From: Burkholderiales bacterium
GTDB lineage: Bacteria > Pseudomonadota > Gammaproteobacteria > Burkholderiales > Burkholderiaceae_C
Length of the DNA: 64,000 nt
Assembly (NCBI GenBank): GCA_038208175.1
Contig: JBBQZA010000001.1
Location: forward strand, 4,984 to 68,983
Direction: 5' to 3'
In this document: positions 1 through 64,000 of the stretch, piece after piece
How the letters are laid out: each line of letters starts with the position of its first letter
How positions within the stretch are numbered: position 1 is the stretch's first letter
Notes under the pieces: model-generated
Seen by the model: the letters and a program-made list of their open reading frames with translations, nothing else
Told to the model about the DNA's origin: nothing
Databases searched by the model: none
Made by a program: the position numbers and the translations under genes

Positions 1-817
1 CGGGCGCACCCAGGGCGACATCGAGTTCCAGACCGGTCAGCGTGACATCGGCGACACCTGTTTGCTGCCGCAACTTTTCTAGCGTGTCCGCTGGCAGCGG
101 CTCGGCCAGCGTCACATGCAAGGCGGCTCGTGCTGGCAGCCGCCGATACAGGGCGGCAGGTGTTTCGTCCGCAATCACCTTGCCCTGGTCGATGATGACG
201 ATCTGGTCGCCCAGGCGCTCAACCTCTTCCATGTAGTGACTGGTGTAAATCAGTGAGCGTCCCTGGCGCTTGAGCGCCTCCAGACTATCGAAGATGGCGT
301 TACGGCTTTGCGGATCGACGCCCACCGTGGGCTCGTCCAGAATCAGCAACTGGGGATCGTGCAGCAGCGCCGCGGCAATGTTCAAACGCCGTTTCATGCC
401 GCCAGAGAAGGTCGCCGGTTTGTCGTGCAGGCGATCACTGAGTTGCACCAGTTCCATCACCTCGGCGCAGCGCTTCTTGAGCGCAGCCCCCTTCATGCCG
501 TACAGTGCGCCAAAGATCCTAAGGTTCTCGCGTGCCGAGAGATCCTCATACAAGGCCAGATCCTGCGGCACCAGACCGATCATTTTCTTGGCGGCGTTGT
601 TACCTTGGGCCAGCAGTTGACCGTCCAGCCGAACCTCGCCCTGATCCGGTTTGAGCAGGCCGCAGATCATGCTGACGGTGGTCGATTTGCCGGCGCCATT
701 GGGGCCAATCAGCCCCAGCGTTTGCCCCTTGGCCAGATTGAAAGACACCGCATCCACCGCGTGGCGAGAGCCAAACGATTTGTGCAAGTTGGTGACGCGC
801 AGCAGCGGCTCAGTCAT
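1..817 (-). CDS. ABC transporter ATP-binding protein (ABC-2/drug-export type), 3' end runs off the window
   Basis: Manual translation from ATG at 817: MTEPLLRVTNLHKSFG..., Walker A GPNGAGKST, signature FSGGMKRR, Walker B LILDEPT, H-loop YTSHY. Not in the supplied ORF track because it is open at the window edge. Confidence 0.9.
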   Translation of the reverse strand, partial: MTEPLLRVTNLHKSFGSRHAVDAVSFNLAKGQTLGLIGPNGAGKSTTVSMICGLLKPDQGEVRLDGQLLAQGNNAAKKMIGLVPQDLALYEDLSARENLRIFGALYGMKGAALKKRCAEVMELVQLSDRLHDKPATFSGGMKRRLNIAAALLHDPQLLILDEPTVGVDPQSRNAIFDSLEALKRQGRSLIYTSHYMEEVERLGDQIVIIDQGKVIADETPAALYRRLPARAALHVTLAEPLPADTLEKLRQQTGVADVTLTGLELDVALGAP

Positions 818-865
818 GGGCGGGTAGATTGGGTATCGATCAGTCAACTATATTGCATTCCCGAC

Positions 866-1932
866 CTACAGGGATTCGTTCCTCTGTCCAAGTGCCAATG
901 TATCGCGCAGCTCACGTTTGAGGACTTTGTCAATCGCGCTGCGCGGCAGTTCGGCCAGCAAATTCAATGCCGCCAGTCGCTGCGTTTTGCCGACGCGCTG
1001 ATTGACCCATTGCAATAGCTCATCGGTTTCCAGCGTCGCCCCCGGCTTGCCGACGACGAAGGCGACGGGTGTCTCGCCCCATTGCGCTGAGGGCACACCC
1101 ACCACCGCCGCTTCTGCCACCGCCGCGTGTTCGCGCAGCACCGCCTCCAGATCGCTCGGATAAATGTTGAAGCCGCCTGAGATGATCAAAGCGGCCGATG
1201 TCACCAGTGCGAATAAAGCGTTTGCCGATCGGGTCGAACCACTCGGCCTCTCGCGTCTTGCCTGGCTGGCGGTGGTAGCCGAGCATCATGCCGGCAGAAT
1301 GTCCGACCACTTCACCGGCCTCGCCGGCCGGTACTTCGACCCCGTTGTCGTCAATCAGGCGCATGTCATGGCCCTCCGCCGGTTGCCCCACGGTGTGCAG
1401 TTTGGTCGGGTTCAAATGAGCTTCCAGAATACAGGTGCCGCCGCCCTCGGTCATGCCGTAAAACTCAACCAGCGCGTCGGGCCAGCCAGTCATTCAAGGC
1501 AGGCCCTGCTGGCGAGCCATCGAGCGTGACGCGCGCCATGGCGCCGCTACCGGCAAGGCTGACCAGTTCAGCCGTGCCGGCGTCCACGAACAGCGTCCGT
1601 GCCTGCGCATCGGAGATCATGCCGGCCAGGCTGGCCGGCGTGGAGCCCGGTGCCAGCGGCGCCACGACGACGCCGACGCGCGAGGCACCCAGAAAGACGG
1701 CGGCATACTCGATCGACATCGCGGCGCAGATGGCAATCGCATCACCGGCCTTGAGTCCGTCACGCTGCAGGGCCGCTGCAATGCGGTCCATCAGGACGTC
1801 CAGCGCCCCATAGTCAAGCGAATGCGGCCCTTCGATCAACGCCGCACGGCGCGGTGCGGCCAGTGCGTGCTGGCCGATCAGATCGCTGATGAGTGCAAAG
1901 TCTTGTTGCGCAAAGGCGATAACTGGTTCCAT
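866..1932 (-). pseudogene. Acyl-CoA synthetase (AMP-binding) pseudogene in three frames with two internal deletions
   Basis: ORFs 1465-1932, 1020-1493 and 866-1204 give consecutive ligase segments (FYGMTEGG, RTGDIGRFD, IISGGFNIYP, LPRSAIDKVLKRELR). The YSSGTTG P-loop region is absent. Confidence 0.85.
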
Positions 1933-1949
1933 CGCGTCGAAGGATCAAT

Positions 1950-3050
1950 TCAGAACAGGGTGCCGAGCGATGCCGGCGAGAAGTCCATCAGTTCAGAGTG
2001 TCGACCATCGCGTACTTTGAGCACCCACTCGGGGTCGGGGATCAGTGCGCGTCCGACAGCAACCAGATCAAAATCGCCACGGTCGAGCCGGCGCAGCAAC
2101 TCGTCGAGTGACGCCGGCTTGGAGCTCTCGCCGCCGAAGGCCGCGATGAACTCGCCGCTGAGTCCGACCGATCCGACTGTGATGGTTGGCTTGCCGGTCA
2201 GCTTCTTGGCCCAGCCAGCAAAATTCAGATCAGAGCCGTCAAATTCCGGCTCCCAGAAACGCCGCTGTGAGCAATGGAAAATATCGGCGCCAGCGTCCGC
2301 CAGCAGGCGCAGCCAGGCTTCCATTTCCTGCGGCGTTTTGGCCATCTTGACGGCATAGTCCTGCAGCTTCCACTGCGAAAGGCGAATGATCACCGGATAG
2401 TCAGGGCCGACCGCCGCGCGCACCGCGCGCAGAATCTCGGCCGCGAACCGGCCGCGCTGCAGCAGCGTGGCGCCGCCATAAGCGTCGCTGCGCTGATTGG
2501 TGCCGTCCCAGAAAAACTGGTCAATCAGGTAACCGTGCGCACCGTGCAATTCGACCGCGTCGAAGCCCAGCTTCCTGGCATCGGCGGCGGCGCGGGCAAA
2601 AGCGGCAATGGTGTCGGCAATTGCCGCATCAGTCATGGCCTCGCCCAATGCCTTGCCGGGCGAAGACAGTCCGGACGGACCTTCAAACGGTGCCGCCGGC
2701 ACCCAATCGGTACGGCGATTGCGCACCGCCCCCATGTGCCAGAGCTGCGGCGCCATGACACCGCCGACCTGGTGCACCTGATCGATGACCCGCTTCCAGC
2801 CGCCCAGCGCGTCCTCGCCCCAAAAACGCGGCACATTGGGATCGTTGGAGGACGCCGGACGATTCACCACCGTCCCTTCGGAAATGATCAGGCCGACCGC
2901 CGCTGCGGCGCGGCGCTGGTAGTACTCGGCTACCTTGGTGGTAGGCACACCGCCGGGTGAAAAAGCGCGCGTCATCGGCGCCATGACGATCCGGTTGGGC
3001 AGTTTCAGGCTTTTGAATTGAAACGGGAGGAACAGGGAATCCAGCGACAT
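1950..3050 (-). CDS. NADH:flavin oxidoreductase, Old Yellow Enzyme family
   Basis: NRIVMAPMTR, ELHGAHGYLIDQF, D.YGG and VAVGRALI motifs. Confidence 0.9.
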   Translation of the reverse strand: MSLDSLFLPFQFKSLKLPNRIVMAPMTRAFSPGGVPTTKVAEYYQRRAAAAVGLIISEGTVVNRPASSNDPNVPRFWGEDALGGWKRVIDQVHQVGGVMAPQLWHMGAVRNRRTDWVPAAPFEGPSGLSSPGKALGEAMTDAAIADTIAAFARAAADARKLGFDAVELHGAHGYLIDQFFWDGTNQRSDAYGGATLLQRGRFAAEILRAVRAAVGPDYPVIIRLSQWKLQDYAVKMAKTPQEMEAWLRLLADAGADIFHCSQRRFWEPEFDGSDLNFAGWAKKLTGKPTITVGSVGLSGEFIAAFGGESSKPASLDELLRRLDRGDFDLVAVGRALIPDPEWVLKVRDGRHSELMDFSPASLGTLF

Positions 3051-3208
3051 GGTTGACCTTTGACTGATATGTTTGTTTGGCGCGGCGCAGCGTTGAAGCT
3101 CGGTGCCGAAGTGGGTGTCTGCATTTTAGGCTTGGGATGGTTGCAAGTTAACTTGGGGTTAGCCGCTCGAAGTGGTGGAGCGCTCTGGCAGAGCACCGCT
3201 TCACAGCT

Positions 3209-4672
3209 TCACAACAGGCTTCGATACAAGGCAGCGTATTGCCGTGCGGCACCTGACCAGTCAAAGATCTGGCGCATCCCGGTGTGACGCACGCGGCTCC
3301 ATTCTGCAGGACTCCGGTACAGCACGAAGGCCCGCCTGACAGCCTGGCGATAGGCGATGTCGGTGAAGGCATCGAAAACAAAACCGGTGGCCGTTGCCGT
3401 ATCCAGCGTTTCAAAGTCGACATCGACCACCGTATCGGCCAGGCCGCCAACACGCCGCACCAGCGGCAGGCTGCCGTATTTCAGGCCATACATCTGCGTC
3501 AGGCCACAAGGCTCGAAGCGCGAGGGCACCAACGTGACATCGCTGCCGGCAAAGATGCGGTGCGCAAACGTCTCGTCATATCCCAGGCGCACCGCCACCT
3601 GGCCCTTGTGGATTTGTGCCTGCTCTGCAAAGGCCGCCTCCAGCGCCGCATCGCCACTGCCCAGCAGCAGCAGTTGACCACCATCAGCGATGATTTCATC
3701 CACGCCAGCCAGCACCAGCGGCAGTCCTTTTTGTTCGCTCAGCCGGCTCACCACGGTGAACAGCAGCGCGTCGGCGCTGACCTGCAAGCCTGCTTCGGCT
3801 TGCAACTGTGCCTTGTTGAGCGCCTTTCCGGCCAGGTGTAGAAGGTCGAAGCGGTGAGCGATCAGAGGGTCGGTGGCCGGATTCCAGACCCGGCCATCGA
3901 CCGCGTTCAGGATGCCGCTCAGGTGCGTCGATCTTGCTCGCAGCAAGCCATCCAGTCCGCAGCCCTGCTCGGCGGTCTGGATTTCCCGCGCATAACTGGG
4001 GCTGACGGTGGTAATGCGGTTGGCGTAGAAAAGTCCGGCTTTCATGAACGACAACTGGCCGTGAAACTCGATGCCATCGATGTTGAAGGCGTGCGCCGGA
4101 AGTCCCAAATCAACGAAGCATTCAGCGCCAAAAACGCCCTGGTAGGCCAGGTTGTGCACGGTGTAAACGCTGGGTACCCGGGGTGCCTTCGCGTCCGGCC
4201 ACAAGGCCAGACAGGCCACTGCCAGCGCAGCATGCCAGTCGTGGCTGTGCACCAGTTGGGGCTGCCAAAGACGGTCGGTTCCATGCGCCAGATGCGCCGC
4301 TCCCCAGCCCAACGCAGCGAAGCGGCGATGGTTGTCGGCATAGGGTCGCTTGTCAGCGTCTTCGTAGGGGTTGCCGGGCCGATCGAACAAGCCAGGAGCC
4401 AGCAGCACGTAGGCCCGAATTGGCTGCTTGCCGCTGGACAGTGTCGGCAGCACGCCGCCGGCAATGGCTACCAACTCGCCCCAGGGCGTCAGGAATCTTC
4501 CGACGATCGCTTCCTCCTGCAGAGCGGCTCGAATGGCGGGCAGTCCGGGCAGCAGCACCCGCACATCACAGCCAGCCTCCTGCAAGGCTGCCGGTAAGGC
4601 CCCGGCAATGTCGGCCAGCCCCCCGGTTTTGAGCAGGGGAAAGATTTCGGCGCTGACCTGCAGGATTCGCAT
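3209..4672 (-). CDS. glgA: Glycogen synthase
   Basis: KTGGLAD, HSHDWH, TVHNLAYQG, PSRFEPCGLTQ motifs; directly downstream of glgC. Confidence 0.97.
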   Translation of the reverse strand: MRILQVSAEIFPLLKTGGLADIAGALPAALQEAGCDVRVLLPGLPAIRAALQEEAIVGRFLTPWGELVAIAGGVLPTLSSGKQPIRAYVLLAPGLFDRPGNPYEDADKRPYADNHRRFAALGWGAAHLAHGTDRLWQPQLVHSHDWHAALAVACLALWPDAKAPRVPSVYTVHNLAYQGVFGAECFVDLGLPAHAFNIDGIEFHGQLSFMKAGLFYANRITTVSPSYAREIQTAEQGCGLDGLLRARSTHLSGILNAVDGRVWNPATDPLIAHRFDLLHLAGKALNKAQLQAEAGLQVSADALLFTVVSRLSEQKGLPLVLAGVDEIIADGGQLLLLGSGDAALEAAFAEQAQIHKGQVAVRLGYDETFAHRIFAGSDVTLVPSRFEPCGLTQMYGLKYGSLPLVRRVGGLADTVVDVDFETLDTATATGFVFDAFTDIAYRQAVRRAFVLYRSPAEWSRVRHTGMRQIFDWSGAARQYAALYRSLL

Positions 4673-4683
4673 GCTGAAGGCTT

Positions 4684-5997
4684 TCAGCTGGTTGGCGCAG
4701 CGGCCAGGCGCTTGAGCATGTCACGCGTCACCAGCACCACCCCCTCTTCAGTGCGCTCAAATCGCTGTGCATCCAGCAAAGGGTCTTCGCCAATGACCAG
4801 GCCAATGGGCAGCGTGCAGCCACGGTCGACCACAACCTTTCTCAGCCGGCACTCGCGCCCGATCGTCACGTCGGGCAACAAGACGGCCTGGTCGATGACG
4901 CAATAGGAATGCACCCGCACACTGGAAAACAAAACGGAATTACTGACCACCGAGCCCGACACAATGCAACCGCCCGAGACCATGGTGTTGATCGCCTGCC
5001 CGTGCTTGCCGTCTGCGTCCTGCACAAATTTGGCCGGTGGCAATTGCCGCTGGTAGGTCCAGATCGGCCAGTTGGTGTCGTAGATGTCGAGCTCGGGTGT
5101 GACCGAAGCCAGGTCCAGATTGGCAGCCCAAAATGCGTCGATGGTACCGACGTCACGCCAGTACGGCTTGGCCTCTGGCGTGGTCGAGACACAGGACCGG
5201 GAGAAGGGATGCGCCATCGCCTGGCCTTCGCGCACCACGCGGGGAATGACGTCCTTGCCAAAATCGTGACTGGAATGCGGGTTGGCCAGTTCGTCTTCCA
5301 GCACCTGGTACAGGTATTGGGCATTAAAGACATAGATTCCCATGCTGGCCAGAGACAGAGCGTCATTGCCGGGCAGGGTCGGTGGATTGGCAGGTTTTTC
5401 AACGAACTCGGTGATTTTTCTCTTGTCGTCTATCGCCATCACCCCAAAGGCCGATGCTTCTTCGCGCGGCACTTCGATGCAACCCACGGTGCAGCCCAGG
5501 CCGCTTGCCACATGGTCCCTGAGCATCAGCGAATAGTCCATCTTGTAGACGTGATCCCCGGCCAGTACCACCACGTACTCCGGCTTGCTGGACTGGATGA
5601 TGTCCAGGTTCTGATAGATGGCGTCGGCCGTACCGCGGTACCAATGTTCTTCATCGATACGCTGCTGGGCCGGCATCAGGTCCACCATTTCATTGAGCTC
5701 GGCGCGCAGGAAACTCCAGCCGCGCTGCAAATGGCGCAACAGCGAGTGCGACTTGTACTGGGTAATGACGCCAATACGGCGGATACCGGAATTCACGCAA
5801 TTGGACAGCGCAAAGTCAATGATGCGGAACTTGCCGCCAAAGTAGACCGCCGGCTTGGCGCGGGTGTCGGTCAGCTGTTTCAGACGCGAGCCGCGCCCCC
5901 CGGAGAGCACCAGCGCCAGCGTACGGCGCACCAGCATATGGGGCTCCAAATGCCGCGCTGACTGCGCGCTGGTGTCCGGGGTTTGCAAAGTGCCCAC
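4684..5997 (-). CDS. glgC: Glucose-1-phosphate adenylyltransferase
   Basis: [49 protein letters not shown] motifs. Confidence 0.97.
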
Positions 5998-6144
5998 AGC
6001 GGTTTCCTTCTCTTGGATGGCGGTTGCTCGTTGGCGACCCGATCAACAGGGGGTTTGACCAGATCAGATAACGCGATTGTCACCCAACCGACATGCCATG
6101 GGCTGCCTCGATTTCGCTCCGGGGCAGGTGCCCCGGCAGTCACG

Positions 6145-7287
6145 CTATTTCAGCAATTTCCAGTCGCCGTTCTCGATCGTCGCCATGACCACGGCGCGGC
6201 TGTCGAATCCGTTGTGGTCCTTGGCGCTCATCGAATAGACGCCATGGGTGGCTGGCAATTCCTTGACCGCTTCCAGCTCGTCGCGCAGCGCGAGACGAAA
6301 TTCCGGTGTGCCGGGTTTGGCTTTCTTCAGCGCCGCCGGTATCGCGCGCGTCAGCAGCAAATAGGCATCCCAGGCGTGGCCGCCAAATGTCGAGCGTGAG
6401 TTGGCGCCGTGAGCCGCTTCGTAAAGTTTGATGTACTCGAGCGCCGGTTTTTTGGACGGATGACTGTCGGCAAGCTGTTCCGCCAACAGCATCGGACCCA
6501 CCGGGAATATCGTGCCCTCGACGGCCTTGCCACCAACGCGCAGGAAGTCGCGGTTGGCGATGCCATGCGTCTGGTAGTAGCGTCCCTTGTAGCCGCGCTC
6601 CACCAGGGTGGATTGCGGCAGCACCGCCGGTGTGCCCGAGCCAGCGATCAACACCGCATCCGGATTCGTGCCGAGTATCTTCAAGGCCTGGCCGGTCACC
6701 GAAGTGTCATTGCGCTGGTAGCGCTCGATCGCGGTCAGCTTGATGCCCTTGGGCTCCGCAGCCGCTTGCAGCGCTTTCAGCCAGCCTTCGCCATAAGGGT
6801 CGGCGTAGCCGATGAAGCCCACGGTCTTCACACCATTGGCCGCCATGTGACCGACGATGGCCGCAGCCATCACATTGAAGCCCTGTGGCGTCACGAAGAT
6901 CCAGGGCCGCTTGTCTTCGGCCGGCGCTACCGGTGCCATCGAAATCTGCGGCGTCTTGGACTCGAACGCCACTTCCAGGATGGCCATCGAGGTCGGCGTC
7001 GCTGTGGCGGCCACCAGCACATCGACCTTGTCCTCGGACGTCATCTTGCGCGCATTCTTTACCGCGGTGGAGGTGTCGGTGGCATCGTCGAGAACGACAT
7101 AGCGCACTTTCTCGCCGGCGATGGTGGCCGGCAGCAAGGCAAATGAATTTTTCTCCGGAATGCCCAGCGAAGCCGCCGGACCGGTGGCTGAAACGCTGAC
7201 GCCGACCGTGATGTCGGCCAGCACCGGGGCTGTCATGGCACCCAGTGCCAGACTGGTCAAGGCGAGAAAGATAGCTTTGGTTTTCAT
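6145..7287 (-). CDS. ABC transporter substrate-binding protein, branched-chain/aromatic-acid (PBP1) type
   Basis: Signal peptide; SATGPAASLGIPE, LDDATD, QTHGIAN motifs typical of benzoate/aromatic-binding PBP1 proteins. Confidence 0.85.
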   Translation of the reverse strand: MKTKAIFLALTSLALGAMTAPVLADITVGVSVSATGPAASLGIPEKNSFALLPATIAGEKVRYVVLDDATDTSTAVKNARKMTSEDKVDVLVAATATPTSMAILEVAFESKTPQISMAPVAPAEDKRPWIFVTPQGFNVMAAAIVGHMAANGVKTVGFIGYADPYGEGWLKALQAAAEPKGIKLTAIERYQRNDTSVTGQALKILGTNPDAVLIAGSGTPAVLPQSTLVERGYKGRYYQTHGIANRDFLRVGGKAVEGTIFPVGPMLLAEQLADSHPSKKPALEYIKLYEAAHGANSRSTFGGHAWDAYLLLTRAIPAALKKAKPGTPEFRLALRDELEAVKELPATHGVYSMSAKDHNGFDSRAVVMATIENGDWKLLK

Positions 7288-7398
7288 GCGATTGTCTCCT
7301 GTAGATATTGTGTGATTGATCTTAGGCGAAACCAGGCACAGGTGGGTGCATGGCTAAGGGTAAACACTTAAGACATTGACTCCTTTTTACCTTTAATT

Positions 7399-7421
7399 GA
7401 TTATGCTTTATAACCATAATC
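7399..7421. promoter_or_regulatory. Inverted repeat GATTATG-N9-CATAATC, candidate MarR operator in the divergent intergenic region
   Basis: Perfect 7-bp arms seen in the sequence; a MarR gene ends the downstream operon (the link is inferred). Confidence 0.45.
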
Positions 7422-7477
7422 GATGCAAGCGGAGCTAGGGATGATCTGCATAACTCGCGTCAAAAGGAAGATAAATC

Positions 7478-8986
7478 ATGAATATCGCTGACTATCTTGA
7501 GCGCCATGCGGCACAAACACCGGATCAGATTGCGATCCGCTTCGAGGGCCGCTCCATCACTTACGGGCAACTCAACCGCGACGCCAACCGCCTTGCCTCC
7601 AGCCTGCGCACACTCGGTGTTGCGGTCGCAGACCGTGTCGCCCTGTATTTACCGAACGTCCCTGAATTCGCGGTGGCCTATTACGCGGCGCAGAAGCTCG
7701 GCGCGATCCCGGTCACCATCAATGCCATCCTGAAGACCGAGGAAGTGCGCTACCTGCTTGACGACTCGGGCGCCAGCGTGGTCATTACCATGGATGAGCT
7801 GAAGCGTTTTGTGGCCGACGACTGCGCCGCCTTGCGTCTGCGCGTCGTCGTTGATCAGAAAACGCCAGCAACAGGATGGCTGGCCCTGAGCGATCTACTG
7901 GCGCGCGGTACCGATAGGTTCGACTCGGTGCAGCGTTTGCCCGGCGATATTGCCGCGCTGCTTTACTCCTCGGGCACCACCGGCTTCCCCAAGGGCGTGG
8001 CGCTGACCCAGCACAACATCCACAGCAATATCGCGCTGCCGCCGCTTGCCAAATATTCCGACTACCGGCCGGGTGATCGCCTGGCTACTTTCCTGCCTCT
8101 GTTTCATGTCTACGGACAGAACTACATCATGAACGCTGCCATCCTGGCCGGCGCCACCATCGTGCTGTTCCCGCGCTTTGTGCCGGATGTCGTTCTGCGT
8201 GCTATCGGCGATGAGCGCATCACGCACTTCTTCGCCGTGCCCACGATCTACATCGCCCTGCTGGCCATGGATTTGTCGGCCTATGACCTGAGCAGCCTGC
8301 GTTACGAAATGTCGGCCGCCGCCACCATGCCGGAAGAAATTTCCCGCCGTTGGACTGAGCGCTTCGGGCGCCGGGTGTACGAGGGCTACGGCCTGACGGA
8401 GTGCTCGCCATTCTCCTGCTATAACGACAGCGAAGAACACCGATTCGGTTCCGTCGGACGTGCGATCGATGGCTTCGAATTGAAGATTTTCGACGAATCC
8501 GACCACGAAATGCCTTATGGTCAACAAGGTGAAATTGTGATTCGGGGCGAAGGTGTCATGCAGGGCTATTGGAATCGCCCTGACGAATCCAGAACAGCCT
8601 TGCGCGGCGGCTGGCTGCACACCGGTGATGTGGGGCGCATGGACAGCGATGGCTATGTCTACATCACCGACCGTGTCAAGGACATGATCAACGTGTCGGG
8701 CTTCAAAGTCTGGCCGGCGGAAGTCGAGCAGTACCTGTACAAAATGCCCGGTGTCCAGGAAGCAGCTGTGTATGGCATCCCTGCTGGCGCGCAAGGCGAA
8801 CAGGTGGTCGTCGCTGTGGTACTCAAAGCCGGTGCCACGCTGGTCTCGGCTGACATCATTGCCTACTGCCGCGAACACATTGCCGCCTACAAGGTGCCGG
8901 CCCGGGTTGATATTGTCACCGAGCTACCGAAGAGCCCGAGCGGCAAACTGCTCAAACGCGTGCTGCGCCAGCAAGCCGCTGCCTAA
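7478..8986 (+). CDS. Long-chain acyl-CoA ligase (AMP-binding)
   Basis: LYSSGTTGFPKG, YEGYGLTE, WLHTGD, DRVKDMINVSG, PKSPSGKLLKR. Confidence 0.92.
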   Translation: MNIADYLERHAAQTPDQIAIRFEGRSITYGQLNRDANRLASSLRTLGVAVADRVALYLPNVPEFAVAYYAAQKLGAIPVTINAILKTEEVRYLLDDSGASVVITMDELKRFVADDCAALRLRVVVDQKTPATGWLALSDLLARGTDRFDSVQRLPGDIAALLYSSGTTGFPKGVALTQHNIHSNIALPPLAKYSDYRPGDRLATFLPLFHVYGQNYIMNAAILAGATIVLFPRFVPDVVLRAIGDERITHFFAVPTIYIALLAMDLSAYDLSSLRYEMSAAATMPEEISRRWTERFGRRVYEGYGLTECSPFSCYNDSEEHRFGSVGRAIDGFELKIFDESDHEMPYGQQGEIVIRGEGVMQGYWNRPDESRTALRGGWLHTGDVGRMDSDGYVYITDRVKDMINVSGFKVWPAEVEQYLYKMPGVQEAAVYGIPAGAQGEQVVVAVVLKAGATLVSADIIAYCREHIAAYKVPARVDIVTELPKSPSGKLLKRVLRQQAAA

Positions 8987-9009
8987 AACCCCTAACCCCG
9001 GAGAACACC

Positions 9010-10209
9010 ATGACTCGCGCCTTCATTCCTTACGGCCTTTACTGGTCCACCCCTTTTGCCAAGTGGCAGGGGCCGATCGCTCACCTCAACAGTTTGCGGC
9101 TGGCCGCCAACGTCGGCAAGCAGGCGCTGGAAGCAAAGCACTTTCCGATGCATCACATCGATCTGGGCATCCTCGGCATCACCAATCCGCAGCTCGGCAG
9201 TTTCTATGGCCTGCCCTATGTCACCGGCATGATGGGGCTCGAAAACGTGGCCGGCCCCACCGTGCAGCAAGCTTGCGCCACCAGCGCGCGCGGCTTGCAG
9301 ATGGCGGCAGCGCAAGTGGCCGACGGCTCGGCCACGTGCGCGCTGCTGATCACCGCCGACCGCTGTTCCAACGGCCCAATCGTTTACTACCCTGACCCCA
9401 CTGCCCCCGGCGGCACCGGCATCACGGAGCGCTGGGTGCTGGACAACTTCGCCTTCGACCCGTACGCAAAAAATGCGATGCTCGACACGGCCGAGAATGT
9501 GGCCGCCAAATTCGGCGTCAGCACGGCGCAACAGCACGAAGTCGCGCTGGCGCGCTATGCCCAATACCAGCAGTCGTTGGCCGACGAGCGCGCCTTTCAG
9601 CGCCGCTACATGGTCGATGTGGCTATCACCGACTCGGGCTTTCGCAAGCAGACCGGCACCCTCAGCGGCGATGACGGGATTTTCGTCACGACCGTCGAGG
9701 GTCTGGCCCGCCTCAAACCGGTCAAGCCTGGTGGCACGGTCACTTTCGGCTCGCAAACCCATCCGGCCGACGGCAATGCTGGCGCCATTGTCACGACGCG
9801 CGAAATGGCGCACGAGGTGTCGCTTGACCCAAGCATCGTCGTGGAGTTGCTCGGTTTTGGCCAGTCGCGCGTGGAAAAAGGCCACATGCCAATGGCGGTC
9901 GCGCCGGCCGTGCAGGAAGCCCTGAAGAATGCCGGGCTCACGATCAAGGACGTCGACGCGGTCAAGACGCACAACCCGTTTGCCGTCAACGACATCGCGT
10001 TTGCCCAGCAGACCGGCTTCCCGCTGGAGAAGATGAACAACTATGGCTGCTCGCTGATCTGGGGACATCCGCAAGGCCCGACCGGACTGCGCAGCGTGAT
10101 CGAGTTGATCGAGGAACTGGCCATGCGTGGCGGTGGCATTGGCGCCTTTGGTGGCTGCGCCGCTGGCGACTCCGCCATGGCGCTGGTGCTGCGTGTCAGC
10201 GGCCGATGA
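9010..10209 (+). CDS. Thiolase family protein
   Basis: QACATS (catalytic Cys), WGHPQGPTG (His), GCAAG (second Cys). Confidence 0.9.
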   Translation: MTRAFIPYGLYWSTPFAKWQGPIAHLNSLRLAANVGKQALEAKHFPMHHIDLGILGITNPQLGSFYGLPYVTGMMGLENVAGPTVQQACATSARGLQMAAAQVADGSATCALLITADRCSNGPIVYYPDPTAPGGTGITERWVLDNFAFDPYAKNAMLDTAENVAAKFGVSTAQQHEVALARYAQYQQSLADERAFQRRYMVDVAITDSGFRKQTGTLSGDDGIFVTTVEGLARLKPVKPGGTVTFGSQTHPADGNAGAIVTTREMAHEVSLDPSIVVELLGFGQSRVEKGHMPMAVAPAVQEALKNAGLTIKDVDAVKTHNPFAVNDIAFAQQTGFPLEKMNNYGCSLIWGHPQGPTGLRSVIELIEELAMRGGGIGAFGGCAAGDSAMALVLRVSGR

Positions 10210-10261
10210 TCGACAGCCACCGGACCACCCGGACCGCATCAAGGCGCTGTGCGTTTGATTC

Positions 10262-11977
<1,716 letters not shown>

Positions 11978-11989
11978 TCTGATCCCGTC

Positions 11990-12451
11990 ATGTACATTGC
12001 CCATCCCAATCCCGCAGCCAGCATTGACGCGGTAGACACCCAATACATCGATACCCTGGTGGGCTACAACGCGCGCCGCGCCGCGCTGGCCGTGATCGAA
12101 CCATTTTTGCAGCGCATGGCGCCTTTCGACCTGCGCCCGGTCGACTTTTCGGTAGCTTCGCTGATCGCGCACAACCCGGGCATCACCTCACGCCAGTTGT
12201 GCAGCACGCTGGGCATCCTGCCGCCGAATCTGGTGGCGCTGATCAATGCGCTGGAAAAGCGCGGCCTGATCGAAAAACATCCCCACCCCAACGATGGACG
12301 GGCCAACGGCCTGCACGTCACGGTCGCGGGCATGAGCTTGATGCAGCGGGCTGAAAAGGCTGCCACCGCGCTTGAAGTCGAGGTCGCATCTGAACTGACA
12401 GCGAACGAGCGCCGGACCCTGATACGCTTGCTGAAGAAGGTCTATCAGTAA
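11990..12451 (+). CDS. MarR family transcriptional regulator
   Basis: wHTH with LEKRGLIEKHPHPNDGRA motif; 153 aa. Confidence 0.9.
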   Translation: MYIAHPNPAASIDAVDTQYIDTLVGYNARRAALAVIEPFLQRMAPFDLRPVDFSVASLIAHNPGITSRQLCSTLGILPPNLVALINALEKRGLIEKHPHPNDGRANGLHVTVAGMSLMQRAEKAATALEVEVASELTANERRTLIRLLKKVYQ

Positions 12452-12475
12452 CAGCGTTCATTCGCTCATTGAAAG

Positions 12476-14341
12476 CTACTCGACTGTCACACTCTTGGCC
12501 AGATTGCGTGGCTTATCGACATCGGTGCCCCTGGCACAAGCGGTGTGATAAGCCAGTAGTTGCAGCGGCACCACATGCAGCAGAGGTGAGAGCTCCCCGT
12601 AATGCTCGGGCATGCGGATCACATGCAGCCCTTCGCCACTCTCGATGCGGGTATCGGCATCGGCCAGCACATAGAGCACGCCGCCTCTGGCGCGCACCTC
12701 GTGCATATTGCTCTTGAGTTTCTCCAGCAAGGCGTCGTTGGGTGCGACAGTGACCACCGGCATGGCACTGGTCACCAGCGCCAGCGGCCCGTGCTTGAGC
12801 TCACCGGCCGGATAGGCCTCGGCATGGATGTAGCTGATTTCCTTGAGTTTCAGAGCCCCTTCCATCGCAATCGGGTAATGCAGACCGCGGCCCAGAAAGA
12901 GCGCGTTCTCCATCTTGGCAAAGTCCTCGGACCAGGCAATCACCTGCGGCTCCAGCGCCAGCACCGCTTGCAAGGCCGTCGGCAAATGGCGCATCGCCTT
13001 CAAGTGTCGCGCTTCCTCAGCGTCGCTGAGTCTGCCCTTGGCCTGGGCCAAGGCCAGCGTCAGCAGAAACAGCCCCGCCAGTTGCGCCGTAAAGGCTTTG
13101 GTCGAGGCGACACCGATCTCGATGCCGGCACGCGTGATGTAAGCCAGCTCGCATTCGCGCACCATGGCGCTGGTGGCGACGTTGCAGATGGTCAGCGTAT
13201 GCGTCATGCCCAGGCTTTGCGCATGGCGCAGGGCCGCCAGCGTATCGGCAGTCTCGCCCGACTGGGTGATGGTCAGCACCAGGGTTTTGGGGTTGGGGAC
13301 TGAATCGCGATACCGGTATTCGCTGGCGACTTCGACCTGGGTCGGGATTTTGGCGATGCTCTCAAGCCAGTATTTGGCGGTGCAACCGCTGTAGTAGCTG
13401 GTGCCACAGGCCAGGATCAGCACCGAATCGATGTCCTTGAAGACGCGCGCGGCACTGGCTTGGCCGTCAAACAGCTCGGGCGCGATGCCATCGACCCCCT
13501 GGAGCGTATCGGCGATGGCGCGTGGCTGCTCAAAAATCTCTTTTTGCATGTAGTGGCGGTACGGTCCGAGCTCGACTGCGCCACTGTGGGCCTGCACCGT
13601 CTTGACTGGGCGTTGCAGGGCTGTCAGCGCCTTGCCAGATTTCTCGAACAGCCAGTATTTGCCCAGTTGCAGATCGGCCACATCGCCTTCGTCGAGGTAG
13701 ACGATCTGGTCGGTCACGCCCACCAGCGCCATGGCGTCGCTGGCCAGAAAGTGTTCCAGGCCATCGGTGCCGACACCCAGCACCAAGGGGGAACCGGCGC
13801 GGGCGCCCACCAGGCGGTGTGGCTCGTCCTTGCAGAAGACGGCAATCGCATAGGCGCCGTGCAGCTGTGGCAGGGCCGCTCGTACGGCCTCGAACAGATC
13901 GCCTTCGTACAGGCTGTCGATCAGGTGGGCGACGACTTCACTATCGGTCTGGCTCTGAAACACATAGCCTTTGGCCTGCAGCAAAACCCGTAACTCGTCA
14001 TGGTTTTCGATGATGCCGTTGTGCACCAGGGCAACCCGGCCTGGACGGCTGGGGGCATCAGGGCCAATACCATGGCTGAAATGGGGATGAGCGTTGTGCA
14101 CGGCCGGCTCGCCGTGGGTGGCCCAGCGGGTGTGGGCAATGCCGGTTGTGCCTTGGAGTTTGCTGGCGCTGACCTGCTCGGCCAACTCCGCTACCCGGGA
14201 CGTGCTGCGCGCCCTTTGCAGGCCGTTGGCAACCACGGCCACACCGCAGGAGTCGTAGCCCCGGTACTCCAGCCGCGCCAGACCCTGTACCAATACAGGA
14301 ACTATGTCTCGACTCGAGACGCCACCGACTATTCCACACAT
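12476..14341 (-). CDS. glmS: Glutamine-fructose-6-phosphate aminotransferase
   Basis: N-terminal [23 protein letters not shown]-terminal [13 protein letters not shown]. Confidence 0.98.
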
Positions 14342-14653
14342 GGAGAGCTCCTGAAGACGAATGTGTGGATGGTAAAACTGCCATCAAGAAATATGCAGTC
14401 TATATTTATATATTTATGAACTTTTATTTCATTGCTTACAAAACAAGTAGAATAATTCCAGAAATATGTTACAAATGAAATTAAATAACATAAAATCGAC
14501 AGAACGCAAAACCTGACTGGAGCAGCAGGGTGCTGCAAGTAAAACTACTTAAGTTTTAACCCCCTAGCGCCGTGCTGGCTAAGTTGTTAGCATGCAGCTC
14601 TTTGTTGCGCGCCCGAGTGCTCGCTTGTTCGACCTGTACAGCCGGAGAGAGAT

Positions 14654-15427
14654 TTGTCAGCGGAGTTTATTCTTGAAACACGTGGATTGACCAAGGAATT
14701 CAAGGGATTCGTGGCGGTCAACAAGGTCGATCTTAAAGTCAGGCGCGGTCACATCCACGCGCTGATCGGCCCCAATGGCGCTGGCAAAACCACCTTCTTC
14801 AATTTGCTGACCAAGTTTCTGCACCCGAGCAGCGGCAGCATTGCGTTCAACGGTGTCGACATCACAACCGAAAAGCCGGCACAAACGGCGCGTCGCGGCA
14901 TTGTCCGTTCGTTCCAGATTTCCGCGGTGTTTCCGCACATGACGGTGCTGGAAAACGTGCGTGCCGCCTTGCAGCGCAATCTGGGCACCTCTTTTCATTT
15001 CTGGAAAGCCGAGAGCACCTTGACACCGCTGCACGCTCGCGCCCACGAACTGCTGGCTGCAGTGGATCTGCAGGACTTCCATGACGAACTCACCGTCAAC
15101 CTGCCCTATGGGCGCAAGCGCGCTCTGGAACTGGCAACCACGCTGGCGCTGGAGCCGGAGCTGATGCTGCTTGATGAACCGACCCAGGGCATGGGCCACG
15201 AAGACGTGGACCGCGTCACGCAATTGATCAAGAAAGTGTCGGCCGGGCGCACCATTCTGATGGTCGAACACAATATGAACGTGGTGGCCAAGATTGCCGA
15301 CCGCATCACGGTGCTGCAGCGCGGCGCCATCATCGCCGATGGCCCTTATGCCGAGGTGTCGAGCAATCCGCTGGTGATCGAAGCCTACATGGGCACGGCA
15401 GACACCGCGCTGCAGGGAGCCCATTGA
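14654..15427 (+). CDS. Branched-chain amino acid ABC transporter ATP-binding protein (LivG-like), TTG start
   Basis: GPNGAGKTT, RSFQISAVF, LLDEPTQG, VEHNM. Confidence 0.9.
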   Translation: MSAEFILETRGLTKEFKGFVAVNKVDLKVRRGHIHALIGPNGAGKTTFFNLLTKFLHPSSGSIAFNGVDITTEKPAQTARRGIVRSFQISAVFPHMTVLENVRAALQRNLGTSFHFWKAESTLTPLHARAHELLAAVDLQDFHDELTVNLPYGRKRALELATTLALEPELMLLDEPTQGMGHEDVDRVTQLIKKVSAGRTILMVEHNMNVVAKIADRITVLQRGAIIADGPYAEVSSNPLVIEAYMGTADTALQGAH

Positions 15428-16143
15428 ATATGGTGAATATGGCCCCCGAGCTGCTGAAAATAGAAGACTTGCACGCCTGGTATGGTGAGTCGCACATCCT
15501 GCACGGCGTCAACCTGACGGTGCACCAGGGTGAGGTGGTGACGCTGCTCGGGCGCAACGGCGCCGGACGTACCACCACGCTGCGCGCCATTGTCGGCCTG
15601 ACCGGCAAGCGCAAGGGCAGCATCAAGATCAACGCTACCGAGGCCATCCATCTGGCGCCGCACAAGGTGGCACACCTGGGCGTCGGTTATTGCCCGGAAG
15701 AGCGCGGCATTTTTGCCAGCCTGACGGCCGAAGAAAACCTGATGCTGCCGCCGACCCTCGCTGCCGGCGGCATGAGCGTGGCAGAGATATACACGATGTT
15801 TCCGAACCTGAAAGAGCGCGCCGCGAGCCCCGGTACGCGCCTGTCAGGCGGCGAGCAGCAGATGCTGGCGGTGGCGCGCATTTTGCGCACCGGCGCACGC
15901 TTGCTGCTGCTGGACGAAATGTCGGAAGGGCTGGCGCCGGTGATCGTGCAAAAGCTCGCCGAGATGATTCTGGCGCTCAAGGCCAAAGGCTATACGATTG
16001 TGCTGGTGGAACAGAATTTCCGCTTTGCTGCGCCGCTGGCAGACCGCTTTTATGTGATGGAACATGGCATCATCGTGAAACAGTTTGCCCAAGCAGAACT
16101 GAAGCAGAACATGAGCATGCTGCAGGAATACCTGGGCGTCTGA
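15424..16143 (+). CDS. Branched-chain amino acid ABC transporter ATP-binding protein (LivF-like)
   Basis: GRNGAGRTT, LSGGEQQML, LLDEMSEGLAP. Confidence 0.9.
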   Translation: MNMVNMAPELLKIEDLHAWYGESHILHGVNLTVHQGEVVTLLGRNGAGRTTTLRAIVGLTGKRKGSIKINATEAIHLAPHKVAHLGVGYCPEERGIFASLTAEENLMLPPTLAAGGMSVAEIYTMFPNLKERAASPGTRLSGGEQQMLAVARILRTGARLLLLDEMSEGLAPVIVQKLAEMILALKAKGYTIVLVEQNFRFAAPLADRFYVMEHGIIVKQFAQAELKQNMSMLQEYLGV

Positions 16144-16182
16144 CGCCCGCCTTTTTTTTACCCTAACCAACTTGGAGACACT

Positions 16183-17376
16183 ATGAAACTCAACACTCTC
16201 GTCACTGCCATGACCCTTGGATTTGCCACTTGCGCCTTTGCGCAGGCACCAGGCCCGGTCCGTATCGGTTTCATCACCGACATGTCCAGTCTTTACGCTG
16301 ACATCGATGGCCCGGCCGGCGGTGAAATGATCAAATGGGCGGCACAGGATTTCGGCGGCAAGGTGCTGAACCGCCCGATTGAAGTGCTGACCGCCGACCA
16401 CCAGAACAAGGCTGACGTGGCCAGTTCCAAAGCGCGCGAATGGATGGACAAGGAAAACCTGGCGCTGCTGATCGGCGGCACCAACTCCGGAACCTCGCTG
16501 GCCATGTCCAAAGTCGCTCTGGAGAAGAAACGCCCCTTCATCGCGATTGGTGCCGGCTCGGCCCGGCTGACCAACGAAGACTGCACACCCTACAGCATTC
16601 ACTACGCCTATGACACCGTATCTCTGGCCAAAGTAGCCGGTACGGCGCTGGTCAAGGCCGGCAACAAGAGCTGGTACTTCCTCACTGCCGACTACGCCTT
16701 TGGTTACTCGCTGGAAGGTGATGCTGCCAACGTTGTCAAAGCCAATGGCGGCACCGTGGCCGGAGCCGCACGGCATCCACTGAATGCCTCCGACTTCTCT
16801 GCCTTCCTGTTGCAAGCGCAGGCTTCCAAGGCACAGATTCTGGGGCTGGCCAACGCCGGCGGCGACTTTACCAATGCCATGAAAGCGGCCAAGGAATTCG
16901 GCATCACGAAAACGATGAAGGTAGCCGGCCTGCTGGTGTTCATCAACGATGTGCACAGTCTGGGCTTGGCCAACACCGAAGGCCTGCAACTTGCCGACAG
17001 CTGGTACTGGAACCAGGACGAAGCGTCGCGCAAGTTTGCCAAGCGCTTTTTTGAGAAATACAAGCGCATGCCATCGAGCCTGCAAGCGGCTGACTATTCG
17101 GCAGCCTTCAACTATCTGAAGGCGGTGCAGAGCGCTGGCACGACGGATGGCGACAAGGTCATGAGCACGCTGAAGACCATGAAGTTCGACGACTTCTATA
17201 GCAAGGGCCAGATTCGCGCCGACGGTCGCATGATTCACGACATGTACCTGTTCGAGGTCAAATCCAGCAAGGATTCGACGACACCGTGGGATTACTACAA
17301 GACCATCGCCAAGATCCCCGGCGAGCAGGCTTTCACGACCGTCGCCGACTCCAAGTGCTCCTTGCTGAAGAAGTAA
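16183..17376 (+). CDS. Branched-chain amino acid ABC transporter substrate-binding protein
   Basis: Signal peptide; TDMSSLYAD, ADHQNKADVA, G.IRADGR motifs. Confidence 0.9.
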   Translation: MKLNTLVTAMTLGFATCAFAQAPGPVRIGFITDMSSLYADIDGPAGGEMIKWAAQDFGGKVLNRPIEVLTADHQNKADVASSKAREWMDKENLALLIGGTNSGTSLAMSKVALEKKRPFIAIGAGSARLTNEDCTPYSIHYAYDTVSLAKVAGTALVKAGNKSWYFLTADYAFGYSLEGDAANVVKANGGTVAGAARHPLNASDFSAFLLQAQASKAQILGLANAGGDFTNAMKAAKEFGITKTMKVAGLLVFINDVHSLGLANTEGLQLADSWYWNQDEASRKFAKRFFEKYKRMPSSLQAADYSAAFNYLKAVQSAGTTDGDKVMSTLKTMKFDDFYSKGQIRADGRMIHDMYLFEVKSSKDSTTPWDYYKTIAKIPGEQAFTTVADSKCSLLKK

Positions 17377-17416
17377 GCTAGCGCCTCACCCAACCCTCTG
17401 TCCGGCGGGCAGGGGG

Positions 17417-18316
17417 ATGACATTAGATGACATGGAAATTTTCGGTATTCCACTTCAGGCTTTTCTGGGCCAGCTGCTGTTGGGCTTGGTGAATGGCGCT
17501 TTTTACGCCATGCTCAGCCTCGGTCTGGCGGTCATCTTTGGCCTGCTCGGCGTGGTCAATTTTGCGCACGGCGCGCTCTACATGCTGGGCGCTTTTGCGG
17601 CCTGGATCATGCTTGACAAGCTCGGCATCAACTACTGGTTTGCGCTGGTTTTAGCGCCGCTGGTCGTGGGCATGCTGGGCGTCGTTATTGAGCGCCTTTT
17701 CCTGAAGCATCTGTACAAACTCGACCCGCTCTATGGCTTGCTGCTGACCTTTGGGCTGGCGCTGATTGCCGAGGGCGTCTTCCGCGAACTGTATGGCGCA
17801 TCGGGCCAGAATTACGATGTACCGGCGCTGTTGTCGGGCGCCACCAATCTGGGTTTCATGGTGCTGCCAAACTACCGTGCCTGGGTCGTGCTGGTGTCGT
17901 TGCTGGTTTGCCTGGGAACCTGGTACCTGATTGAGCGCACGCGGCTCGGTGCCTACCTGCGCGCCGGCACCGAAAACGCGCCGCTGGTGCAGGCTTTTGG
18001 CATCAATGTGCCGATGATGGTGATGCTGACTTATGGCGCCGGCGCTGCGCTCGCGGCACTGGCCGGCGTGCTCGCCGCCCCCATCATTCAGGTCAACCCA
18101 CTGATGGGCTCGAACCTGATCATCGTCGTGTTTGCCGTGGTCGTGATCGGTGGCATGGGCTCCATCATGGGCTCGATCCTGAGCGGACTCGGACTCGGTG
18201 TGATCGAGGGGTTGACCCGCGTGTTCTATCCGGAAGCATCCGGCATTGTGGTGTTCATCATCATGGTCATCGTGCTGATGATTCGCCCGGCCGGCCTGTT
18301 TGGCAAGGAAATTTGA
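17417..18316 (+). CDS. Branched-chain amino acid ABC transporter permease (LivH-like)
   Basis: GVVNFAHG, VVVIGGMGS; hydrophobic. Confidence 0.9.
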   Translation: MTLDDMEIFGIPLQAFLGQLLLGLVNGAFYAMLSLGLAVIFGLLGVVNFAHGALYMLGAFAAWIMLDKLGINYWFALVLAPLVVGMLGVVIERLFLKHLYKLDPLYGLLLTFGLALIAEGVFRELYGASGQNYDVPALLSGATNLGFMVLPNYRAWVVLVSLLVCLGTWYLIERTRLGAYLRAGTENAPLVQAFGINVPMMVMLTYGAGAALAALAGVLAAPIIQVNPLMGSNLIIVVFAVVVIGGMGSIMGSILSGLGLGVIEGLTRVFYPEASGIVVFIIMVIVLMIRPAGLFGKEI

Positions 18317-19275
18317 GCATGACCGCATCTGCCAAACTGATCCGCATCACGTACCTGGGATTGCTGCTGCTGGCGCTGGTAGCGCCGATGATCGGGCTCT
18401 ATCCGGTGTTTGTGATGAAGCTGCTGTGCTTTGCCATTTTTGCCTGCGCCTTCAACCTGCTCTTGGGCTTCACCGGCCTGCTTTCGTTTGGCCACGCCGC
18501 CTTCTTCGGCTCTGCCGCCTACATCACCGCCTGGCTTATCAAGGCGCAGCACTGGACGCCGGAGCTGGGCATTCTGGCCGGCGTCCTGGGTTCCGGCCTG
18601 ATCGGCCTGGTGGTCGGCGCAGTGGCGATCCGGCGTCAGGGTATTTACTTCGCCATGATCACCATGGCGATCGCCCAGATGGTCTATTTCATTGGCTTGC
18701 AGGCACCCTTTACCGGCGGTGAAGACGGTTTGCAGGGGGTTCCGCGTGGCGCCCTGTTCGGCGTTTTTTCGCTGGCTTCCGACACCGCCATGTACTACCT
18801 GGTGGTTGCGATATTTGTGGCAACCTTTCTGGCGATCTCGCGCATCGTGCATTCGCCGTTCGGCCAGGTGCTGAAAATGATCCGGGAGAACGAGCCGCGC
18901 GCCATTTCGCTGGGCTACCAGGTGGACCGCTACAAGCTGCTGGCGTTTGTTCTGTCGGCCGCGCTATCGGGTCTGGCCGGATCCCTGAAGATGCTGGTGA
19001 TGGGATTTGCCACGCTGTCGGACGTGCATTGGTCGATGTCGGGCGAAGTCATCCTGATGACGCTGCTGGGCGGCGTTGGCACTTTTTTCGGTCCAGTCCT
19101 GGGTGCCGGCATCGTGATCTCGCTGCAGGACACGCTGGCCGACAAGGTGGGTTCCTGGGTTAACGTCATCATCGGCGTCATTTTTGTGCTGTGCGTGCTG
19201 GCCTTTCGCAAGGGCGTGGTTGGCGAGTTGCAGGCCTTTCTGGAACGCCGCAGACACGCCGCGGAAAAGCCCTAA
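18313..19275 (+). CDS. Branched-chain amino acid ABC transporter permease (LivM-like)
   Basis: GLLSFGHAAFFG, TGGEDG, IRENEPRA, LLGGVGTFFGP. Confidence 0.9.
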   Translation: MSMTASAKLIRITYLGLLLLALVAPMIGLYPVFVMKLLCFAIFACAFNLLLGFTGLLSFGHAAFFGSAAYITAWLIKAQHWTPELGILAGVLGSGLIGLVVGAVAIRRQGIYFAMITMAIAQMVYFIGLQAPFTGGEDGLQGVPRGALFGVFSLASDTAMYYLVVAIFVATFLAISRIVHSPFGQVLKMIRENEPRAISLGYQVDRYKLLAFVLSAALSGLAGSLKMLVMGFATLSDVHWSMSGEVILMTLLGGVGTFFGPVLGAGIVISLQDTLADKVGSWVNVIIGVIFVLCVLAFRKGVVGELQAFLERRRHAAEKP

Positions 19276-19305
19276 GCGAGCAAGCCGCCTCCAACCCGAA
19301 AAACC

Positions 19306-19800
19306 ATGGGCGAACTGGTCCTGGATACCACCGACCTGCAATTGCTGGCGCAGTTGCAAAACGACTCTTCGCTAAGCAATCAGACTCTGGCGGAGCGCGT
19401 TCACATTTCACCGCCCACCTGTTTGCGACGCGTCAGGCACCTGCATGAGCTTGGGCTGATCGAGCGCGAAATTGCCATCCTCAGCATCGACAAACTGGCA
19501 TCGGTTGCGGGCCACGGCCTGTGCGCGATTGTGGAAATCACGCTGGACCGTCAGGACAACGAAGCCCTGGAAGCGTTCGAGCAACGCGTTGCCGCGCAAG
19601 ACGCCGTGCAGCAGTGTTACCGCGTATCGCCCGGACCCGATTTTTGTCTGGTGGTGCACGCCGCCGACATGCCCGGCTACCTGGCGCTGGTGCAACGGCT
19701 TTTTACAGCCGATGCGAATGTGCGCAATGTGAAGACCTTCTTCAGCATCAAGCGCAGCAAATTTGGCGCCAAGGTGAAACTGCCGGGTAAGTCGGCATAG
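19306..19800 (+). CDS. Lrp/AsnC family transcriptional regulator
   Basis: LD.TD..LL..LQ.D N-terminus, SPPTCLRRV HTH, C-terminal RAM domain. Confidence 0.92.
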   Translation: MGELVLDTTDLQLLAQLQNDSSLSNQTLAERVHISPPTCLRRVRHLHELGLIEREIAILSIDKLASVAGHGLCAIVEITLDRQDNEALEAFEQRVAAQDAVQQCYRVSPGPDFCLVVHAADMPGYLALVQRLFTADANVRNVKTFFSIKRSKFGAKVKLPGKSA

Positions 19801-19834
19801 AACTCGTTACCAGGTTTAAGGGGGAAACCAAAGT

Positions 19835-20046
19835 AAAGGCCAGAGTTTTGAAGGCGGCTACCGCGTCCCCTTGATTGCCAGTTGGCCGTGCCCCTGTTCA
19901 TGCTGTTCAATCTGAAAGCCGATCCGGGCGAAGCCTACAACCTGGCAGATCGCTACCCGCAGCGTGTGAACGTCTTCAAAGAAAAAATGATGCGATGGGA
20001 AGAGCAACTGCTGCGTGATCCGATCGGGCGACTGCGCCTAGCTTGA
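19835..20046 (+). pseudogene. Sulfatase remnant (two short segments)
   Basis: 19835-19888 reads KGQSFEGGYRVPLIASWP; 19900-20046 reads MLFNLKADPGEAYNLADRYP.... Both are typical arylsulfatase motifs; the rest of the gene is absent. Confidence 0.7.
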
Positions 20047-21477
20047 TTTGCTGGGCCGCTTCCAGTTGGGGATACTCACCTGGCGGGCCCGGGCCACGCT
20101 CAAGGCGCCGGCTGGCGTGTCTTTGCTGAGCGTCGAACCACCGCCCACGGTACCGCCGGCGCCTAGGGTCACGGGCGCAATCAGCACGCAGTTGCTGCCG
20201 ATGTGCACATCGGCTTCGATGATGGTGCGGTGCTTGAACGCACCGTCGTAATTGGCGGTGATGCTGCCGGCGCCAAAATTGACGCGCTCTCCGACCGTGG
20301 CATCACCCAGATACGCCAGGTGATTGGCCTTGGCGCCCTGGGCCAGCGTTGAGTTCTTGATTTCGACAAAATTGCCGACATGCACTTCAGCACCCAGTTT
20401 GGCGCCAGCGCGCAGACGTGCAAACGGACCGACCAGAGCGCCAGCGCCGACTTCGACAAAATCTTTGATACCGGCTTTGCCGCCCTCGATGTGGGTAAAG
20501 GGATGAATCACGGCGCCGGCGCCAATCGTCGCGTTTGAGATGACACAGTTTGCGCCTATCCTGACGTCATCCGCGAGTTTGACCAGCCCCTCAAAAACAC
20601 AGTTCACATCGATCGACACGTCTTGCCCGCACTGCAATGTGCCGCGCACATCGAGCCGTGCCGGATCGGCCAGGCGCACACCCTGCCGCATCAACTGTTC
20701 CGCCGTGCGTCTTTGACAGGCACGCTCCAGTTCGGCCAGTTGCGCCGGACTGTTGATGCCAGCCACCTGCAGGGCGTCCGAAATCTTGTGGGCGACAACC
20801 GGCACACCATCGGCGACGGCAAATTTGACGACATCCGTGAGGTAGTACTCACCTTGAACGTTCTTGTTGTCCAGCCGCGCCAGCCATGACTTGAGGTGGC
20901 GCGCGGGCACGGCCATGATGCCGCTGTAAACCTCGGTGATGGCGCGCTGCTTTGCGCTGGCGTCCTTCTGCTCGACGATGGCCTGCACTACCTCGCCGCT
21001 GCGCAGAATGCGGCCATAGCCGGTGGGGTCGGAAAAATCAATGGTCAAGAGTGCCAACTTGTCACCGCCACAGGCTGCAATCAAGTGCTGCAAAGTGTCG
21101 GCGCGAATCAACGGCACGTCGCCCGACAGCACCAACGCGATGCCGTCATCGCGCAGCGCTGGCAGCGCCTGCTGCACTGCGTGCCCCGTGCCCAGTTGCG
21201 GTTCCTGGCGCACAAAGTCGAGCTTGAAGCCGGATGCAGAACCGATCGCAACCGTCACTGCGGCCTCAACCTCTGCAGCGCCGTGCCCGCTGATGACGAC
21301 CACCTGACGCGCCGATAATTCAGCCGCCGTGTCTAGCACATGCTGCAACAAAGCACGCCCGGCCAAAAGGTGCAACACTTTGGGTAGTTTGCTTTTCATG
21401 CGCGTGCCTTTGCCGGCCGCCATGATCAACACGTCCACCGCGCCTGGCGTTGTGGCTTTAGGGGAAATATCTGCCAT
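20038..21477 (-). CDS. glmU: Bifunctional UDP-GlcNAc pyrophosphorylase/glucosamine-1-phosphate acetyltransferase
   Basis: MAAGKGTRMKSKLPKVLH, EYYLTD, GPFARLR, NYDG; exact start uncertain (21477 or 21489). Confidence 0.97.
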   Translation of the reverse strand: MADISPKATTPGAVDVLIMAAGKGTRMKSKLPKVLHLLAGRALLQHVLDTAAELSARQVVVISGHGAAEVEAAVTVAIGSASGFKLDFVRQEPQLGTGHAVQQALPALRDDGIALVLSGDVPLIRADTLQHLIAACGGDKLALLTIDFSDPTGYGRILRSGEVVQAIVEQKDASAKQRAITEVYSGIMAVPARHLKSWLARLDNKNVQGEYYLTDVVKFAVADGVPVVAHKISDALQVAGINSPAQLAELERACQRRTAEQLMRQGVRLADPARLDVRGTLQCGQDVSIDVNCVFEGLVKLADDVRIGANCVISNATIGAGAVIHPFTHIEGGKAGIKDFVEVGAGALVGPFARLRAGAKLGAEVHVGNFVEIKNSTLAQGAKANHLAYLGDATVGERVNFGAGSITANYDGAFKHRTIIEADVHIGSNCVLIAPVTLGAGGTVGGGSTLSKDTPAGALSVARARQVSIPNWKRPSKSS

Positions 21478-22381
21478 GTCCGACTCCAATCTGTCAAGCG
21501 CTCAACGCCTGGATTTTCGTCATATTATCGGCGTGCTGCTGATTCTGGCCATGGCACTTTGGCTGTGCGCATGCAGCGCCACCAAATTAGCCTACCAGAA
21601 CGCCCCCGAGTTGGGTTATTGGTGGCTCGACAGCTACTTTGACTTTAACGACTCGCAATCACTGAGGCTGCGCGAAGACCTGGCCGCCCTGCAGACCTGG
21701 CACCGAAAGTACGAACTGCCGGTGTATGTCAAGACGCTGGAAAAGCTGCAGAAAGTGGCGCCGCTCGACGCCACGCCAGAGCAGTTCTGCGATCTGTATG
21801 CCGAGGTAAAAACCCACATGCAGGCCGTCCTCGATCAATTCGAGCCGACCGTCAGCGCGATGGCGCCGGCACTCAAACCCGCGCAGGTCGATCATCTGGG
21901 ACGACAACTCGACAAGCGAAGACAGAAATGGCGTGACGACTGGCTCGAAGCCACACCGGCCGGGCGCCAGAATCGGCGCGTCAAACAATTGACAGAGCGC
22001 ATCGAAACGTTTTACGGCCGCTTGGACGAACCCCAGCTTGCCGTGCTGCGCGCCGGACTGTTGGCCTCTCCCTTCGACGTCAACCTGATTTACCGCGAAT
22101 CCCAGCAACGCCAGAAGGACATTGTGCAGACGCTGCGCCAGATTCAAGGTGCAAGGCCAGGCGCGCCAGAACTCAAGACGGCAATGCGGTCCCTGCTGGT
22201 CCGCTTCATGGAATCGCCCGATCCGGTCTACCGCAACTACATGGAAACCATGACGCACGCCACTTGCCGGACGCTTGCCTCCTTGCACAACAGCAGCACA
22301 CCAGCGCAGCGCCAGCACCTGTTCGAAACGCTGAAAGACTATCAGGCCGACGCACGCTCCCTGCTGCTTCCCACTCGGTGA
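21476..22381 (+). CDS. Lipoprotein, DUF6279-like
   Basis: Hydrophobic stretch ending in lipobox LCAC; AYQNAPEL.YWWLD.Y.D motif; start uncertain. Confidence 0.65.
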   Translation: MSDSNLSSAQRLDFRHIIGVLLILAMALWLCACSATKLAYQNAPELGYWWLDSYFDFNDSQSLRLREDLAALQTWHRKYELPVYVKTLEKLQKVAPLDATPEQFCDLYAEVKTHMQAVLDQFEPTVSAMAPALKPAQVDHLGRQLDKRRQKWRDDWLEATPAGRQNRRVKQLTERIETFYGRLDEPQLAVLRAGLLASPFDVNLIYRESQQRQKDIVQTLRQIQGARPGAPELKTAMRSLLVRFMESPDPVYRNYMETMTHATCRTLASLHNSSTPAQRQHLFETLKDYQADARSLLLPTR

Positions 22382-22399
22382 AAAACCTTAAGATCCGAC

Positions 22400-23797
22400 A
22401 TGGCCATCAGCGTATTTGACCTCTTCAAAATCGGTATCGGACCGAGCAGCTCGCACACCGTAGGGCCGATGCGCGCCGCGCGGCTTTTTGCCATGGCGTT
22501 GCAACGCGATGGCCTGCTTCCGACCACAGCGAATGTGAAATGCGAGCTCTACGGCTCGCTCGGCGCCACCGGCAAGGGGCACAGCTCGGATTCGGCTGTC
22601 ATGCTGGGCCTGATGGGGCACAGCCCGGACACGGTGGATGTGCCAGCAGTGCCCGAAATGATCCGCACCGTACGCGCCAGCCAGAAGCTCGCCTTGCTGG
22701 GCAGCCACCCCATCAGTTTCAAGGAAACAGAACACCTGTTGTTCAATCGGCACGAAGCCTTGACTGAACATCCCAATGGCATGAAATTCAGCGCAATGGA
22801 CGCCGATGGCAAACTGCTCAGACAGACCAAATACCTCAGCGTCGGCGGTGGTTTTGTCGTCACGGCGGGTGCCGCCAACGAGGCCGTTTTGCATGCCTTC
22901 GAGAAGACACCTTACCCCTTCACTTCAGGCGATGACCTGCTGCGCTTATGTCAACAGCATGGCCTGAGCATCAGCCAGTTGATGTGGGCCAATGAACGCA
23001 CCTGGCGCAGCGGCGCGGACATCCGTGCCGGTCTGTTGGTGATCTGGCGCGTGATGCGCGAATGCGTGCAGCGCGGGTTGACGAGTGAGGGCACGCTGCC
23101 GGGCCCGTTCAAGGTTCCGCGCCGTGCACCCGTGCTGGCGGCGCAGTTGCGTGAGCGCGCTGAACGGGACTTGGCCGACCCCTTGTCGGTACTGGACTGG
23201 ATCAATGTCTACGCCTTTGCCGTGAACGAGGAGAACGCCTCCGGCGGACGCGTCGTGACGGCGCCAACGAATGGTGCGGCGGGCGTCATTCCTGCGGTCT
23301 TGCACTACTGCGACCGCTTCATCCTCAATCCCGGCAAGCGCAGCGACGAGGACGCAGAAGATGCCGTCATCGAGTTCCTGATGACCGCTGCCGCGATCGG
23401 CATTTTGTACAAACTCAATGCCTCCATCAGCGGCGCCGAAGTCGGCTGCCAGGGTGAAATTGGCGTTGCCTGCTCGATGGCGGCGGCCGGCTTGGCGGCG
23501 CTATTGGGCGGTAGCCCGGAGCAGGTCGAAAACGCGGCCGAGATCGGCATGGAACACAACCTGGGCCTGACCTGCGACCCGATCGGTGGCCTGGTGCAAG
23601 TGCCTTGCATCGAGCGCAATGCGATGGGCGCCGTCAAGGCCGTCAACGCAGCGCGCATGGCGATGGCCGGCAATGGCCAGCATGTGGTCTCGCTCGACAA
23701 GGTGATCAAGACCATGCGCGAGACCGGCGCCGACATGAAAACCAAATACAAGGAAACGTCGCGCGGCGGGTTGGCTGTGAATATTGTGGAGTGCTGA
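22400..23797 (+). CDS. sdaA: L-serine ammonia-lyase (Fe-S)
   Basis: [41 protein letters not shown]. Confidence 0.97.
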
Positions 23798-23813
23798 TGC
23801 GTCCCTTGTACCG

Positions 23814-24266
23814 CTAGTTTGAGTGCCCCAGCAGACCCGTCAGCAGCGCTGAACGCGGTGCTGCGAAGGGGTCCACCACCGTGACGCCGCGCCAGGTGAA
23901 CCCATCCTGAAAATCTTCACTTAACAGCAGCCGGCAATGGTTCTCTGCGGCAACCGCCAGGATCAGGGCATCCCACATCGGCAGTTGGTGATCAACCATC
24001 AGATCCAGAGCGGCCTGGAAAGCCGACCAGTTTGAATCGGCAACCTCGAAACTGTCGGCCCAGCCAAGCACGGCTTCCCGTGCCACTGTCGAGGTGCGCC
24101 TGGCCTTGCCGGTGAGTAGCCGAGTCAATTCGCCGAGCGTTTGCGCTGGCAGCACAACCGAGCCTGTCGGCAATTGCTCAATCAGACGCAGTGCCGCGCT
24201 GCAGCGGGTTTTGTCACCCAGACCTTCTGCATAGGCCAGGATGTTGGTGTCAAGAGCTGCCCGCAT
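23814..24266 (-). CDS. PIN-domain (VapC) toxin
   Basis: [20 protein letters not shown]. Confidence 0.9.
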
Positions 24267-24268
24267 GA

Positions 24269-24505
24269 TCAGTCCTGGTACAGCTCATCGCGGGTCCAGG
24301 TCCGCGATCCTGATGCTTTGCGCCGACGCAAGCGCTCCAGCAGACCCAGCTTGGCAGCTTGGCGCTGAAGGTTTTCGCTTCCAACTGGCGAAATGGTGGC
24401 AACAGGTTTGCCACGCGAAAGAACGGTAATGACCTCACCCGTCGCGACATCGCGCAGCAAACTGGAAAAATGCCGATTGGCGTCAGCAGCGCTGATGGTT
24501 TTCAT
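24269..24505 (-). CDS. Phd/YefM family antitoxin
   Basis: MKTISAADANRHFSSLL...ITVLSRGKPVA; immediately upstream of the PIN gene. Confidence 0.9.
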   Translation of the reverse strand: MKTISAADANRHFSSLLRDVATGEVITVLSRGKPVATISPVGSENLQRQAAKLGLLERLRRRKASGSRTWTRDELYQD

Positions 24506-24518
24506 CTGAAATCCTTCT

Positions 24519-24539
24519 ATGTAGTGTTCAGCACTACAT
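24519..24539. promoter_or_regulatory. Palindrome ATGTAGTG-N5-CACTACAT, probable TA autoregulatory operator
   Basis: Perfect 8-bp arms 14 bp upstream of the antitoxin start. Confidence 0.65.
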
Positions 24540-24654
24540 TATGCTTGATTGACGGTGTTCGTCAAGCAGGCGCCCTGCCCTTGTCAATGGCGAAATCTGC
24601 AAAGCGGTTAGTCCCGGTTGCCAGCTGGGGTGACGGCATTGCAGGACCACGATG

Positions 24655-24772
24655 GCAGGAGCACTGCGGTGGGGCGCTCAGTGCAGCGAAATAAAGGAGG
24701 AGCCTTAGGCGGGGGACATTCGCGGAACTGAGTGCCCCACCGCAGTGCTCCGGGCCAAAGCCGGAGTGCTCC
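24655..24772. repeat. ~118-bp hairpin repeat element, copy 1 (25-bp inverted arms at 24658-24682 and 24727-24751)
   Basis: Near-identical inverted copy at 51816-51933. Confidence 0.85.
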
Positions 24773-24846
24773 GGCGCCCCACAGGGCGCCTCCCTCTCAG
24801 TGGGAGTGCACGGACCAAATAAACTTGACGAGCTCACATGGGTTTG

Positions 24847-25191
24847 TCAATCGTCAAGCACACTTTGCAGGCAGGAGAGTACCTCTTGCACCACCGCTGC
24901 GGGGGCACGTTCGACCAGACTTGCCCTGCGCGATGCCCAGTCAAGTGACTTGATCTGGTGGGCGTGAACCTGCCCATCAGTGCGCAAACCATGCCCCATC
25001 AGCGATACCAGAAAACCAGCACTGCGGGCAGCATCTGCAACCCCACCGGAGATCGGACACAGCATGGCCAGCTTGAATCGCGCGTTGAAGGCACGGGGTG
25101 AGACAACCAGACAGAAATGGTTGCCTTTCATTTCCCGACCGCTGCTCGGGTCAAATGCCAGGTGCAGGATGTCGCCGCGATCAGGTGTCAC
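24847..25191 (-). CDS. MazF/PemK family toxin (GTG start coupled to antitoxin stop)
   Basis: PDRGDILHLAFDPSSGREMKG.H.CLVVS, CPIS, QIKSLDW. Confidence 0.88.
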   Translation of the reverse strand: MTPDRGDILHLAFDPSSGREMKGNHFCLVVSPRAFNARFKLAMLCPISGGVADAARSAGFLVSLMGHGLRTDGQVHAHQIKSLDWASRRASLVERAPAAVVQEVLSCLQSVLDD

Positions 25192-25430
25192 AGCTCGGAT
25201 CCGACCGGTCCCAGTTCGTCCCAACCCTTGGCACGGCACAAACCGCGCGGCGTCGCGTCCAATAGCGCGGTCAGGGTTCGGCGCGCTCGCTGGGGCTTGA
25301 TCTTGAGTTCGTCGCCGACGATTTCGATGGCCAGCCGCGAGCCGGCGTCCAGGTGGTTTTGTTCCACGTACGAAAGCGGCACCGTCATGATGTAAGAGCC
25401 GCCTGAACGGCGTAGCGATGCGTGCAGCAT
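25188..25430 (-). CDS. AbrB/MazE family antitoxin
   Basis: LRRSGGSYIMTVP swapped-hairpin motif; 80 aa from ATG 25430 (C-terminal part of track ORF 25188-25769). Confidence 0.88.
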   Translation of the reverse strand: MLHASLRRSGGSYIMTVPLSYVEQNHLDAGSRLAIEIVGDELKIKPQRARRTLTALLDATPRGLCRAKGWDELGPVGSEL

Positions 25431-25486
25431 GGCGTCCTCCAAAGTTTTACAGAAGTATAACTCGAGATAGTCTTTCACAACCATGC

Positions 25487-26086
25487 TCAGAAAGGCCAGA
25501 CGACGCCGTTGTCGTTCAGGATGGCGTCCAGCGGCATGTCGTGCGGCTCGGCCTCGAAATCCGGCAGGAAGGCGTTGGCAAAGCCGAGCCCCACGGTAAA
25601 AGGACGCGGCTGCAGCTTGGCCAGCATGCGGTCGTAAAAACCACCGCCATAGCCCAGCCGATAACCGCCGGCGGCATAACCGACACAGGCGACAAATAGC
25701 AGCGTCGGCACGATGACCTCGGTGTCCTTTGGCTTTGGAATGCCATAGGCGTCCTCTTCCATCGGGCAACCCGGGTACCAGGCATGAAAAGTCATGCTCT
25801 TGTGCACCTTGTCCACCACTGGCAAACCGATGCGGCGCGGTTGCGCTTGCTCCAGCAATTCGCCGTCTTCCTTCCAGCGGTGCAAGGCCGGCAAAGGATC
25901 AAATTCGCCCTTGATCGGCCAATAGGCACCGATAACCGCGTCGGGGCGTCCCACCAGCCAGATACGCATCACGCGCTGCAAAAGATCGGCGCGTTGTAGT
26001 CGGTCTGGCAGGTTCAGACGTTGTTCAACCAGGCGCTGGCGCAGGGCTTTTTTTTCTTGCGCTTTTTTCTCGGCAGAGTTATCCAT
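25487..26086 (-). CDS. 5-formyltetrahydrofolate cyclo-ligase
   Basis: YWPIKGEFD, RLGYGGGFYDR, D.PLDAIL; ygfA/fau family. Confidence 0.93.
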   Translation of the reverse strand: MDNSAEKKAQEKKALRQRLVEQRLNLPDRLQRADLLQRVMRIWLVGRPDAVIGAYWPIKGEFDPLPALHRWKEDGELLEQAQPRRIGLPVVDKVHKSMTFHAWYPGCPMEEDAYGIPKPKDTEVIVPTLLFVACVGYAAGGYRLGYGGGFYDRMLAKLQPRPFTVGLGFANAFLPDFEAEPHDMPLDAILNDNGVVWPF

Positions 26087-26095
26087 AATCTCCAC

Positions 26096-28099
26096 ATGCA
26101 GTTTCATCCTATTTTGACATCGTTTGCGCTCACAGCCTGCCTCAGCCTGTCTGCGTTCTCAGCGACAAACGCCCAGACCGCAACGCCCGGCAAGGCGACG
26201 CCGGATGCCTTGATGCTGGAAATGAACCAGGCGTTCAAGAAGGGTGACAGCAGGCGTCTGACGGCGCTGCTACCCCAGGCACGGGGTCATACCCTGGAGC
26301 CCTGGGCGGCCTACTGGGAACTGCGCGTGCGCCTTGAGACCGCGGCGCCGGATGAGGTGCAGCAATTCTTCGCCCGATATGCCGGCACCTACCAGGAAGA
26401 CCGCTTGCGCAACGACTGGCTGCTGCTGCTGGGGCAGCGCCGCTACTGGTCCGACTTCGCGGCCCAGCAGCCACTGTTTCGAATGAGCGACGATCGCGAA
26501 GTGCGCTGCTACAGCCTGGCGCTGGAACCGCTGTCGGACAGCCCGGAATTGGCGAACGAATTCAAACGCCAGTGGTACGCACAAAAAGAGCTTGACGACG
26601 GCTGCTCCTATGCCGCAGGGCGCCTTTACGCGGCAAAGCGCTTGAGCGAGGCCGATGTCTGGCGCAAAGCGCGGCTGGCGATGGAGGCGAATCGACCCAA
26701 AGCCGCCAAATCAGCCGCTGCCATCATCTCAGCGGCTGCCGCGACCCCGATCGACGAAATCAACGGCAACGCAGCGCGCTACCTGTCCAAGCGCGTCGTC
26801 GCCTTTCGTCGCGTCGCCAGGGAATCGGTGGTGCTGGCCCTGATTCGAATGGCGGGCAGCGACCCCGACGCTGCCGCCAGCGTACTCGACGCCCACTGGA
26901 GCGTCCATCTGAGCCCGGAACAGCGATCCTGGGCCTGGAGCGTGATTGGCAAGCAGGCGGCACAGCGACTTTCAGGCGTCGCCAGCGACTATTTTTCGAA
27001 GGCCCACGACAGCGATCTGGACGACGACCATCTGGGCTGGAAAGTTCGCGCCGCGCTGCGCCCGGGCCATTGGAAGACCGTGCTGGAAGCGATCCGGGCA
27101 ATGAGCCCACAAGCGCGTCAGGAGGCCACCTGGGTCTATTGGCAAGCGCGCGCGCTGCTGCAGTTGGCCAAGTCGGAGCCGGATCGCGCCGAGGCCACCC
27201 AATTGCTGCAAAGCATTGCCGGCGTGCGTGGTTTCTACGAACAGATGGCGCTCGAAGAACTGGGCCAACGCATCAGCGTGCCGGCGCGACCTGCCGCTTT
27301 GACGATGCAGGAAAAAGACAGTGCCGGCCTGAACGCCGGCTTGAACCGTGGCCTGTACGCGATTCAGATTGGTTTGCGTCCTGAGGGTGTGCGCGAGTGG
27401 AACTACCACACCAACCTGCACAGCCGCGGCGGCCTGAGTGACCGTGAACTGCTGGCAGCCGCCGATCTGGCCTGCCAGCGTGAAGTCTGGGACCGCTGCA
27501 TTGCCACCAGCGAGCGGACCAAATCCCTGATCGACTTCGAGCAGCGCTTTCCGATGCCACACAAGAACGCCCTGCTGCAAAGGACGAAACAGACTGGACT
27601 CGACCCGGCTTTCGTCTATGGCCTGATCCGCCAGGAAAGCCGCTTCGTCATGGATGCGCAGTCGGGTGTCGGCGCCTCCGGCCTGATGCAGCTGATGCCG
27701 GCCACCGCGCGCTGGACGGCAAAGAAGATTGGCCTGACAGAGTTCAAGCCGCAGCAGATCAACGATCGCGATATCAACATCGCCGTCGGTACTGGCTATC
27801 TGAAACTGGTGCTCGATACCTTTGACGGTTCCATGCCGCTCGCCGCTGCCGCCTACAACGCCGGCCCAAGCCGCTCCAGAAGCTGGCGCGGCCAGAGCGG
27901 CGCACCTCGGTTTGAAGCCGCGATCTGGGCCGAGAACATCCCCTTTGCCGAGACCCGCGATTACGTGAAAGAGGTGCTGGCCAACACCACCAACTACGCG
28001 GCGCTGATCAGCGGCGAAGCGCAGTCGCTCAAGAGTCGCCTTGGGCAGATCGGCCCCAAAGATGCCAGCGCAGCGGAGCCCAACCCTGATTTACCTTAA
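26096..28099 (+). CDS. slt: Soluble lytic murein transglycosylase (Slt70-like)
   Basis: IRQESRF, GASGLMQLMP, AAYNAGP, ETRDYVK; start inferred at ATG 26096. Confidence 0.92.
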   Translation: MQFHPILTSFALTACLSLSAFSATNAQTATPGKATPDALMLEMNQAFKKGDSRRLTALLPQARGHTLEPWAAYWELRVRLETAAPDEVQQFFARYAGTYQEDRLRNDWLLLLGQRRYWSDFAAQQPLFRMSDDREVRCYSLALEPLSDSPELANEFKRQWYAQKELDDGCSYAAGRLYAAKRLSEADVWRKARLAMEANRPKAAKSAAAIISAAAATPIDEINGNAARYLSKRVVAFRRVARESVVLALIRMAGSDPDAAASVLDAHWSVHLSPEQRSWAWSVIGKQAAQRLSGVASDYFSKAHDSDLDDDHLGWKVRAALRPGHWKTVLEAIRAMSPQARQEATWVYWQARALLQLAKSEPDRAEATQLLQSIAGVRGFYEQMALEELGQRISVPARPAALTMQEKDSAGLNAGLNRGLYAIQIGLRPEGVREWNYHTNLHSRGGLSDRELLAAADLACQREVWDRCIATSERTKSLIDFEQRFPMPHKNALLQRTKQTGLDPAFVYGLIRQESRFVMDAQSGVGASGLMQLMPATARWTAKKIGLTEFKPQQINDRDINIAVGTGYLKLVLDTFDGSMPLAAAAYNAGPSRSRSWRGQSGAPRFEAAIWAENIPFAETRDYVKEVLANTTNYAALISGEAQSLKSRLGQIGPKDASAAEPNPDLP

Positions 28100-28111
28100 G
28101 TGGAGAACCTG

Positions 28112-28795
28112 ATGCTGAAACTGATCATTGGCAACAAAAACTATTCATCCTGGTCGATGCGGACCTGGGTGCTGCTGACGCAGGCCGATATTGCGTTTGA
28201 AGAAGTGATGGTCCGCTTCGACGCGTTCGATGCCGGCTCGAACTTCAAGAAAACCGTGTCGGCCTTGACCCCGACCGGTAAGGTACCGCTGCTGCTGGAT
28301 GACAAGCTGGTGATCTGGGACACGCTGGCGATTGCACAATACCTGGCGGAACAATTTCCCGACAAGCAACTGTGGCCGACGGAAAAGTCGGCGCGTGCCC
28401 GGGCGCGCAGCATTTGCGCTGAAATGCATGCCGGCTTCAGCGCGTTGCGCAGCCATTGCCCGATGAATATCGAGGCTTCGCTGCCGGAGGTTGGCGCCCT
28501 GATCTGGCGTGACAAGCCAACGGTGCGCTCTGATGTGCAGCGTCTGGTGAGCATGTGGCAAGAGCTGCTGACAGAACATGGCGGGCCGCTGCTGTTTGGA
28601 AGTTTCACCATAGCCGACGCCTACTTCGCCCCGATTTGCACACGCCTTAAAACCTACGCGCTACCGGTGCCCCCAGTGATTGCCGCTTATGTGGAGAGGG
28701 TCCACGCCTTGCCCGGGGTTCAGGCCTGGATTGCCGGTGCACTGGCCGAGCAGGACTTTCTGCCCTTCGAAGAGCCGTATCGGCTGAAACGTTGA
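28112..28795 (+). CDS. Glutathione S-transferase family protein
   Basis: GNKNYSSWSMR, PTGKVP, WDTLAI, AEMHAGF. Confidence 0.9.
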   Translation: MLKLIIGNKNYSSWSMRTWVLLTQADIAFEEVMVRFDAFDAGSNFKKTVSALTPTGKVPLLLDDKLVIWDTLAIAQYLAEQFPDKQLWPTEKSARARARSICAEMHAGFSALRSHCPMNIEASLPEVGALIWRDKPTVRSDVQRLVSMWQELLTEHGGPLLFGSFTIADAYFAPICTRLKTYALPVPPVIAAYVERVHALPGVQAWIAGALAEQDFLPFEEPYRLKR

Positions 28796-28796
28796 G

Positions 28797-30068
28797 ATGC
28801 AGATTTACCTGGTCGGCGGTGCGGTACGTGATGCCCTGCTCGGGCTGCCGATGCAAGACCGCGACTGGGTGGTGGTGGGAGGCACGCCCGAGGCGCTGCT
28901 GCAGAAAGGCTTCCTGCCGGTCGGCAAGGATTTCCCGGTATTTTTGCATCCGAAAACCGGCGAAGAGTTTGCGCTCGCGCGCACCGAGCGAAAAACTGCG
29001 CCCGGCTACCGCGGCTTCCACGTCCATGCGGCACCGGATGTAACGCTGCAGGAGGATTTGGCGCGGCGCGATCTGACGGTCAACGCGATTGCGGTTCGAG
29101 CTGACTGGGCCGAAATTGAAACCCAGACCGATCTGAGAGAAGCGAAGTTTATCGATCCCTATGGCGGACGTCAGGATCTGGCGCACAAGGTGTTTCGTCA
29201 CGTGACCGAGGCCTTTCGCGAGGACCCGGTGCGCATCCTGCGCGTGGCCCGGCTGGCGGCGCGTTTTGCCGACTTCACAGTGGCGCCGAAGACGATGCAT
29301 TTGATGTTTGAGATGGTGCAGGCTGGCGAAGCCGACCATCTGGTGCCGGAACGGGTCTGGCAGGAGCTGGCCAGAGGCTTGCTCGAGGACACGCCGTCGC
29401 GCATGTTCTCGGTGTTGCGCGATTGTGGTGCGCTGGCGCGCCTGCTGCCTGAGGTGGACCGGCTGTGGGGTATCTCGCAGCGCGCCGATTACCACCCCGA
29501 AATTGACACCGGCGTGCATCTGATGCTGGTACTCGACATGAGCGCCCGCTTGAAAGCCTCGCTGCCGGTGCGCCTGGCCTGCCTGTTCCACGACCTGGGA
29601 AAGGCGACGACGCCGACCACTTTGCTGCCGAAACACCACGGCCATGAAGAGCGCGGCGCGCGTCTGCTGCAAGGCATCTGCCAGCGGCTGCGGGTACCGA
29701 CCGAATGCGCTGAACTGGCCGACGTGGTGGCGCGCGAACATGGCAACATTCACCGCAGCGGCGACCTGGGTGCTAGCGCGCTGGTGCGGCTGCTGCAGCG
29801 CTGCGACGCCTTTCGTAAACCGGAGCGCTTCGCCGACGTGCTGCTGGCCTGCGAATGCGATGCGCGCGGCCGACTCGGTCACAGTGAATCGGCTTATGCG
29901 CCAACGCCACGATTGTTGGCGGCCTTGTCGGCGGCGCTTGCGGCGCCCACCCATGCCATCGCCGAAAACGCTGTTGCCGCTGGCACCCAGGGCAAGCGCA
30001 TTGGCGAAATGATTTTGCAAGCACGGGTGGCAGCGGTGCAGCGTTATATCGAATCCCTTTCAGAATGA
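28797..30068 (+). CDS. cca: Multifunctional CCA tRNA nucleotidyltransferase (with HD domain)
   Basis: YLVGGAVRD, DRDWVV, DL.RRDLT.NA, EDP.RILR, HPEIDTG.H, HDLGK. Confidence 0.97.
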   Translation: MQIYLVGGAVRDALLGLPMQDRDWVVVGGTPEALLQKGFLPVGKDFPVFLHPKTGEEFALARTERKTAPGYRGFHVHAAPDVTLQEDLARRDLTVNAIAVRADWAEIETQTDLREAKFIDPYGGRQDLAHKVFRHVTEAFREDPVRILRVARLAARFADFTVAPKTMHLMFEMVQAGEADHLVPERVWQELARGLLEDTPSRMFSVLRDCGALARLLPEVDRLWGISQRADYHPEIDTGVHLMLVLDMSARLKASLPVRLACLFHDLGKATTPTTLLPKHHGHEERGARLLQGICQRLRVPTECAELADVVAREHGNIHRSGDLGASALVRLLQRCDAFRKPERFADVLLACECDARGRLGHSESAYAPTPRLLAALSAALAAPTHAIAENAVAAGTQGKRIGEMILQARVAAVQRYIESLSE

Positions 30069-30078
30069 GACCTGACCG

Positions 30079-31209
30079 ATGACCCGGATTGTTGGCCACA
30101 TTCTTACGCCTGACGGCTTTGTCAGTGGCGAGATAGAGTTTGGCGAAGATGGCCGCGTGCTGACGCTGGTTGGCCAAGCGGTGGGAGAAGGAGCGGTGCG
30201 CGACTCCCGTCTGCCGCTGCTGCTACCCGGTTTTGTTGATCTGCATGTGCACGGAGGCGGTGGTCACGACATCATGCAAGGCGGCGATGCGATGCTGCGC
30301 GTCAGCGAGTTGCATGCGCGCCATGGCACGACGGCCTTGCTGGCCACCACCATGACCGCGCCCGCGCATGATCTGGAGTTGGCGTTTAGGGCCATGCGTG
30401 CCTTGGGTTCACAGCGCCGGCCGACTGCCGCGCGGGTCCTGGGGGTGCATCTGGAGGGTCCGTTCATCAACCAGGCCAAGCTCGGCGCCCAGCCTGATTT
30501 CGCTCGACCGGTTCAGATGAGCGAGCTGCTGCACCTCAACGAGCTGTTCCCGATCCGCCTGATCACGTTAGCGCCCGAGGTGCCGGGCAATACGGACCTG
30601 ATTGAATCCCTTTGCGCAGCCGGTTTTCGTGTTCAACTTGGCCACACACTCGGTACTTATGAACAGGGCCTGCTGGCGCTGTCCAAAGGTGCCGGCAGCT
30701 TCACCCATTTGTTCAATGCCATGAGCGCACTGGACCATCGCGCTCCTGGCATGGTCGGGGCCGCGCTGGCCCACGCCGATTTCGCCGAAATCATTCCTGA
30801 TCTGATCCATGTTCATCCCGGCGCCATTCGCGTTGCCTTGCGCGCCATTCCGGGTCTTTATTGCGTAACCGATTCGACCGCCGCTGCCGGCATGCCCGAT
30901 GGCGAATACCGCTTGGGTCGTCATAGCGTGACCAAGTGCCTGGGTGGCGTGCGTCTGGCTGACGGCACGCTGGCCGGTTCGACGCTGACCATGGATCAGG
31001 CGTTCGCCAATCTGGTCAACGAGCTCGGTCTGAGCCTGGCGCAGGCCTCCTCGCGTGTCTCCACGCATGCTGCCGACTATCTGGGACTCACCGATCGGGG
31101 TCGTCTGGCCGCCGGCTGCTGGGGCGATGCGGTGCTGCTGGACCGCGACTTCAAACTGCTCGATGTCTTTGTCGAAGGAAAGTCCATCGACCACCCAGAT
31201 GCTGATTGA
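30079..31209 (+). CDS. nagA: N-acetylglucosamine-6-phosphate deacetylase
   Basis: PGFVDLHVHG, HLEGPF, THLFNAM, LAGSTLTMD. Confidence 0.93.
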   Translation: MTRIVGHILTPDGFVSGEIEFGEDGRVLTLVGQAVGEGAVRDSRLPLLLPGFVDLHVHGGGGHDIMQGGDAMLRVSELHARHGTTALLATTMTAPAHDLELAFRAMRALGSQRRPTAARVLGVHLEGPFINQAKLGAQPDFARPVQMSELLHLNELFPIRLITLAPEVPGNTDLIESLCAAGFRVQLGHTLGTYEQGLLALSKGAGSFTHLFNAMSALDHRAPGMVGAALAHADFAEIIPDLIHVHPGAIRVALRAIPGLYCVTDSTAAAGMPDGEYRLGRHSVTKCLGGVRLADGTLAGSTLTMDQAFANLVNELGLSLAQASSRVSTHAADYLGLTDRGRLAAGCWGDAVLLDRDFKLLDVFVEGKSIDHPDAD

Positions 31210-31212
31210 AGG

Positions 31213-32106
31213 ATGAAGATTCAACTGCTGTCCGATCTGCACCTTGAGGTTCATCCGCATTGGGTGGCCACCCCTGCAGCGCAAGCCGATCTGCTGGTTT
31301 TGGCCGGCGACATCGGTTCCTATCAAGCAGGCTCACAATTGGCGGATCAGGACTTTGGCCTGTCGCGCTTTTCGCCCAAGCATGGTTGGCCCACACCGGT
31401 GTTGTTTGTACCCGGCAATCACGAATACGATGCTCAGGACTTTGATCTGGCCCATGCCCGCTTGTTTGAGACCTGCGAGCGACTCGGCATTGGCTGGCTG
31501 GAGCGGGAAGTCATAACCTTCCCGGCCAGAGATGGCAAGCCGGTTCGTTTTATTGGCACGACCTTGTGGAGCGACTTTGACGCCCTTGGCCCAGCCGCGA
31601 ACGCAGTCGAGACCGGCACTGTGGCGCTGTTGACGCAACAACTCAAAGCGCGCGACAAGGCATTTCGGGCAGCCAACTATTACCTGAAAAAAACCGGCAC
31701 CTTGCGCCATGGCCAGCCGATGCTGGCAGAACAGGTGCGCGAACAGGCTTTGGCGTGCCAGGAGTGGCTGGCGAAGGCATTGCTTGAACCGTTCGACGGC
31801 AGCACCGTGGTGGTGACGCATTTCGCACCCAGCCTGATGAGTGCCGACCCACGCTACGGGCTGACGCCGGGCAGTGCCGGATTCTGCAACGCCCTGGATG
31901 CGTTGCTGGCGCAGGCCCAGTTTTGGCTGCATGGTCACCTGCATGCACCCAGCAACTACATCCACGGCGGCTGTCGTGTCATTGCCAATCCTTTGGGCTA
32001 TGCCCGAAAGAACGAACAAAATGCTTTTCAGGCAACGCTCTGCATTGATCTCTGTCGCCGGCAACAGCTACACCAGGAAAATGCTGGCTTACCTGGTCGC
32101 GCATGA
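31213..32106 (+). CDS. Calcineurin-like metallophosphoesterase
   Basis: SDLHLE, LAGDI, GNHEY, VTHFAP, HGHLH; the last ~17 aa run into the usp gene. Confidence 0.88.
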   Translation: MKIQLLSDLHLEVHPHWVATPAAQADLLVLAGDIGSYQAGSQLADQDFGLSRFSPKHGWPTPVLFVPGNHEYDAQDFDLAHARLFETCERLGIGWLEREVITFPARDGKPVRFIGTTLWSDFDALGPAANAVETGTVALLTQQLKARDKAFRAANYYLKKTGTLRHGQPMLAEQVREQALACQEWLAKALLEPFDGSTVVVTHFAPSLMSADPRYGLTPGSAGFCNALDALLAQAQFWLHGHLHAPSNYIHGGCRVIANPLGYARKNEQNAFQATLCIDLCRRQQLHQENAGLPGRA

Positions 32107-32458
32107 TGAATTGTTTGCGCAGGGCCACGACTACACGGTGTTCACGGTCCAGCCACAGTTGCCAGCGCGGGCACGGGCGGCTGTCGGCAAGGAAGTGGTC
32201 AACCAATACCATGCCGATGAAGCGGAAAAAATATTGGCACCGGTGACCAAGTTTTTGCTGCGCCATGGCATTGACGCCAACAGCAACTGGAAGGTCGGCC
32301 ACGCCGGTGAGAGCATCTCCAAACTGGCCGAAAGCGGCGGCTTCGATCTGGTGATCATGGGCTCGCACGGCCACAGCACGCTGTTCAACCTGGTGATGGG
32401 CTCGGTCGCGACCCAGGTGCTGGCGCATTGCAGGGTGCCGGTGCTGCTGGTGCGCTGA
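32045..32458 (+). CDS. Universal stress protein, 5' end apparently eroded
   Basis: SYTRKMLAYL, DLVIMGSHG, GSVATQVLAHCRVPVLLVR; expected MKILLAVDG start is replaced by LISVAG (TTG 32045). Confidence 0.75.
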   Translation: MISVAGNSYTRKMLAYLVAHDELFAQGHDYTVFTVQPQLPARARAAVGKEVVNQYHADEAEKILAPVTKFLLRHGIDANSNWKVGHAGESISKLAESGGFDLVIMGSHGHSTLFNLVMGSVATQVLAHCRVPVLLVR

Positions 32459-32542
32459 GCGCCGGTTGGAGCGACACATCGGCACCCGCCGCCGATCAGC
32501 GCAATCGTCATCGACGCGCGCAGGCAAGGTTGACAGCGCGCG

Positions 32543-32602
32543 TTACAACGTTGGCGGTCACCGGGGAGCCGAAGGCGAGTCCAGTGGACCAACCGGTTAG
32601 CC
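32543..32602 (-). other. attC site (60 bp)
   Basis: Minus strand GGCTAAC-CGGTT-GGTCCAC...GTGACC-GCCAAC-GTTGTAA; extra base in L''; DUF2442 stop codon lies inside R''. Confidence 0.8.
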
Positions 32603-32854
32603 AGCTGCGCCCGAGACCAGCGGGAATGCCGCCGGATTACGTATGGACTGAACCGACAAGTCGACGTCCAACCCCGGCCAATAAAGATGGTCAGGGGTAG
32701 GCCACTGAACTTCTGATATTTGCTCAATCGTGGCCTTTCGAAACCAAGGGAATTGGTCGAAGGGTACGAGCAGTTCTTCATCGGAAAGCAGAAGCCAGAA
32801 ACCATGCTTCGACACGTGGGTGACTTCAGCCGCCGAAATGGTGGGTCCAGGCAT
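32597..32854 (-). CDS. DUF2442-family protein (putative TA partner)
   Basis: EVTHVSKHGFWLLL...VPF..FPWF...WP.LDVDL. Confidence 0.8.
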   Translation of the reverse strand: MPGPTISAAEVTHVSKHGFWLLLSDEELLVPFDQFPWFRKATIEQISEVQWPTPDHLYWPGLDVDLSVQSIRNPAAFPLVSGAAG

Positions 32855-33065
32855 CTTGGATCTCCTTTAAGTGCGCGTTCACAACTGCTTGCGCTTGACG
32901 AATTTGCGTCGCGGAAAGACCAGTATGGTTAGCCAACGTCACTTGCGGAAGAAGCCAGAACTTGGCCTCGCCGTCTGCATGCGCAACATGCACGTGAACG
33001 CGCGTCTCTTCGCGAGAAAAGAAGAAGAGGCGAAACTGACCGTCACGAACAATGGTTGGCGCCAT
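32826..33065 (-). CDS. DUF4160-family protein (putative TA partner)
   Basis: MAPTIVRDGQFRLFFFSREE.R.HVHV....GEAKFWL. Confidence 0.85.
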   Translation of the reverse strand: MAPTIVRDGQFRLFFFSREETRVHVHVAHADGEAKFWLLPQVTLANHTGLSATQIRQAQAVVNAHLKEIQDAWTHHFGG

Positions 33066-33101
33066 GTCGGTACTGTAACCAACTTTCGCTCCAGCAGGCT
33101 A

Positions 33102-33625
33102 ATCGGGATAGGAAGAAGCCTCACGGCCCCTCCCTCCCACACCACCGTGCGTACGGGTCACGTACACGGCGGTTCGGCAGATTGAGTCAGCATGCATCAA
33201 CACATTGTGCCAAATTGACACATTGAATCTGCGCATGACAACCGGAGCATCATTTCTGACCGCGCCAACCACGCGTTCACCCCAGCCCGCAGACTCACGC
33301 CCACAGGACTCGCCGGGTGCAGTCGCATCATTCCTTGGCAAGTGATTTCCCCTCTCTTTCAATCCCCTCTCGGGGCACCGTTCGGGCCTTTGGAAAACCC
33401 TTTGTGGCTCGGCGCCTTGGCTGGTCCACTACGCCCTCTGCTGACTTCTGTGCTGCGGTCAAGGCCGGTTTCCCGTCCTTCCGTCGTTGCCGCTTTCGCG
33501 TTGGCGACACAGGGCAGATCTCCCGTGGTAAGACACGAATCCTTCCTCGCATAGACGCCGGATTTACAAAATGCAGCCCATTTGCAGATGGAGGGCTTGG
33601 TGGTCACGTGCCCACTGGCCCCGGT
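33102..33625 (-). mobile_element. Group II intron, class IIC, ORF-less and 5'-truncated, inserted at an attC core site
   Basis: Minus strand: domain V GAACCGCCGTGTACGTGACCCGTACGCACGGTGGTGT (33175-33139), domain VI ending CTATCCCGAT at 33102; upstream class-C-like segments TCTTACCACGGGAGATCTG and AGAAGTCAGCAGAGGGCGTAGT; no RT motifs; 3' exon TAGCC. Confidence 0.85.
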
Positions 33626-33724
33626 GCCATGCAAAACCAGCACCCGAACCCGCGGCCGCTGGAACGCGCGGCAATCCGGCAACTGCTGCAAGATGCGTTT
33701 GAGGGAGTGCGGGCGAGGGAGTGA
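33626..33724 (+). pseudogene. C-terminal remnant of maleylacetate-reductase-like (Fe-ADH family) gene, copy 1
   Basis: AMQNQHPNPRPLERAAIRQLLQDAFEGVRARE resembles the NPYxNPRPxERxAIRxLLQxAxEG C-terminus of maleylacetate reductases. Confidence 0.6.
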
Positions 33725-33741
33725 TGAGCGTGTCGACAGCC

Positions 33742-34221
33742 CTACAAGCGTGCCTGACCAGCGGCTCGCTTGAGCAACATGACACGGTTAGTCGCGAACC
33801 AATCGCCAACTTTTTCCAGGAAAGGTGCCGCAATTGCGATTCCCTCTTCTACTTCATCGACCTCCACCTTGAAAGCGGCGCGGTACTTGCGGTTTCTCCA
33901 ATCGCGCAGGGTGTCCAATTCATCGAACTGATGTTGCGTGAGCCCGACCGCTTGGGCCGCGCCCTCGAGTACCACCGCATGGTGCCCCTTTTCGCTTCCA
34001 GCTCGATACCCTTGGGCGCATGCAACGGCCAGACAGCAAAAAAGAACGGCGTCATAGGCCGCGTCCATACGGGTGGCTGGTGACACCGCCTTCATCCTCG
34101 CGTCTTTGAGCTTGATTTGCGCCTGCTGCAGCCAGGACATCACGTCTGGGCCATTAGCCGGCTGCTCGCGTAGCGGCGAGCCCGGCTCAGCGCTCAGTTT
34201 CTGAAATGACTGCAGCATCAA
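33742..34221 (-). CDS. HEPN-domain protein (MNT-HEPN TA partner)
   Basis: AYDAVL, GHHAVV, LRDWRNRKY; overlaps the MNT gene end. Confidence 0.7.
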   Translation of the reverse strand: MMLQSFQKLSAEPGSPLREQPANGPDVMSWLQQAQIKLKDARMKAVSPATRMDAAYDAVLFCCLAVACAQGYRAGSEKGHHAVVLEGAAQAVGLTQHQFDELDTLRDWRNRKYRAAFKVEVDEVEEGIAIAAPFLEKVGDWFATNRVMLLKRAAGQARL

Positions 34222-34786
34222 AATCCCCTATCAATGCGATCTTCGGGCCGCGCACGATTTCGCCTGCAAAACTCTCCCTAGCCTGGATCTGATTTCGAAA
34301 ACCTTTGATGGTACTGACGGATGCATGGACTGGGCGCCCGAGCTTGCGGCCAACAGGTTTGAGAAGGGTGTTGAGCTTCAACTCAGAGACGTTGCCGAGC
34401 GCGAGCACATCGATGTCGCTGTCGGCGTTTTCATCGCCGCGTGCAATGGAGCCAAAGAGGAGCGCAACCTGGACGCCTTCCACGCCATCGAGAAAGTCGC
34501 GAAGGGCATGGACCAACGCGCTGTCTTGCTGCATCAGCGTGACCAAGGGTGCCAAAGAAGTGTCCTTGCTCGCGTAGTACCGAGGCAGCCCGTCTTTTTG
34601 TACCCGCTGCACGAGTCCCGCCTCCGTCCACCGTTTCAGTAGGCGGGAGACGTTCCCGGGGTCTATGCCGGCTGCTTTGGCCAGTTCCCGTTGGCCGAAA
34701 CCTCGACCTGGCTCAGAAAAAATCGCACGCAATGCCTTGTACCGGTCGGCGCTTCCGAAGATCTCAGTGAGAGTGGCTTGGTTCAT
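34187..34786 (-). CDS. Minimal nucleotidyltransferase with N-terminal HTH (MNT antitoxin)
   Basis: LFGSIARG...DSDIDVL; N-terminal GQRELAKAAGIDPGNVSRLL HTH. Confidence 0.85.
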   Translation of the reverse strand: MNQATLTEIFGSADRYKALRAIFSEPGRGFGQRELAKAAGIDPGNVSRLLKRWTEAGLVQRVQKDGLPRYYASKDTSLAPLVTLMQQDSALVHALRDFLDGVEGVQVALLFGSIARGDENADSDIDVLALGNVSELKLNTLLKPVGRKLGRPVHASVSTIKGFRNQIQARESFAGEIVRGPKIALIGDFDAAVISETER

Positions 34787-34806
34787 GTATGGATGCTGTC
34801 GAATTG

Positions 34807-34866
34807 GCTACATTGTAGCTAAATCAACTACAAATATGCAATAACTACTACGATGTAGTTGATTTA
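34807..34866. promoter_or_regulatory. Operator-like repeats upstream of MNT: GCTACA-T-TGTAGC (34807-34819) and TAAATCAACTACA-N21-TGTAGTTGATTTA (34820-34866)
   Basis: Perfect inverted repeats seen in an AT-rich region 21 bp upstream of the HTH-MNT start. Confidence 0.65.
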
Positions 34867-34946
34867 ACATCGGCGCCGCGACTGGTCCAGCGCAAACATC
34901 CGAACATGGTCCGGGTTGATGATTCGGCTGGCCTGATTCAGGCAAT

Positions 34947-35040
34947 GGCGACATTGCACTGTAGAACCGATACCCTGATCTGCGGCCACTGGAACGTGCG
35001 GCAATCCGGCAACTGCTGCAGGATGCGTTTGAGGGGGATG
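34947..35040 (+). pseudogene. C-terminal remnant of maleylacetate-reductase-like gene, copy 2
   Basis: GDIAL*NRYPDLRPLERAAIRQLLQDAFEGD; 50/53 nt identical to copy 1 over 34983-35035. Confidence 0.6.
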
Positions 35041-35118
35041 CGGCCTTGGGGGTGAAGAGCGGGTGGGAAGGGCTTCAACGAGCCCATGGCGGTCGTCGCG
35101 GGCTTTGGAAAGCGGACT

Positions 35119-35216
35119 GCTCAACGTTCCGGTTGAGCAGCGCGCCGAGCGCGATGCGAGCGCCGCTGAGAAGCGTCCGGCGCGTCTGCCTCAAACATGG
35201 CTTCGCACGATCTAAC
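35119..35216 (-). other. Degenerate attC (35119-35206) plus isolated R' core GTTAGAT (35210-35216)
   Basis: Arms GTTGAGCAGCGCGCCG / CGGCGCGTCTGCCTCAAAC; one core (GTTGAGC) intact, the other decayed. Confidence 0.5.
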
Positions 35217-35393
35217 CTTGTCGGAACGGATAGCGCGCAAGCAAGGCTTCCATCATTCTCCGCCCAATACCCTTCCGCTGAAAATTAGGATGCACTAGCA
35301 GATGCGGAAAGTACACGACCACCCGTTCCCTCTGTAAATAGCGAGGACTTCTTCTGCGTCGACGTTGTCGGAAAGAGAAATGTTCGCATCCAT
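35212..35393 (-). pseudogene. GNAT acetyltransferase cassette remnant (internal deletion, truncated)
   Basis: MDANISLSDNVDAEEVLAIYRGNGWS, then in another frame VYFPHLLVHPNFQRKGIGRRMMEALLARY (GNAT motif A). Confidence 0.7.
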
Positions 35394-35408
35394 GGCAGCG
35401 ATTGGGAG

Positions 35409-35472
35409 GTCTAACGTTGGAGCTACGCGGCGACGCGCTTGCGCGGCGTCCGGCTTGAGCGCGCAGTTATAC
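35409..35472 (-). other. attC site (64 bp)
   Basis: Minus strand GTATAAC-TGCGC-GCTCAAG...CGTAGC-TCCAAC-GTTAGAC. Confidence 0.85.
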
Positions 35473-35746
35473 GTGCCGGCCCGTCCACAAGGCGACCCGA
35501 AACATATTTGTGAAGCACACTGGCCATCAATGTTTGGTATGGCAGCCCCTCTGCTGCCGCTTTGGCCTGGAGCCCCTCAAGATCAATTGCCGAAATGCGG
35601 ATGTTCACACGCCTATTCTTAAGCAATGTTTCGGCCGCCGCTTCGCGATAGCGATCCATTTCCTTTTTCAGATTCTTTATAGGTTCCCATTCGCCTTTTT
35701 CAAACGAGCGCAGGACTTCCGCTTCGTACTCTTTATCACTCTTCAT
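35423..35746 (-). CDS. CopG/BrnA-like antitoxin
   Basis: KNRRVNIRISAIDLEGLQAKAAAEGLPYQTLMASVLHKYV ribbon-helix-helix; ORF runs into the attC. Confidence 0.82.
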   Translation of the reverse strand: MKSDKEYEAEVLRSFEKGEWEPIKNLKKEMDRYREAAAETLLKNRRVNIRISAIDLEGLQAKAAAEGLPYQTLMASVLHKYVSGRLVDGPARITARSSRTPRKRVAA

Positions 35747-36029
35747 CGCTAACCTCGCTTAGAAATCGCTTCGTCGCTTTGCGACTAGGCATGATTGTCT
35801 TAAGGAATATTTCATCTTCTGACTCGACCAACGGGACCAGGTGGGCGTAGGCTCGGACCTTCACCACCCAAATTCTCTGGTTCGGATACTTTCGCTGATT
35901 GGGATGGTCTAAAACAGTCAGTAGACCGCCCTGCTCAATGCTCGAGAGGATCTCCTCAAACGAAACGCCTCGCTCTTGCATGAGTTCGATATTCTTCTCA
36001 GGGTTCCAGCGAATCGGCTTTTTTTGCAT
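35736..36029 (-). CDS. BrnT-like toxin
   Basis: WNPEKN..L..ERGVSFEE, HPNQ.KYP.Q, VP.VE...EIFLKTI.PSRKAT. Confidence 0.82.
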   Translation of the reverse strand: MQKKPIRWNPEKNIELMQERGVSFEEILSSIEQGGLLTVLDHPNQRKYPNQRIWVVKVRAYAHLVPLVESEDEIFLKTIMPSRKATKRFLSEVSDEE

Positions 36030-36038
36030 CTAGGCAGC

Positions 36039-36068
36039 ATTATACCGCCGTGTGCCGTATGTGCTCAA
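36039..36068 (-). promoter_or_regulatory. Sigma70-like promoter TTGAGC-N18-TATAAT for the BrnT/BrnA-like pair
   Basis: Perfect -10 hexamer 9 bp upstream of the toxin ATG. Confidence 0.6.
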
Positions 36069-36074
36069 TTGTAT

Positions 36075-36577
36075 ATCGAGTCGGGGCGTGTCGCGCTCGG
36101 CGTCATGGAAGGCGCGGTCATGGAGCATCAGTTGGGCCTGGTGGAAGGCCCTTGCTGGCTGGAAGCGAGTAGCGCGGTACTGAACTTGGCGCATACGGTG
36201 GATGCGGTGGCTGAAACCGAAGTCTGCCTGCGACAGGTGCCGCTGGCCGAATTTCACCGTTCGCTGGCCCGCATGTCAGGGTCGGCCCAAGTCGTGTTCC
36301 ATGACATGGCGCTGGCACATCGCCAGCAGACCGAGTTCGCCGTCAGTCGCCTCGCCAAGGACGCCGAGGCGCGCTGTGCCGAGTGGTTGCTGCGTCATGC
36401 CGAAACCGGTGACGAGGGCGTGATGGCAGTGTTGCTGCAGCGGCGCAACTCGGCATTGCCCCTGAAACCCTGTCCCGCGTGCTGCGCCATCTGCGTGAGC
36501 GCTGCCTGATCAGCGGCTCCGGGCGCACCTTGAATGTGGTTGACCCGGGCGGCTTGCGCACGCTGGCCGGGTTTTAA
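36075..36577 (+). pseudogene. Crp/Fnr family regulator remnant (5'-truncated, frameshifted)
   Basis: EGPCWLE, AEARCAEWLL, then in another frame LGIAPETLSRVLRHLRERCLISG (Crp HTH). Confidence 0.75.
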
Positions 36578-36733
36578 GGGTGGACTGATTGCGGTCCATC
36601 ACCCGCTCCACTTTCTGTCTGTTTGACAGGATACATGCCGGACGCTTGCGATCAGAAAATTCAAGAATAGAGCAAAGACCGGCAAGAAAACGACATACCC
36701 TGTCGTTGACACCCACCCTGCAAACTCCTGCGC

Positions 36734-36792
36734 ACGTTACATTAGAGTTAAGCGGGCGGCTGCAAGCCAGTCCGACTTGAACGACGTTAGGC
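36734..36792 (-). other. attC site (59 bp), R' core degenerate
   Basis: Minus strand GCCTAAC-GTC-GTTCAAG...CTTAAC-TCTAAT-GTAACGT. Confidence 0.7.
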
Positions 36793-37536
36793 GTCTTCCG
36801 CTTTGCTGTGCCGACTGAGGAAGTCTTTTGCTTCATGAACGAGTCGCTCCTGTAGTTTGGCATGTTTCACATTTGGCGAAGGTTGCTCCAGCATTCGTTT
36901 TACCGAATAGCGGGCGGGGCGCAGTGTCGGTTTGTGTCCATTGAAGTACAGGCTCCAGAGCGACGAGTAGAGGCGAGCAAGAAAGACTAGGATCTGTCGC
37001 AACTCCTTGAGATTTGTCTTGGCGAACAGCTCACCCACTTCTTCGCGCGTAGTGACGCCACGATGGGCAAATACCTTGTGGCGACACGGGCGGTATTTCT
37101 CTTCGTAGAGCTTTCGCCTAACTGTGACGTGCCGCTTCAAGTTTCGGAAATCTTCTCGCGATGGCACATACACCGTCGCAAGATACTCGGGTAGCCATTC
37201 TTCTGCGTTCGCGCTGAGCTTGCGCTTTCGGTTGGCCAGTGCGTCTTTGGAGAAAATGTCGAGATTCGCATGTGCCAGCGCCAAGAGTCGCGTGACGCTG
37301 TAGTTGCTCTGATCGGGGTCGAAGATTCGCCCTAGTGCCACAAGTGCAGAGGCCTGAAGCGCACCGAGCGCAGTATTCCAGAACAGTGGTGCCTCATTGA
37401 GCATGCGGAAGACCGCCTTGTCTTTGGCCGCGACGGCGTGTACTGCATCCCATGCGAAGAAAAACTGCAGCGCGCTCTCCGCCTCGGTACGAAATAGCTC
37501 TAGCTGTCTCTCGAAGTCTGCGGACGGCGATGGCAT
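36787..37536 (-). CDS. HEPN AbiU2-like cassette protein (249 aa)
   Basis: LGRIFD, RHKVFAH (RxxxxH-type motif); cassette core GTTAGGCGT is the exact 9-bp complement of its own R'' ACGCCTAAC. Confidence 0.65.
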   Translation of the reverse strand: MPSPSADFERQLELFRTEAESALQFFFAWDAVHAVAAKDKAVFRMLNEAPLFWNTALGALQASALVALGRIFDPDQSNYSVTRLLALAHANLDIFSKDALANRKRKLSANAEEWLPEYLATVYVPSREDFRNLKRHVTVRRKLYEEKYRPCRHKVFAHRGVTTREEVGELFAKTNLKELRQILVFLARLYSSLWSLYFNGHKPTLRPARYSVKRMLEQPSPNVKHAKLQERLVHEAKDFLSRHSKAEDA

Positions 37537-37548
37537 GAGCGTAGAGAC

Positions 37549-37614
37549 GCCTAACGTAGAGGTCACCGGCGGAGCACCGCAGGCGCGAAGTCCGCGTGAA
37601 CCGTAGGGTTGGCA
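37549..37614 (-). other. attC site (66 bp)
   Basis: Minus strand TGCCAAC-CCTAC-GGTTCAC...GTGACC-TCTAC-GTTAGGC; canonical 5-bp spacers and extra base in L''. Confidence 0.9.
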
Positions 37615-38156
37615 CCGGCCAGCGCTTGCCATGCGGCATGTATGTGTTCATAGAGTGCAAGGAGTTGATCGACTCTAGGGCGCGAAGCCGTGTTTGGAAT
37701 GTTCGTCGCATCGATGTGCTCGACTGAACCAACGACAACCGAAGGGACATCGTAGTTCTCTTTGAGCGACTCCTTCGTCCATTTGGGCGTCGGGTACCTT
37801 CCGGCCCAGACAACATATCGTTCGGCGTGAAGCATCAGTTGTTCTTGTTCGGCGCTCAAAAACCCAGCTCCGCAGAGAACGATGACATCGTGACGGTAGA
37901 TGTCTTCTCGCGGCCCTGCATTACTTCTAAGGTAGTAGGCTTTGGCGATTAACTCCAAGGCCAGCGATGCGAGGAACTCTGCCGTCGGAAGCAGCATGAT
38001 GCTCTGAAACGTGGGGGATTCAATTGCAGCGTCGAAATCGCTCAGAAGCTGCTTTGAGGAGACGAGAAATTGCCTGGACTTGAATTCCCAGGTGTCATGA
38101 TCGAACGCAGCGGCGTCGCCGTCGGCTCGCCAACTGATAGAAGTGCCTGGCTGCAT
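37563..38156 (-). CDS. Hypothetical cassette protein, possibly HEPN-fold
   Basis: LALELIAKAY...HDVIVLC and WAGRYP resemble HEPN-like helical proteins; ORF ends inside the attC. Confidence 0.55.
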   Translation of the reverse strand: MQPGTSISWRADGDAAAFDHDTWEFKSRQFLVSSKQLLSDFDAAIESPTFQSIMLLPTAEFLASLALELIAKAYYLRSNAGPREDIYRHDVIVLCGAGFLSAEQEQLMLHAERYVVWAGRYPTPKWTKESLKENYDVPSVVVGSVEHIDATNIPNTASRPRVDQLLALYEHIHAAWQALAGANPTVHADFAPAVLRR

Positions 38157-38163
38157 ATGAGGG

Positions 38164-38253
38164 GCCTAATCGATTAGAGCTAACCGGCGCTGCGCGGCTT
38201 TATCGCGCAGCGTCCAGCGACCGAAGGGAGCGAGGTTGAGCGCCATGGTAGGT
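38164..38253 (-). other. attC site (90 bp), both cores mutated
   Basis: Plus strand GCCTAAT...GAGCTAACCGGCGCTGCGCGGCTTTATCGCGCAGCGTCC...GGTTGAGCGCCATGGTAGGT; cores read ATTAGGC and ACCTACC on minus. Confidence 0.65.
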
Positions 38254-38272
38254 CGGTCAGTGCGCATGGCAG

Positions 38273-38776
38273 TCATTTGCCTTCCAATAGCTTTCTTTTC
38301 TGAGCTTCAAATTCGGCTTCAGTCAGAATTCCGCGCTTGCGGAGGTCGTCGAGCTTGATGAGTTCGGCGTAGACGTCTTTGGGGCGGTCAGTTTGATCCT
38401 TGGTTTTCACGTCCGAAGTAATCTTCTCGGTCTTCTCAATAACGACATCTGCTCTTGGCACAAGGGACGTTCTGCGAACCTCTGGGTCGTTCTTGTCGAC
38501 GACCCTGAATTGGTATTCGAATGACGCCCATTGAGCAGGGCCGTTGCCCATGGGCTTCTCTTTCGAGGAGAGCGGAATTGCAACCTTGCCTTGACTCTCT
38601 GCGAAGGCATTTGCATCGTTGATGACACCTGCCTTCAACGCACTCGTGCTCGCAAATATGCCGCCGTGTGCTTCTCTTGACAGCATGTATGTATCAGGGG
38701 AGAGCTTAACGATGCCTGGATTCGCGCAACCAGACAAAGCGGCGATGCTCAAACAGAATGCCAGTGTGTTTCGCAT
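38273..38776 (-). CDS. Lipoprotein with C-terminal SHOCT domain (cassette)
   Basis: Lipobox LSGC; C-terminal ELIKLDDLRKRGILTEAEFEAQKRKLL. Confidence 0.85.
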   Translation of the reverse strand: MRNTLAFCLSIAALSGCANPGIVKLSPDTYMLSREAHGGIFASTSALKAGVINDANAFAESQGKVAIPLSSKEKPMGNGPAQWASFEYQFRVVDKNDPEVRRTSLVPRADVVIEKTEKITSDVKTKDQTDRPKDVYAELIKLDDLRKRGILTEAEFEAQKRKLLEGK

Positions 38777-38808
38777 GAATTCTCCAAGGAGGTGGGATTG
38801 AAAGCGAG

Positions 38809-38892
38809 ACCTAACGATCAGCGTTTATCTGCCGAGAGGCAAAGCTGGAAGAAACCAAGAGCGCCTCCTTCGGCAGATAAACCACGTTGGAC
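38809..38892 (-). other. attC-like site (84 bp), near-identical to 39492-39575
   Basis: GTCCAAC...GTTAGGT ends; 12-bp arms GTTTATCTGCCG/CGGCAGATAAAC; atypical spacers. Confidence 0.75.
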
Positions 38893-39043
38893 TGAACCGC
38901 CGGCACAGCGGTTGACTTACAGGGGACTGTAAGTTTGAAGCGGATGAAGCGGGACAGTTTTGAGCACAGTGCTGGGCTGACTGCGGCTGTGTGTGATGCG
39001 TGCACGGCAGCCACCGAGTCGCATGATGCGTTTACCCCCTGCA

Positions 39044-39484
39044 TCATCGGCGCGCACCTTGAACGCCGCGTGCATGTTTTGTGGGCGTGATGTGGCGGGG
39101 AGGAAAGTACCACCAGGCGGCCACGACGAGCAAGCCGAACAGCGTGTATGCGAGGGTAAACGCCCAGAACGGAGCCTCGTAGTAGAGCAGACGTTGAACC
39201 CAGTGTTCGATGAAGCCGTGCTCGTACGCAGGCTGTGCGCACTGTACGCGAAGCCATGATTCGAGTGTGGTGAGTGGGCAGAGTTTGCCGAGCCAGGACT
39301 GTGCGACGACGACGCCGATTGCGGCAAGGTGAGCGAGGCGGAACCAGATGTTGTTGACCCAACGCCAAGAGCGGAGGTTGCCTACGATGACCATGAACAG
39401 GCCGCCGACAACGAACACGACGACTGCGAAGTGCAGAAGAAGCACCGCATCAGCCAGTAGCTGATACGGCAGAGACGGTTGCAT
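39044..39484 (-). CDS. DUF2784-family membrane protein (cassette)
   Basis: LADAVLLLHF..V.FVVGG, FRLAHL, CPLTTLE.WLR, FIEHWVQRLLYY. Confidence 0.85.
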   Translation of the reverse strand: MQPSLPYQLLADAVLLLHFAVVVFVVGGLFMVIVGNLRSWRWVNNIWFRLAHLAAIGVVVAQSWLGKLCPLTTLESWLRVQCAQPAYEHGFIEHWVQRLLYYEAPFWAFTLAYTLFGLLVVAAWWYFPPRHITPTKHARGVQGARR

Positions 39485-39491
39485 TTGCGGC

Positions 39492-39575
39492 GCCTAACGA
39501 TTAGCGTTTATCTGCCGCGAGGCAAAGCTGGAAGAAACCATGATCGCCTCCTTCGGCAGATAAACCTTGTTGGAC
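39492..39575 (-). other. attC-like site (84 bp), first of the array
   Basis: GTCCAAC...GTTAGGC; DUF2784 ATG lies 7 bp after the core. Confidence 0.75.
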
Positions 39576-39677
39576 CACTATACCAACTTCAAACGACGCC
39601 ACCATCATATTTTCGGCGCCGGCTTGCTGTACTGCTTTGCCGCCAGGTAGCGGCGCCGCTGGCTGCGCTGCGAACGC

Positions 39678-40586
39678 TTACGCCAGTGCCGTGGCGGCGG
39701 CCGCAGTCAAAGCAGCGGTCAGCGCGTCCAGCACGACCGAGTCGAGCTTCCAGCAATGCCAGAACAGCTCAACCGGCAGCGTCTGACCGGGCGCAATATT
39801 GACCAGGCGGCCGTCGCGCAGATAGTCCCTGACCTGCAGCTCGGGCACCACCGTCACGCCCCAACCGGCCATCACGGCGCGCACCTGGCCCTCTGAACTG
39901 GGTACGTACAACTGGCTTAGCGCGACGTGCTTGAGCCCGAACGCGGAGCCAATGAACTCGGCCTGCAAATCGTCCTTGCGGTTGAACGCGATGAACGGCA
40001 TGCTGCGAAAGTTGTAAGGCGTCAGACCGTCGGGGCAATGCTCTGCGGCATAAGCGGATTGCGCCACCGCAACGTAGCGCATCGCCCCCAGCGGCACCAT
40101 CTTGCAACTGCGCAAGGCCTGTTTGAGTGTGGTCACGCAACCCAGCACCTGCCCCTCACGCAACCACTCAATGGTGAAATCCTGGTCGTCAGCAATGATC
40201 TCCAGCCCCAGGCCCTGGTGCGCCAACCGGCTCAGCGCCGGCAAGGCCCAAGTCGCAATACTGTCGGCATTGATGGCGATGGAAATCCGCTCGGCGTCCG
40301 CGTCTGAGCCCTTCGCACCCGGCGTCAGGTCATGCAGCTCGCGCTCCAGCTCGGCCCTGAGCAGCCGCATCTGCATCGCATGCTTGAGCAGCAGGCGACC
40401 GGCCGAGGTCGCCCGCAAGGGGCGACTGCGCACGATCAGGACGGTTCCCACCTGAGCTTCCAGCGCGCGCAAACGTTGCGACACCGCCGACTGGGTGATG
40501 GACAGACGCACTGCGGCCCGCTCGAACCCACCTTCCTCCAGGATGGCAGCCAGGCATTCCAGCGCATTGGCGTCGAATGTACTCAT
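39678..40586 (-). CDS. argP: LysR family regulator, ArgP/IciA type
   Basis: EEGGFERAA..L.ITQSAVSQR, IAINADS.ATW, LGAMRY, LFWHCW. Confidence 0.85.
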   Translation of the reverse strand: MSTFDANALECLAAILEEGGFERAAVRLSITQSAVSQRLRALEAQVGTVLIVRSRPLRATSAGRLLLKHAMQMRLLRAELERELHDLTPGAKGSDADAERISIAINADSIATWALPALSRLAHQGLGLEIIADDQDFTIEWLREGQVLGCVTTLKQALRSCKMVPLGAMRYVAVAQSAYAAEHCPDGLTPYNFRSMPFIAFNRKDDLQAEFIGSAFGLKHVALSQLYVPSSEGQVRAVMAGWGVTVVPELQVRDYLRDGRLVNIAPGQTLPVELFWHCWKLDSVVLDALTAALTAAAATALA

Positions 40587-40747
40587 ATTAGAAATATTGA
40601 TGTCTTCCCATTGAGTTTAGCTTTGCTGCTACTCGGGATGCTGACGCCGCGTTCCGATTCAGACCCATGAAATTCGATGATGCCTTGACAAGTGACAAGT
40701 CGTCCCGATTTCGATTAGGCTAGGCTTGCTCGCAAACGGAGGTTTCC

Positions 40748-41563
40748 ATGCACCAGGTTCGTCCAGCCGCTGTCGCCGGCGCTTTTTACCCCGGACCGCC
40801 GTCTGTCCTGTCAGGCACGGTGCAGGCCTTGCTGGCAGATGCGAGACAAGACACCGACAGCGTCGCCGAGGTGCCCAAGGCCCTCATCGTGCCGCATGCT
40901 GGCTACATCTACTCCGGCTCCACCGCTGCACTGGCCTATGCGCGGCTTGCCACGGCACGCAGCCGCATCAGACGTGTCGTGCTGCTGGGTCCGGTGCATC
41001 GCTTGCCAATCCGGGGTTTGGCGCTGCCCGGCGTTGACGCTTTTGCCACGCCGCTGGGCCAAGTCAGGATTGATCCAACTTCTGTTGCCAAGCTGTCTGG
41101 GCTGCCTCAAGTGCGTTCAAGCCCAGCTGCCCATGCGCAGGAGCATTCGCTTGAAGTGCAACTGCCCTTCCTGCAATCCGTGCTGGATGACTTCGAGCTG
41201 GTGCCCCTGGTGGTGGGCGACGCCACGCCCTCTGACGTGGCTCAGGTGCTGGAAACGCTCTGGGGCGGGCCCGAGACCCTGATCGTGATCAGCTCGGACC
41301 TGTCGCACTTTCTGCCCTACCGCGCGGCCCGGACGGTGGACCTTGAGACCGTGCAGAAAATCCTGGACTTCAGCAGCACACTGACGCACGAACAGGCTTG
41401 CGGCGGCACGCCAGTCAACGGTCTACTGTTGCTGGCCGCTCGCCATCAACTGCAAGCCCAACTGCTGGGTCTTTGCAACTCAGGCGATACAGCGGGCGAC
41501 AAAAACCGTGTTGTCGGTTACGCCGCTTTTGCATTCACTGAGGACCCTCGCCATGTTCACTGA
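40748..41563 (+). CDS. amrB: AmmeMemoRadiSam system protein B (MEMO1 family)
   Basis: VRPAAVAGAFYP, PHAGYIYSG, EHSLEVQLPFLQ, SSDLSHF, ACG..P, GD..RVVGY. Confidence 0.92.
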   Translation: MHQVRPAAVAGAFYPGPPSVLSGTVQALLADARQDTDSVAEVPKALIVPHAGYIYSGSTAALAYARLATARSRIRRVVLLGPVHRLPIRGLALPGVDAFATPLGQVRIDPTSVAKLSGLPQVRSSPAAHAQEHSLEVQLPFLQSVLDDFELVPLVVGDATPSDVAQVLETLWGGPETLIVISSDLSHFLPYRAARTVDLETVQKILDFSSTLTHEQACGGTPVNGLLLLAARHQLQAQLLGLCNSGDTAGDKNRVVGYAAFAFTEDPRHVH

Positions 41564-42110
41564 TACCCATGATCGCGGGGCGACCCTGCTGGCGATCACA
41601 CGCGCCGCGATCTCGACGACACTGGGCCGAACCTTGCATGCGGCTGAAGATGCGCCGTGGCTGCAGGAGCCCGGTGCCTGCTTCGTGACGCTGACCCAAC
41701 AGCGGCAACTGCGCGGCTGCATTGGCAGTCTCGAAGCACGCCGTTCCTTGCTTGTTGATGTCAAAGGCAACGCCGTGGCGGCCGCCCTGCACGACCCGCG
41801 CTTTACACCTTTGAAACTCGGCGAGCTGGCCGCGACAAAGATTGAAGTGTCCCTGTTGTCGCCGCTGCAGCCGATGCACTTTGACAGTGAGGCCGATGCG
41901 CTGGCACAGTTGCGACCCGGCATCGATGGACTGGTATTCGAATATGGACGTCACCGCAGCACATTTTTGCCGCAGGTCTGGGAACAATTGCCGTCGGCAC
42001 AAGAGTTCATGTCGCATCTCAAGCACAAGGCCGGCCTGACCTCCGATTTTTGGGCCAAGGAGGTGAGGCTGCAGCGTTACAGCGTAAGCCAATGGCATGA
42101 GGGCTCATGA
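41553..42110 (+). CDS. amrA: AmmeMemoRadiSam system protein A (AMMECR1 family)
   Basis: ACFVTL....LRGCIG, DPRF, IEVSLLS, STFLPQVWEQ; start at ATG 41553. Confidence 0.92.
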   Translation: MFTDTHDRGATLLAITRAAISTTLGRTLHAAEDAPWLQEPGACFVTLTQQRQLRGCIGSLEARRSLLVDVKGNAVAAALHDPRFTPLKLGELAATKIEVSLLSPLQPMHFDSEADALAQLRPGIDGLVFEYGRHRSTFLPQVWEQLPSAQEFMSHLKHKAGLTSDFWAKEVRLQRYSVSQWHEGS

Positions 42111-43186
42111 TGCAGGAATCCAGCTACCCGGCGCGCTACTGGCACACTCTTGCCGACGGTCGCATGCAGTGCGACCTGTGCCCGCGCGATTGCAAGCTGC
42201 ACGAGGGGCAGCGCGGCGCCTGTTTTGTGCGCGCGCGCCGCGGCGAGCAGATGGTTCTCACGACCTATGGACGCTCTTCGGGCTTTTGCATCGACCCGAT
42301 CGAAAAGAAGCCGCTGAATCATTTCTACCCCGGTAGCAGTGTGCTGTCCTTCGGCACAGCCGGCTGCAATCTGGCCTGCAAGTTCTGCCAGAACTGGGAT
42401 ATCAGCAAGTCGCGCGACATGGACCGCCTGATGGACCAGGCGACGCCCGATGCGATCGCCGCCGCGGCGCTCCAGCATGGCTGCAAGAGCGTTGCCTTCA
42501 CCTACAACGACCCGGTCATTTTTGCCGAATACGCGATCGATGTGGCCGATGCCTGCCATGCGCACGGTATCCAGACCGTGGCCGTGACGGCCGGCTACCT
42601 GCACGAGCAGGCGCGGCGTGATTTTTTCGCCAAGATGGACAGCGCGAATGTCGACCTGAAAGCCTTCAGCGAGGACTTCTATTTCAAGCTCACCGGCGCG
42701 CATCTGCAACCGGTGCTCGATACCCTGGTTTATCTGGCGCACGAGACCCCTGTCTGGCTTGAGATCACCACGCTGCTGATCCCCGGTCACAACGACTCGG
42801 ACGCAGAAATCAGCGCGCTGTGTCGCTGGATCAGGCAAGAGCTCGGAGCCGAAGTGCCGCTGCATTTCTCGGCCTTCCACCCCGACCACAAGATGCTGGA
42901 CGTGCCGGCCACACCCATAGCGACGTTGGTGCGCGCGCGCAGCATCGCCATGGCACAAGGGCTGCATCACGTCTATACCGGCAACGTGCACAACATCGAA
43001 GGTGATACCACTTTTTGCCCGCACTGCAAAGCGCCGCTGATCGTGCGCGACTGGTATCTGATCAAACAGTACCGGCTTGACCGGCCAGGTCATTGTCCGG
43101 ATTGTGGTGCGGCCCTGGCCGGTCACTTTGACGCACAGGCCGGTCACTTTGGCCGCCAGCGCATTCCGGTTGCGATTGGCGCCTGA
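42107..43186 (+). CDS. amrS: AmmeMemoRadiSam system radical SAM enzyme
   Basis: C..CPR.C, DPIEKKPL.HF.PG, GCNLACKFCQNW (CxxxCxxC), YTGNVH, C-terminal C..C. Confidence 0.93.
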   Translation: MMQESSYPARYWHTLADGRMQCDLCPRDCKLHEGQRGACFVRARRGEQMVLTTYGRSSGFCIDPIEKKPLNHFYPGSSVLSFGTAGCNLACKFCQNWDISKSRDMDRLMDQATPDAIAAAALQHGCKSVAFTYNDPVIFAEYAIDVADACHAHGIQTVAVTAGYLHEQARRDFFAKMDSANVDLKAFSEDFYFKLTGAHLQPVLDTLVYLAHETPVWLEITTLLIPGHNDSDAEISALCRWIRQELGAEVPLHFSAFHPDHKMLDVPATPIATLVRARSIAMAQGLHHVYTGNVHNIEGDTTFCPHCKAPLIVRDWYLIKQYRLDRPGHCPDCGAALAGHFDAQAGHFGRQRIPVAIGA

Positions 43187-43210
43187 GCGTCAACGCGGAC
43201 AGCGGTAGCT

Positions 43211-44536
43211 CTATTTCACCGCGGCGTCCGCCAGTTCCAGGGCTTTTTCGACAATCGCCAAGCCCTCATCAAGTTGTTCTTTGGTGATGCACAAGGGCGG
43301 CGCGATGAACAGGATGCTGCCCATGTTGTTGGCCATGATGTAGGTAAACAAGCCGTTCTGGCGCAGATACTTACCCACTTCTGCCATCACGCTGGCCGGC
43401 ATGATTTCCTTGCTCTCGCGGTTGGCGACTACCTCGATGGCGGAGAACAAGCCGATATATCGCACATCGCCAACGCAGGCATGACGCGCCTTGATGGCTT
43501 CCAGCTTCTCGCCCAGGTGTTTACCCACCACGCGGGCGTTTTCGATGAGCTTGTCATCGTCATAGACTTCAATCGTCGCCAGCGCTGCCGCGCAAGCCAG
43601 TGCGTGACCGTTGTAGGTCAAGCCCGCATAAAGATATTTGTCCTCAAAGAACTCGGCAATCTTGTCCGTAACGATGACCGCGCCAAGCGGCACGTAGCCG
43701 CTGGTGAGACCTTTCGCAGTAGTGATGATGTCGGGGGTGACATTCCAGTTATCCACGGCGAACCATTCACCGGTACGCCCCCAACCGCTCATCACTTCGT
43801 CAGAGATCAACAGGATGCCGTACTTGTCGCAAATTTCGCGCACGCGAGGCCAATAGTCATCCGGCGGGACGATCAAACCGTTAGAGCCAACCACGCCTTC
43901 CATGATGATGGCGGCGATCTTGTCCGGACCTTCGTACTTGATGACTTCTTCCAGGTGGGAAATGCATTCGCGTTTGCAGGATTCCTTCTTTTGACCAAAC
44001 GGACAGCGATAGCAGAATGGGTCAAGAAAGTGGACGCCGCCCGGCATCACGGGCTCGACCGCCACACGCCGATAGTCACCGGTCGCCGCCAGTGAGCCAT
44101 GCGTCGCGCCATGGTAGGAGCGGTAGCGCGCAAGAATCTTGTGCCGCCCGGTGTAGAAACGGGCAATCTTGATTGCATTTTCATTGGCTTCTGAGCCGCC
44201 CACCGTAAAGAAGGTCTTTTTCAGGTTTCCGGGCGTGACTTCCGACAGTTTTTTACCCAACAACGCACGCGCTTCGGTGGTATTGCCCGGGTGAACAAAA
44301 CACAGTTTGTCAGCCTGATCCTTGATCGCCTGGACCACCTTGGGGTGCTGGTGCCCGACGTTGGTGTTCATCAGCTGCGAGGAAAAGTCGATGTAACGTT
44401 TGCCGTCGGTATCCCAGAAGTAGATTCCCTGCGCTTTCGCGACCGGCATGGGATTAGTCTGCGCCTGCACCGACCACGAGAAGAAGGTGTATTCCTTGCT
44501 CAGGTCAACCATTTCTTTGGAAGTTAGCTTGGTCAT
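43211..44536 (-). CDS. Class III (omega-amino acid) aminotransferase
   Basis: GIYFWD.DGKRY.DF, SYHG, DEVMSGWGRTG, PDIITTAKGLTSGY, IAPPL; start at ATG 44536. Confidence 0.9.
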   Translation of the reverse strand: MTKLTSKEMVDLSKEYTFFSWSVQAQTNPMPVAKAQGIYFWDTDGKRYIDFSSQLMNTNVGHQHPKVVQAIKDQADKLCFVHPGNTTEARALLGKKLSEVTPGNLKKTFFTVGGSEANENAIKIARFYTGRHKILARYRSYHGATHGSLAATGDYRRVAVEPVMPGGVHFLDPFCYRCPFGQKKESCKRECISHLEEVIKYEGPDKIAAIIMEGVVGSNGLIVPPDDYWPRVREICDKYGILLISDEVMSGWGRTGEWFAVDNWNVTPDIITTAKGLTSGYVPLGAVIVTDKIAEFFEDKYLYAGLTYNGHALACAAALATIEVYDDDKLIENARVVGKHLGEKLEAIKARHACVGDVRYIGLFSAIEVVANRESKEIMPASVMAEVGKYLRQNGLFTYIMANNMGSILFIAPPLCITKEQLDEGLAIVEKALELADAAVK

Positions 44537-44734
44537 ATCTTTTCCTATTATCAAATACCAAATCACAAAGAGCAGAAAAGCGCATCTCTGCACTATGTTG
44601 GCGCGCTTGCCTGTCCACCATTTGCTGTTTTTTGCCGCATCACGGAAAAAGATAAGTGTATCCCGATTGTTTTTACCACGACTCGAAAAAGCACTGGTTT
44701 GAGTTGCAGAAAACGGCTGCTGAGTTGTTGGCTG

Positions 44735-45670
44735 CTATGGCAATAGTGGCCGGTGCGCCTTTAACAGGCAATCCTGAAAAGCCCGCGTTATTCTGGACGG
44801 TTGCGGGGAGCGACGGATGATGCTGAAAAAACTGCATTCGTAGCGGAACAAGTCCGGTTTAACGGTACGCATTTGAGCGCTTCGCACGAAAGTCTGCGCA
44901 TAATGATCGGGTAGAAACCCCAGATACTTGCCAGACTTGATCAGCGTCGCAATCGACTCCTGGTCGTAGCCCGTAGCCTTGCGCGACAGACGCTGCTGTT
45001 GGCTGATTTCCATATTCGGCGAGTGGTAACCCAAACCGGCAAAATCGTGGCTTCGAAGCGTATCCCAGTCCATGGCGAGCGCCTCCGTATTGAACAGCGC
45101 GTGGTTGGCGCCGCAGTACAGGAGCATGGTCTCATTGAACAGTTTTTCATAGGCCAGCGTATCGGAACTGCGATGGCCCGGAATCACCCCAACCTGAAAC
45201 TGACCGTCGATGACGCCGCGTTCGATGTTGTTCAGCGGGGCCACGAATAAATGCAGGCTGACGTCGGGCGCCAGGTCCGAAAACATGGCGATGGCCTCAG
45301 CCAGATGAGCCTGCGGATTGCTGGCCGTCTTGTCGAATAGCGCAATGTTGAGTTGCCCTCCCATGCGGCGATGGATTTCGTCCACACTGGCGCGAAAGGC
45401 GTCGGCACCCGCCAGCAGGCGCAACGTTTCGGTGTAGATCTGCTGACCTTCAAGGGTCAGGGCAAAACCGGCCCGACCACGGCGGCACAGGGTCAGCCCA
45501 AGGCGCGTCTCCAGGTCCTTGATGTGACGGCTGACGGTGGAGGTGCCGATGTTGAGTTCCAATTCGGCGGCAGCCATGCCGCCACACTCCACGACGCTTT
45601 TGAACACCCGCAATAACCGGATGTCCATGTCGCTGAGTTGCCCCAGGGCTGAGCGGCTTTTTGCTTGCAT
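44735..45670 (-). CDS. LysR family regulator (BauR-like)
   Basis: DIRLLRVFKSVVECGGMAAAELELNIG.STVSRH; divergent from the mmsA block. Confidence 0.85.
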   Translation of the reverse strand: MQAKSRSALGQLSDMDIRLLRVFKSVVECGGMAAAELELNIGTSTVSRHIKDLETRLGLTLCRRGRAGFALTLEGQQIYTETLRLLAGADAFRASVDEIHRRMGGQLNIALFDKTASNPQAHLAEAIAMFSDLAPDVSLHLFVAPLNNIERGVIDGQFQVGVIPGHRSSDTLAYEKLFNETMLLYCGANHALFNTEALAMDWDTLRSHDFAGLGYHSPNMEISQQQRLSRKATGYDQESIATLIKSGKYLGFLPDHYAQTFVRSAQMRTVKPDLFRYECSFFSIIRRSPQPSRITRAFQDCLLKAHRPLLP

Positions 45671-45773
45671 AAATTGCTAACTTAATAGTGATAAGTATAC
45701 ATTTGTAAGAGTAACAGACTGGCCCAGAATTACCTACTCTTTCACGGGCGCCAAAGGCTGCGATTACACCAAC

Positions 45774-45899
45774 AAAAAAGGCTTTTACGTGCGCTACGGC
45801 GGTGATACCATCCAACTCGCACCACCCTTCATCACAACGCCAGCCCAGATTGACAGCTTGGTCAACGCGCTCGGCGAAACCATCAACCAAACTGTTTAA
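45774..45899 (+). pseudogene. 3' remnant of beta-alanine/omega-amino acid:pyruvate aminotransferase (bauA-like)
   Basis: KKGFYVRYGGDTIQLAPPFITTPAQIDSLVNALGETINQTV* directly upstream of mmsA. Confidence 0.75.
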
Positions 45900-45919
45900 C
45901 ACTCCTCAGGACCTTTCTC

Positions 45920-47425
45920 ATGCAAAACCTTCCACTGATTCAGCACTTGATTGACGGCCAGCTGGTGGCCGGCGGCAGCCGCTCGCAAGAAGTCTTCAAC
46001 CCGGCCCTCGGCAAGGCAGAAAAGCGTGTCCTGCTGGCCGACAAGACCACGGTAGAACAGGCCATTGCCTCGGCCCAAAGCGCTTACCCGGCCTGGCGTG
46101 CCACACCACCGCTGAAACGCGCGCGCGTCATGAGCAAGCTCAAAGAGTTGCTGGAAGCGAATGCCGATCAGATCTGTGCCCTGGTCACGGCCGAACACGG
46201 CAAAGTGCTAAGCGATTCTCTGGGTGAACTGCAGCGCGGCATCGAGAACGTCGAATACGCCAGCTACGCGCCGGAGCTGCTCAAGGGTGAACACAGCAAA
46301 AACGTCGGCCCCTCGATGGACTCCTGGAGCGAGTTTCAGGCGCTCGGTGTCACGGCCGGCATCACGCCGTTCAACTTCCCGGTCATGGTGCCCTTGTGGA
46401 TGTGGCCGATGGCGGTCGCCTGTGGCAATACCTTTGTGCTCAAACCCTCCGAGCGCGACCCCAGCAGTGCGCTGCTGGTCGCGCAACTGGCATTGCAAGC
46501 CGGCCTGCCGCCCGGTGTTCTGAATGTGGTGCACGGTGACAAGGAAGCGGTCGACACCCTGCTCGGCGACAAGCGCGTGCAGGCCATCAGCTTTGTCGGC
46601 TCGACGCCAATTGCCGAATACATTTATGCCACCGGCTGTGCCAATGGCAAACGGGTGCAGGCGCTCGGCGGCGCCAAGAACCACGCGGTGGTGATGCCTG
46701 ACGCCGATGTACCCAATGCGGTGAGCGCCTTGATGGGTGCCGCCTATGGCTCTTGCGGTGAACGCTGCATGGCGATTCCACTGGTCGTAGCGGTTGGCGA
46801 TGCCACCGCCGACGCCGTCGTGGCTGGCCTGAAGGTTGAAATTTCAAAAATGAAGGTTGGCCCTGGCACCGACGCCGCCAACGACATGGGCCCGTTGGTC
46901 ACGAAAGCTCATTTTGAGAAAGTCAAAGGCTATGTGGATCAAGGCGTGCTGGAAGGCGCCACACTGGTGGTGGATGGCCGCGGCGTCAAGGTAAGCGGCC
47001 ACGAAGACGGCTACTTTCTGGGCGCCTGCCTGTTTGACAACGTTAAACCCGGCATGAAGATCTATCAGGAAGAAATCTTCGGTCCAGTGCTGGGCGTGAT
47101 GCGGGTCAAGACGCTGCAGGAAGCAATGGACCTGATCGATGCGCATGAATACGGCAACGGCACCTGCATCTTCACGCGCGATGGCGAAGCCGCCCGCTAC
47201 TTCAGCGACAACATCCTGGTCGGCATGGTTGGCGTCAACGTGCCGCTACCGGTGCCGGTGGCCTATCATTCTTTTGGCGGCTGGAAACGCTCGCTGTTTG
47301 GCGACCTGCACGGCTACGGTCCGGATGCGGTACGGTTCTACACCAAACGCAAGACCATCACCCAGCGCTGGCCGTCAGCCGGGGTGCGCGAGGGAGCAGT
47401 GTTCAGCTTTCCGACCAACCGGTAA
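45920..47425 (+). CDS. mmsA: CoA-acylating methylmalonate/malonate-semialdehyde dehydrogenase
   Basis: ITPFNFP.MVP.WM, LKPSERDP, GGAKNH, GERCMA, SFGGWKRSLFGD. Confidence 0.95.
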   Translation: MQNLPLIQHLIDGQLVAGGSRSQEVFNPALGKAEKRVLLADKTTVEQAIASAQSAYPAWRATPPLKRARVMSKLKELLEANADQICALVTAEHGKVLSDSLGELQRGIENVEYASYAPELLKGEHSKNVGPSMDSWSEFQALGVTAGITPFNFPVMVPLWMWPMAVACGNTFVLKPSERDPSSALLVAQLALQAGLPPGVLNVVHGDKEAVDTLLGDKRVQAISFVGSTPIAEYIYATGCANGKRVQALGGAKNHAVVMPDADVPNAVSALMGAAYGSCGERCMAIPLVVAVGDATADAVVAGLKVEISKMKVGPGTDAANDMGPLVTKAHFEKVKGYVDQGVLEGATLVVDGRGVKVSGHEDGYFLGACLFDNVKPGMKIYQEEIFGPVLGVMRVKTLQEAMDLIDAHEYGNGTCIFTRDGEAARYFSDNILVGMVGVNVPLPVPVAYHSFGGWKRSLFGDLHGYGPDAVRFYTKRKTITQRWPSAGVREGAVFSFPTNR

Positions 47426-47545
47426 TTGAAAACGAAGATCGGTTGTCACAGGTTCATGTTCAAGGCAAAAATTCGGCCTTAAGACGATGGCGTTTGGGTG
47501 GCAGGCCTTTGCACTTTTCGACACAGAAACCAAGCCGTTCAAGTC

Positions 47546-47737
47546 GTTCAGACCCAGGCCAAAACCGATTTCCAGAACCGTGAAACGGCTTTGCCCACGC
47601 CAACGCTCAGGCAACCCGCAGCCCTGGAGGAACACCGTGACAGCCTGCGCCAAACCCCCCGAGCGTGAGCGGTACCTGTCGTTGAAGCGAGGACTGTGCG
47701 GATCGCCATCGTCCGTCCATAAAACTGGCTCGTTCAA
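47546..47737 (-). pseudogene. mnmC: N-terminal 64 codons of tRNA mnm5s2U methyltransferase (MnmC/MnmD)
   Basis: W.DDG.P.S.RF.D.Y.S..GGL.QA..VFL.GCGLP.RW....FTVLEIGFGLGLN, then similarity ends. Confidence 0.8.
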
Positions 47738-47910
47738 AGCGTTGCACCTCCATCTTCAAAGTATGAACGACCCTGTAACGATGAAGCGACTGGGGCCAGT
47801 TCTTGTATTAGCGAAACAAATGAGCTCTCATTAATATTAATTGAAGTTTTCAAATAAGTCCTCCTGCGAGACACTGCGCCCATTCACACCCAACAAACCT
47901 GGAGACCAGC

Positions 47911-49026
47911 ATGCTGATCGGATTACCCAAAGACATCAAGAACCACGAATATCGCGTGGGTCTGACCCCGGCCAGCGTGCGCGAGCTGGCAGCGCACGGA
48001 CATCAGGTTCTGGTGCAGGCTGGCGCCGGCGCTGCCATTGGCCTGACCGATGAACAGTACCAGGCGGCTGGTGCAACGCTCTCGCTGGACGCCAAGGACA
48101 TTTTCGCCAAGGCCGAGATGATCGTCAAAGTCAAGGAACCTCAGCCGCAAGAATGCGCCATGCTACGCCCAGGACAGATTCTTTACACCTACCTCCATTT
48201 GGCGCCCGACCCACAGCAAACTGCCGCACTCATCAAGTCAGGCGCTATCTGCATTGCCTATGAAACCATCACTGGACCCGGCGGCGGATTGCCCCTGCTG
48301 GCACCGATGAGCGAAGTGGCTGGCCGCATGGCGGTGCAGGCCGGCGCGGCACATCTGGAAAAATCCAAAGGCGGAATGGGCGTGCTGCTGGGTGGCGTGC
48401 CTGGCGTTCCGGCCGCCCACGTCGCCATCATCGGTGCTGGCGTGGTTGGAACCCACGCACTGCAAATGGCCGTGGGCATGGGCGCGCGCGTCAGCGTTCT
48501 GGACAAGAACGTGGATCGCCTGCGCCAGCTCGATCTGGTCTTCGGTAACCGCATCAACACCATCTACTCGAACGCGCAAAGCGTGGAAGATGCCGTACTC
48601 GACGCCGATCTGGTCATCGGGGGTGTCTTGATTCCTGGCGCCGCAGCGCCCAAACTGGTAAGTCGCAGCATGATCTCGCGAATGAAGAAGGGCGCCGTAA
48701 TTGTTGACGTGGCGATAGACCAGGGTGGTTGCTTTGAAACCTCGCATGCAACCACACACGCCGAGCCGACTTACTTGGTGGACGAAGTCGTGCACTACTG
48801 CGTTGCCAATATGCCGGGTGCCGTGGCGCGCACCTCGACCTTCGCGCTGAACAACGCGACCATTGGACATGCTGTGGCACTGGCCGAGAAAGGCTGGAAG
48901 CAGGCCCTGATGGACAATCCGCACCTGAAGAACGGCCTGAACGTCGCCAACGGTCACGTGACCTACGAAGCCGTGGCGCAGGACCTGGGCTACGCTTATG
49001 TGAGCGCCGACAGTTTGCTGGGGTGA
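47911..49026 (+). CDS. ald: Alanine dehydrogenase
   Basis: EYRVGLTP, KVKEP, LLAPMSEVAGR, GAGVVG, DVAIDQGG, ANMPGAV. Confidence 0.96.
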   Translation: MLIGLPKDIKNHEYRVGLTPASVRELAAHGHQVLVQAGAGAAIGLTDEQYQAAGATLSLDAKDIFAKAEMIVKVKEPQPQECAMLRPGQILYTYLHLAPDPQQTAALIKSGAICIAYETITGPGGGLPLLAPMSEVAGRMAVQAGAAHLEKSKGGMGVLLGGVPGVPAAHVAIIGAGVVGTHALQMAVGMGARVSVLDKNVDRLRQLDLVFGNRINTIYSNAQSVEDAVLDADLVIGGVLIPGAAAPKLVSRSMISRMKKGAVIVDVAIDQGGCFETSHATTHAEPTYLVDEVVHYCVANMPGAVARTSTFALNNATIGHAVALAEKGWKQALMDNPHLKNGLNVANGHVTYEAVAQDLGYAYVSADSLLG

Positions 49027-49067
49027 GTAGATGCCGTGGGCGACTTGGGGCCGCCTACAATTTGCCG

Positions 49068-49586
49068 ATGTCTTTGTCCCTTTCACGCCGCAAGGCCCAG
49101 GCTCCGAATTTTTCGCAAACCGAATTTCGAACTGCATTGGGCATGTTTGCCACTGGCGTAACGATTGTGACGGCCCGCACGACCGAAGGCAAGCTGGTCG
49201 GTCTGACTGCCAACTCATTCAACTCTGTGTCACTTGATCCGCCGTTGGTACTGTGGAGCCTGGCCCGGGCGGCCGCCTCCATGCTGGCATTCAGCACCGG
49301 ATCGCACTATGCCATCAACATCCTGACGGCTGGCCAGCAGGCGCTGGCGAAGCGCTTTGCCGCCAAGGGTGTGGACCGGTTCGCGGACGTTGCATTTGGC
49401 GATGGCGTCGGCGGTGCCCCTTTGCTGGTCGGAGCGGCCGCCTCGTTTGAGTGCTTCAACCGTAGCCGCTATGAAGAAGGTGACCACGTTATTTTCGTTG
49501 GCGAAGTGGAGCGCTGTTCGTACCGGGCCGGCGCCTCACCCCTGCTCTTTCACGGTGGCAAGTTTTACGCCGAACATGCTTTGTAA
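49068..49586 (+). CDS. Flavin reductase family protein
   Basis: FRTALG.FATGVTIVT, TANSFNSVSLDPPL, GDHVIFVGEV. Confidence 0.9.
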   Translation: MSLSLSRRKAQAPNFSQTEFRTALGMFATGVTIVTARTTEGKLVGLTANSFNSVSLDPPLVLWSLARAAASMLAFSTGSHYAINILTAGQQALAKRFAAKGVDRFADVAFGDGVGGAPLLVGAAASFECFNRSRYEEGDHVIFVGEVERCSYRAGASPLLFHGGKFYAEHAL

Positions 49587-50489
49587 GTGATGATCGAACG
49601 CAAAGACCACCTGGACACCCTCGCGGTTTTCCTGCTGCTGGGTTGTAGCCTGTTCTGGGGCTTCCAGCAGGTGCTGGTCAAGGCCACAATTCCAGATGTG
49701 CCACCGATCTTTCAGGCCTCACTGCGCTTCGCCGGTGCGACGGTTCTCTTGTGGCTGTGGTGTGCGTGGCGCCGAATCCCGTTATTCCAGCGCGACGCAA
49801 GCCTGCTGGCCGGCCTGCTGGCCGGCATTTTGTTTGCGCTTGAATTTGCCTGTCTTTACGCCGGACTGCAGTTTTCAGCGGCGTCGCGTCTAACCATTTT
49901 TCTCTACACCTCCCCGTTCTGGGTAGCTGCATTGCTCCCTCTGTTTGTACCTGCGGAGAAGATGCGCCCACTGCAATGGCTGGGTCTGGCACTGGCGTTT
50001 ACGGCAGTGGCCTTTGCACTGCGTGAAGGCCTCACTTCGACCAGCAGCGCTGAGCAGTGGCGCGGCGACTTGTTGGCGCTGACAGCCGGCATGTTTTGGG
50101 GCCTGACCACGGTGGTCATTCGCAGCACTCGCCTGACCCGGGTATCGCCTGAGAAACTGCTGTTCTACCAAGTCGGTGTGAGTGCCGTGACATTGCCGCT
50201 GCTGTCATTGCTGCTGGGCGAGCGCTGGGTCTGGACCTATAGCGCATTCGCTGTGACGTCGCTATTGCTGCAAACAGTGGTGGGCGCCTTTGTCAGCTAT
50301 CTGGCCTGGATGTGGATGCTCGGACGCTACCCCGCCACCAAAATTTCCGTCTTTGTTTTTCTGACGCCGGTTTTTGCATTGCTGTTTGGCTCACTCTGGT
50401 TGCATGAGCCCGTCACACTCAACCTGATCGCTGCCCTGTCCCTGGTGGCTGTCGGCATTGTGCTGGTGAACCGCAGGCCCGAGTCATAG
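49587..50489 (+). CDS. DMT/EamA family transporter
   Basis: Ten hydrophobic segments; FWGFQQV, FLTPVF. Confidence 0.88.
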   Translation: MMIERKDHLDTLAVFLLLGCSLFWGFQQVLVKATIPDVPPIFQASLRFAGATVLLWLWCAWRRIPLFQRDASLLAGLLAGILFALEFACLYAGLQFSAASRLTIFLYTSPFWVAALLPLFVPAEKMRPLQWLGLALAFTAVAFALREGLTSTSSAEQWRGDLLALTAGMFWGLTTVVIRSTRLTRVSPEKLLFYQVGVSAVTLPLLSLLLGERWVWTYSAFAVTSLLLQTVVGAFVSYLAWMWMLGRYPATKISVFVFLTPVFALLFGSLWLHEPVTLNLIAALSLVAVGIVLVNRRPES

Positions 50490-50502
50490 GCTGAAGAAAG
50501 AG

Positions 50503-51753
50503 TTAGACCACCCGGGAAGAACGCAAAGCGGCCATCGCCGCAGCGTCCACTCCCAATTCCGCCAGCACTTCATCGGTGTGTTCGCCCAGCGCTGGAGGTG
50601 CCCGTCGCAGCACAGGCGGGGTCGCCATCAGGCGTAACGGACTGGCGACAGTGGCGATGGATTCGACCGCTGTCCTGGCATTAGCCGTTGGCGACCGGGG
50701 CTGCTTCACCACCAAACCACGGGCTGCGACCTGGGCATCAGCAAAAGCCTGCCCAATATCGTTGATCGGACCACAGGGGACGGCCTGGTCTTCCAGCAGT
50801 GCAATCCACTGCGCCGTGCTGCGGCTACGGGTCACTTCCTGCATCGCAGAAATCAGTGCTTCACGGTGTTTCACGCGCAGTGTGTTGTTGGCAAAACGGG
50901 GGTCGGAGGCCCACTCCGGATGCGCAGCGACCTCACAAAAGCGGGCGAACTGGCCGTCATTGCCGATCGCCAGCAGCATGGATCCGTCCAGCGTCTGGAA
51001 GTCCTGGTAAGGAGCGAGGCTGGGGTGGCTGTTGCCCTGACGCTGCGGCACCTTGCCGGTATTCAAGAAGCCGGCTGCCTGATTGCCCAAAATGGCCATC
51101 CCCACATCCAGCAATGCCATATCGATGTACTGACCCTCACCGCTGCGGTGCCGCACTTCCATGGCCGCCAAAATGGCGCTACAAGCATAGACACCGGTGA
51201 AAATATCGGTCAGTGCAACGCCAACGCGCTGCGGTCCGCCACCCGTCACGTCATCTGAGCGGCCTGTGATGCTCATCATGCCGCTCATGGCCTGAATCAT
51301 CAGGTCGTAGCCAGCACGCTCGGCATACGGACCGTCCTGACCAAAACCCGTGACAGAGCAATAAATCAGGCGCGGATTCAGGATCTTCAAGCTGGCGTAG
51401 TCCAGCCCGTATTGCTGCAAACCACCGACCTTGAAATTTTCCACCAGGATGTCACTCTTCAAGGCCATCTGGCGAATCAAAGCCTGCCCTTCGGGCTTGG
51501 CCATGTCGATGGTTATGGAGCGCTTGTTGCGGTTGCAGGCTGTGAAATAGCTGGCCTGATCGGTATCGCTGCCCGCTGCATCCTTCAGGAATGGCGGCCC
51601 CCAGTGGCGTGTATCGTCGCCGACGTCAGGGCGCTCAACCTTGATCACATCAGCTCCCAGGTCAGCCAACATTTGGGTGCACCAGGGGCCGGCCAGTACG
51701 CGGGACAGGTCGAGTACTTTGATATGCGAGAGGGCGGCTTGTTTATTGGTCAT
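50503..51753 (-). CDS. CaiB/BaiF family III CoA-transferase (probable glutarate CoA-transferase)
   Basis: DLSRVLAGPW, GDDTRHWGPP, NRNKRS, AGYD; downstream of gcdH. Confidence 0.9.
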   Translation of the reverse strand: MTNKQAALSHIKVLDLSRVLAGPWCTQMLADLGADVIKVERPDVGDDTRHWGPPFLKDAAGSDTDQASYFTACNRNKRSITIDMAKPEGQALIRQMALKSDILVENFKVGGLQQYGLDYASLKILNPRLIYCSVTGFGQDGPYAERAGYDLMIQAMSGMMSITGRSDDVTGGGPQRVGVALTDIFTGVYACSAILAAMEVRHRSGEGQYIDMALLDVGMAILGNQAAGFLNTGKVPQRQGNSHPSLAPYQDFQTLDGSMLLAIGNDGQFARFCEVAAHPEWASDPRFANNTLRVKHREALISAMQEVTRSRSTAQWIALLEDQAVPCGPINDIGQAFADAQVAARGLVVKQPRSPTANARTAVESIATVASPLRLMATPPVLRRAPPALGEHTDEVLAELGVDAAAMAALRSSRVV

Positions 51754-51815
51754 CGTGAGTTCTCTCTTTTCTCTCGTTAGCTCTGTTTACTCGCCACAGG
51801 GTGTCCGGCCAGGTG

Positions 51816-51933
51816 GGAGCATTCCGGCGGTGGCCCGGAGCACGCCGGTGGGGCACTCAGTTCCGCGAATGTCCCCCGCCTACGGCTCCTCCTTTATTTC
51901 GCTGCACTGAGCGCCCCATCGGCGTGCTCCTGC
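51816..51933. repeat. ~118-bp hairpin repeat element, copy 2 (inverted relative to copy 1)
   Basis: Matches the reverse complement of 24655-24772 with a few substitutions. Confidence 0.85.
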
Positions 51934-52052
51934 ATTTGTGGTGAGCGATTGCGCCCCAACGCCGCCGTTTGCCACTACCGGCATACCAGTTCTTGTCTTT
52001 CGAAAACCACAGGGTATCAGACATCGGCAAGTCAACAAATAATTTGCAACCG

Positions 52053-53249
52053 TCAATTCGCAAAAGCCGCAATCCCGGTCTGCGCCCGGCCCAGAATCAG
52101 CGCATGGATGTCGTGCGTACCTTCATAGGTATTCACCGCTTCCAGGTTCACCAAATGGCGCGCCACGCCAAACTCATCCGAGATACCGTTGCCACCCATC
52201 ATGTCGCGTGCCAGACGTGCCACGTCGAGCGCTTTGCCGCAGGAATTGCGCTTCAGGATCGATGTGACTTCAACCGAGGCAGTGCCCTCGTCCTTCATCC
52301 GGCCCAGTCGCAGACAACCCTGCAGGCCGAGTGCAATTTCGGTCTGCATGTCGGCCAGTTTTTTCTGAATCAATTGATTGGCCGCCAGCGGGCGGCCAAA
52401 TTGTTTGCGCTCCAGCACATACTGGCGCGAGCGAAACCAGCAATCTTCAGCCGCACCCAAAGCACCCCAGGCAATACCGTAGCGCGCCGAGTTGAGGCAG
52501 CTAAAAGGCCCCTTTAATCCATGCACTTCGGGAAAGGCATTCTCTTGCGGGCAGAACACAGCGTCCATCACGATTTCGCCGGTGATCGAGGCGCGTAAAC
52601 CGACCTTGCCATGAATCGTTGGCGCACTCAAACCCTTGGCCCCTTTGTCCAGTACGAAGCCACGAATCGGGCCTACATGACCACTTTCGCTGACTTCTTT
52701 GGCCCAGACCACAAACACATCCGCAACGGGGGAGTTGGAAATCCACATTTTGTTGCCGGTCAGCTTGTAGCCGCCGGCAGTTTTGTGGGCGCGGGCAGCC
52801 ATGGAACCCGGGTCGGAACCATGATCCGGTTCGGTCAGGCCAAAGCAGCCTATCCATTCACCGGTGGCCAATTTCGGCAGGTATTTTTGCTTTTGCGCCT
52901 CACTACCAAATTCAAAAATGGGCACCATCACGAGTGAACTTTGCACACTCAACATGGAGCGGTAACCGGAATCGACGCGCTCGACTTCACGCGCGATCAG
53001 GCCGTACGCCACATAGTTGAGGCCGGGGCCGCCATAGGCGTCGGGAATGGTCGGACCCAGCAAACCGAGTTCCCCCATTTCACGAAAGATGGAAATATCG
53101 GTCTGTTCCTTGCGGAAGGCCTCAATCACACGCGGCTGGAGCTGGTCCTGGCAATAGGCAGCAGCCGCGTCGCGCACCATGCGCTCCTCATCGCTGAGCT
53201 GGCTGTCGAGCAAAAAAGGGTCTTGCCAGTTAAAGGCAGCGTTGGGCAT
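52053..53249 (-). CDS. gcdH: Glutaryl-CoA dehydrogenase (decarboxylating)
   Basis: [58 protein letters not shown]; start at ATG 53249. Confidence 0.95.
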
Positions 53250-53522
53250 AAGTGTTCTCCGGTTAAGCAATTGACAACAAATCCAGTGCTGCAACTGCAT
53301 TGAGTGGCGCATGGTAGCGGACCGAAGGGCAAAAAAGCAAACGACTTCTATTCACCTAGTTATGCAAATTATTCATATTTAGTCTAAAAATGTTATGACC
53401 TAATCATCTCCTGGCGCGGTCCAACAACGCACTTTTTACCCTTTGCGTTGTCGACAGTCTGAGCATTTCAGTAAAGTGTCAAATCCAGGTGTTCGAAAGA
53501 TATTGTGTATATTTCGCATATC

Positions 53523-54449
53523 ATGCGCAGAAAAATCCCGTCGCTACAAGCCCTCGCCTGTTTTCAGACGGCTGCCTGCCATGAAAGCTACACACGCGCC
53601 GCGCAAGAACTGGCACTGACGCAGGGCGCGGTGTCGCGGCAGATCAGCGCGCTGGAAGAATTCCTCGGTGTTGTCCTATTTCAACGCACCCGCCACGGCG
53701 TCAAGTTGACCGAGCGTGGCGCGGACTACGCAGCCCAGGTGGCGCCCCATTTACAGAACCTGGAACAGGACACGCTGGACGTCATGTCAACGCAGGGTCG
53801 CGGCGGCAGCATCCGGCTGGCGGCGGTACCGACGTTCGCGACACGTTGGCTGATACCGCGTCTCCCGGATCTGAAAGCGCAGCACCCTGAAATCACGGTT
53901 CACATCGAGACGCGCACCCGTCCCTTCATGTTTGCCGATACATCATTTGATGCGGCGCTCTATGCCGGTAGCGCGGAACAGGTCAACGCCTGGGCTGGCA
54001 CGCAGTCGGTGCGGCTGCTGGCAGAAGACATGGTACCGGTTTGCGCCCCGGTCCTGATCGGCGCACAAACCAGATTGACGGCCGAGACCATCGCGCAACT
54101 CCCCTTGCTGCAACAAAGCACCCGGCCCATGGCCTGGCGTCAATGGTTTGAGGCGGCCGGTGTCAGCGCACCGCTGGCTATGGCCGGGCCGCGCTATGAG
54201 TTGTTTTCGATGACCACTGCTGCAGCTACCCAAGGTTTGGGGCTGGCGCTGGTGCCGCGCCTTCTCATTGAATCGGAACTATTGCGTGGCGAGTTGGTCA
54301 TTGCCTGCCAACAACCCCTTAAAGGCGAGCGCGCCTTTTACCTGGTTAACCCAGAGCGCGCCGACGAGAGACCGGCCTTGAAGATCTTTCGGACCTGGTT
54401 GCTGCAAGCTGCAGCGCAGGGTCCGCCGTCCACTTTGGCGCTGTCTTGA
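53523..54449 (+). CDS. LysR family regulator (GcdR/GcvA type)
   Basis: MRRKIPSLQAL..F..AA.HES.TRAA.EL.LTQ.AV; divergent from gcdH. Confidence 0.88.
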   Translation: MRRKIPSLQALACFQTAACHESYTRAAQELALTQGAVSRQISALEEFLGVVLFQRTRHGVKLTERGADYAAQVAPHLQNLEQDTLDVMSTQGRGGSIRLAAVPTFATRWLIPRLPDLKAQHPEITVHIETRTRPFMFADTSFDAALYAGSAEQVNAWAGTQSVRLLAEDMVPVCAPVLIGAQTRLTAETIAQLPLLQQSTRPMAWRQWFEAAGVSAPLAMAGPRYELFSMTTAAATQGLGLALVPRLLIESELLRGELVIACQQPLKGERAFYLVNPERADERPALKIFRTWLLQAAAQGPPSTLALS

Positions 54450-54534
54450 TCTGCGAGAGTAAATCTGATCATTTGGCGCGCAGCCTAAAATCCCCTGAGT
54501 ATTGTGATCAACATAGACCAAAGCGGGGTAAGCA

Positions 54535-55695
54535 ATGAATTTCGAATTGACCGAAGAACAGCAACTGATCCAGGACACGGCCCGGCGCTTCGCTGCGGAG
54601 GACATAGCGCCGACACTCGAAGCCGAGGAAAGCAGGCACGAGTTTCGTGCCGATCGGGTCGCAAAAATGGGCGGCTTGGGATTTTTTTCCTGCGCCCTGC
54701 CCGAGGAGTTCGGTGGCAGCGGCATGGGTTTCTTCGAGTCGGTCCTGATGGCCGAACAGATCGCCAAAATCTCCGCCTCCTGGCGCTTGCCATTCAACAT
54801 GCAGAACCTGGGACCGGCGCTGACCGTGAACAAGTTCGGCTCGCAGGCGCAGAAGGAAAAGTATGTCCCCGGCTGGGTCGCCGGCACCCAATTGGGATTC
54901 TTCGCCATGACCGAATCCAACACCGGCTCGGATGTTTCCAGCATGAAGACCCACGCTATCGACAAGGGCGATCACTGGGAGATACACGGCTCCAAGATAT
55001 GGATTTCGCAGGCGCAGGTTGGCGATGCCGGCCTGCTCTATGCCTATACCGACAGGACCCAGGGTAACAAGGGTATCACTGCCTTCATCATCGAACCGAA
55101 GAACATGCCGGGCTGCAGCGCCCGCGCCATCGAAACCAAGCTCGGCCTGAAATGCGCACCGACCGGCGAGTTCGCCTTCGATGGCATGAAGGTGCCAAAA
55201 GAAAATGTGTTGGGCAAGCCCGGCGAGGGGTTTCGCATCTGCATGTGGCAACTCAATCAAACCCGGCTCGGTTGCGCGGCGGGCGCGCTGGGCGTGGCCG
55301 GCGGTGCGCTGGATCTGGCCGTTGGGTATGCCAACGAGCGCAACCAGTTCGGCAAGCCGATCTCGCAGCATCAGATGGTCCAGGCGCAGATTGCCGAGAT
55401 GGTGGTCGAACACCAGGCGGCGCAAATGCTGGTCTATCGGGCAGCCTGGCTGAAAGACCAGGGCAAGCCGAACCAATTTGAGACCTCGGTCGCCAAGTAT
55501 GCCGCGTCCGAGGCAGCGGTTCACGCCGCCAACGAGTGCATGAAGATTTATGGCTCGTACGGGTTTTCCACCGAGTATCCGGCCGAGCGTTTCTACCGCG
55601 ACGCCAAGTCGCTGCAGGTGGTGGAAGGCACGTCCAACATCCAGAAAGTCATCATCTCGGGCATGGCGCTGGGCTTCACGCCGAACCGCGAGTAG
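54535..55695 (+). CDS. Acyl-CoA dehydrogenase, probably non-decarboxylating glutaryl-CoA dehydrogenase
   Basis: YAYTD..G.KG.TAF.IEPKN.PG, GSYGFSTEYPAERFYRDA, VEGTSNIQKVII resemble the Desulfococcus multivorans enzyme; adjacent to gcdA. Confidence 0.75.
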   Translation: MNFELTEEQQLIQDTARRFAAEDIAPTLEAEESRHEFRADRVAKMGGLGFFSCALPEEFGGSGMGFFESVLMAEQIAKISASWRLPFNMQNLGPALTVNKFGSQAQKEKYVPGWVAGTQLGFFAMTESNTGSDVSSMKTHAIDKGDHWEIHGSKIWISQAQVGDAGLLYAYTDRTQGNKGITAFIIEPKNMPGCSARAIETKLGLKCAPTGEFAFDGMKVPKENVLGKPGEGFRICMWQLNQTRLGCAAGALGVAGGALDLAVGYANERNQFGKPISQHQMVQAQIAEMVVEHQAAQMLVYRAAWLKDQGKPNQFETSVAKYAASEAAVHAANECMKIYGSYGFSTEYPAERFYRDAKSLQVVEGTSNIQKVIISGMALGFTPNRE

Positions 55696-55720
55696 TAGGC
55701 GACAACAGAGGAAGATAGAC

Positions 55721-57454
55721 ATGAGACCGTATTTTGAAAAAATGCCCGGCCTGGGCAAACCCCTCAGGGAAAATCGCATCCTGCGTTCGAAGGAAAGCCG
55801 CGCCAAACTGGAAGCCACCGAGGCAGAAATTGCGGCACTTCGCAAGATCCGGGAAAACGTCGGAATTTCCACTGAGAAAATTAATGAACGTGGCTCGCTG
55901 ACGGTCTGGCAACGACTCGAATATCTGGTCGACCCAGGTACCTGGCAGCCGCTACACAGCCTCTACAACCCAGAGGAAAATGAAGAAGGTACGACCAACG
56001 TGGTCGACGGGTTGGGAAAAATATCCGGCCGCTGGGCGGTCATCATCGGCTTCGACAACAAAGTGCTGGCAGGCGCCTGGATTGCCGGGCAACCGGAAAA
56101 TATCCTGCGCGTCACCAATCTGGCAAAGCGGCTGAATATTCCCTTGGTATGGCTGGTCAACTGCAGCGGCGTGAAACTGCCCGATCAGGAGAAGTTCTAC
56201 GCCGACCGCCGCGGTTCCGGCACCCCTTTTTACCGTCACGCCGAACTGGAACAAGCCGGCATTCCCGTGCTGGCAGGGATTTATGGCACCAATCCTGCCG
56301 GCGGTGGCTATCAGGGCATTACGCCAACCATTCTGATTGCGCACAAGGACGCGAATATTGCCGTCGGCGGCGCCGGCATCGTCTCGGGCATGTCGCCGCG
56401 CGGCGGATTTGATGTGGAAGGGCTGGAACAACTGATAGCGGTCACGCGCGATCTCAAGGAACGCCCACCGGGCCGGGTCGAAACGCATTACAACGAGACC
56501 GGCTTTTTCACTCACGTCTGCGACGAGGAAAAAGGCGTTCTGGATGGCATCAAGACTTACATGCGGGCGATCCCGGCCTACGATCCAATGTTCTTCCGGG
56601 TCGCCGAACCGGCTGAGCCGCTGCTCCCGGCGGATGATCTGTATCATCTGCTGCCTTTTAACCAGAAGGAAACCTACGTTCTTGAAGAAATCATCGCACG
56701 GGTCGTGGACGGCAGCGAGCACATGGAATTTCGCCCGAACTACGGGCCGGAAATCTATGCCGGGCTGGTGAAAATTGATGGCATGCTGATCGGGGTGATC
56801 GGCAACCGCCAGGGCTTGTTGCCTCCGGGTTATCCGGAATATGCGGACTATCCGGGCATCGGCGGCAAGTTATACCGGCAGGGCTTGATCAAGATGAGTG
56901 AATTCGTGACCCACTGCGGACGCGATCGTGTGCCGGTGATCTGGCTCCAGGACACCAGCGGCATCGATGTTGGTGACGCGGCGGAAAAAGCCGAGCTGCT
57001 AGGCCTGGGCTCGAGTCTGGTTTACTCGATCCAGCAGGTCGATGTGCCGATGATGCTGGTGGTGCTCAGGAAAGGCAGCGCGGCGGCGCACTACATCATG
57101 GGCGGACCAAATGCCAATCGTCAGAACGCCTTTACCTTGGGCACCGCCGCAACCGAAATCTACGTGATGCATGGCGAGACCGCCGCCGTGGCGACCTACG
57201 CGCGCCGGGCGGTGAAGGACAAGGATGCGGGCAAGCCGCTGGAGCCGATCGCCGAGAAGATGAACGAGATGGCGCAGAAGTATCACGACACCTCGCGCCC
57301 GGCCTACTGCGCGCGCCACGGCTTCGTCGATGAGATCGTTGATCTGAAAGCGTTACGCGCTTATTTCAAGGCCTTTGCCGGCAGCGTTTACCAGAATCCG
57401 AAATCGATCTGCCCGCGCCACCAGATGCTGCTGCCCAGGATCATCAAAGGCTAA
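55721..57454 (+). CDS. gcdA: Glutaconyl-CoA decarboxylase alpha subunit (carboxyltransferase)
   Basis: NCSGVKLPDQEKFYADRRGSGTPFYRHAEL, GIYGTNPAGGGY, AVGGAGIVSGMSP match Acidaminococcus-type GcdA; start at ATG 55721. Confidence 0.88.
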   Translation: MRPYFEKMPGLGKPLRENRILRSKESRAKLEATEAEIAALRKIRENVGISTEKINERGSLTVWQRLEYLVDPGTWQPLHSLYNPEENEEGTTNVVDGLGKISGRWAVIIGFDNKVLAGAWIAGQPENILRVTNLAKRLNIPLVWLVNCSGVKLPDQEKFYADRRGSGTPFYRHAELEQAGIPVLAGIYGTNPAGGGYQGITPTILIAHKDANIAVGGAGIVSGMSPRGGFDVEGLEQLIAVTRDLKERPPGRVETHYNETGFFTHVCDEEKGVLDGIKTYMRAIPAYDPMFFRVAEPAEPLLPADDLYHLLPFNQKETYVLEEIIARVVDGSEHMEFRPNYGPEIYAGLVKIDGMLIGVIGNRQGLLPPGYPEYADYPGIGGKLYRQGLIKMSEFVTHCGRDRVPVIWLQDTSGIDVGDAAEKAELLGLGSSLVYSIQQVDVPMMLVVLRKGSAAAHYIMGGPNANRQNAFTLGTAATEIYVMHGETAAVATYARRAVKDKDAGKPLEPIAEKMNEMAQKYHDTSRPAYCARHGFVDEIVDLKALRAYFKAFAGSVYQNPKSICPRHQMLLPRIIKG

Positions 57455-57469
57455 AGAACCACCAATTTT

Positions 57470-57538
57470 GTCATCCCCGCGAAAGCGGGGATTCAGGCAG
57501 CCGTGAAAGTCATGGATTCCCGCTTGCGCGGGAATGAC
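57470..57538. repeat. REP-type palindrome (GTCATCCCCGCGAAAGCGGGGATTCAG...CATGGATTCCCGCTTGCGCGGGAATGAC)
   Basis: Two inverted GTCATYCCCGCG-type units between convergent gcdA and gcdB. Confidence 0.8.
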
Positions 57539-57554
57539 GCGGTAGACAGGCAGC

Positions 57555-58760
57555 TCAGCGTAACAGCGTGACGTAAACAGCGGCGATGATGGCCGAGGTG
57601 ATCACGCCGCAGATATTTGCCCCCAATGCCCACGGCAGGATGATCGCGAACTTGTTGGCGTCACGCGCCTCCTTCTGCGCCACCTTGGCTGTCGTCGGAA
57701 TGCAGGAAACTCCGGCGATGCCGATGACCGGGTTAAAGGTCCGGCCGCTGGTCCAATAGACGATGTAGCCGCCGATGATCCCGCCAATGCCGGAGATCAG
57801 GAGCGCCGTCACGCCCAGGAACAGCAGCAGAATGACCTTGGGATTGAGGATCGTCGCGGCTTCGCAGAGCACGCCCAGCAGGAGCCCGAGAAAAAAGGTG
57901 GAGCCGTACAGGACCGGACCGCCGATGAATTCAACAAATGGTTTGACATCCGACTCACGGATGATGATGCCCAGAAAGAACGACATGAACAGCGGCGCCG
58001 CCACCGGCAAAAGCAGGCACAGCAGCGTGCAGCTAATCACGGCGAAAGTCATTTTTTCCGCTTTAGTGAAACTCGGAATTTGCTTCGGGTCCATCTTGAT
58101 CCCTCTCAGATGCTTGGGGATCATGAGCCGGATCAGGTAAGGATAGCCGGCATAGGTCAGGCTCAGATAGAGGTAAGCCACGATCGTTATAGGCACGAAG
58201 ATGTCCTTGGCCAGGATCAACGACGTGTACAACACCATCGGACCATCGGCGCCGCCCACCATGGCGATCGACGCCGCCTCTTTGTAGGTAAGTCCCATGG
58301 CGACCGCGATCGGAAAGGTCAACAGGGTGCCGAGTTCGGCGCACAGAGCAATGAACATGCTGCGCATCGGCGATATGAGCATGTAGCCGATATCCGTGAT
58401 AACGCCAATGCCCATGAAGATGAGGCAGGCGATCAATCCGTTGCTGAAAGTGAAGGTGTAGATGGGCTGCAGGAAATTGATCTGCAAGACGTTCATGAGC
58501 TGGTTCGGCTCACTCGCCATGGGGTCCAGAAAAATCGTTCCCATCGTCGTTTTCGAGAGGTAGAGAACGGCCGCATTGACCGAAGACATGCCGACTCCCA
58601 TGGGAATCATGATCAGCGGCTCGAGCGTCCCCTTGGCGCCCAGGTAAACAAAGGCGATGCCCAGCAAGATCAGCACGATCCTCGCCACGACGATGATCGG
58701 ATCGGAGGCGACCATGGTGGCGATGCCCTGGAATATATACAGGAGGTCTATTTCGGGCAT
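57555..58760 (-). CDS. gcdB: Na+-translocating decarboxylase beta subunit (GcdB/OadB family)
   Basis: EPL.MIP.G.G, GGADGP, GVSCIPTTAKV, GANICGVI; very hydrophobic. Confidence 0.88.
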   Translation of the reverse strand: MPEIDLLYIFQGIATMVASDPIIVVARIVLILLGIAFVYLGAKGTLEPLIMIPMGVGMSSVNAAVLYLSKTTMGTIFLDPMASEPNQLMNVLQINFLQPIYTFTFSNGLIACLIFMGIGVITDIGYMLISPMRSMFIALCAELGTLLTFPIAVAMGLTYKEAASIAMVGGADGPMVLYTSLILAKDIFVPITIVAYLYLSLTYAGYPYLIRLMIPKHLRGIKMDPKQIPSFTKAEKMTFAVISCTLLCLLLPVAAPLFMSFFLGIIIRESDVKPFVEFIGGPVLYGSTFFLGLLLGVLCEAATILNPKVILLLFLGVTALLISGIGGIIGGYIVYWTSGRTFNPVIGIAGVSCIPTTAKVAQKEARDANKFAIILPWALGANICGVITSAIIAAVYVTLLR

Positions 58761-58762
58761 GA

Positions 58763-58963
58763 TCAGACCGCCTTTGTGGGGCCGCTACCGGCAGGCTTGG
58801 AGGACAGGTTGACCGTTGCGTCGATTTTCGCCATGGCCAAAACTCTTTGCCTGCGGATGCCGACGAATATCAGTTTGATGACAACTGCCACCAGCATTGA
58901 TATCAATGCGGCCAACCCGTAGACCACCAGCATGATCTTGACCGAACCCCAAAAATATTCCAT
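58763..58963 (-). CDS. Small membrane anchor subunit (GcdD/OadG-like)
   Basis: 66 aa, single N-terminal TM helix, between the biotin carrier and beta subunit genes. Confidence 0.6.
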   Translation of the reverse strand: MEYFWGSVKIMLVVYGLAALISMLVAVVIKLIFVGIRRQRVLAMAKIDATVNLSSKPAGSGPTKAV

Positions 58964-58981
58964 AAGCGAAGCAGGATTTGT

Positions 58982-59197
58982 CTATTCGATGACCAGCAAC
59001 AACTGATTGGACTCAACCATCGCCCCCTGGGAAACCTTGATCTCGGTGATCTTGCCGTCGGCCGGGGCGAAAATCGGATTTTCCATTTTCAGGGCTTCCA
59101 GCATCATCAGCTCGTCTTCATAACTCACCTGGTCGCCAACTTTGCAGAAAAGTCCCACGATTTTTCCCGACATCGGGGCGTTCACCTCAACGGCCAT
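58982..59197 (-). CDS. Biotin carrier subunit (GcdC-like)
   Basis: APMSGKI, LEALKMENPI (biotinyl-lysine motif), 71 aa. Confidence 0.88.
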   Translation of the reverse strand: MAVEVNAPMSGKIVGLFCKVGDQVSYEDELMMLEALKMENPIFAPADGKITEIKVSQGAMVESNQLLLVIE

Positions 59198-59364
59198 CTC
59201 ATTTCTCCTTTTATCAGTCAGTTTCGGACGCCGAATTCAGCAACCCCGAGCGTCGATTCTATTCGGCTTTACTCTCAAGCTAGTGTGAGCGTCTACAATT
59301 TCACCCCTACACAAACGCTGTCGGGTCGATATTTAGACCACACCGATTACAGCAGGAGACCAGC

Positions 59365-61674
59365 ATGCCCCAGACACCCTTCACCGCCGATGAAAAGCGT
59401 GCCATCCTGCGCCGCGCTGCTCTCGAGTACCACGAGTTCCCAACCCCCGGAAAAATCCGCATTGCCGTTACCAAACAGTTGGTCAACCAGCACGACCTTG
59501 GACTGGCTTATTCACCCGGCGTGGCAGCGCCCTGTGAAGAAATCGTCAAAGACCCCAACAACGCGTTCAAATACACCAGTCGCGGCAACCTGGTAGCTGT
59601 GATCACCAACGGCACGGCGGTGCTGGGCTTGGGCGATATTGGTCCCCTGGCAGCAAAGCCGGTTATGGAAGGCAAAGGCGTGCTGTTCAAGAAGTTTGCC
59701 GGTATTGATGTGTTTGACATTGAGATCAACGAAAAACATGACCTCGACAAACTGGTTGACATCATCGCATCGCTGGAGCCCACTTTTGGTGCCATCAACC
59801 TGGAAGACATCAAGGCGCCAGACTGCTTCTACGTCGAGCGTGAGTTGCGCAAACGCATGAAGATACCGGTATTCCACGACGATCAGCATGGCACGGCCAT
59901 CACGGTCGGCGCGGCCATCCTCAATGCCTTGAAAGTAGCCGGCAAGGACCCGAAAAAGATCAAACTCGTTACCTCGGGTGCCGGGGCGGCAGCGCTGGCC
60001 TGTCTGGGGCTGCTGGTCAAGCTCGGCATCCCGCGAGAGAACATTTTTGTGACGGACCTGGCTGGCGTGGTCTACGAAGGGCGCACCGAACTGATGGATG
60101 AAGACAAAATTGTTTTCGCTCAAAGAACATCAGCCCGAACTTTGGGCGAAGTGATTGAAGACGCTGACGTTTTTCTGGGTTTGTCTGCCGGCGGGGTATT
60201 GAAGCCAGCCATGGTCAAAAAAATGGCTGCCAACCCGATTGTGTTTGCCTTGGCCAATCCGACCCCGGAAATCCTGCCGGAGGAAGTGAGAGCAGTTCGC
60301 GACGACGCCATTATGGCCACCGGTCGCTCAGACTACCCGAATCAGGTTAACAACGTTCTGTGTTTCCCCTACATATTTCGCGGTGCGCTGGACGCAGGAG
60401 CCTCCACCATCACGATCGAGATGGAGATCGCGGCCGTTCACGCCATTGCTGAATTGGCGCAAGCCGAGCAAAGTGAGGTCGTAGCGGCGGCCTACGCCGG
60501 TGAGAAATTGGCTTTCGGACCGCAATACCTGATTCCCAAACCCTTTGATCCGCGCCTGATGATGAAAATCGCGCCGGCGGTGGCGCAGGCAGCCGCTGAC
60601 AGCGGTGTTGCTCTGCGACCCATCAAGGACATGGAAGCCTACCGGCAGAAGCTGCAAAGCTTTGTTTACGCTTCTGGCACCGTCATGAAGCCGATCTTCA
60701 CGGCCGCCAAGGTCGGGCTCAAAAAACGTGTCGCGTATGCCGAGGGTGAAGAAGAACGCGTCTTGCGCGCGGCCCAGATCGTGGTTGATGAGGGACTGGC
60801 ATTGCCAACCCTGATTGGTCGACCGCTGGTCATTACCGAGCGGATTGAAAAATTTGGTCTGCGTCTGCGCCAGGATGACGATTACAACGTGGTTAATGTC
60901 GAGCAGGACCACCGCTACCGGGATTTCTGGCAAACCTATCACCGCATGACCGAACGCAAGGGCATGACAGCGCAGGTGGCCAAGATCGAAATGCGCCGTC
61001 GCCTGACGCTGATTGGCGCCATGCTGCTGCACAAGGGCGATGTGGACGGAATGATTTGCGGTACCTGGGGCAGCACTTCCATGCACTTGCAGTACCTGGA
61101 TCAGGTGATTGGCAAGCGTGCCGGCGTCAACACTTACGCCTGCATGAATTGCGTGATGCTGCCGGAGCGTCAACTTTTTATTGTCGACACGCACGTCAAT
61201 TACGACCCCAGCGCCGAACAATTGGCTGAGATCACGACCCTGGCCGCCGAAGAAATGATGCGCTTTGGCATTCGACCGAAAGCGGCCCTGCTGTCCCACT
61301 CCAATTTTGGTAGCAGCAGCCAGCCCAGCGCACTCAAGATGCGCCAGGCCCTTGAACTGCTGCGAATGCAAACGCCTTGGCTGGAAGTGGACGGCGAAAT
61401 GCATGGCGACGTTGCGCTGGACGGTGCTGCGCGCGCCGCCCTGATGCCCAACAGCACCTTGACCGGCGACGCCAATCTGCTGGTGCTGCCCAATATCGAT
61501 GCTGCCAATATTGCCTACAACCTGCTCAAGACCGCTGCCGGCGGCAATATTGCCATCGGCCCTGTGCTGCTTGGGGCAGCGAAACCGGTGCACATTCTGA
61601 CGGCCAGCGCCACAGTACGCCGGATCGTCAACATGACAGCCCTGACTGTCGCTGATGCAAACGCTACCCGTTAA
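59365..61674 (+). CDS. maeB: NADP-dependent malic enzyme with PTA domain
   Basis: [42 protein letters not shown]. Confidence 0.97.
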
Positions 61675-61812
61675 AGCATTCAAGACAAGTTAGCGCAAAC
61701 TTTTCATTAATTTACATGGTTTTTACTGCCTACTAATTAGGCAGGCGCTTGCTTTTTTTGGCCAAATGCGCGACACTACCTCTTTGGGATTTCGGGGTAA
61801 ACCCGTAGTGTT

Positions 61813-62217
61813 GTGAGAAGCGTAGTTTCGATGCCACGATCAATAAACTTCAAGTTAGCACTTACTGGCTTTTTGTTTTTGGCGTGTCTGGGTTTTGGTT
61901 TGGTGCAGGCTGAAGGGCTTGCTGCGGCAAACACCACGGTATCGGTAGCCAATTTACCGGAGTCGGCTGGACAAACCTACAAGTTGATTCATCAAGGCGG
62001 CCCGTTTGCATATGAAAAGGATGGAATCGTGTTTGGGAACCGGGAGCGCTTGCTACCGCTCCAGAAACGTGGTTACTACCGGGAATACACAGTCACAACA
62101 CCGGGTTCACGCGACCGGGGTATCCGGCGCATTGTTTGCGGCGGACCCGACAGCAAGCCCGACACTTGCTATTACACGGGCGATCACTATGCGAGCTTCC
62201 GCAAGATCGTCCCCTGA
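61813..62217 (+). CDS. Secreted guanyl-specific ribonuclease (barnase/RNase Sa family)
   Basis: GGPF.YEKDG.VFGNRE..LP, YYREYTV, RRIV, YYTGDHY; start uncertain. Confidence 0.9.
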   Translation: MRSVVSMPRSINFKLALTGFLFLACLGFGLVQAEGLAAANTTVSVANLPESAGQTYKLIHQGGPFAYEKDGIVFGNRERLLPLQKRGYYREYTVTTPGSRDRGIRRIVCGGPDSKPDTCYYTGDHYASFRKIVP

Positions 62218-62247
62218 GTTTTTGTCTTTTTGTAAAGTGAAGCGGGA

Positions 62248-62697
62248 ATGAATATGTCACTTACTTTAGAAACACCGGCAACGCCGGGTGCGGAGGCAGA
62301 TGTGCCCTTGCGCAACGTTCGACCCAATATTGTCCAGTCGATTCGCGCTTTTCGGGTGCAGGAACTGCAGGACGCTGCTCGGTCCCTGAGCCAACATTTC
62401 CTGTATGCCAATCTGGCCAACGCCCAGACCAAACAGGACGTTCTGGACTTGATCGGTCAACAATTCATGCTGTCGGTCCACGTCGGCAAGAATTTTGATG
62501 CCCTCTATGACAGCATGACGGACCCGGTGCATAAATCCGGCCCGCAGCCCGGTTTCATCGTGGTGCTTGAACATATTCCCGCGAATGCCAAATTCGACAA
62601 GGAAGCGCGCGAGCAGTTGCTTGATATTTTCCGGGACGCAGCCGATTATTGGGGCGATCGAAAAATTCCGTTTCGATGTTTCTATTCTTTTCTGTAG
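62248..62697 (+). CDS. Barstar family ribonuclease inhibitor
   Basis: GKNFDALYDSMTD motif; follows the RNase gene. Confidence 0.88.
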   Translation: MNMSLTLETPATPGAEADVPLRNVRPNIVQSIRAFRVQELQDAARSLSQHFLYANLANAQTKQDVLDLIGQQFMLSVHVGKNFDALYDSMTDPVHKSGPQPGFIVVLEHIPANAKFDKEAREQLLDIFRDAADYWGDRKIPFRCFYSFL

Positions 62698-62886
62698 CCC
62701 GTTCTGCACACACCAGCCAAGCAGAACGGGCGAACGAGGCAAAGGACGGCAATGCCGTTGGCCAGGCGATGCCTGGCATAGAACTCGCGACCGAGTCCGG
62801 TGAAAAAATGCCGACCGACAAACTGTTGGACATATCACCGCTGGCACTGCGCATGAGCAGTCCCTTCAATGCCGGGTATTGGTTGA

Positions 62887-63657
62887 CTACAGCCTGACCC
62901 CGAGCTTTGCGGCCAAAGTCAGATATTCGGCCACCGGCACTTCCTCGGCGCGACGCTGCACGTCAAACCGATCCTGGTAGCCTTTTTCCTCCAGCCATCG
63001 CCCCAGCGTGTGGCGCAGCAGCTTGCGGCGCTGGCTGAAGGCCACGCGCACAATTTCGCTCAACAAGTCCCGATCCAGCGCCGCTGGGTCCTTAAGCGGC
63101 ACCATACGCACTACTGCACTGTCGACCCTTGGGGGCGGTTGAAAGCTCTCCGGTGGCACAAAAAGAACCATTTTCATCGCGTAGCGCCATTGCAGCATGA
63201 CGCTCAAGCGGCCGTATTCGGCGCTTGCCGGCTGCGCCAGCATGCGGTCAATCACTTCCTTCTGCAGCATGAAGTGTTGGTCTTCAATGACATCCACAAA
63301 ATCGAGCAAATGAAACAGGATCGGTGTCGAAATGTTGTAAGGCAGATTCCCCACCACGCGCAGCTTGCCAACTGCCCGCGCATTGGCCAGTTCGGCGAAA
63401 TCGACTTTCAAGACGTCTGATTCAATCACGGCTAGTTGCCCGTGAAGGCGCAGACGTGCCGCCAGATCGCGGTCCAGTTCAATCACAGTGAGTCGGCCCA
63501 GGTGCTCCACCAGCGGTTGCGTCAGTGCCGCCAGGCCGGGGCCGATCTCCACCATTGCCTGCCCCGGTCGAGGGTCGATCGCCTCGACAATCGCCTCGAC
63601 AATCCCCGCATCAATTAGAAAATGCTGGCCAAAGCGTTTGCGCGGAATATGTTTCAT
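62887..63657 (-). CDS. rsmA: 16S rRNA m6,6A dimethyltransferase
   Basis: [34 protein letters not shown]; start at ATG 63657. Confidence 0.97.
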
Positions 63658-63683
63658 GCAATGGGCATGCGGATCGTCTGCCT

Positions 63684-64000
63684 TTACTGCGGCGGTTCGC
63701 GCAACTCGACGTAGGCGCGGCCACGCAAATCCTGCGCCCAAGTGACATAACTTTCATCCAGCTTCTTGTCACGCAACATGGTTCGCACCGCCTCGCGTTG
63801 TTCGCGCTCACTCAATGTGACATTGCGCCGCTCCAGCAACTGAACCAAGTGAACACCAAAGCGCGAGATCAGCGGATCGCTGATCTGACCGGGCTCAAGA
63901 CGGTTCATCACTTCTTCAAACTCAGGTACAAACATGCCCGGATTGGCCCACCCCAGATCACCCCCCTGCGCGGCGCTGCCATCCTGTGAGTTGTCGCGTG
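63684..64000 (-). CDS. surA: Peptidyl-prolyl isomerase SurA, 3' portion (5' end off the window)
   Basis: GGDLGW, FVPEFE..M..L.PGQIS.P..SRFGVHL; upstream of rsmA. Confidence 0.88.

Follow-up and report, generated by a model that had tools for sequence, protein, structure and literature searches.

Textbooks assign the two-step conversion of glutaryl-CoA, with its sodium-pumping decarboxylase, to strict anaerobes. The GcdC subunit of the Firmicutes enzymes has an N-terminal anchor and an Ala/Pro linker, and in Syntrophus aciditrophicus, which both oxidises and synthesises benzoate, the decarboxylase (Gcd) is reversible (PMC7145394). Geobacter bemidjiensis carries acd-gcdA without genes for the beta, gamma and delta subunits, and a non-pumping decarboxylation has been proposed for it (PMC2996986). 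For the membrane subunit, residue roles have been described in Salmonella OadB, and Arg304 and Asn311 are essential in Salmonella OAD (PMC7274780). The one-enzyme route has a gcdR-gcdH-gcoT layout in Pseudomonas putida (PMC6667623).

The locus described here lies in a window of 64,000 nucleotides (all positions refer to this window) from the metagenome-assembled genome (MAG) of an uncultured betaproteobacterium from freshwater sediment; the MAG consists of 430 contigs with an estimated contamination of 4.4%. We think that the locus probably encodes two parallel routes from glutaryl-CoA to crotonyl-CoA, of which the inserted one is most likely energy-conserving. An earlier note on this DNA had listed the genes as lying in one locus with open frames, and we found each of them. 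The outer gene ends, 50503 and 59197, are the bounds given there. All eight genes are intact, with no internal stop in any frame.

The first three genes form a native route and its putative regulator. The family III CoA-transferase (50503..51753, minus strand; PF02515, 421 bits) has NF052585 (succinate--glutarate CoA-transferase) as its top NCBIfam model, with 498.7 bits that do not reach the cut-off of 750. It lies downstream of gcdH in the same orientation and also adjoins gcdH in same-genus genomes (73-86% identity). It is likely a succinyl-CoA:glutarate CoA-transferase (gcoT/gct). The product of gcdH (52053..53249, minus strand) matches the Burkholderia pseudomallei GCDH (3D6B/3EOM/3GNC) with 735 bits and human GCDH with 544 bits. 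Judged by its catalytic motif NTYEGT, which holds the Tyr-Glu of decarboxylating glutaryl-CoA dehydrogenases, GcdH is of the decarboxylating type. Although the open frame reaches 53312, the start is likely the ATG at 53249, which has a GGAGAA ribosome-binding site. The gene is core to the genus (34 of 41 genomes, 87-92% identity). Divergent from it is a LysR regulator (53505..54449, plus strand; PF00126 and PF03466) that is kept across the genus at 69-76% identity; it scores 266.5 bits against a GcvA-like subfamily, under the cut-off of 288, and we call it gcdR-like by its position. Divergent lysR and gcdH-CoA-transferase is the arrangement of gcdR-gcdH-gcoT in P. putida (PMC6667623). In this route the CoA-transferase would activate glutarate, and GcdH would dehydrogenate and decarboxylate glutaryl-CoA in a single active site. 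Because both reactions share that site, the energy of decarboxylation would be lost.

Behind lysR stands a second dehydrogenase gene, acd (54535..55695, plus strand). The top PDB match of its product is the Desulfococcus multivorans enzyme GDHDes (3MPI, 375.6 bits, 48.5% identity; runner-up 311.4 bits), and it scores 442.1 bits against NF045552 (GlutCoADH_Des), slightly under the cut-off of 470. The Val-Glu of its motif VVEGT aligns to Val366-Glu367 of the Desulfococcus enzyme, and Arg87 is kept. Val-Glu is found in all 50 proteobacterial and all 10 Desulfobacterales Acd orthologues encoded next to gcdA. Acd is thus predicted to be a glutaryl-CoA dehydrogenase of the non-decarboxylating type, with glutaconyl-CoA as its product. 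That two dehydrogenase types occur together, as had been proposed before, is supported by Tyr-Glu in GcdH versus Val-Glu plus Arg in Acd, and by the position of acd 25 nt upstream of gcdA.

The 577-residue product of gcdA (55721..57454, plus strand) matches both solved GcdA structures end to end, that of Clostridium symbiosum (3GF3) with 736.5 bits and 57.4% identity and that of Acidaminococcus fermentans (1PIX) with 723.7 bits. The next carboxyltransferase scores only 146 bits. By these matches, gcdA encodes a bona fide alpha subunit of glutaconyl-CoA decarboxylase.

The remaining three genes lie on the minus strand, convergent with gcdA. The earlier note had named beta, delta and biotin-carrier subunits; genes in all three places are present, but the one called delta matches no family model. 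The beta subunit (gcdB, 57555..58760, 401 aa) matches PF03977 with 359.7 bits and TIGR01109 with 193.8 bits, over its cut-off of 190.6. It is nearest to the MadB subgroup of malonate decarboxylases (TIGR03136, 538 bits, under the cut-off of 596.9). Equivalents of Salmonella OadB Glu40, Asp203, Tyr229, Asn373, Gly377, Ser382, Asn412 and Ser419 are kept, including the whole Na+-coordinating trio Asp203, Ser382 and Asn412 (PMC7274780). It would thus be an integral-membrane carboxybiotin decarboxylase and Na+ channel subunit. In contrast to the Salmonella protein, it has no equivalents of Arg304 and Asn311, and given this difference it may be mechanistically divergent.

Two nucleotides from the gcdB start ends a gene for a 66-residue protein (58763..58963) with one hydrophobic segment (residues 3-39) and no match in Pfam or NCBIfam searches. 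Homologues with 40-68% identity lie immediately upstream of MadB-like gcdB in 12 other loci. From its position, size and single helix we presume that it is a GcdD/OadG-like anchor. The GcdC-like carrier, 18 nt from the small-protein gene (58982..59197, 71 aa; PF00364, 63.7 bits, with several BCCP and MmdC models also matching), is a biotinyl domain alone, whose motif EALKMEN has LKM in place of MKM. Unlike the Firmicutes GcdC, it has neither N-terminal anchor nor Ala/Pro linker (PMC7145394). Where gcdA and gcdB converge, a long imperfect palindrome separates their stops (57465..57545), with a minimum free energy of -46.9 kcal/mol (z = -3.5; 0 of 200 shuffles as stable). It is likely a bidirectional terminator or a REP-like element; elsewhere in the MAG there are only two partial copies.

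The substrate and product, the pumping of Na+ and the conditions of use are our reading of these sequences. Acd, with Val for Tyr beside the catalytic Glu, would halt at glutaconyl-CoA. GcdA would move the carboxyl group of glutaconyl-CoA onto the biotin of the free 71-residue carrier and release crotonyl-CoA. Anchored together with its one-helix partner, the beta subunit in the membrane would then decarboxylate carboxybiotin, and the roughly -30 kJ/mol of this reaction would go into Na+ export through the beta subunit.

One could also argue that the module acts on glutaryl- and glutaconyl-CoA without building a gradient, either by soluble decarboxylation through GcdA and carrier or with a MadB-like beta subunit that moves H+ or nothing. 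The module would then do no more than bypass GcdH, either redundantly or with other kinetics. The precedent of G. bemidjiensis (PMC2996986), the missing Arg304 and Asn311 equivalents, and a carrier without anchor or linker for docking on the complex speak for this. We nevertheless consider it improbable: the intact beta and small-subunit genes are tightly coupled and, in many loci, inherited along with acd-gcdA, the Na+ trio is kept together with Ser419 and Glu40, and the retention of an intact 401-residue membrane protein argues for its use.

We give the same low weight to another substrate (for instance a different dicarboxylyl- or branched enoyl-CoA) and to a reverse reaction, in which a Na+-driven crotonyl-CoA carboxylase makes glutaconyl- or glutaryl-CoA, as in Syntrophus on crotonate. 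The sub-threshold score of Acd, its limited identity to GDHDes, the nearness of the beta subunit to malonate decarboxylases and the reversible Gcd of S. aciditrophicus (PMC7145394) would fit. Against this, GcdA shares 57% identity along its whole length with two GcdAs that are defined biochemically and is distant from other carboxyltransferases, Acd retains both Arg and Val-Glu, the defining residues of dehydrogenases that form glutaconyl-CoA, and no further malonate decarboxylase (mad) genes were found near the locus. The genomic company of the module points the same way. It stands beside gcdH/gcdR repeatedly (L003, L004, L005, L009, L010, L011, L016 and G182), and in its two closest relatives, the Sterolibacteriaceae loci L002 and L004, it lies inside benzoyl-CoA degradation clusters. 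In L004 it comes after gcdH, with had, oah and benzoate-CoA ligase at its flanks. In these two loci and in L040 the five module genes are collinear on a single strand.

Our results also show how the energy-conserving candidate arrived. In two same-genus genomes (G212, locus L084; G154, locus L085) both flanks are shared and maeB comes about 75 bp behind lysR, without the block. The conserved maeB leader (AGCGTCTACAATTT...) picks up again at about 59283 in the window. Hence, acd to carrier is a clean insertion of about 4.9 kb (54450..59280). GcdA is rare, present in 2 of 41 genomes of the genus, 1 of 151 of the family and 3 of 401 of the order. In the GcdA tree, a check the earlier note had proposed, the window's protein falls within a fully supported Sterolibacteriaceae clade (92-93% identity) and not with the genus's other carrier, G182 (85-86%). 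The block thus came by horizontal transfer, with a Sterolibacteriaceae-like lineage as its source, and synteny, rarity and tree bear out the view that it was acquired and parked behind gcdR.

Could the block be a recent neutral or decaying acquisition that is silent while GcdH does all the work? Its rarity in genus and family is compatible with this, as is the atypical gcdB-small-protein-carrier segment (GC 0.557, tetranucleotide correlation 0.68, under the 5th percentile among chunks of the genome). We looked for a promoter or operator for the block, and for an FNR box or shared operator linking the module to GcdR or oxygen sensing, as the possible switch between routes by redox or energy state in the earlier note might suggest, and found none; none of the RNA runs searched contains the window's module. 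Still, we regard silence as less likely than either alternative above. The five frames are intact and tightly spaced, the proteins are 89-95% identical to their relatives without a single frameshift, and in G182, which is another species of the genus, the same slot is occupied by a different version that is also intact. Metatranscriptome contigs from soil and sludge contain near-identical fragments of acd and gcdA from the related Ramlibacter-type module.

A join of betaproteobacterial and anaerobe DNA, the contaminant contig that could have undone the earlier note, is effectively refuted despite the fragmented and slightly contaminated MAG: genomes of the same genus show synteny on either flank, each junction (lysR to acd, 54321-57435; carrier to maeB, 58790-59495) is crossed by independent Logan contigs from the source metagenome at an even depth of 6.5-11, which excludes a mis-join, and the order gcdH-lysR-...acd-gcdA...maeB recurs in the isolate Ramlibacter lithotrophicus as well as in G182 and L011.

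What the host would gain from a second, energy-conserving route can be read from its metabolism. The MAG has four genes of the heme-copper oxidase family and a cluster for class I benzoyl-CoA reductase (bcrCBAD-dch-oah-had-korAB, every gene over its curated cut-off), although the contig with this cluster is tied to the window by MAG binning only (contamination 4.4%); in G182, BcrB was not found. With such terminal oxidases and benzoyl-CoA reductase genes, the most plausible use of the extra route is to gain more energy from oxidising glutaryl-CoA (formed from benzoate, lysine or glutarate) in times of energy shortage, such as anoxia.

The acd-gcdA pair is found in at least 43 loci of Alpha- and Betaproteobacteria, including R. 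lithotrophicus. Hence, the module is not unique to the window's organism. Our searches of open-access papers agree with the earlier statement that there is no characterised example in this group. Compared with known systems, the enzymes are of familiar kinds and the host is the unexpected part: the one-enzyme and the two-step route stand side by side.

Our analysis shows that the glutaryl-CoA locus at 50503-59197 holds eight intact genes, and that the earlier note gave both their coordinates and the gene list correctly. The first two are minus-strand genes. A family III CoA-transferase (50503-51753; PF02515) has succinate--glutarate CoA-transferase as its top NCBIfam match, at 498.7 bits and below the cut-off of 750, and gcdH (52053-53249) has its probable start at the ATG at 53249, preceded by a GGAGAA ribosome-binding site. 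Divergent from gcdH, on the plus strand, follow a GcvA-like LysR regulator (53505-54449), the acyl-CoA dehydrogenase gene acd (54535-55695), which begins 85 nt past the LysR gene, and gcdA (55721-57454), which begins 25 nt past acd. The remaining subunit genes of the predicted glutaconyl-CoA decarboxylase (Gcd) are present as claimed, but not on the strand assumed: they sit on the minus strand, opposite gcdA. These are the genes for the beta subunit (gcdB; 57555-58760), an OAD_beta-family membrane protein of 401 aa that runs towards gcdA, for a one-helix protein of 66 aa (58763-58963) and for a biotinyl-domain carrier of 71 aa (58982-59197). The genes for carrier, small protein and beta subunit are tightly packed, 18 and 2 nt apart, and the next gene beyond the carrier is maeB (NADP-malic enzyme).

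The earlier note had conceded that these genes might owe their proximity to a contaminant contig join. The window lies on a contig of 75.6 kb, the largest of a MAG that has 430 contigs and is 91.6% complete with 4.4% contamination, and a faulty join is excluded by synteny within the genus, by independent contigs over both junctions and by the same gene order elsewhere. Two genomes of the same genus (G212 and G154) share the neighborhood, namely rsmA, two small ORFs, maeB, lysR, gcdH, the CoA-transferase, the EamA transporter, the flavin reductase and alanine dehydrogenase. Both genomes have maeB about 75 bp after lysR and lack the block from acd to the carrier gene, and in the window the conserved maeB leader picks up again at about 59283. 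Hence, the block, of about 4.9 kb, has been inserted cleanly. The source run is a metagenome of sediment and holds 97% of the query's words; its Logan contigs match the window with 100% identity at 52960-54293, 54321-57435, 57406-58769 and 58790-59495, crossing both junctions at a uniform depth of 6.5-11. The order gcdH, lysR, (carrier) acd, gcdA, beta subunit and maeB is also found in G182, a different species and the other Gcd carrier of the genus, and in a Comamonadaceae MAG (L011). An isolate, Ramlibacter lithotrophicus RBP-1 (L009), has the same order without maeB.

Near both edges of the block, at 54454-54468 and 59262-59276, there is an inverted match of 12 of 15 positions with the core GAGAGTAAA. 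We do not read this 9-bp inverted core at the two insertion edges as a terminal repeat, as such a match is at chance level for spacers of that size. Exactly between the convergent stops of gcdA and gcdB lies an imperfect palindrome of 81 nt (57465-57545; GTCATCCCCGCGAAAGCGGGGAT...ATTCCCGCTTGCGCGGGAATGAC), a double hairpin with a folding energy of -46.9 kcal/mol (z = -3.5). As the rest of the MAG has just two partial copies (on contigs C238 and C205), a repeat family of the REP type is unsupported. The genes upstream of the locus (45920-50489) encode a methylmalonate-semialdehyde dehydrogenase (641 bits), an alanine dehydrogenase (534 bits), a flavin reductase and an EamA-type transporter. Their order is kept in same-genus genomes, and they appear to have no tie to the inserted module.

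The unit next to the insertion is native. GcdH scores 735 bits against the Burkholderia pseudomallei GCDH and 544 bits against the human GCDH, and it carries the catalytic YEG motif as NTYEGT. In decarboxylating GCDH the Tyr of this motif is hydrogen-bonded to an Arg and touches the carboxylate that departs as CO2 (PMC3169403). The gene belongs to the core of the genus (34 of 41 genomes, 87-92% identity). The LysR gene is divergent from the gcdH-CoA-transferase operon in the window, and this layout is kept across the genus. Azoarcus sp. CIB has a gcdR-gcdH-gcoT cluster for glutarate and glutaryl-CoA as in Pseudomonas putida KT2440.

The second dehydrogenase, Acd, is of a different kind. Its closest solved relative is the non-decarboxylating glutaryl-CoA dehydrogenase (GDH) of Desulfococcus multivorans (GDHDes; 3MPI), at 375.6 bits and 48.5% identity, followed by a butyryl-CoA dehydrogenase-type protein at 311.4 bits. 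The top NCBIfam model is GlutCoADH_Des (NF045552) with 442.1 bits, 28 bits under its curated cut-off of 470; the next family reaches 361 bits. A Val-Glu pair in Acd (...SLQVVEGT...) aligns with Val366-Glu367 of GDHDes (...TYYMVEGS...), and an Arg (...SASWRLPFN...) aligns with Arg87 of 3MPI. Arg87 in GDHDes, or Arg94 in human GCDH, is the conserved Arg that binds the terminal carboxylate of the substrate. The Val-Glu pair is found in all gcdA-adjacent dehydrogenases of the loci we fetched (50 of 50 proteobacterial and 10 of 10 from Desulfobacterales). Reportedly, in work by Wischgoll and colleagues from 2010, decarboxylation is blocked chiefly by a Tyr-to-Val swap beside the catalytic Glu. It is because of this report and the alignment to 3MPI that we apply the Val/Tyr rule to Acd, whose product we infer to be glutaconyl-CoA rather than crotonyl-CoA and CO2.

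GcdA aligns end to end (residues 2-575 of 578) with the enzymes of Clostridium symbiosum (3GF3; 736.5 bits, 57.4% identity) and Acidaminococcus fermentans (1PIX; 723.7 bits), and every other carboxyltransferase scores at most 146 bits. This full-length homology is that of the ~65-kDa carboxyltransferase by which the alpha subunit of Gcd is recognized.

The beta subunit matches PF03977 (359.7 bits) and barely passes the generic model for beta subunits of Na+ pumps, TIGR01109 (193.8 bits, cut-off 190.6). It is far nearer to the MadB model TIGR03136 (538 bits), yet stays below the equivalog cut-off of 596.9. In Salmonella OadB (StOadB, 6IVA) Asp203, Ser382 and Asn412 bind Na+, and Arg304 and Asn311 on the cytoplasmic face are essential (PMC7274780). 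The three Na+-binding residues are kept as D172, S352 and N382, and so are Glu40, Tyr229, Asn373, Gly377 and Ser419 (E47, Y198, N343, G347 and S389 in the window). Arg304 and Asn311 are replaced by Pro274 and Gly281, in a loop whose alignment is uncertain and in a subunit of the MadB-like subgroup. StOadB Arg389 corresponds to a Lys in the window's beta subunit. The Pro, Gly and Lys replacements may be the mark of a mechanistically distinct subgroup of beta subunits, common to malonate decarboxylase.

The carrier matches PF00364 (63.7 bits) and has its biotinyl lysine in EALKMEN, that is, in an LKM instead of the canonical MKM motif. It consists of the biotinyl domain alone (about 70-71 aa), and an in-frame stop upstream bars any extension; the N-terminal anchor and the Ala/Pro linker that define the GcdC architecture (PMC7145394) are absent from the ORF. 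The 66-aa protein, which the earlier note called the delta subunit, is encoded as stated, but it matched nothing in Pfam or NCBIfam profile searches, and an Ala/Pro region is absent here as well. Its single hydrophobic segment covers residues 3-39, and in 12 loci its gene immediately precedes gcdB. The predicted Gcd would catalyze a decarboxylation of glutaconyl-CoA that is avidin-sensitive, depends on Na+ and drives its transport.

The module is rare among the relatives of its host. GcdA is found in two of 41 genomes of the genus, in one of 151 genomes of the family (the window's own only) and in three of 401 genomes of the order. A scan of species-representative genomes returned more than 570 relatives, and we built a maximum-likelihood tree from the best 80 of these. 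In this tree of the best 80, 43 GcdAs from Alpha- and Betaproteobacteria form a fully supported clade, nested in sequences from Gammaproteobacteria, then Myxococcota, then Desulfobacterales. The window's GcdA falls into a nine-member group (support 100), in which the sequences with a name come from Sterolibacterium and Sulfuritalea MAGs and are 90-93% identical to it. The GcdA of G182, which is 85-86% identical to that of the window, clusters instead with Ramlibacter and other Comamonadaceae. This grouping, together with the rarity in the lineage, bears out the horizontal acquisition that the earlier note had proposed. An exact-sequence look-up of the window's GcdA in public assemblies returned no record.

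In G182 and L011 the position of the block is taken by another version of the module (L087, on G182 contig C240, 2362-6855; L011, 2420-7000). Here carrier, acd and gcdA converge on an OadB-like beta subunit of 382 aa, which is 30% identical to that of the window, and a gamma subunit of 50 aa. Since this second version is non-orthologous, either the gcdR-maeB slot was filled on two occasions or an older module was replaced. Composition weakly supports a foreign origin of the block: acd-gcdA has a tetranucleotide correlation of 0.85 with the genome, within the genome range, and the membrane-gene segment an atypical 0.68. One could also argue that the latter value is simply the codon content of membrane proteins, which may be the case.

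We see directly which enzymes are encoded, their diagnostic residues and the inserted block; the probable substrates, ion coupling and conditions of use of the module are our inference. Glutaryl-CoA would be formed from glutarate by the CoA-transferase, or would derive from lysine or benzoyl-CoA. On the GcdH route it would be oxidized and decarboxylated in a single step. On the Acd route it would be oxidized to glutaconyl-CoA, GcdA would shift the carboxyl group of glutaconyl-CoA to the biotin of the 71-aa carrier, and the beta subunit with its 66-aa partner would decarboxylate the carboxybiotin and export Na+, conserving roughly -30 kJ/mol (PMC7145394). The acceptor of both dehydrogenases would presumably be ETF.

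Related loci give some indication of where glutaryl-CoA may come from. In the three closest of them (L002, L004 and L040) the genes for carrier, small protein, beta subunit, Acd and GcdA are collinear on one strand. In a Sulfuritalea MAG (L004, 1-11523) the module directly follows gcdH on the same strand, and it is flanked by had (6-hydroxycyclohex-1-ene-1-carbonyl-CoA dehydrogenase, 546 bits), oah (6-oxocyclohexenecarbonyl-CoA hydrolase) and a benzoate-CoA ligase (758 bits). The same flanks surround the module of L002, also from the Sterolibacteriaceae relatives. The oah frame of L004 is apparently split, as the C-terminal 140 residues alone match in the frame at 1784-2860, possibly because of a long-read indel. 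By its gene context, the module of this lineage is part of the anaerobic benzoyl-CoA pathway, whose product is glutaryl-CoA. Seven further betaproteobacterial loci, and G182 as well, have a window-type gcdH inside the flanks that we fetched. With gcdH near the module in this many loci, the "dual" arrangement is therefore recurrent and not accidental.

The host of the window encodes four heme-copper oxidase family proteins. On another contig, joined to the window by binning (C13; L089, 3068-13656), there is a complete ATP-dependent benzoyl-CoA reductase cluster of the Thauera type (bcrD, bcrA, bcrB, bcrC, dch, oah and had). It continues with korAB (2-oxoacid:acceptor oxidoreductase), and every gene scores above its NCBIfam cut-off. 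BcrB occurs in five of 41 genomes of the genus, one of them a 4-contig assembly. It is missing from G182, the other Gcd carrier, so strict co-occurrence of module and benzoyl-CoA reductase does not hold and the tie of the module to aromatic degradation is not obligatory. A link to aromatic degradation is plausible. The adjacent CoA-transferase/gcdR unit points equally to glutarate or lysine (PMC6667623).

Searches for regulatory signals gave little. FNR-type boxes (TTGAT-N4-ATCAA, at most two mismatches) were absent from the acd and carrier promoter regions, and the matches inside the block all lie within coding sequence. No palindromic T-N11-A site (at least 9 of 13 positions self-complementary), the form of operator expected for a glutarate-responsive GcdR, was present in the gcdH-lysR or lysR-acd spacers. 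The best ungapped motif common to the gcdH-lysR, lysR-acd and carrier-maeB spacers matches at 11-12 of 15 positions, which is chance level. Promoter and terminator scans stayed near the shuffle expectation, with no convincing promoter before acd or the carrier operon. The window's own module was found in DNA runs only and in no RNA run. A Ramlibacter-type module (L009, 6493-9096) is matched with 0-3 mismatches by metatranscriptome contigs from soil (X7, X8) and sludge (X9). These contigs cover the carrier/acd junction, acd and gcdA and leave lysR and most of gcdB uncovered. These matches point indirectly to transcription of such modules in nature; carry-over of DNA into the metatranscriptomes is possible.

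One could combine these observations into a single reading, which we put forward tentatively and consider unlikely. In this Comamonadaceae genus, the slot between gcdR and maeB would be a recurrent landing site for at least two non-orthologous modules, a Sterolibacteriaceae type with a MadB-like and a Comamonadaceae type with an OadB-like beta subunit. The module would be under the control of glutarate and GcdR and, in a bacterium that respires and has class I benzoyl-CoA reductase, would let conditions decide between a route that wastes energy and one that pumps Na+. The pump would be minimal in design: a free, linker-less 8-kDa carrier would move back and forth between GcdA in solution and a beta subunit of the MadB type, which has a 66-aa anchor.

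Why does this matter? In reviews and annotations the glutaryl-CoA step serves as a marker: GcdH indicates a facultative anaerobe or aerobe, and non-decarboxylating GDH with Gcd an obligate anaerobe, following the enzymes that the two groups use (e.g., PMC5852087). The window and at least 43 related loci from Alpha- and Betaproteobacteria indicate that the energy-conserving module is mobile and can be added to a respiring, GcdH-bearing bacterium, sometimes within a benzoyl-CoA cluster. If the module is functional, then this marker is no safe guide to lifestyle in metagenomes, and facultative degraders could regain some of the ATP that they spend on class I benzoyl-CoA reduction. In that case the cultured carrier R. 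lithotrophicus RBP-1 would be a tractable system for finding out when each route is used.

By homology, every part of the locus has its place in a known family. The unusual features are the host bacterium, the presence of gcdH and gcdR alongside the module, the module's mobility, and the pairing of a MadB-type beta subunit with so compact a carrier and anchor. In the open-access literature we found no paper tying Gcd to Betaproteobacteria, Sulfuritalea, Sterolibacterium, Ramlibacter, Rhodoferax or Georgfuchsia, in agreement with the view that this group has no characterized example. The two-step logic and the pairing of acd with gcdA are the same as in D. multivorans and Syntrophus aciditrophicus (GDHDes 3MPI/3MPJ with Gcd). 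The GcdAs of Desulfobacterales are 70-74% identical to that of the window in our search and are outgroups of the proteobacterial clade in the tree, and the modules of L002 and L004 share the benzoyl-CoA cluster setting of the lower benzoyl-CoA pathway of obligate anaerobes. Unlike these anaerobes, the host of the window is a respiring, Comamonadaceae-like betaproteobacterium that has heme-copper oxidases and whose class I benzoyl-CoA reductase is ATP-dependent, and its module adjoins a decarboxylating gcdH/gcdR unit, is horizontally acquired and is rare in its lineage.

The GcdABCD systems of A. fermentans and C. symbiosum have the same four parts: a carboxyltransferase, a membrane beta subunit, a biotin carrier and a small one-helix subunit (PMC7145394). 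Their GcdC is a protein of 14-15 kDa with an N-terminal anchor, an Ala/Pro linker and MKM, and their GcdB a protein of 35-39 kDa (PMC7145394), whereas the window has a 71-aa carrier with LKM, a MadB-like beta subunit of 401 aa and a small subunit of 66 aa that lacks their Ala/Pro region. In the window glutaconyl-CoA is predicted to come from a dehydrogenase; in their glutamate fermentation it comes via 2-hydroxyglutaryl-CoA dehydratase. The beta subunit is nearest to the model of MadB from the Na+-translocating malonate decarboxylase of Malonomonas rubra, yet no other mad genes are present, and in L002, L004 and L040, unlike in M. rubra, the MadB-like gene shares an operon with acd and gcdA. 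The nearest precedent is Geobacter bemidjiensis, an Fe(III)-reducing benzoate degrader in which a predicted non-decarboxylating GDH lies beside gcdA (Gbem_1452/1453; PMC2996986). It is without the other three subunits and without a decarboxylating gcdH (PMC2996986); the window has both. The gcdR-gcdH-gcoT cluster of P. putida KT2440 shares the LysR/gcdH/CoA-transferase layout of the window (PMC6667623). In comparison with this cluster, a GcdR-type operator was not found before the inserted route, and the window has, just downstream of the regulator gene, a second glutaryl-CoA route that is predicted to conserve energy.
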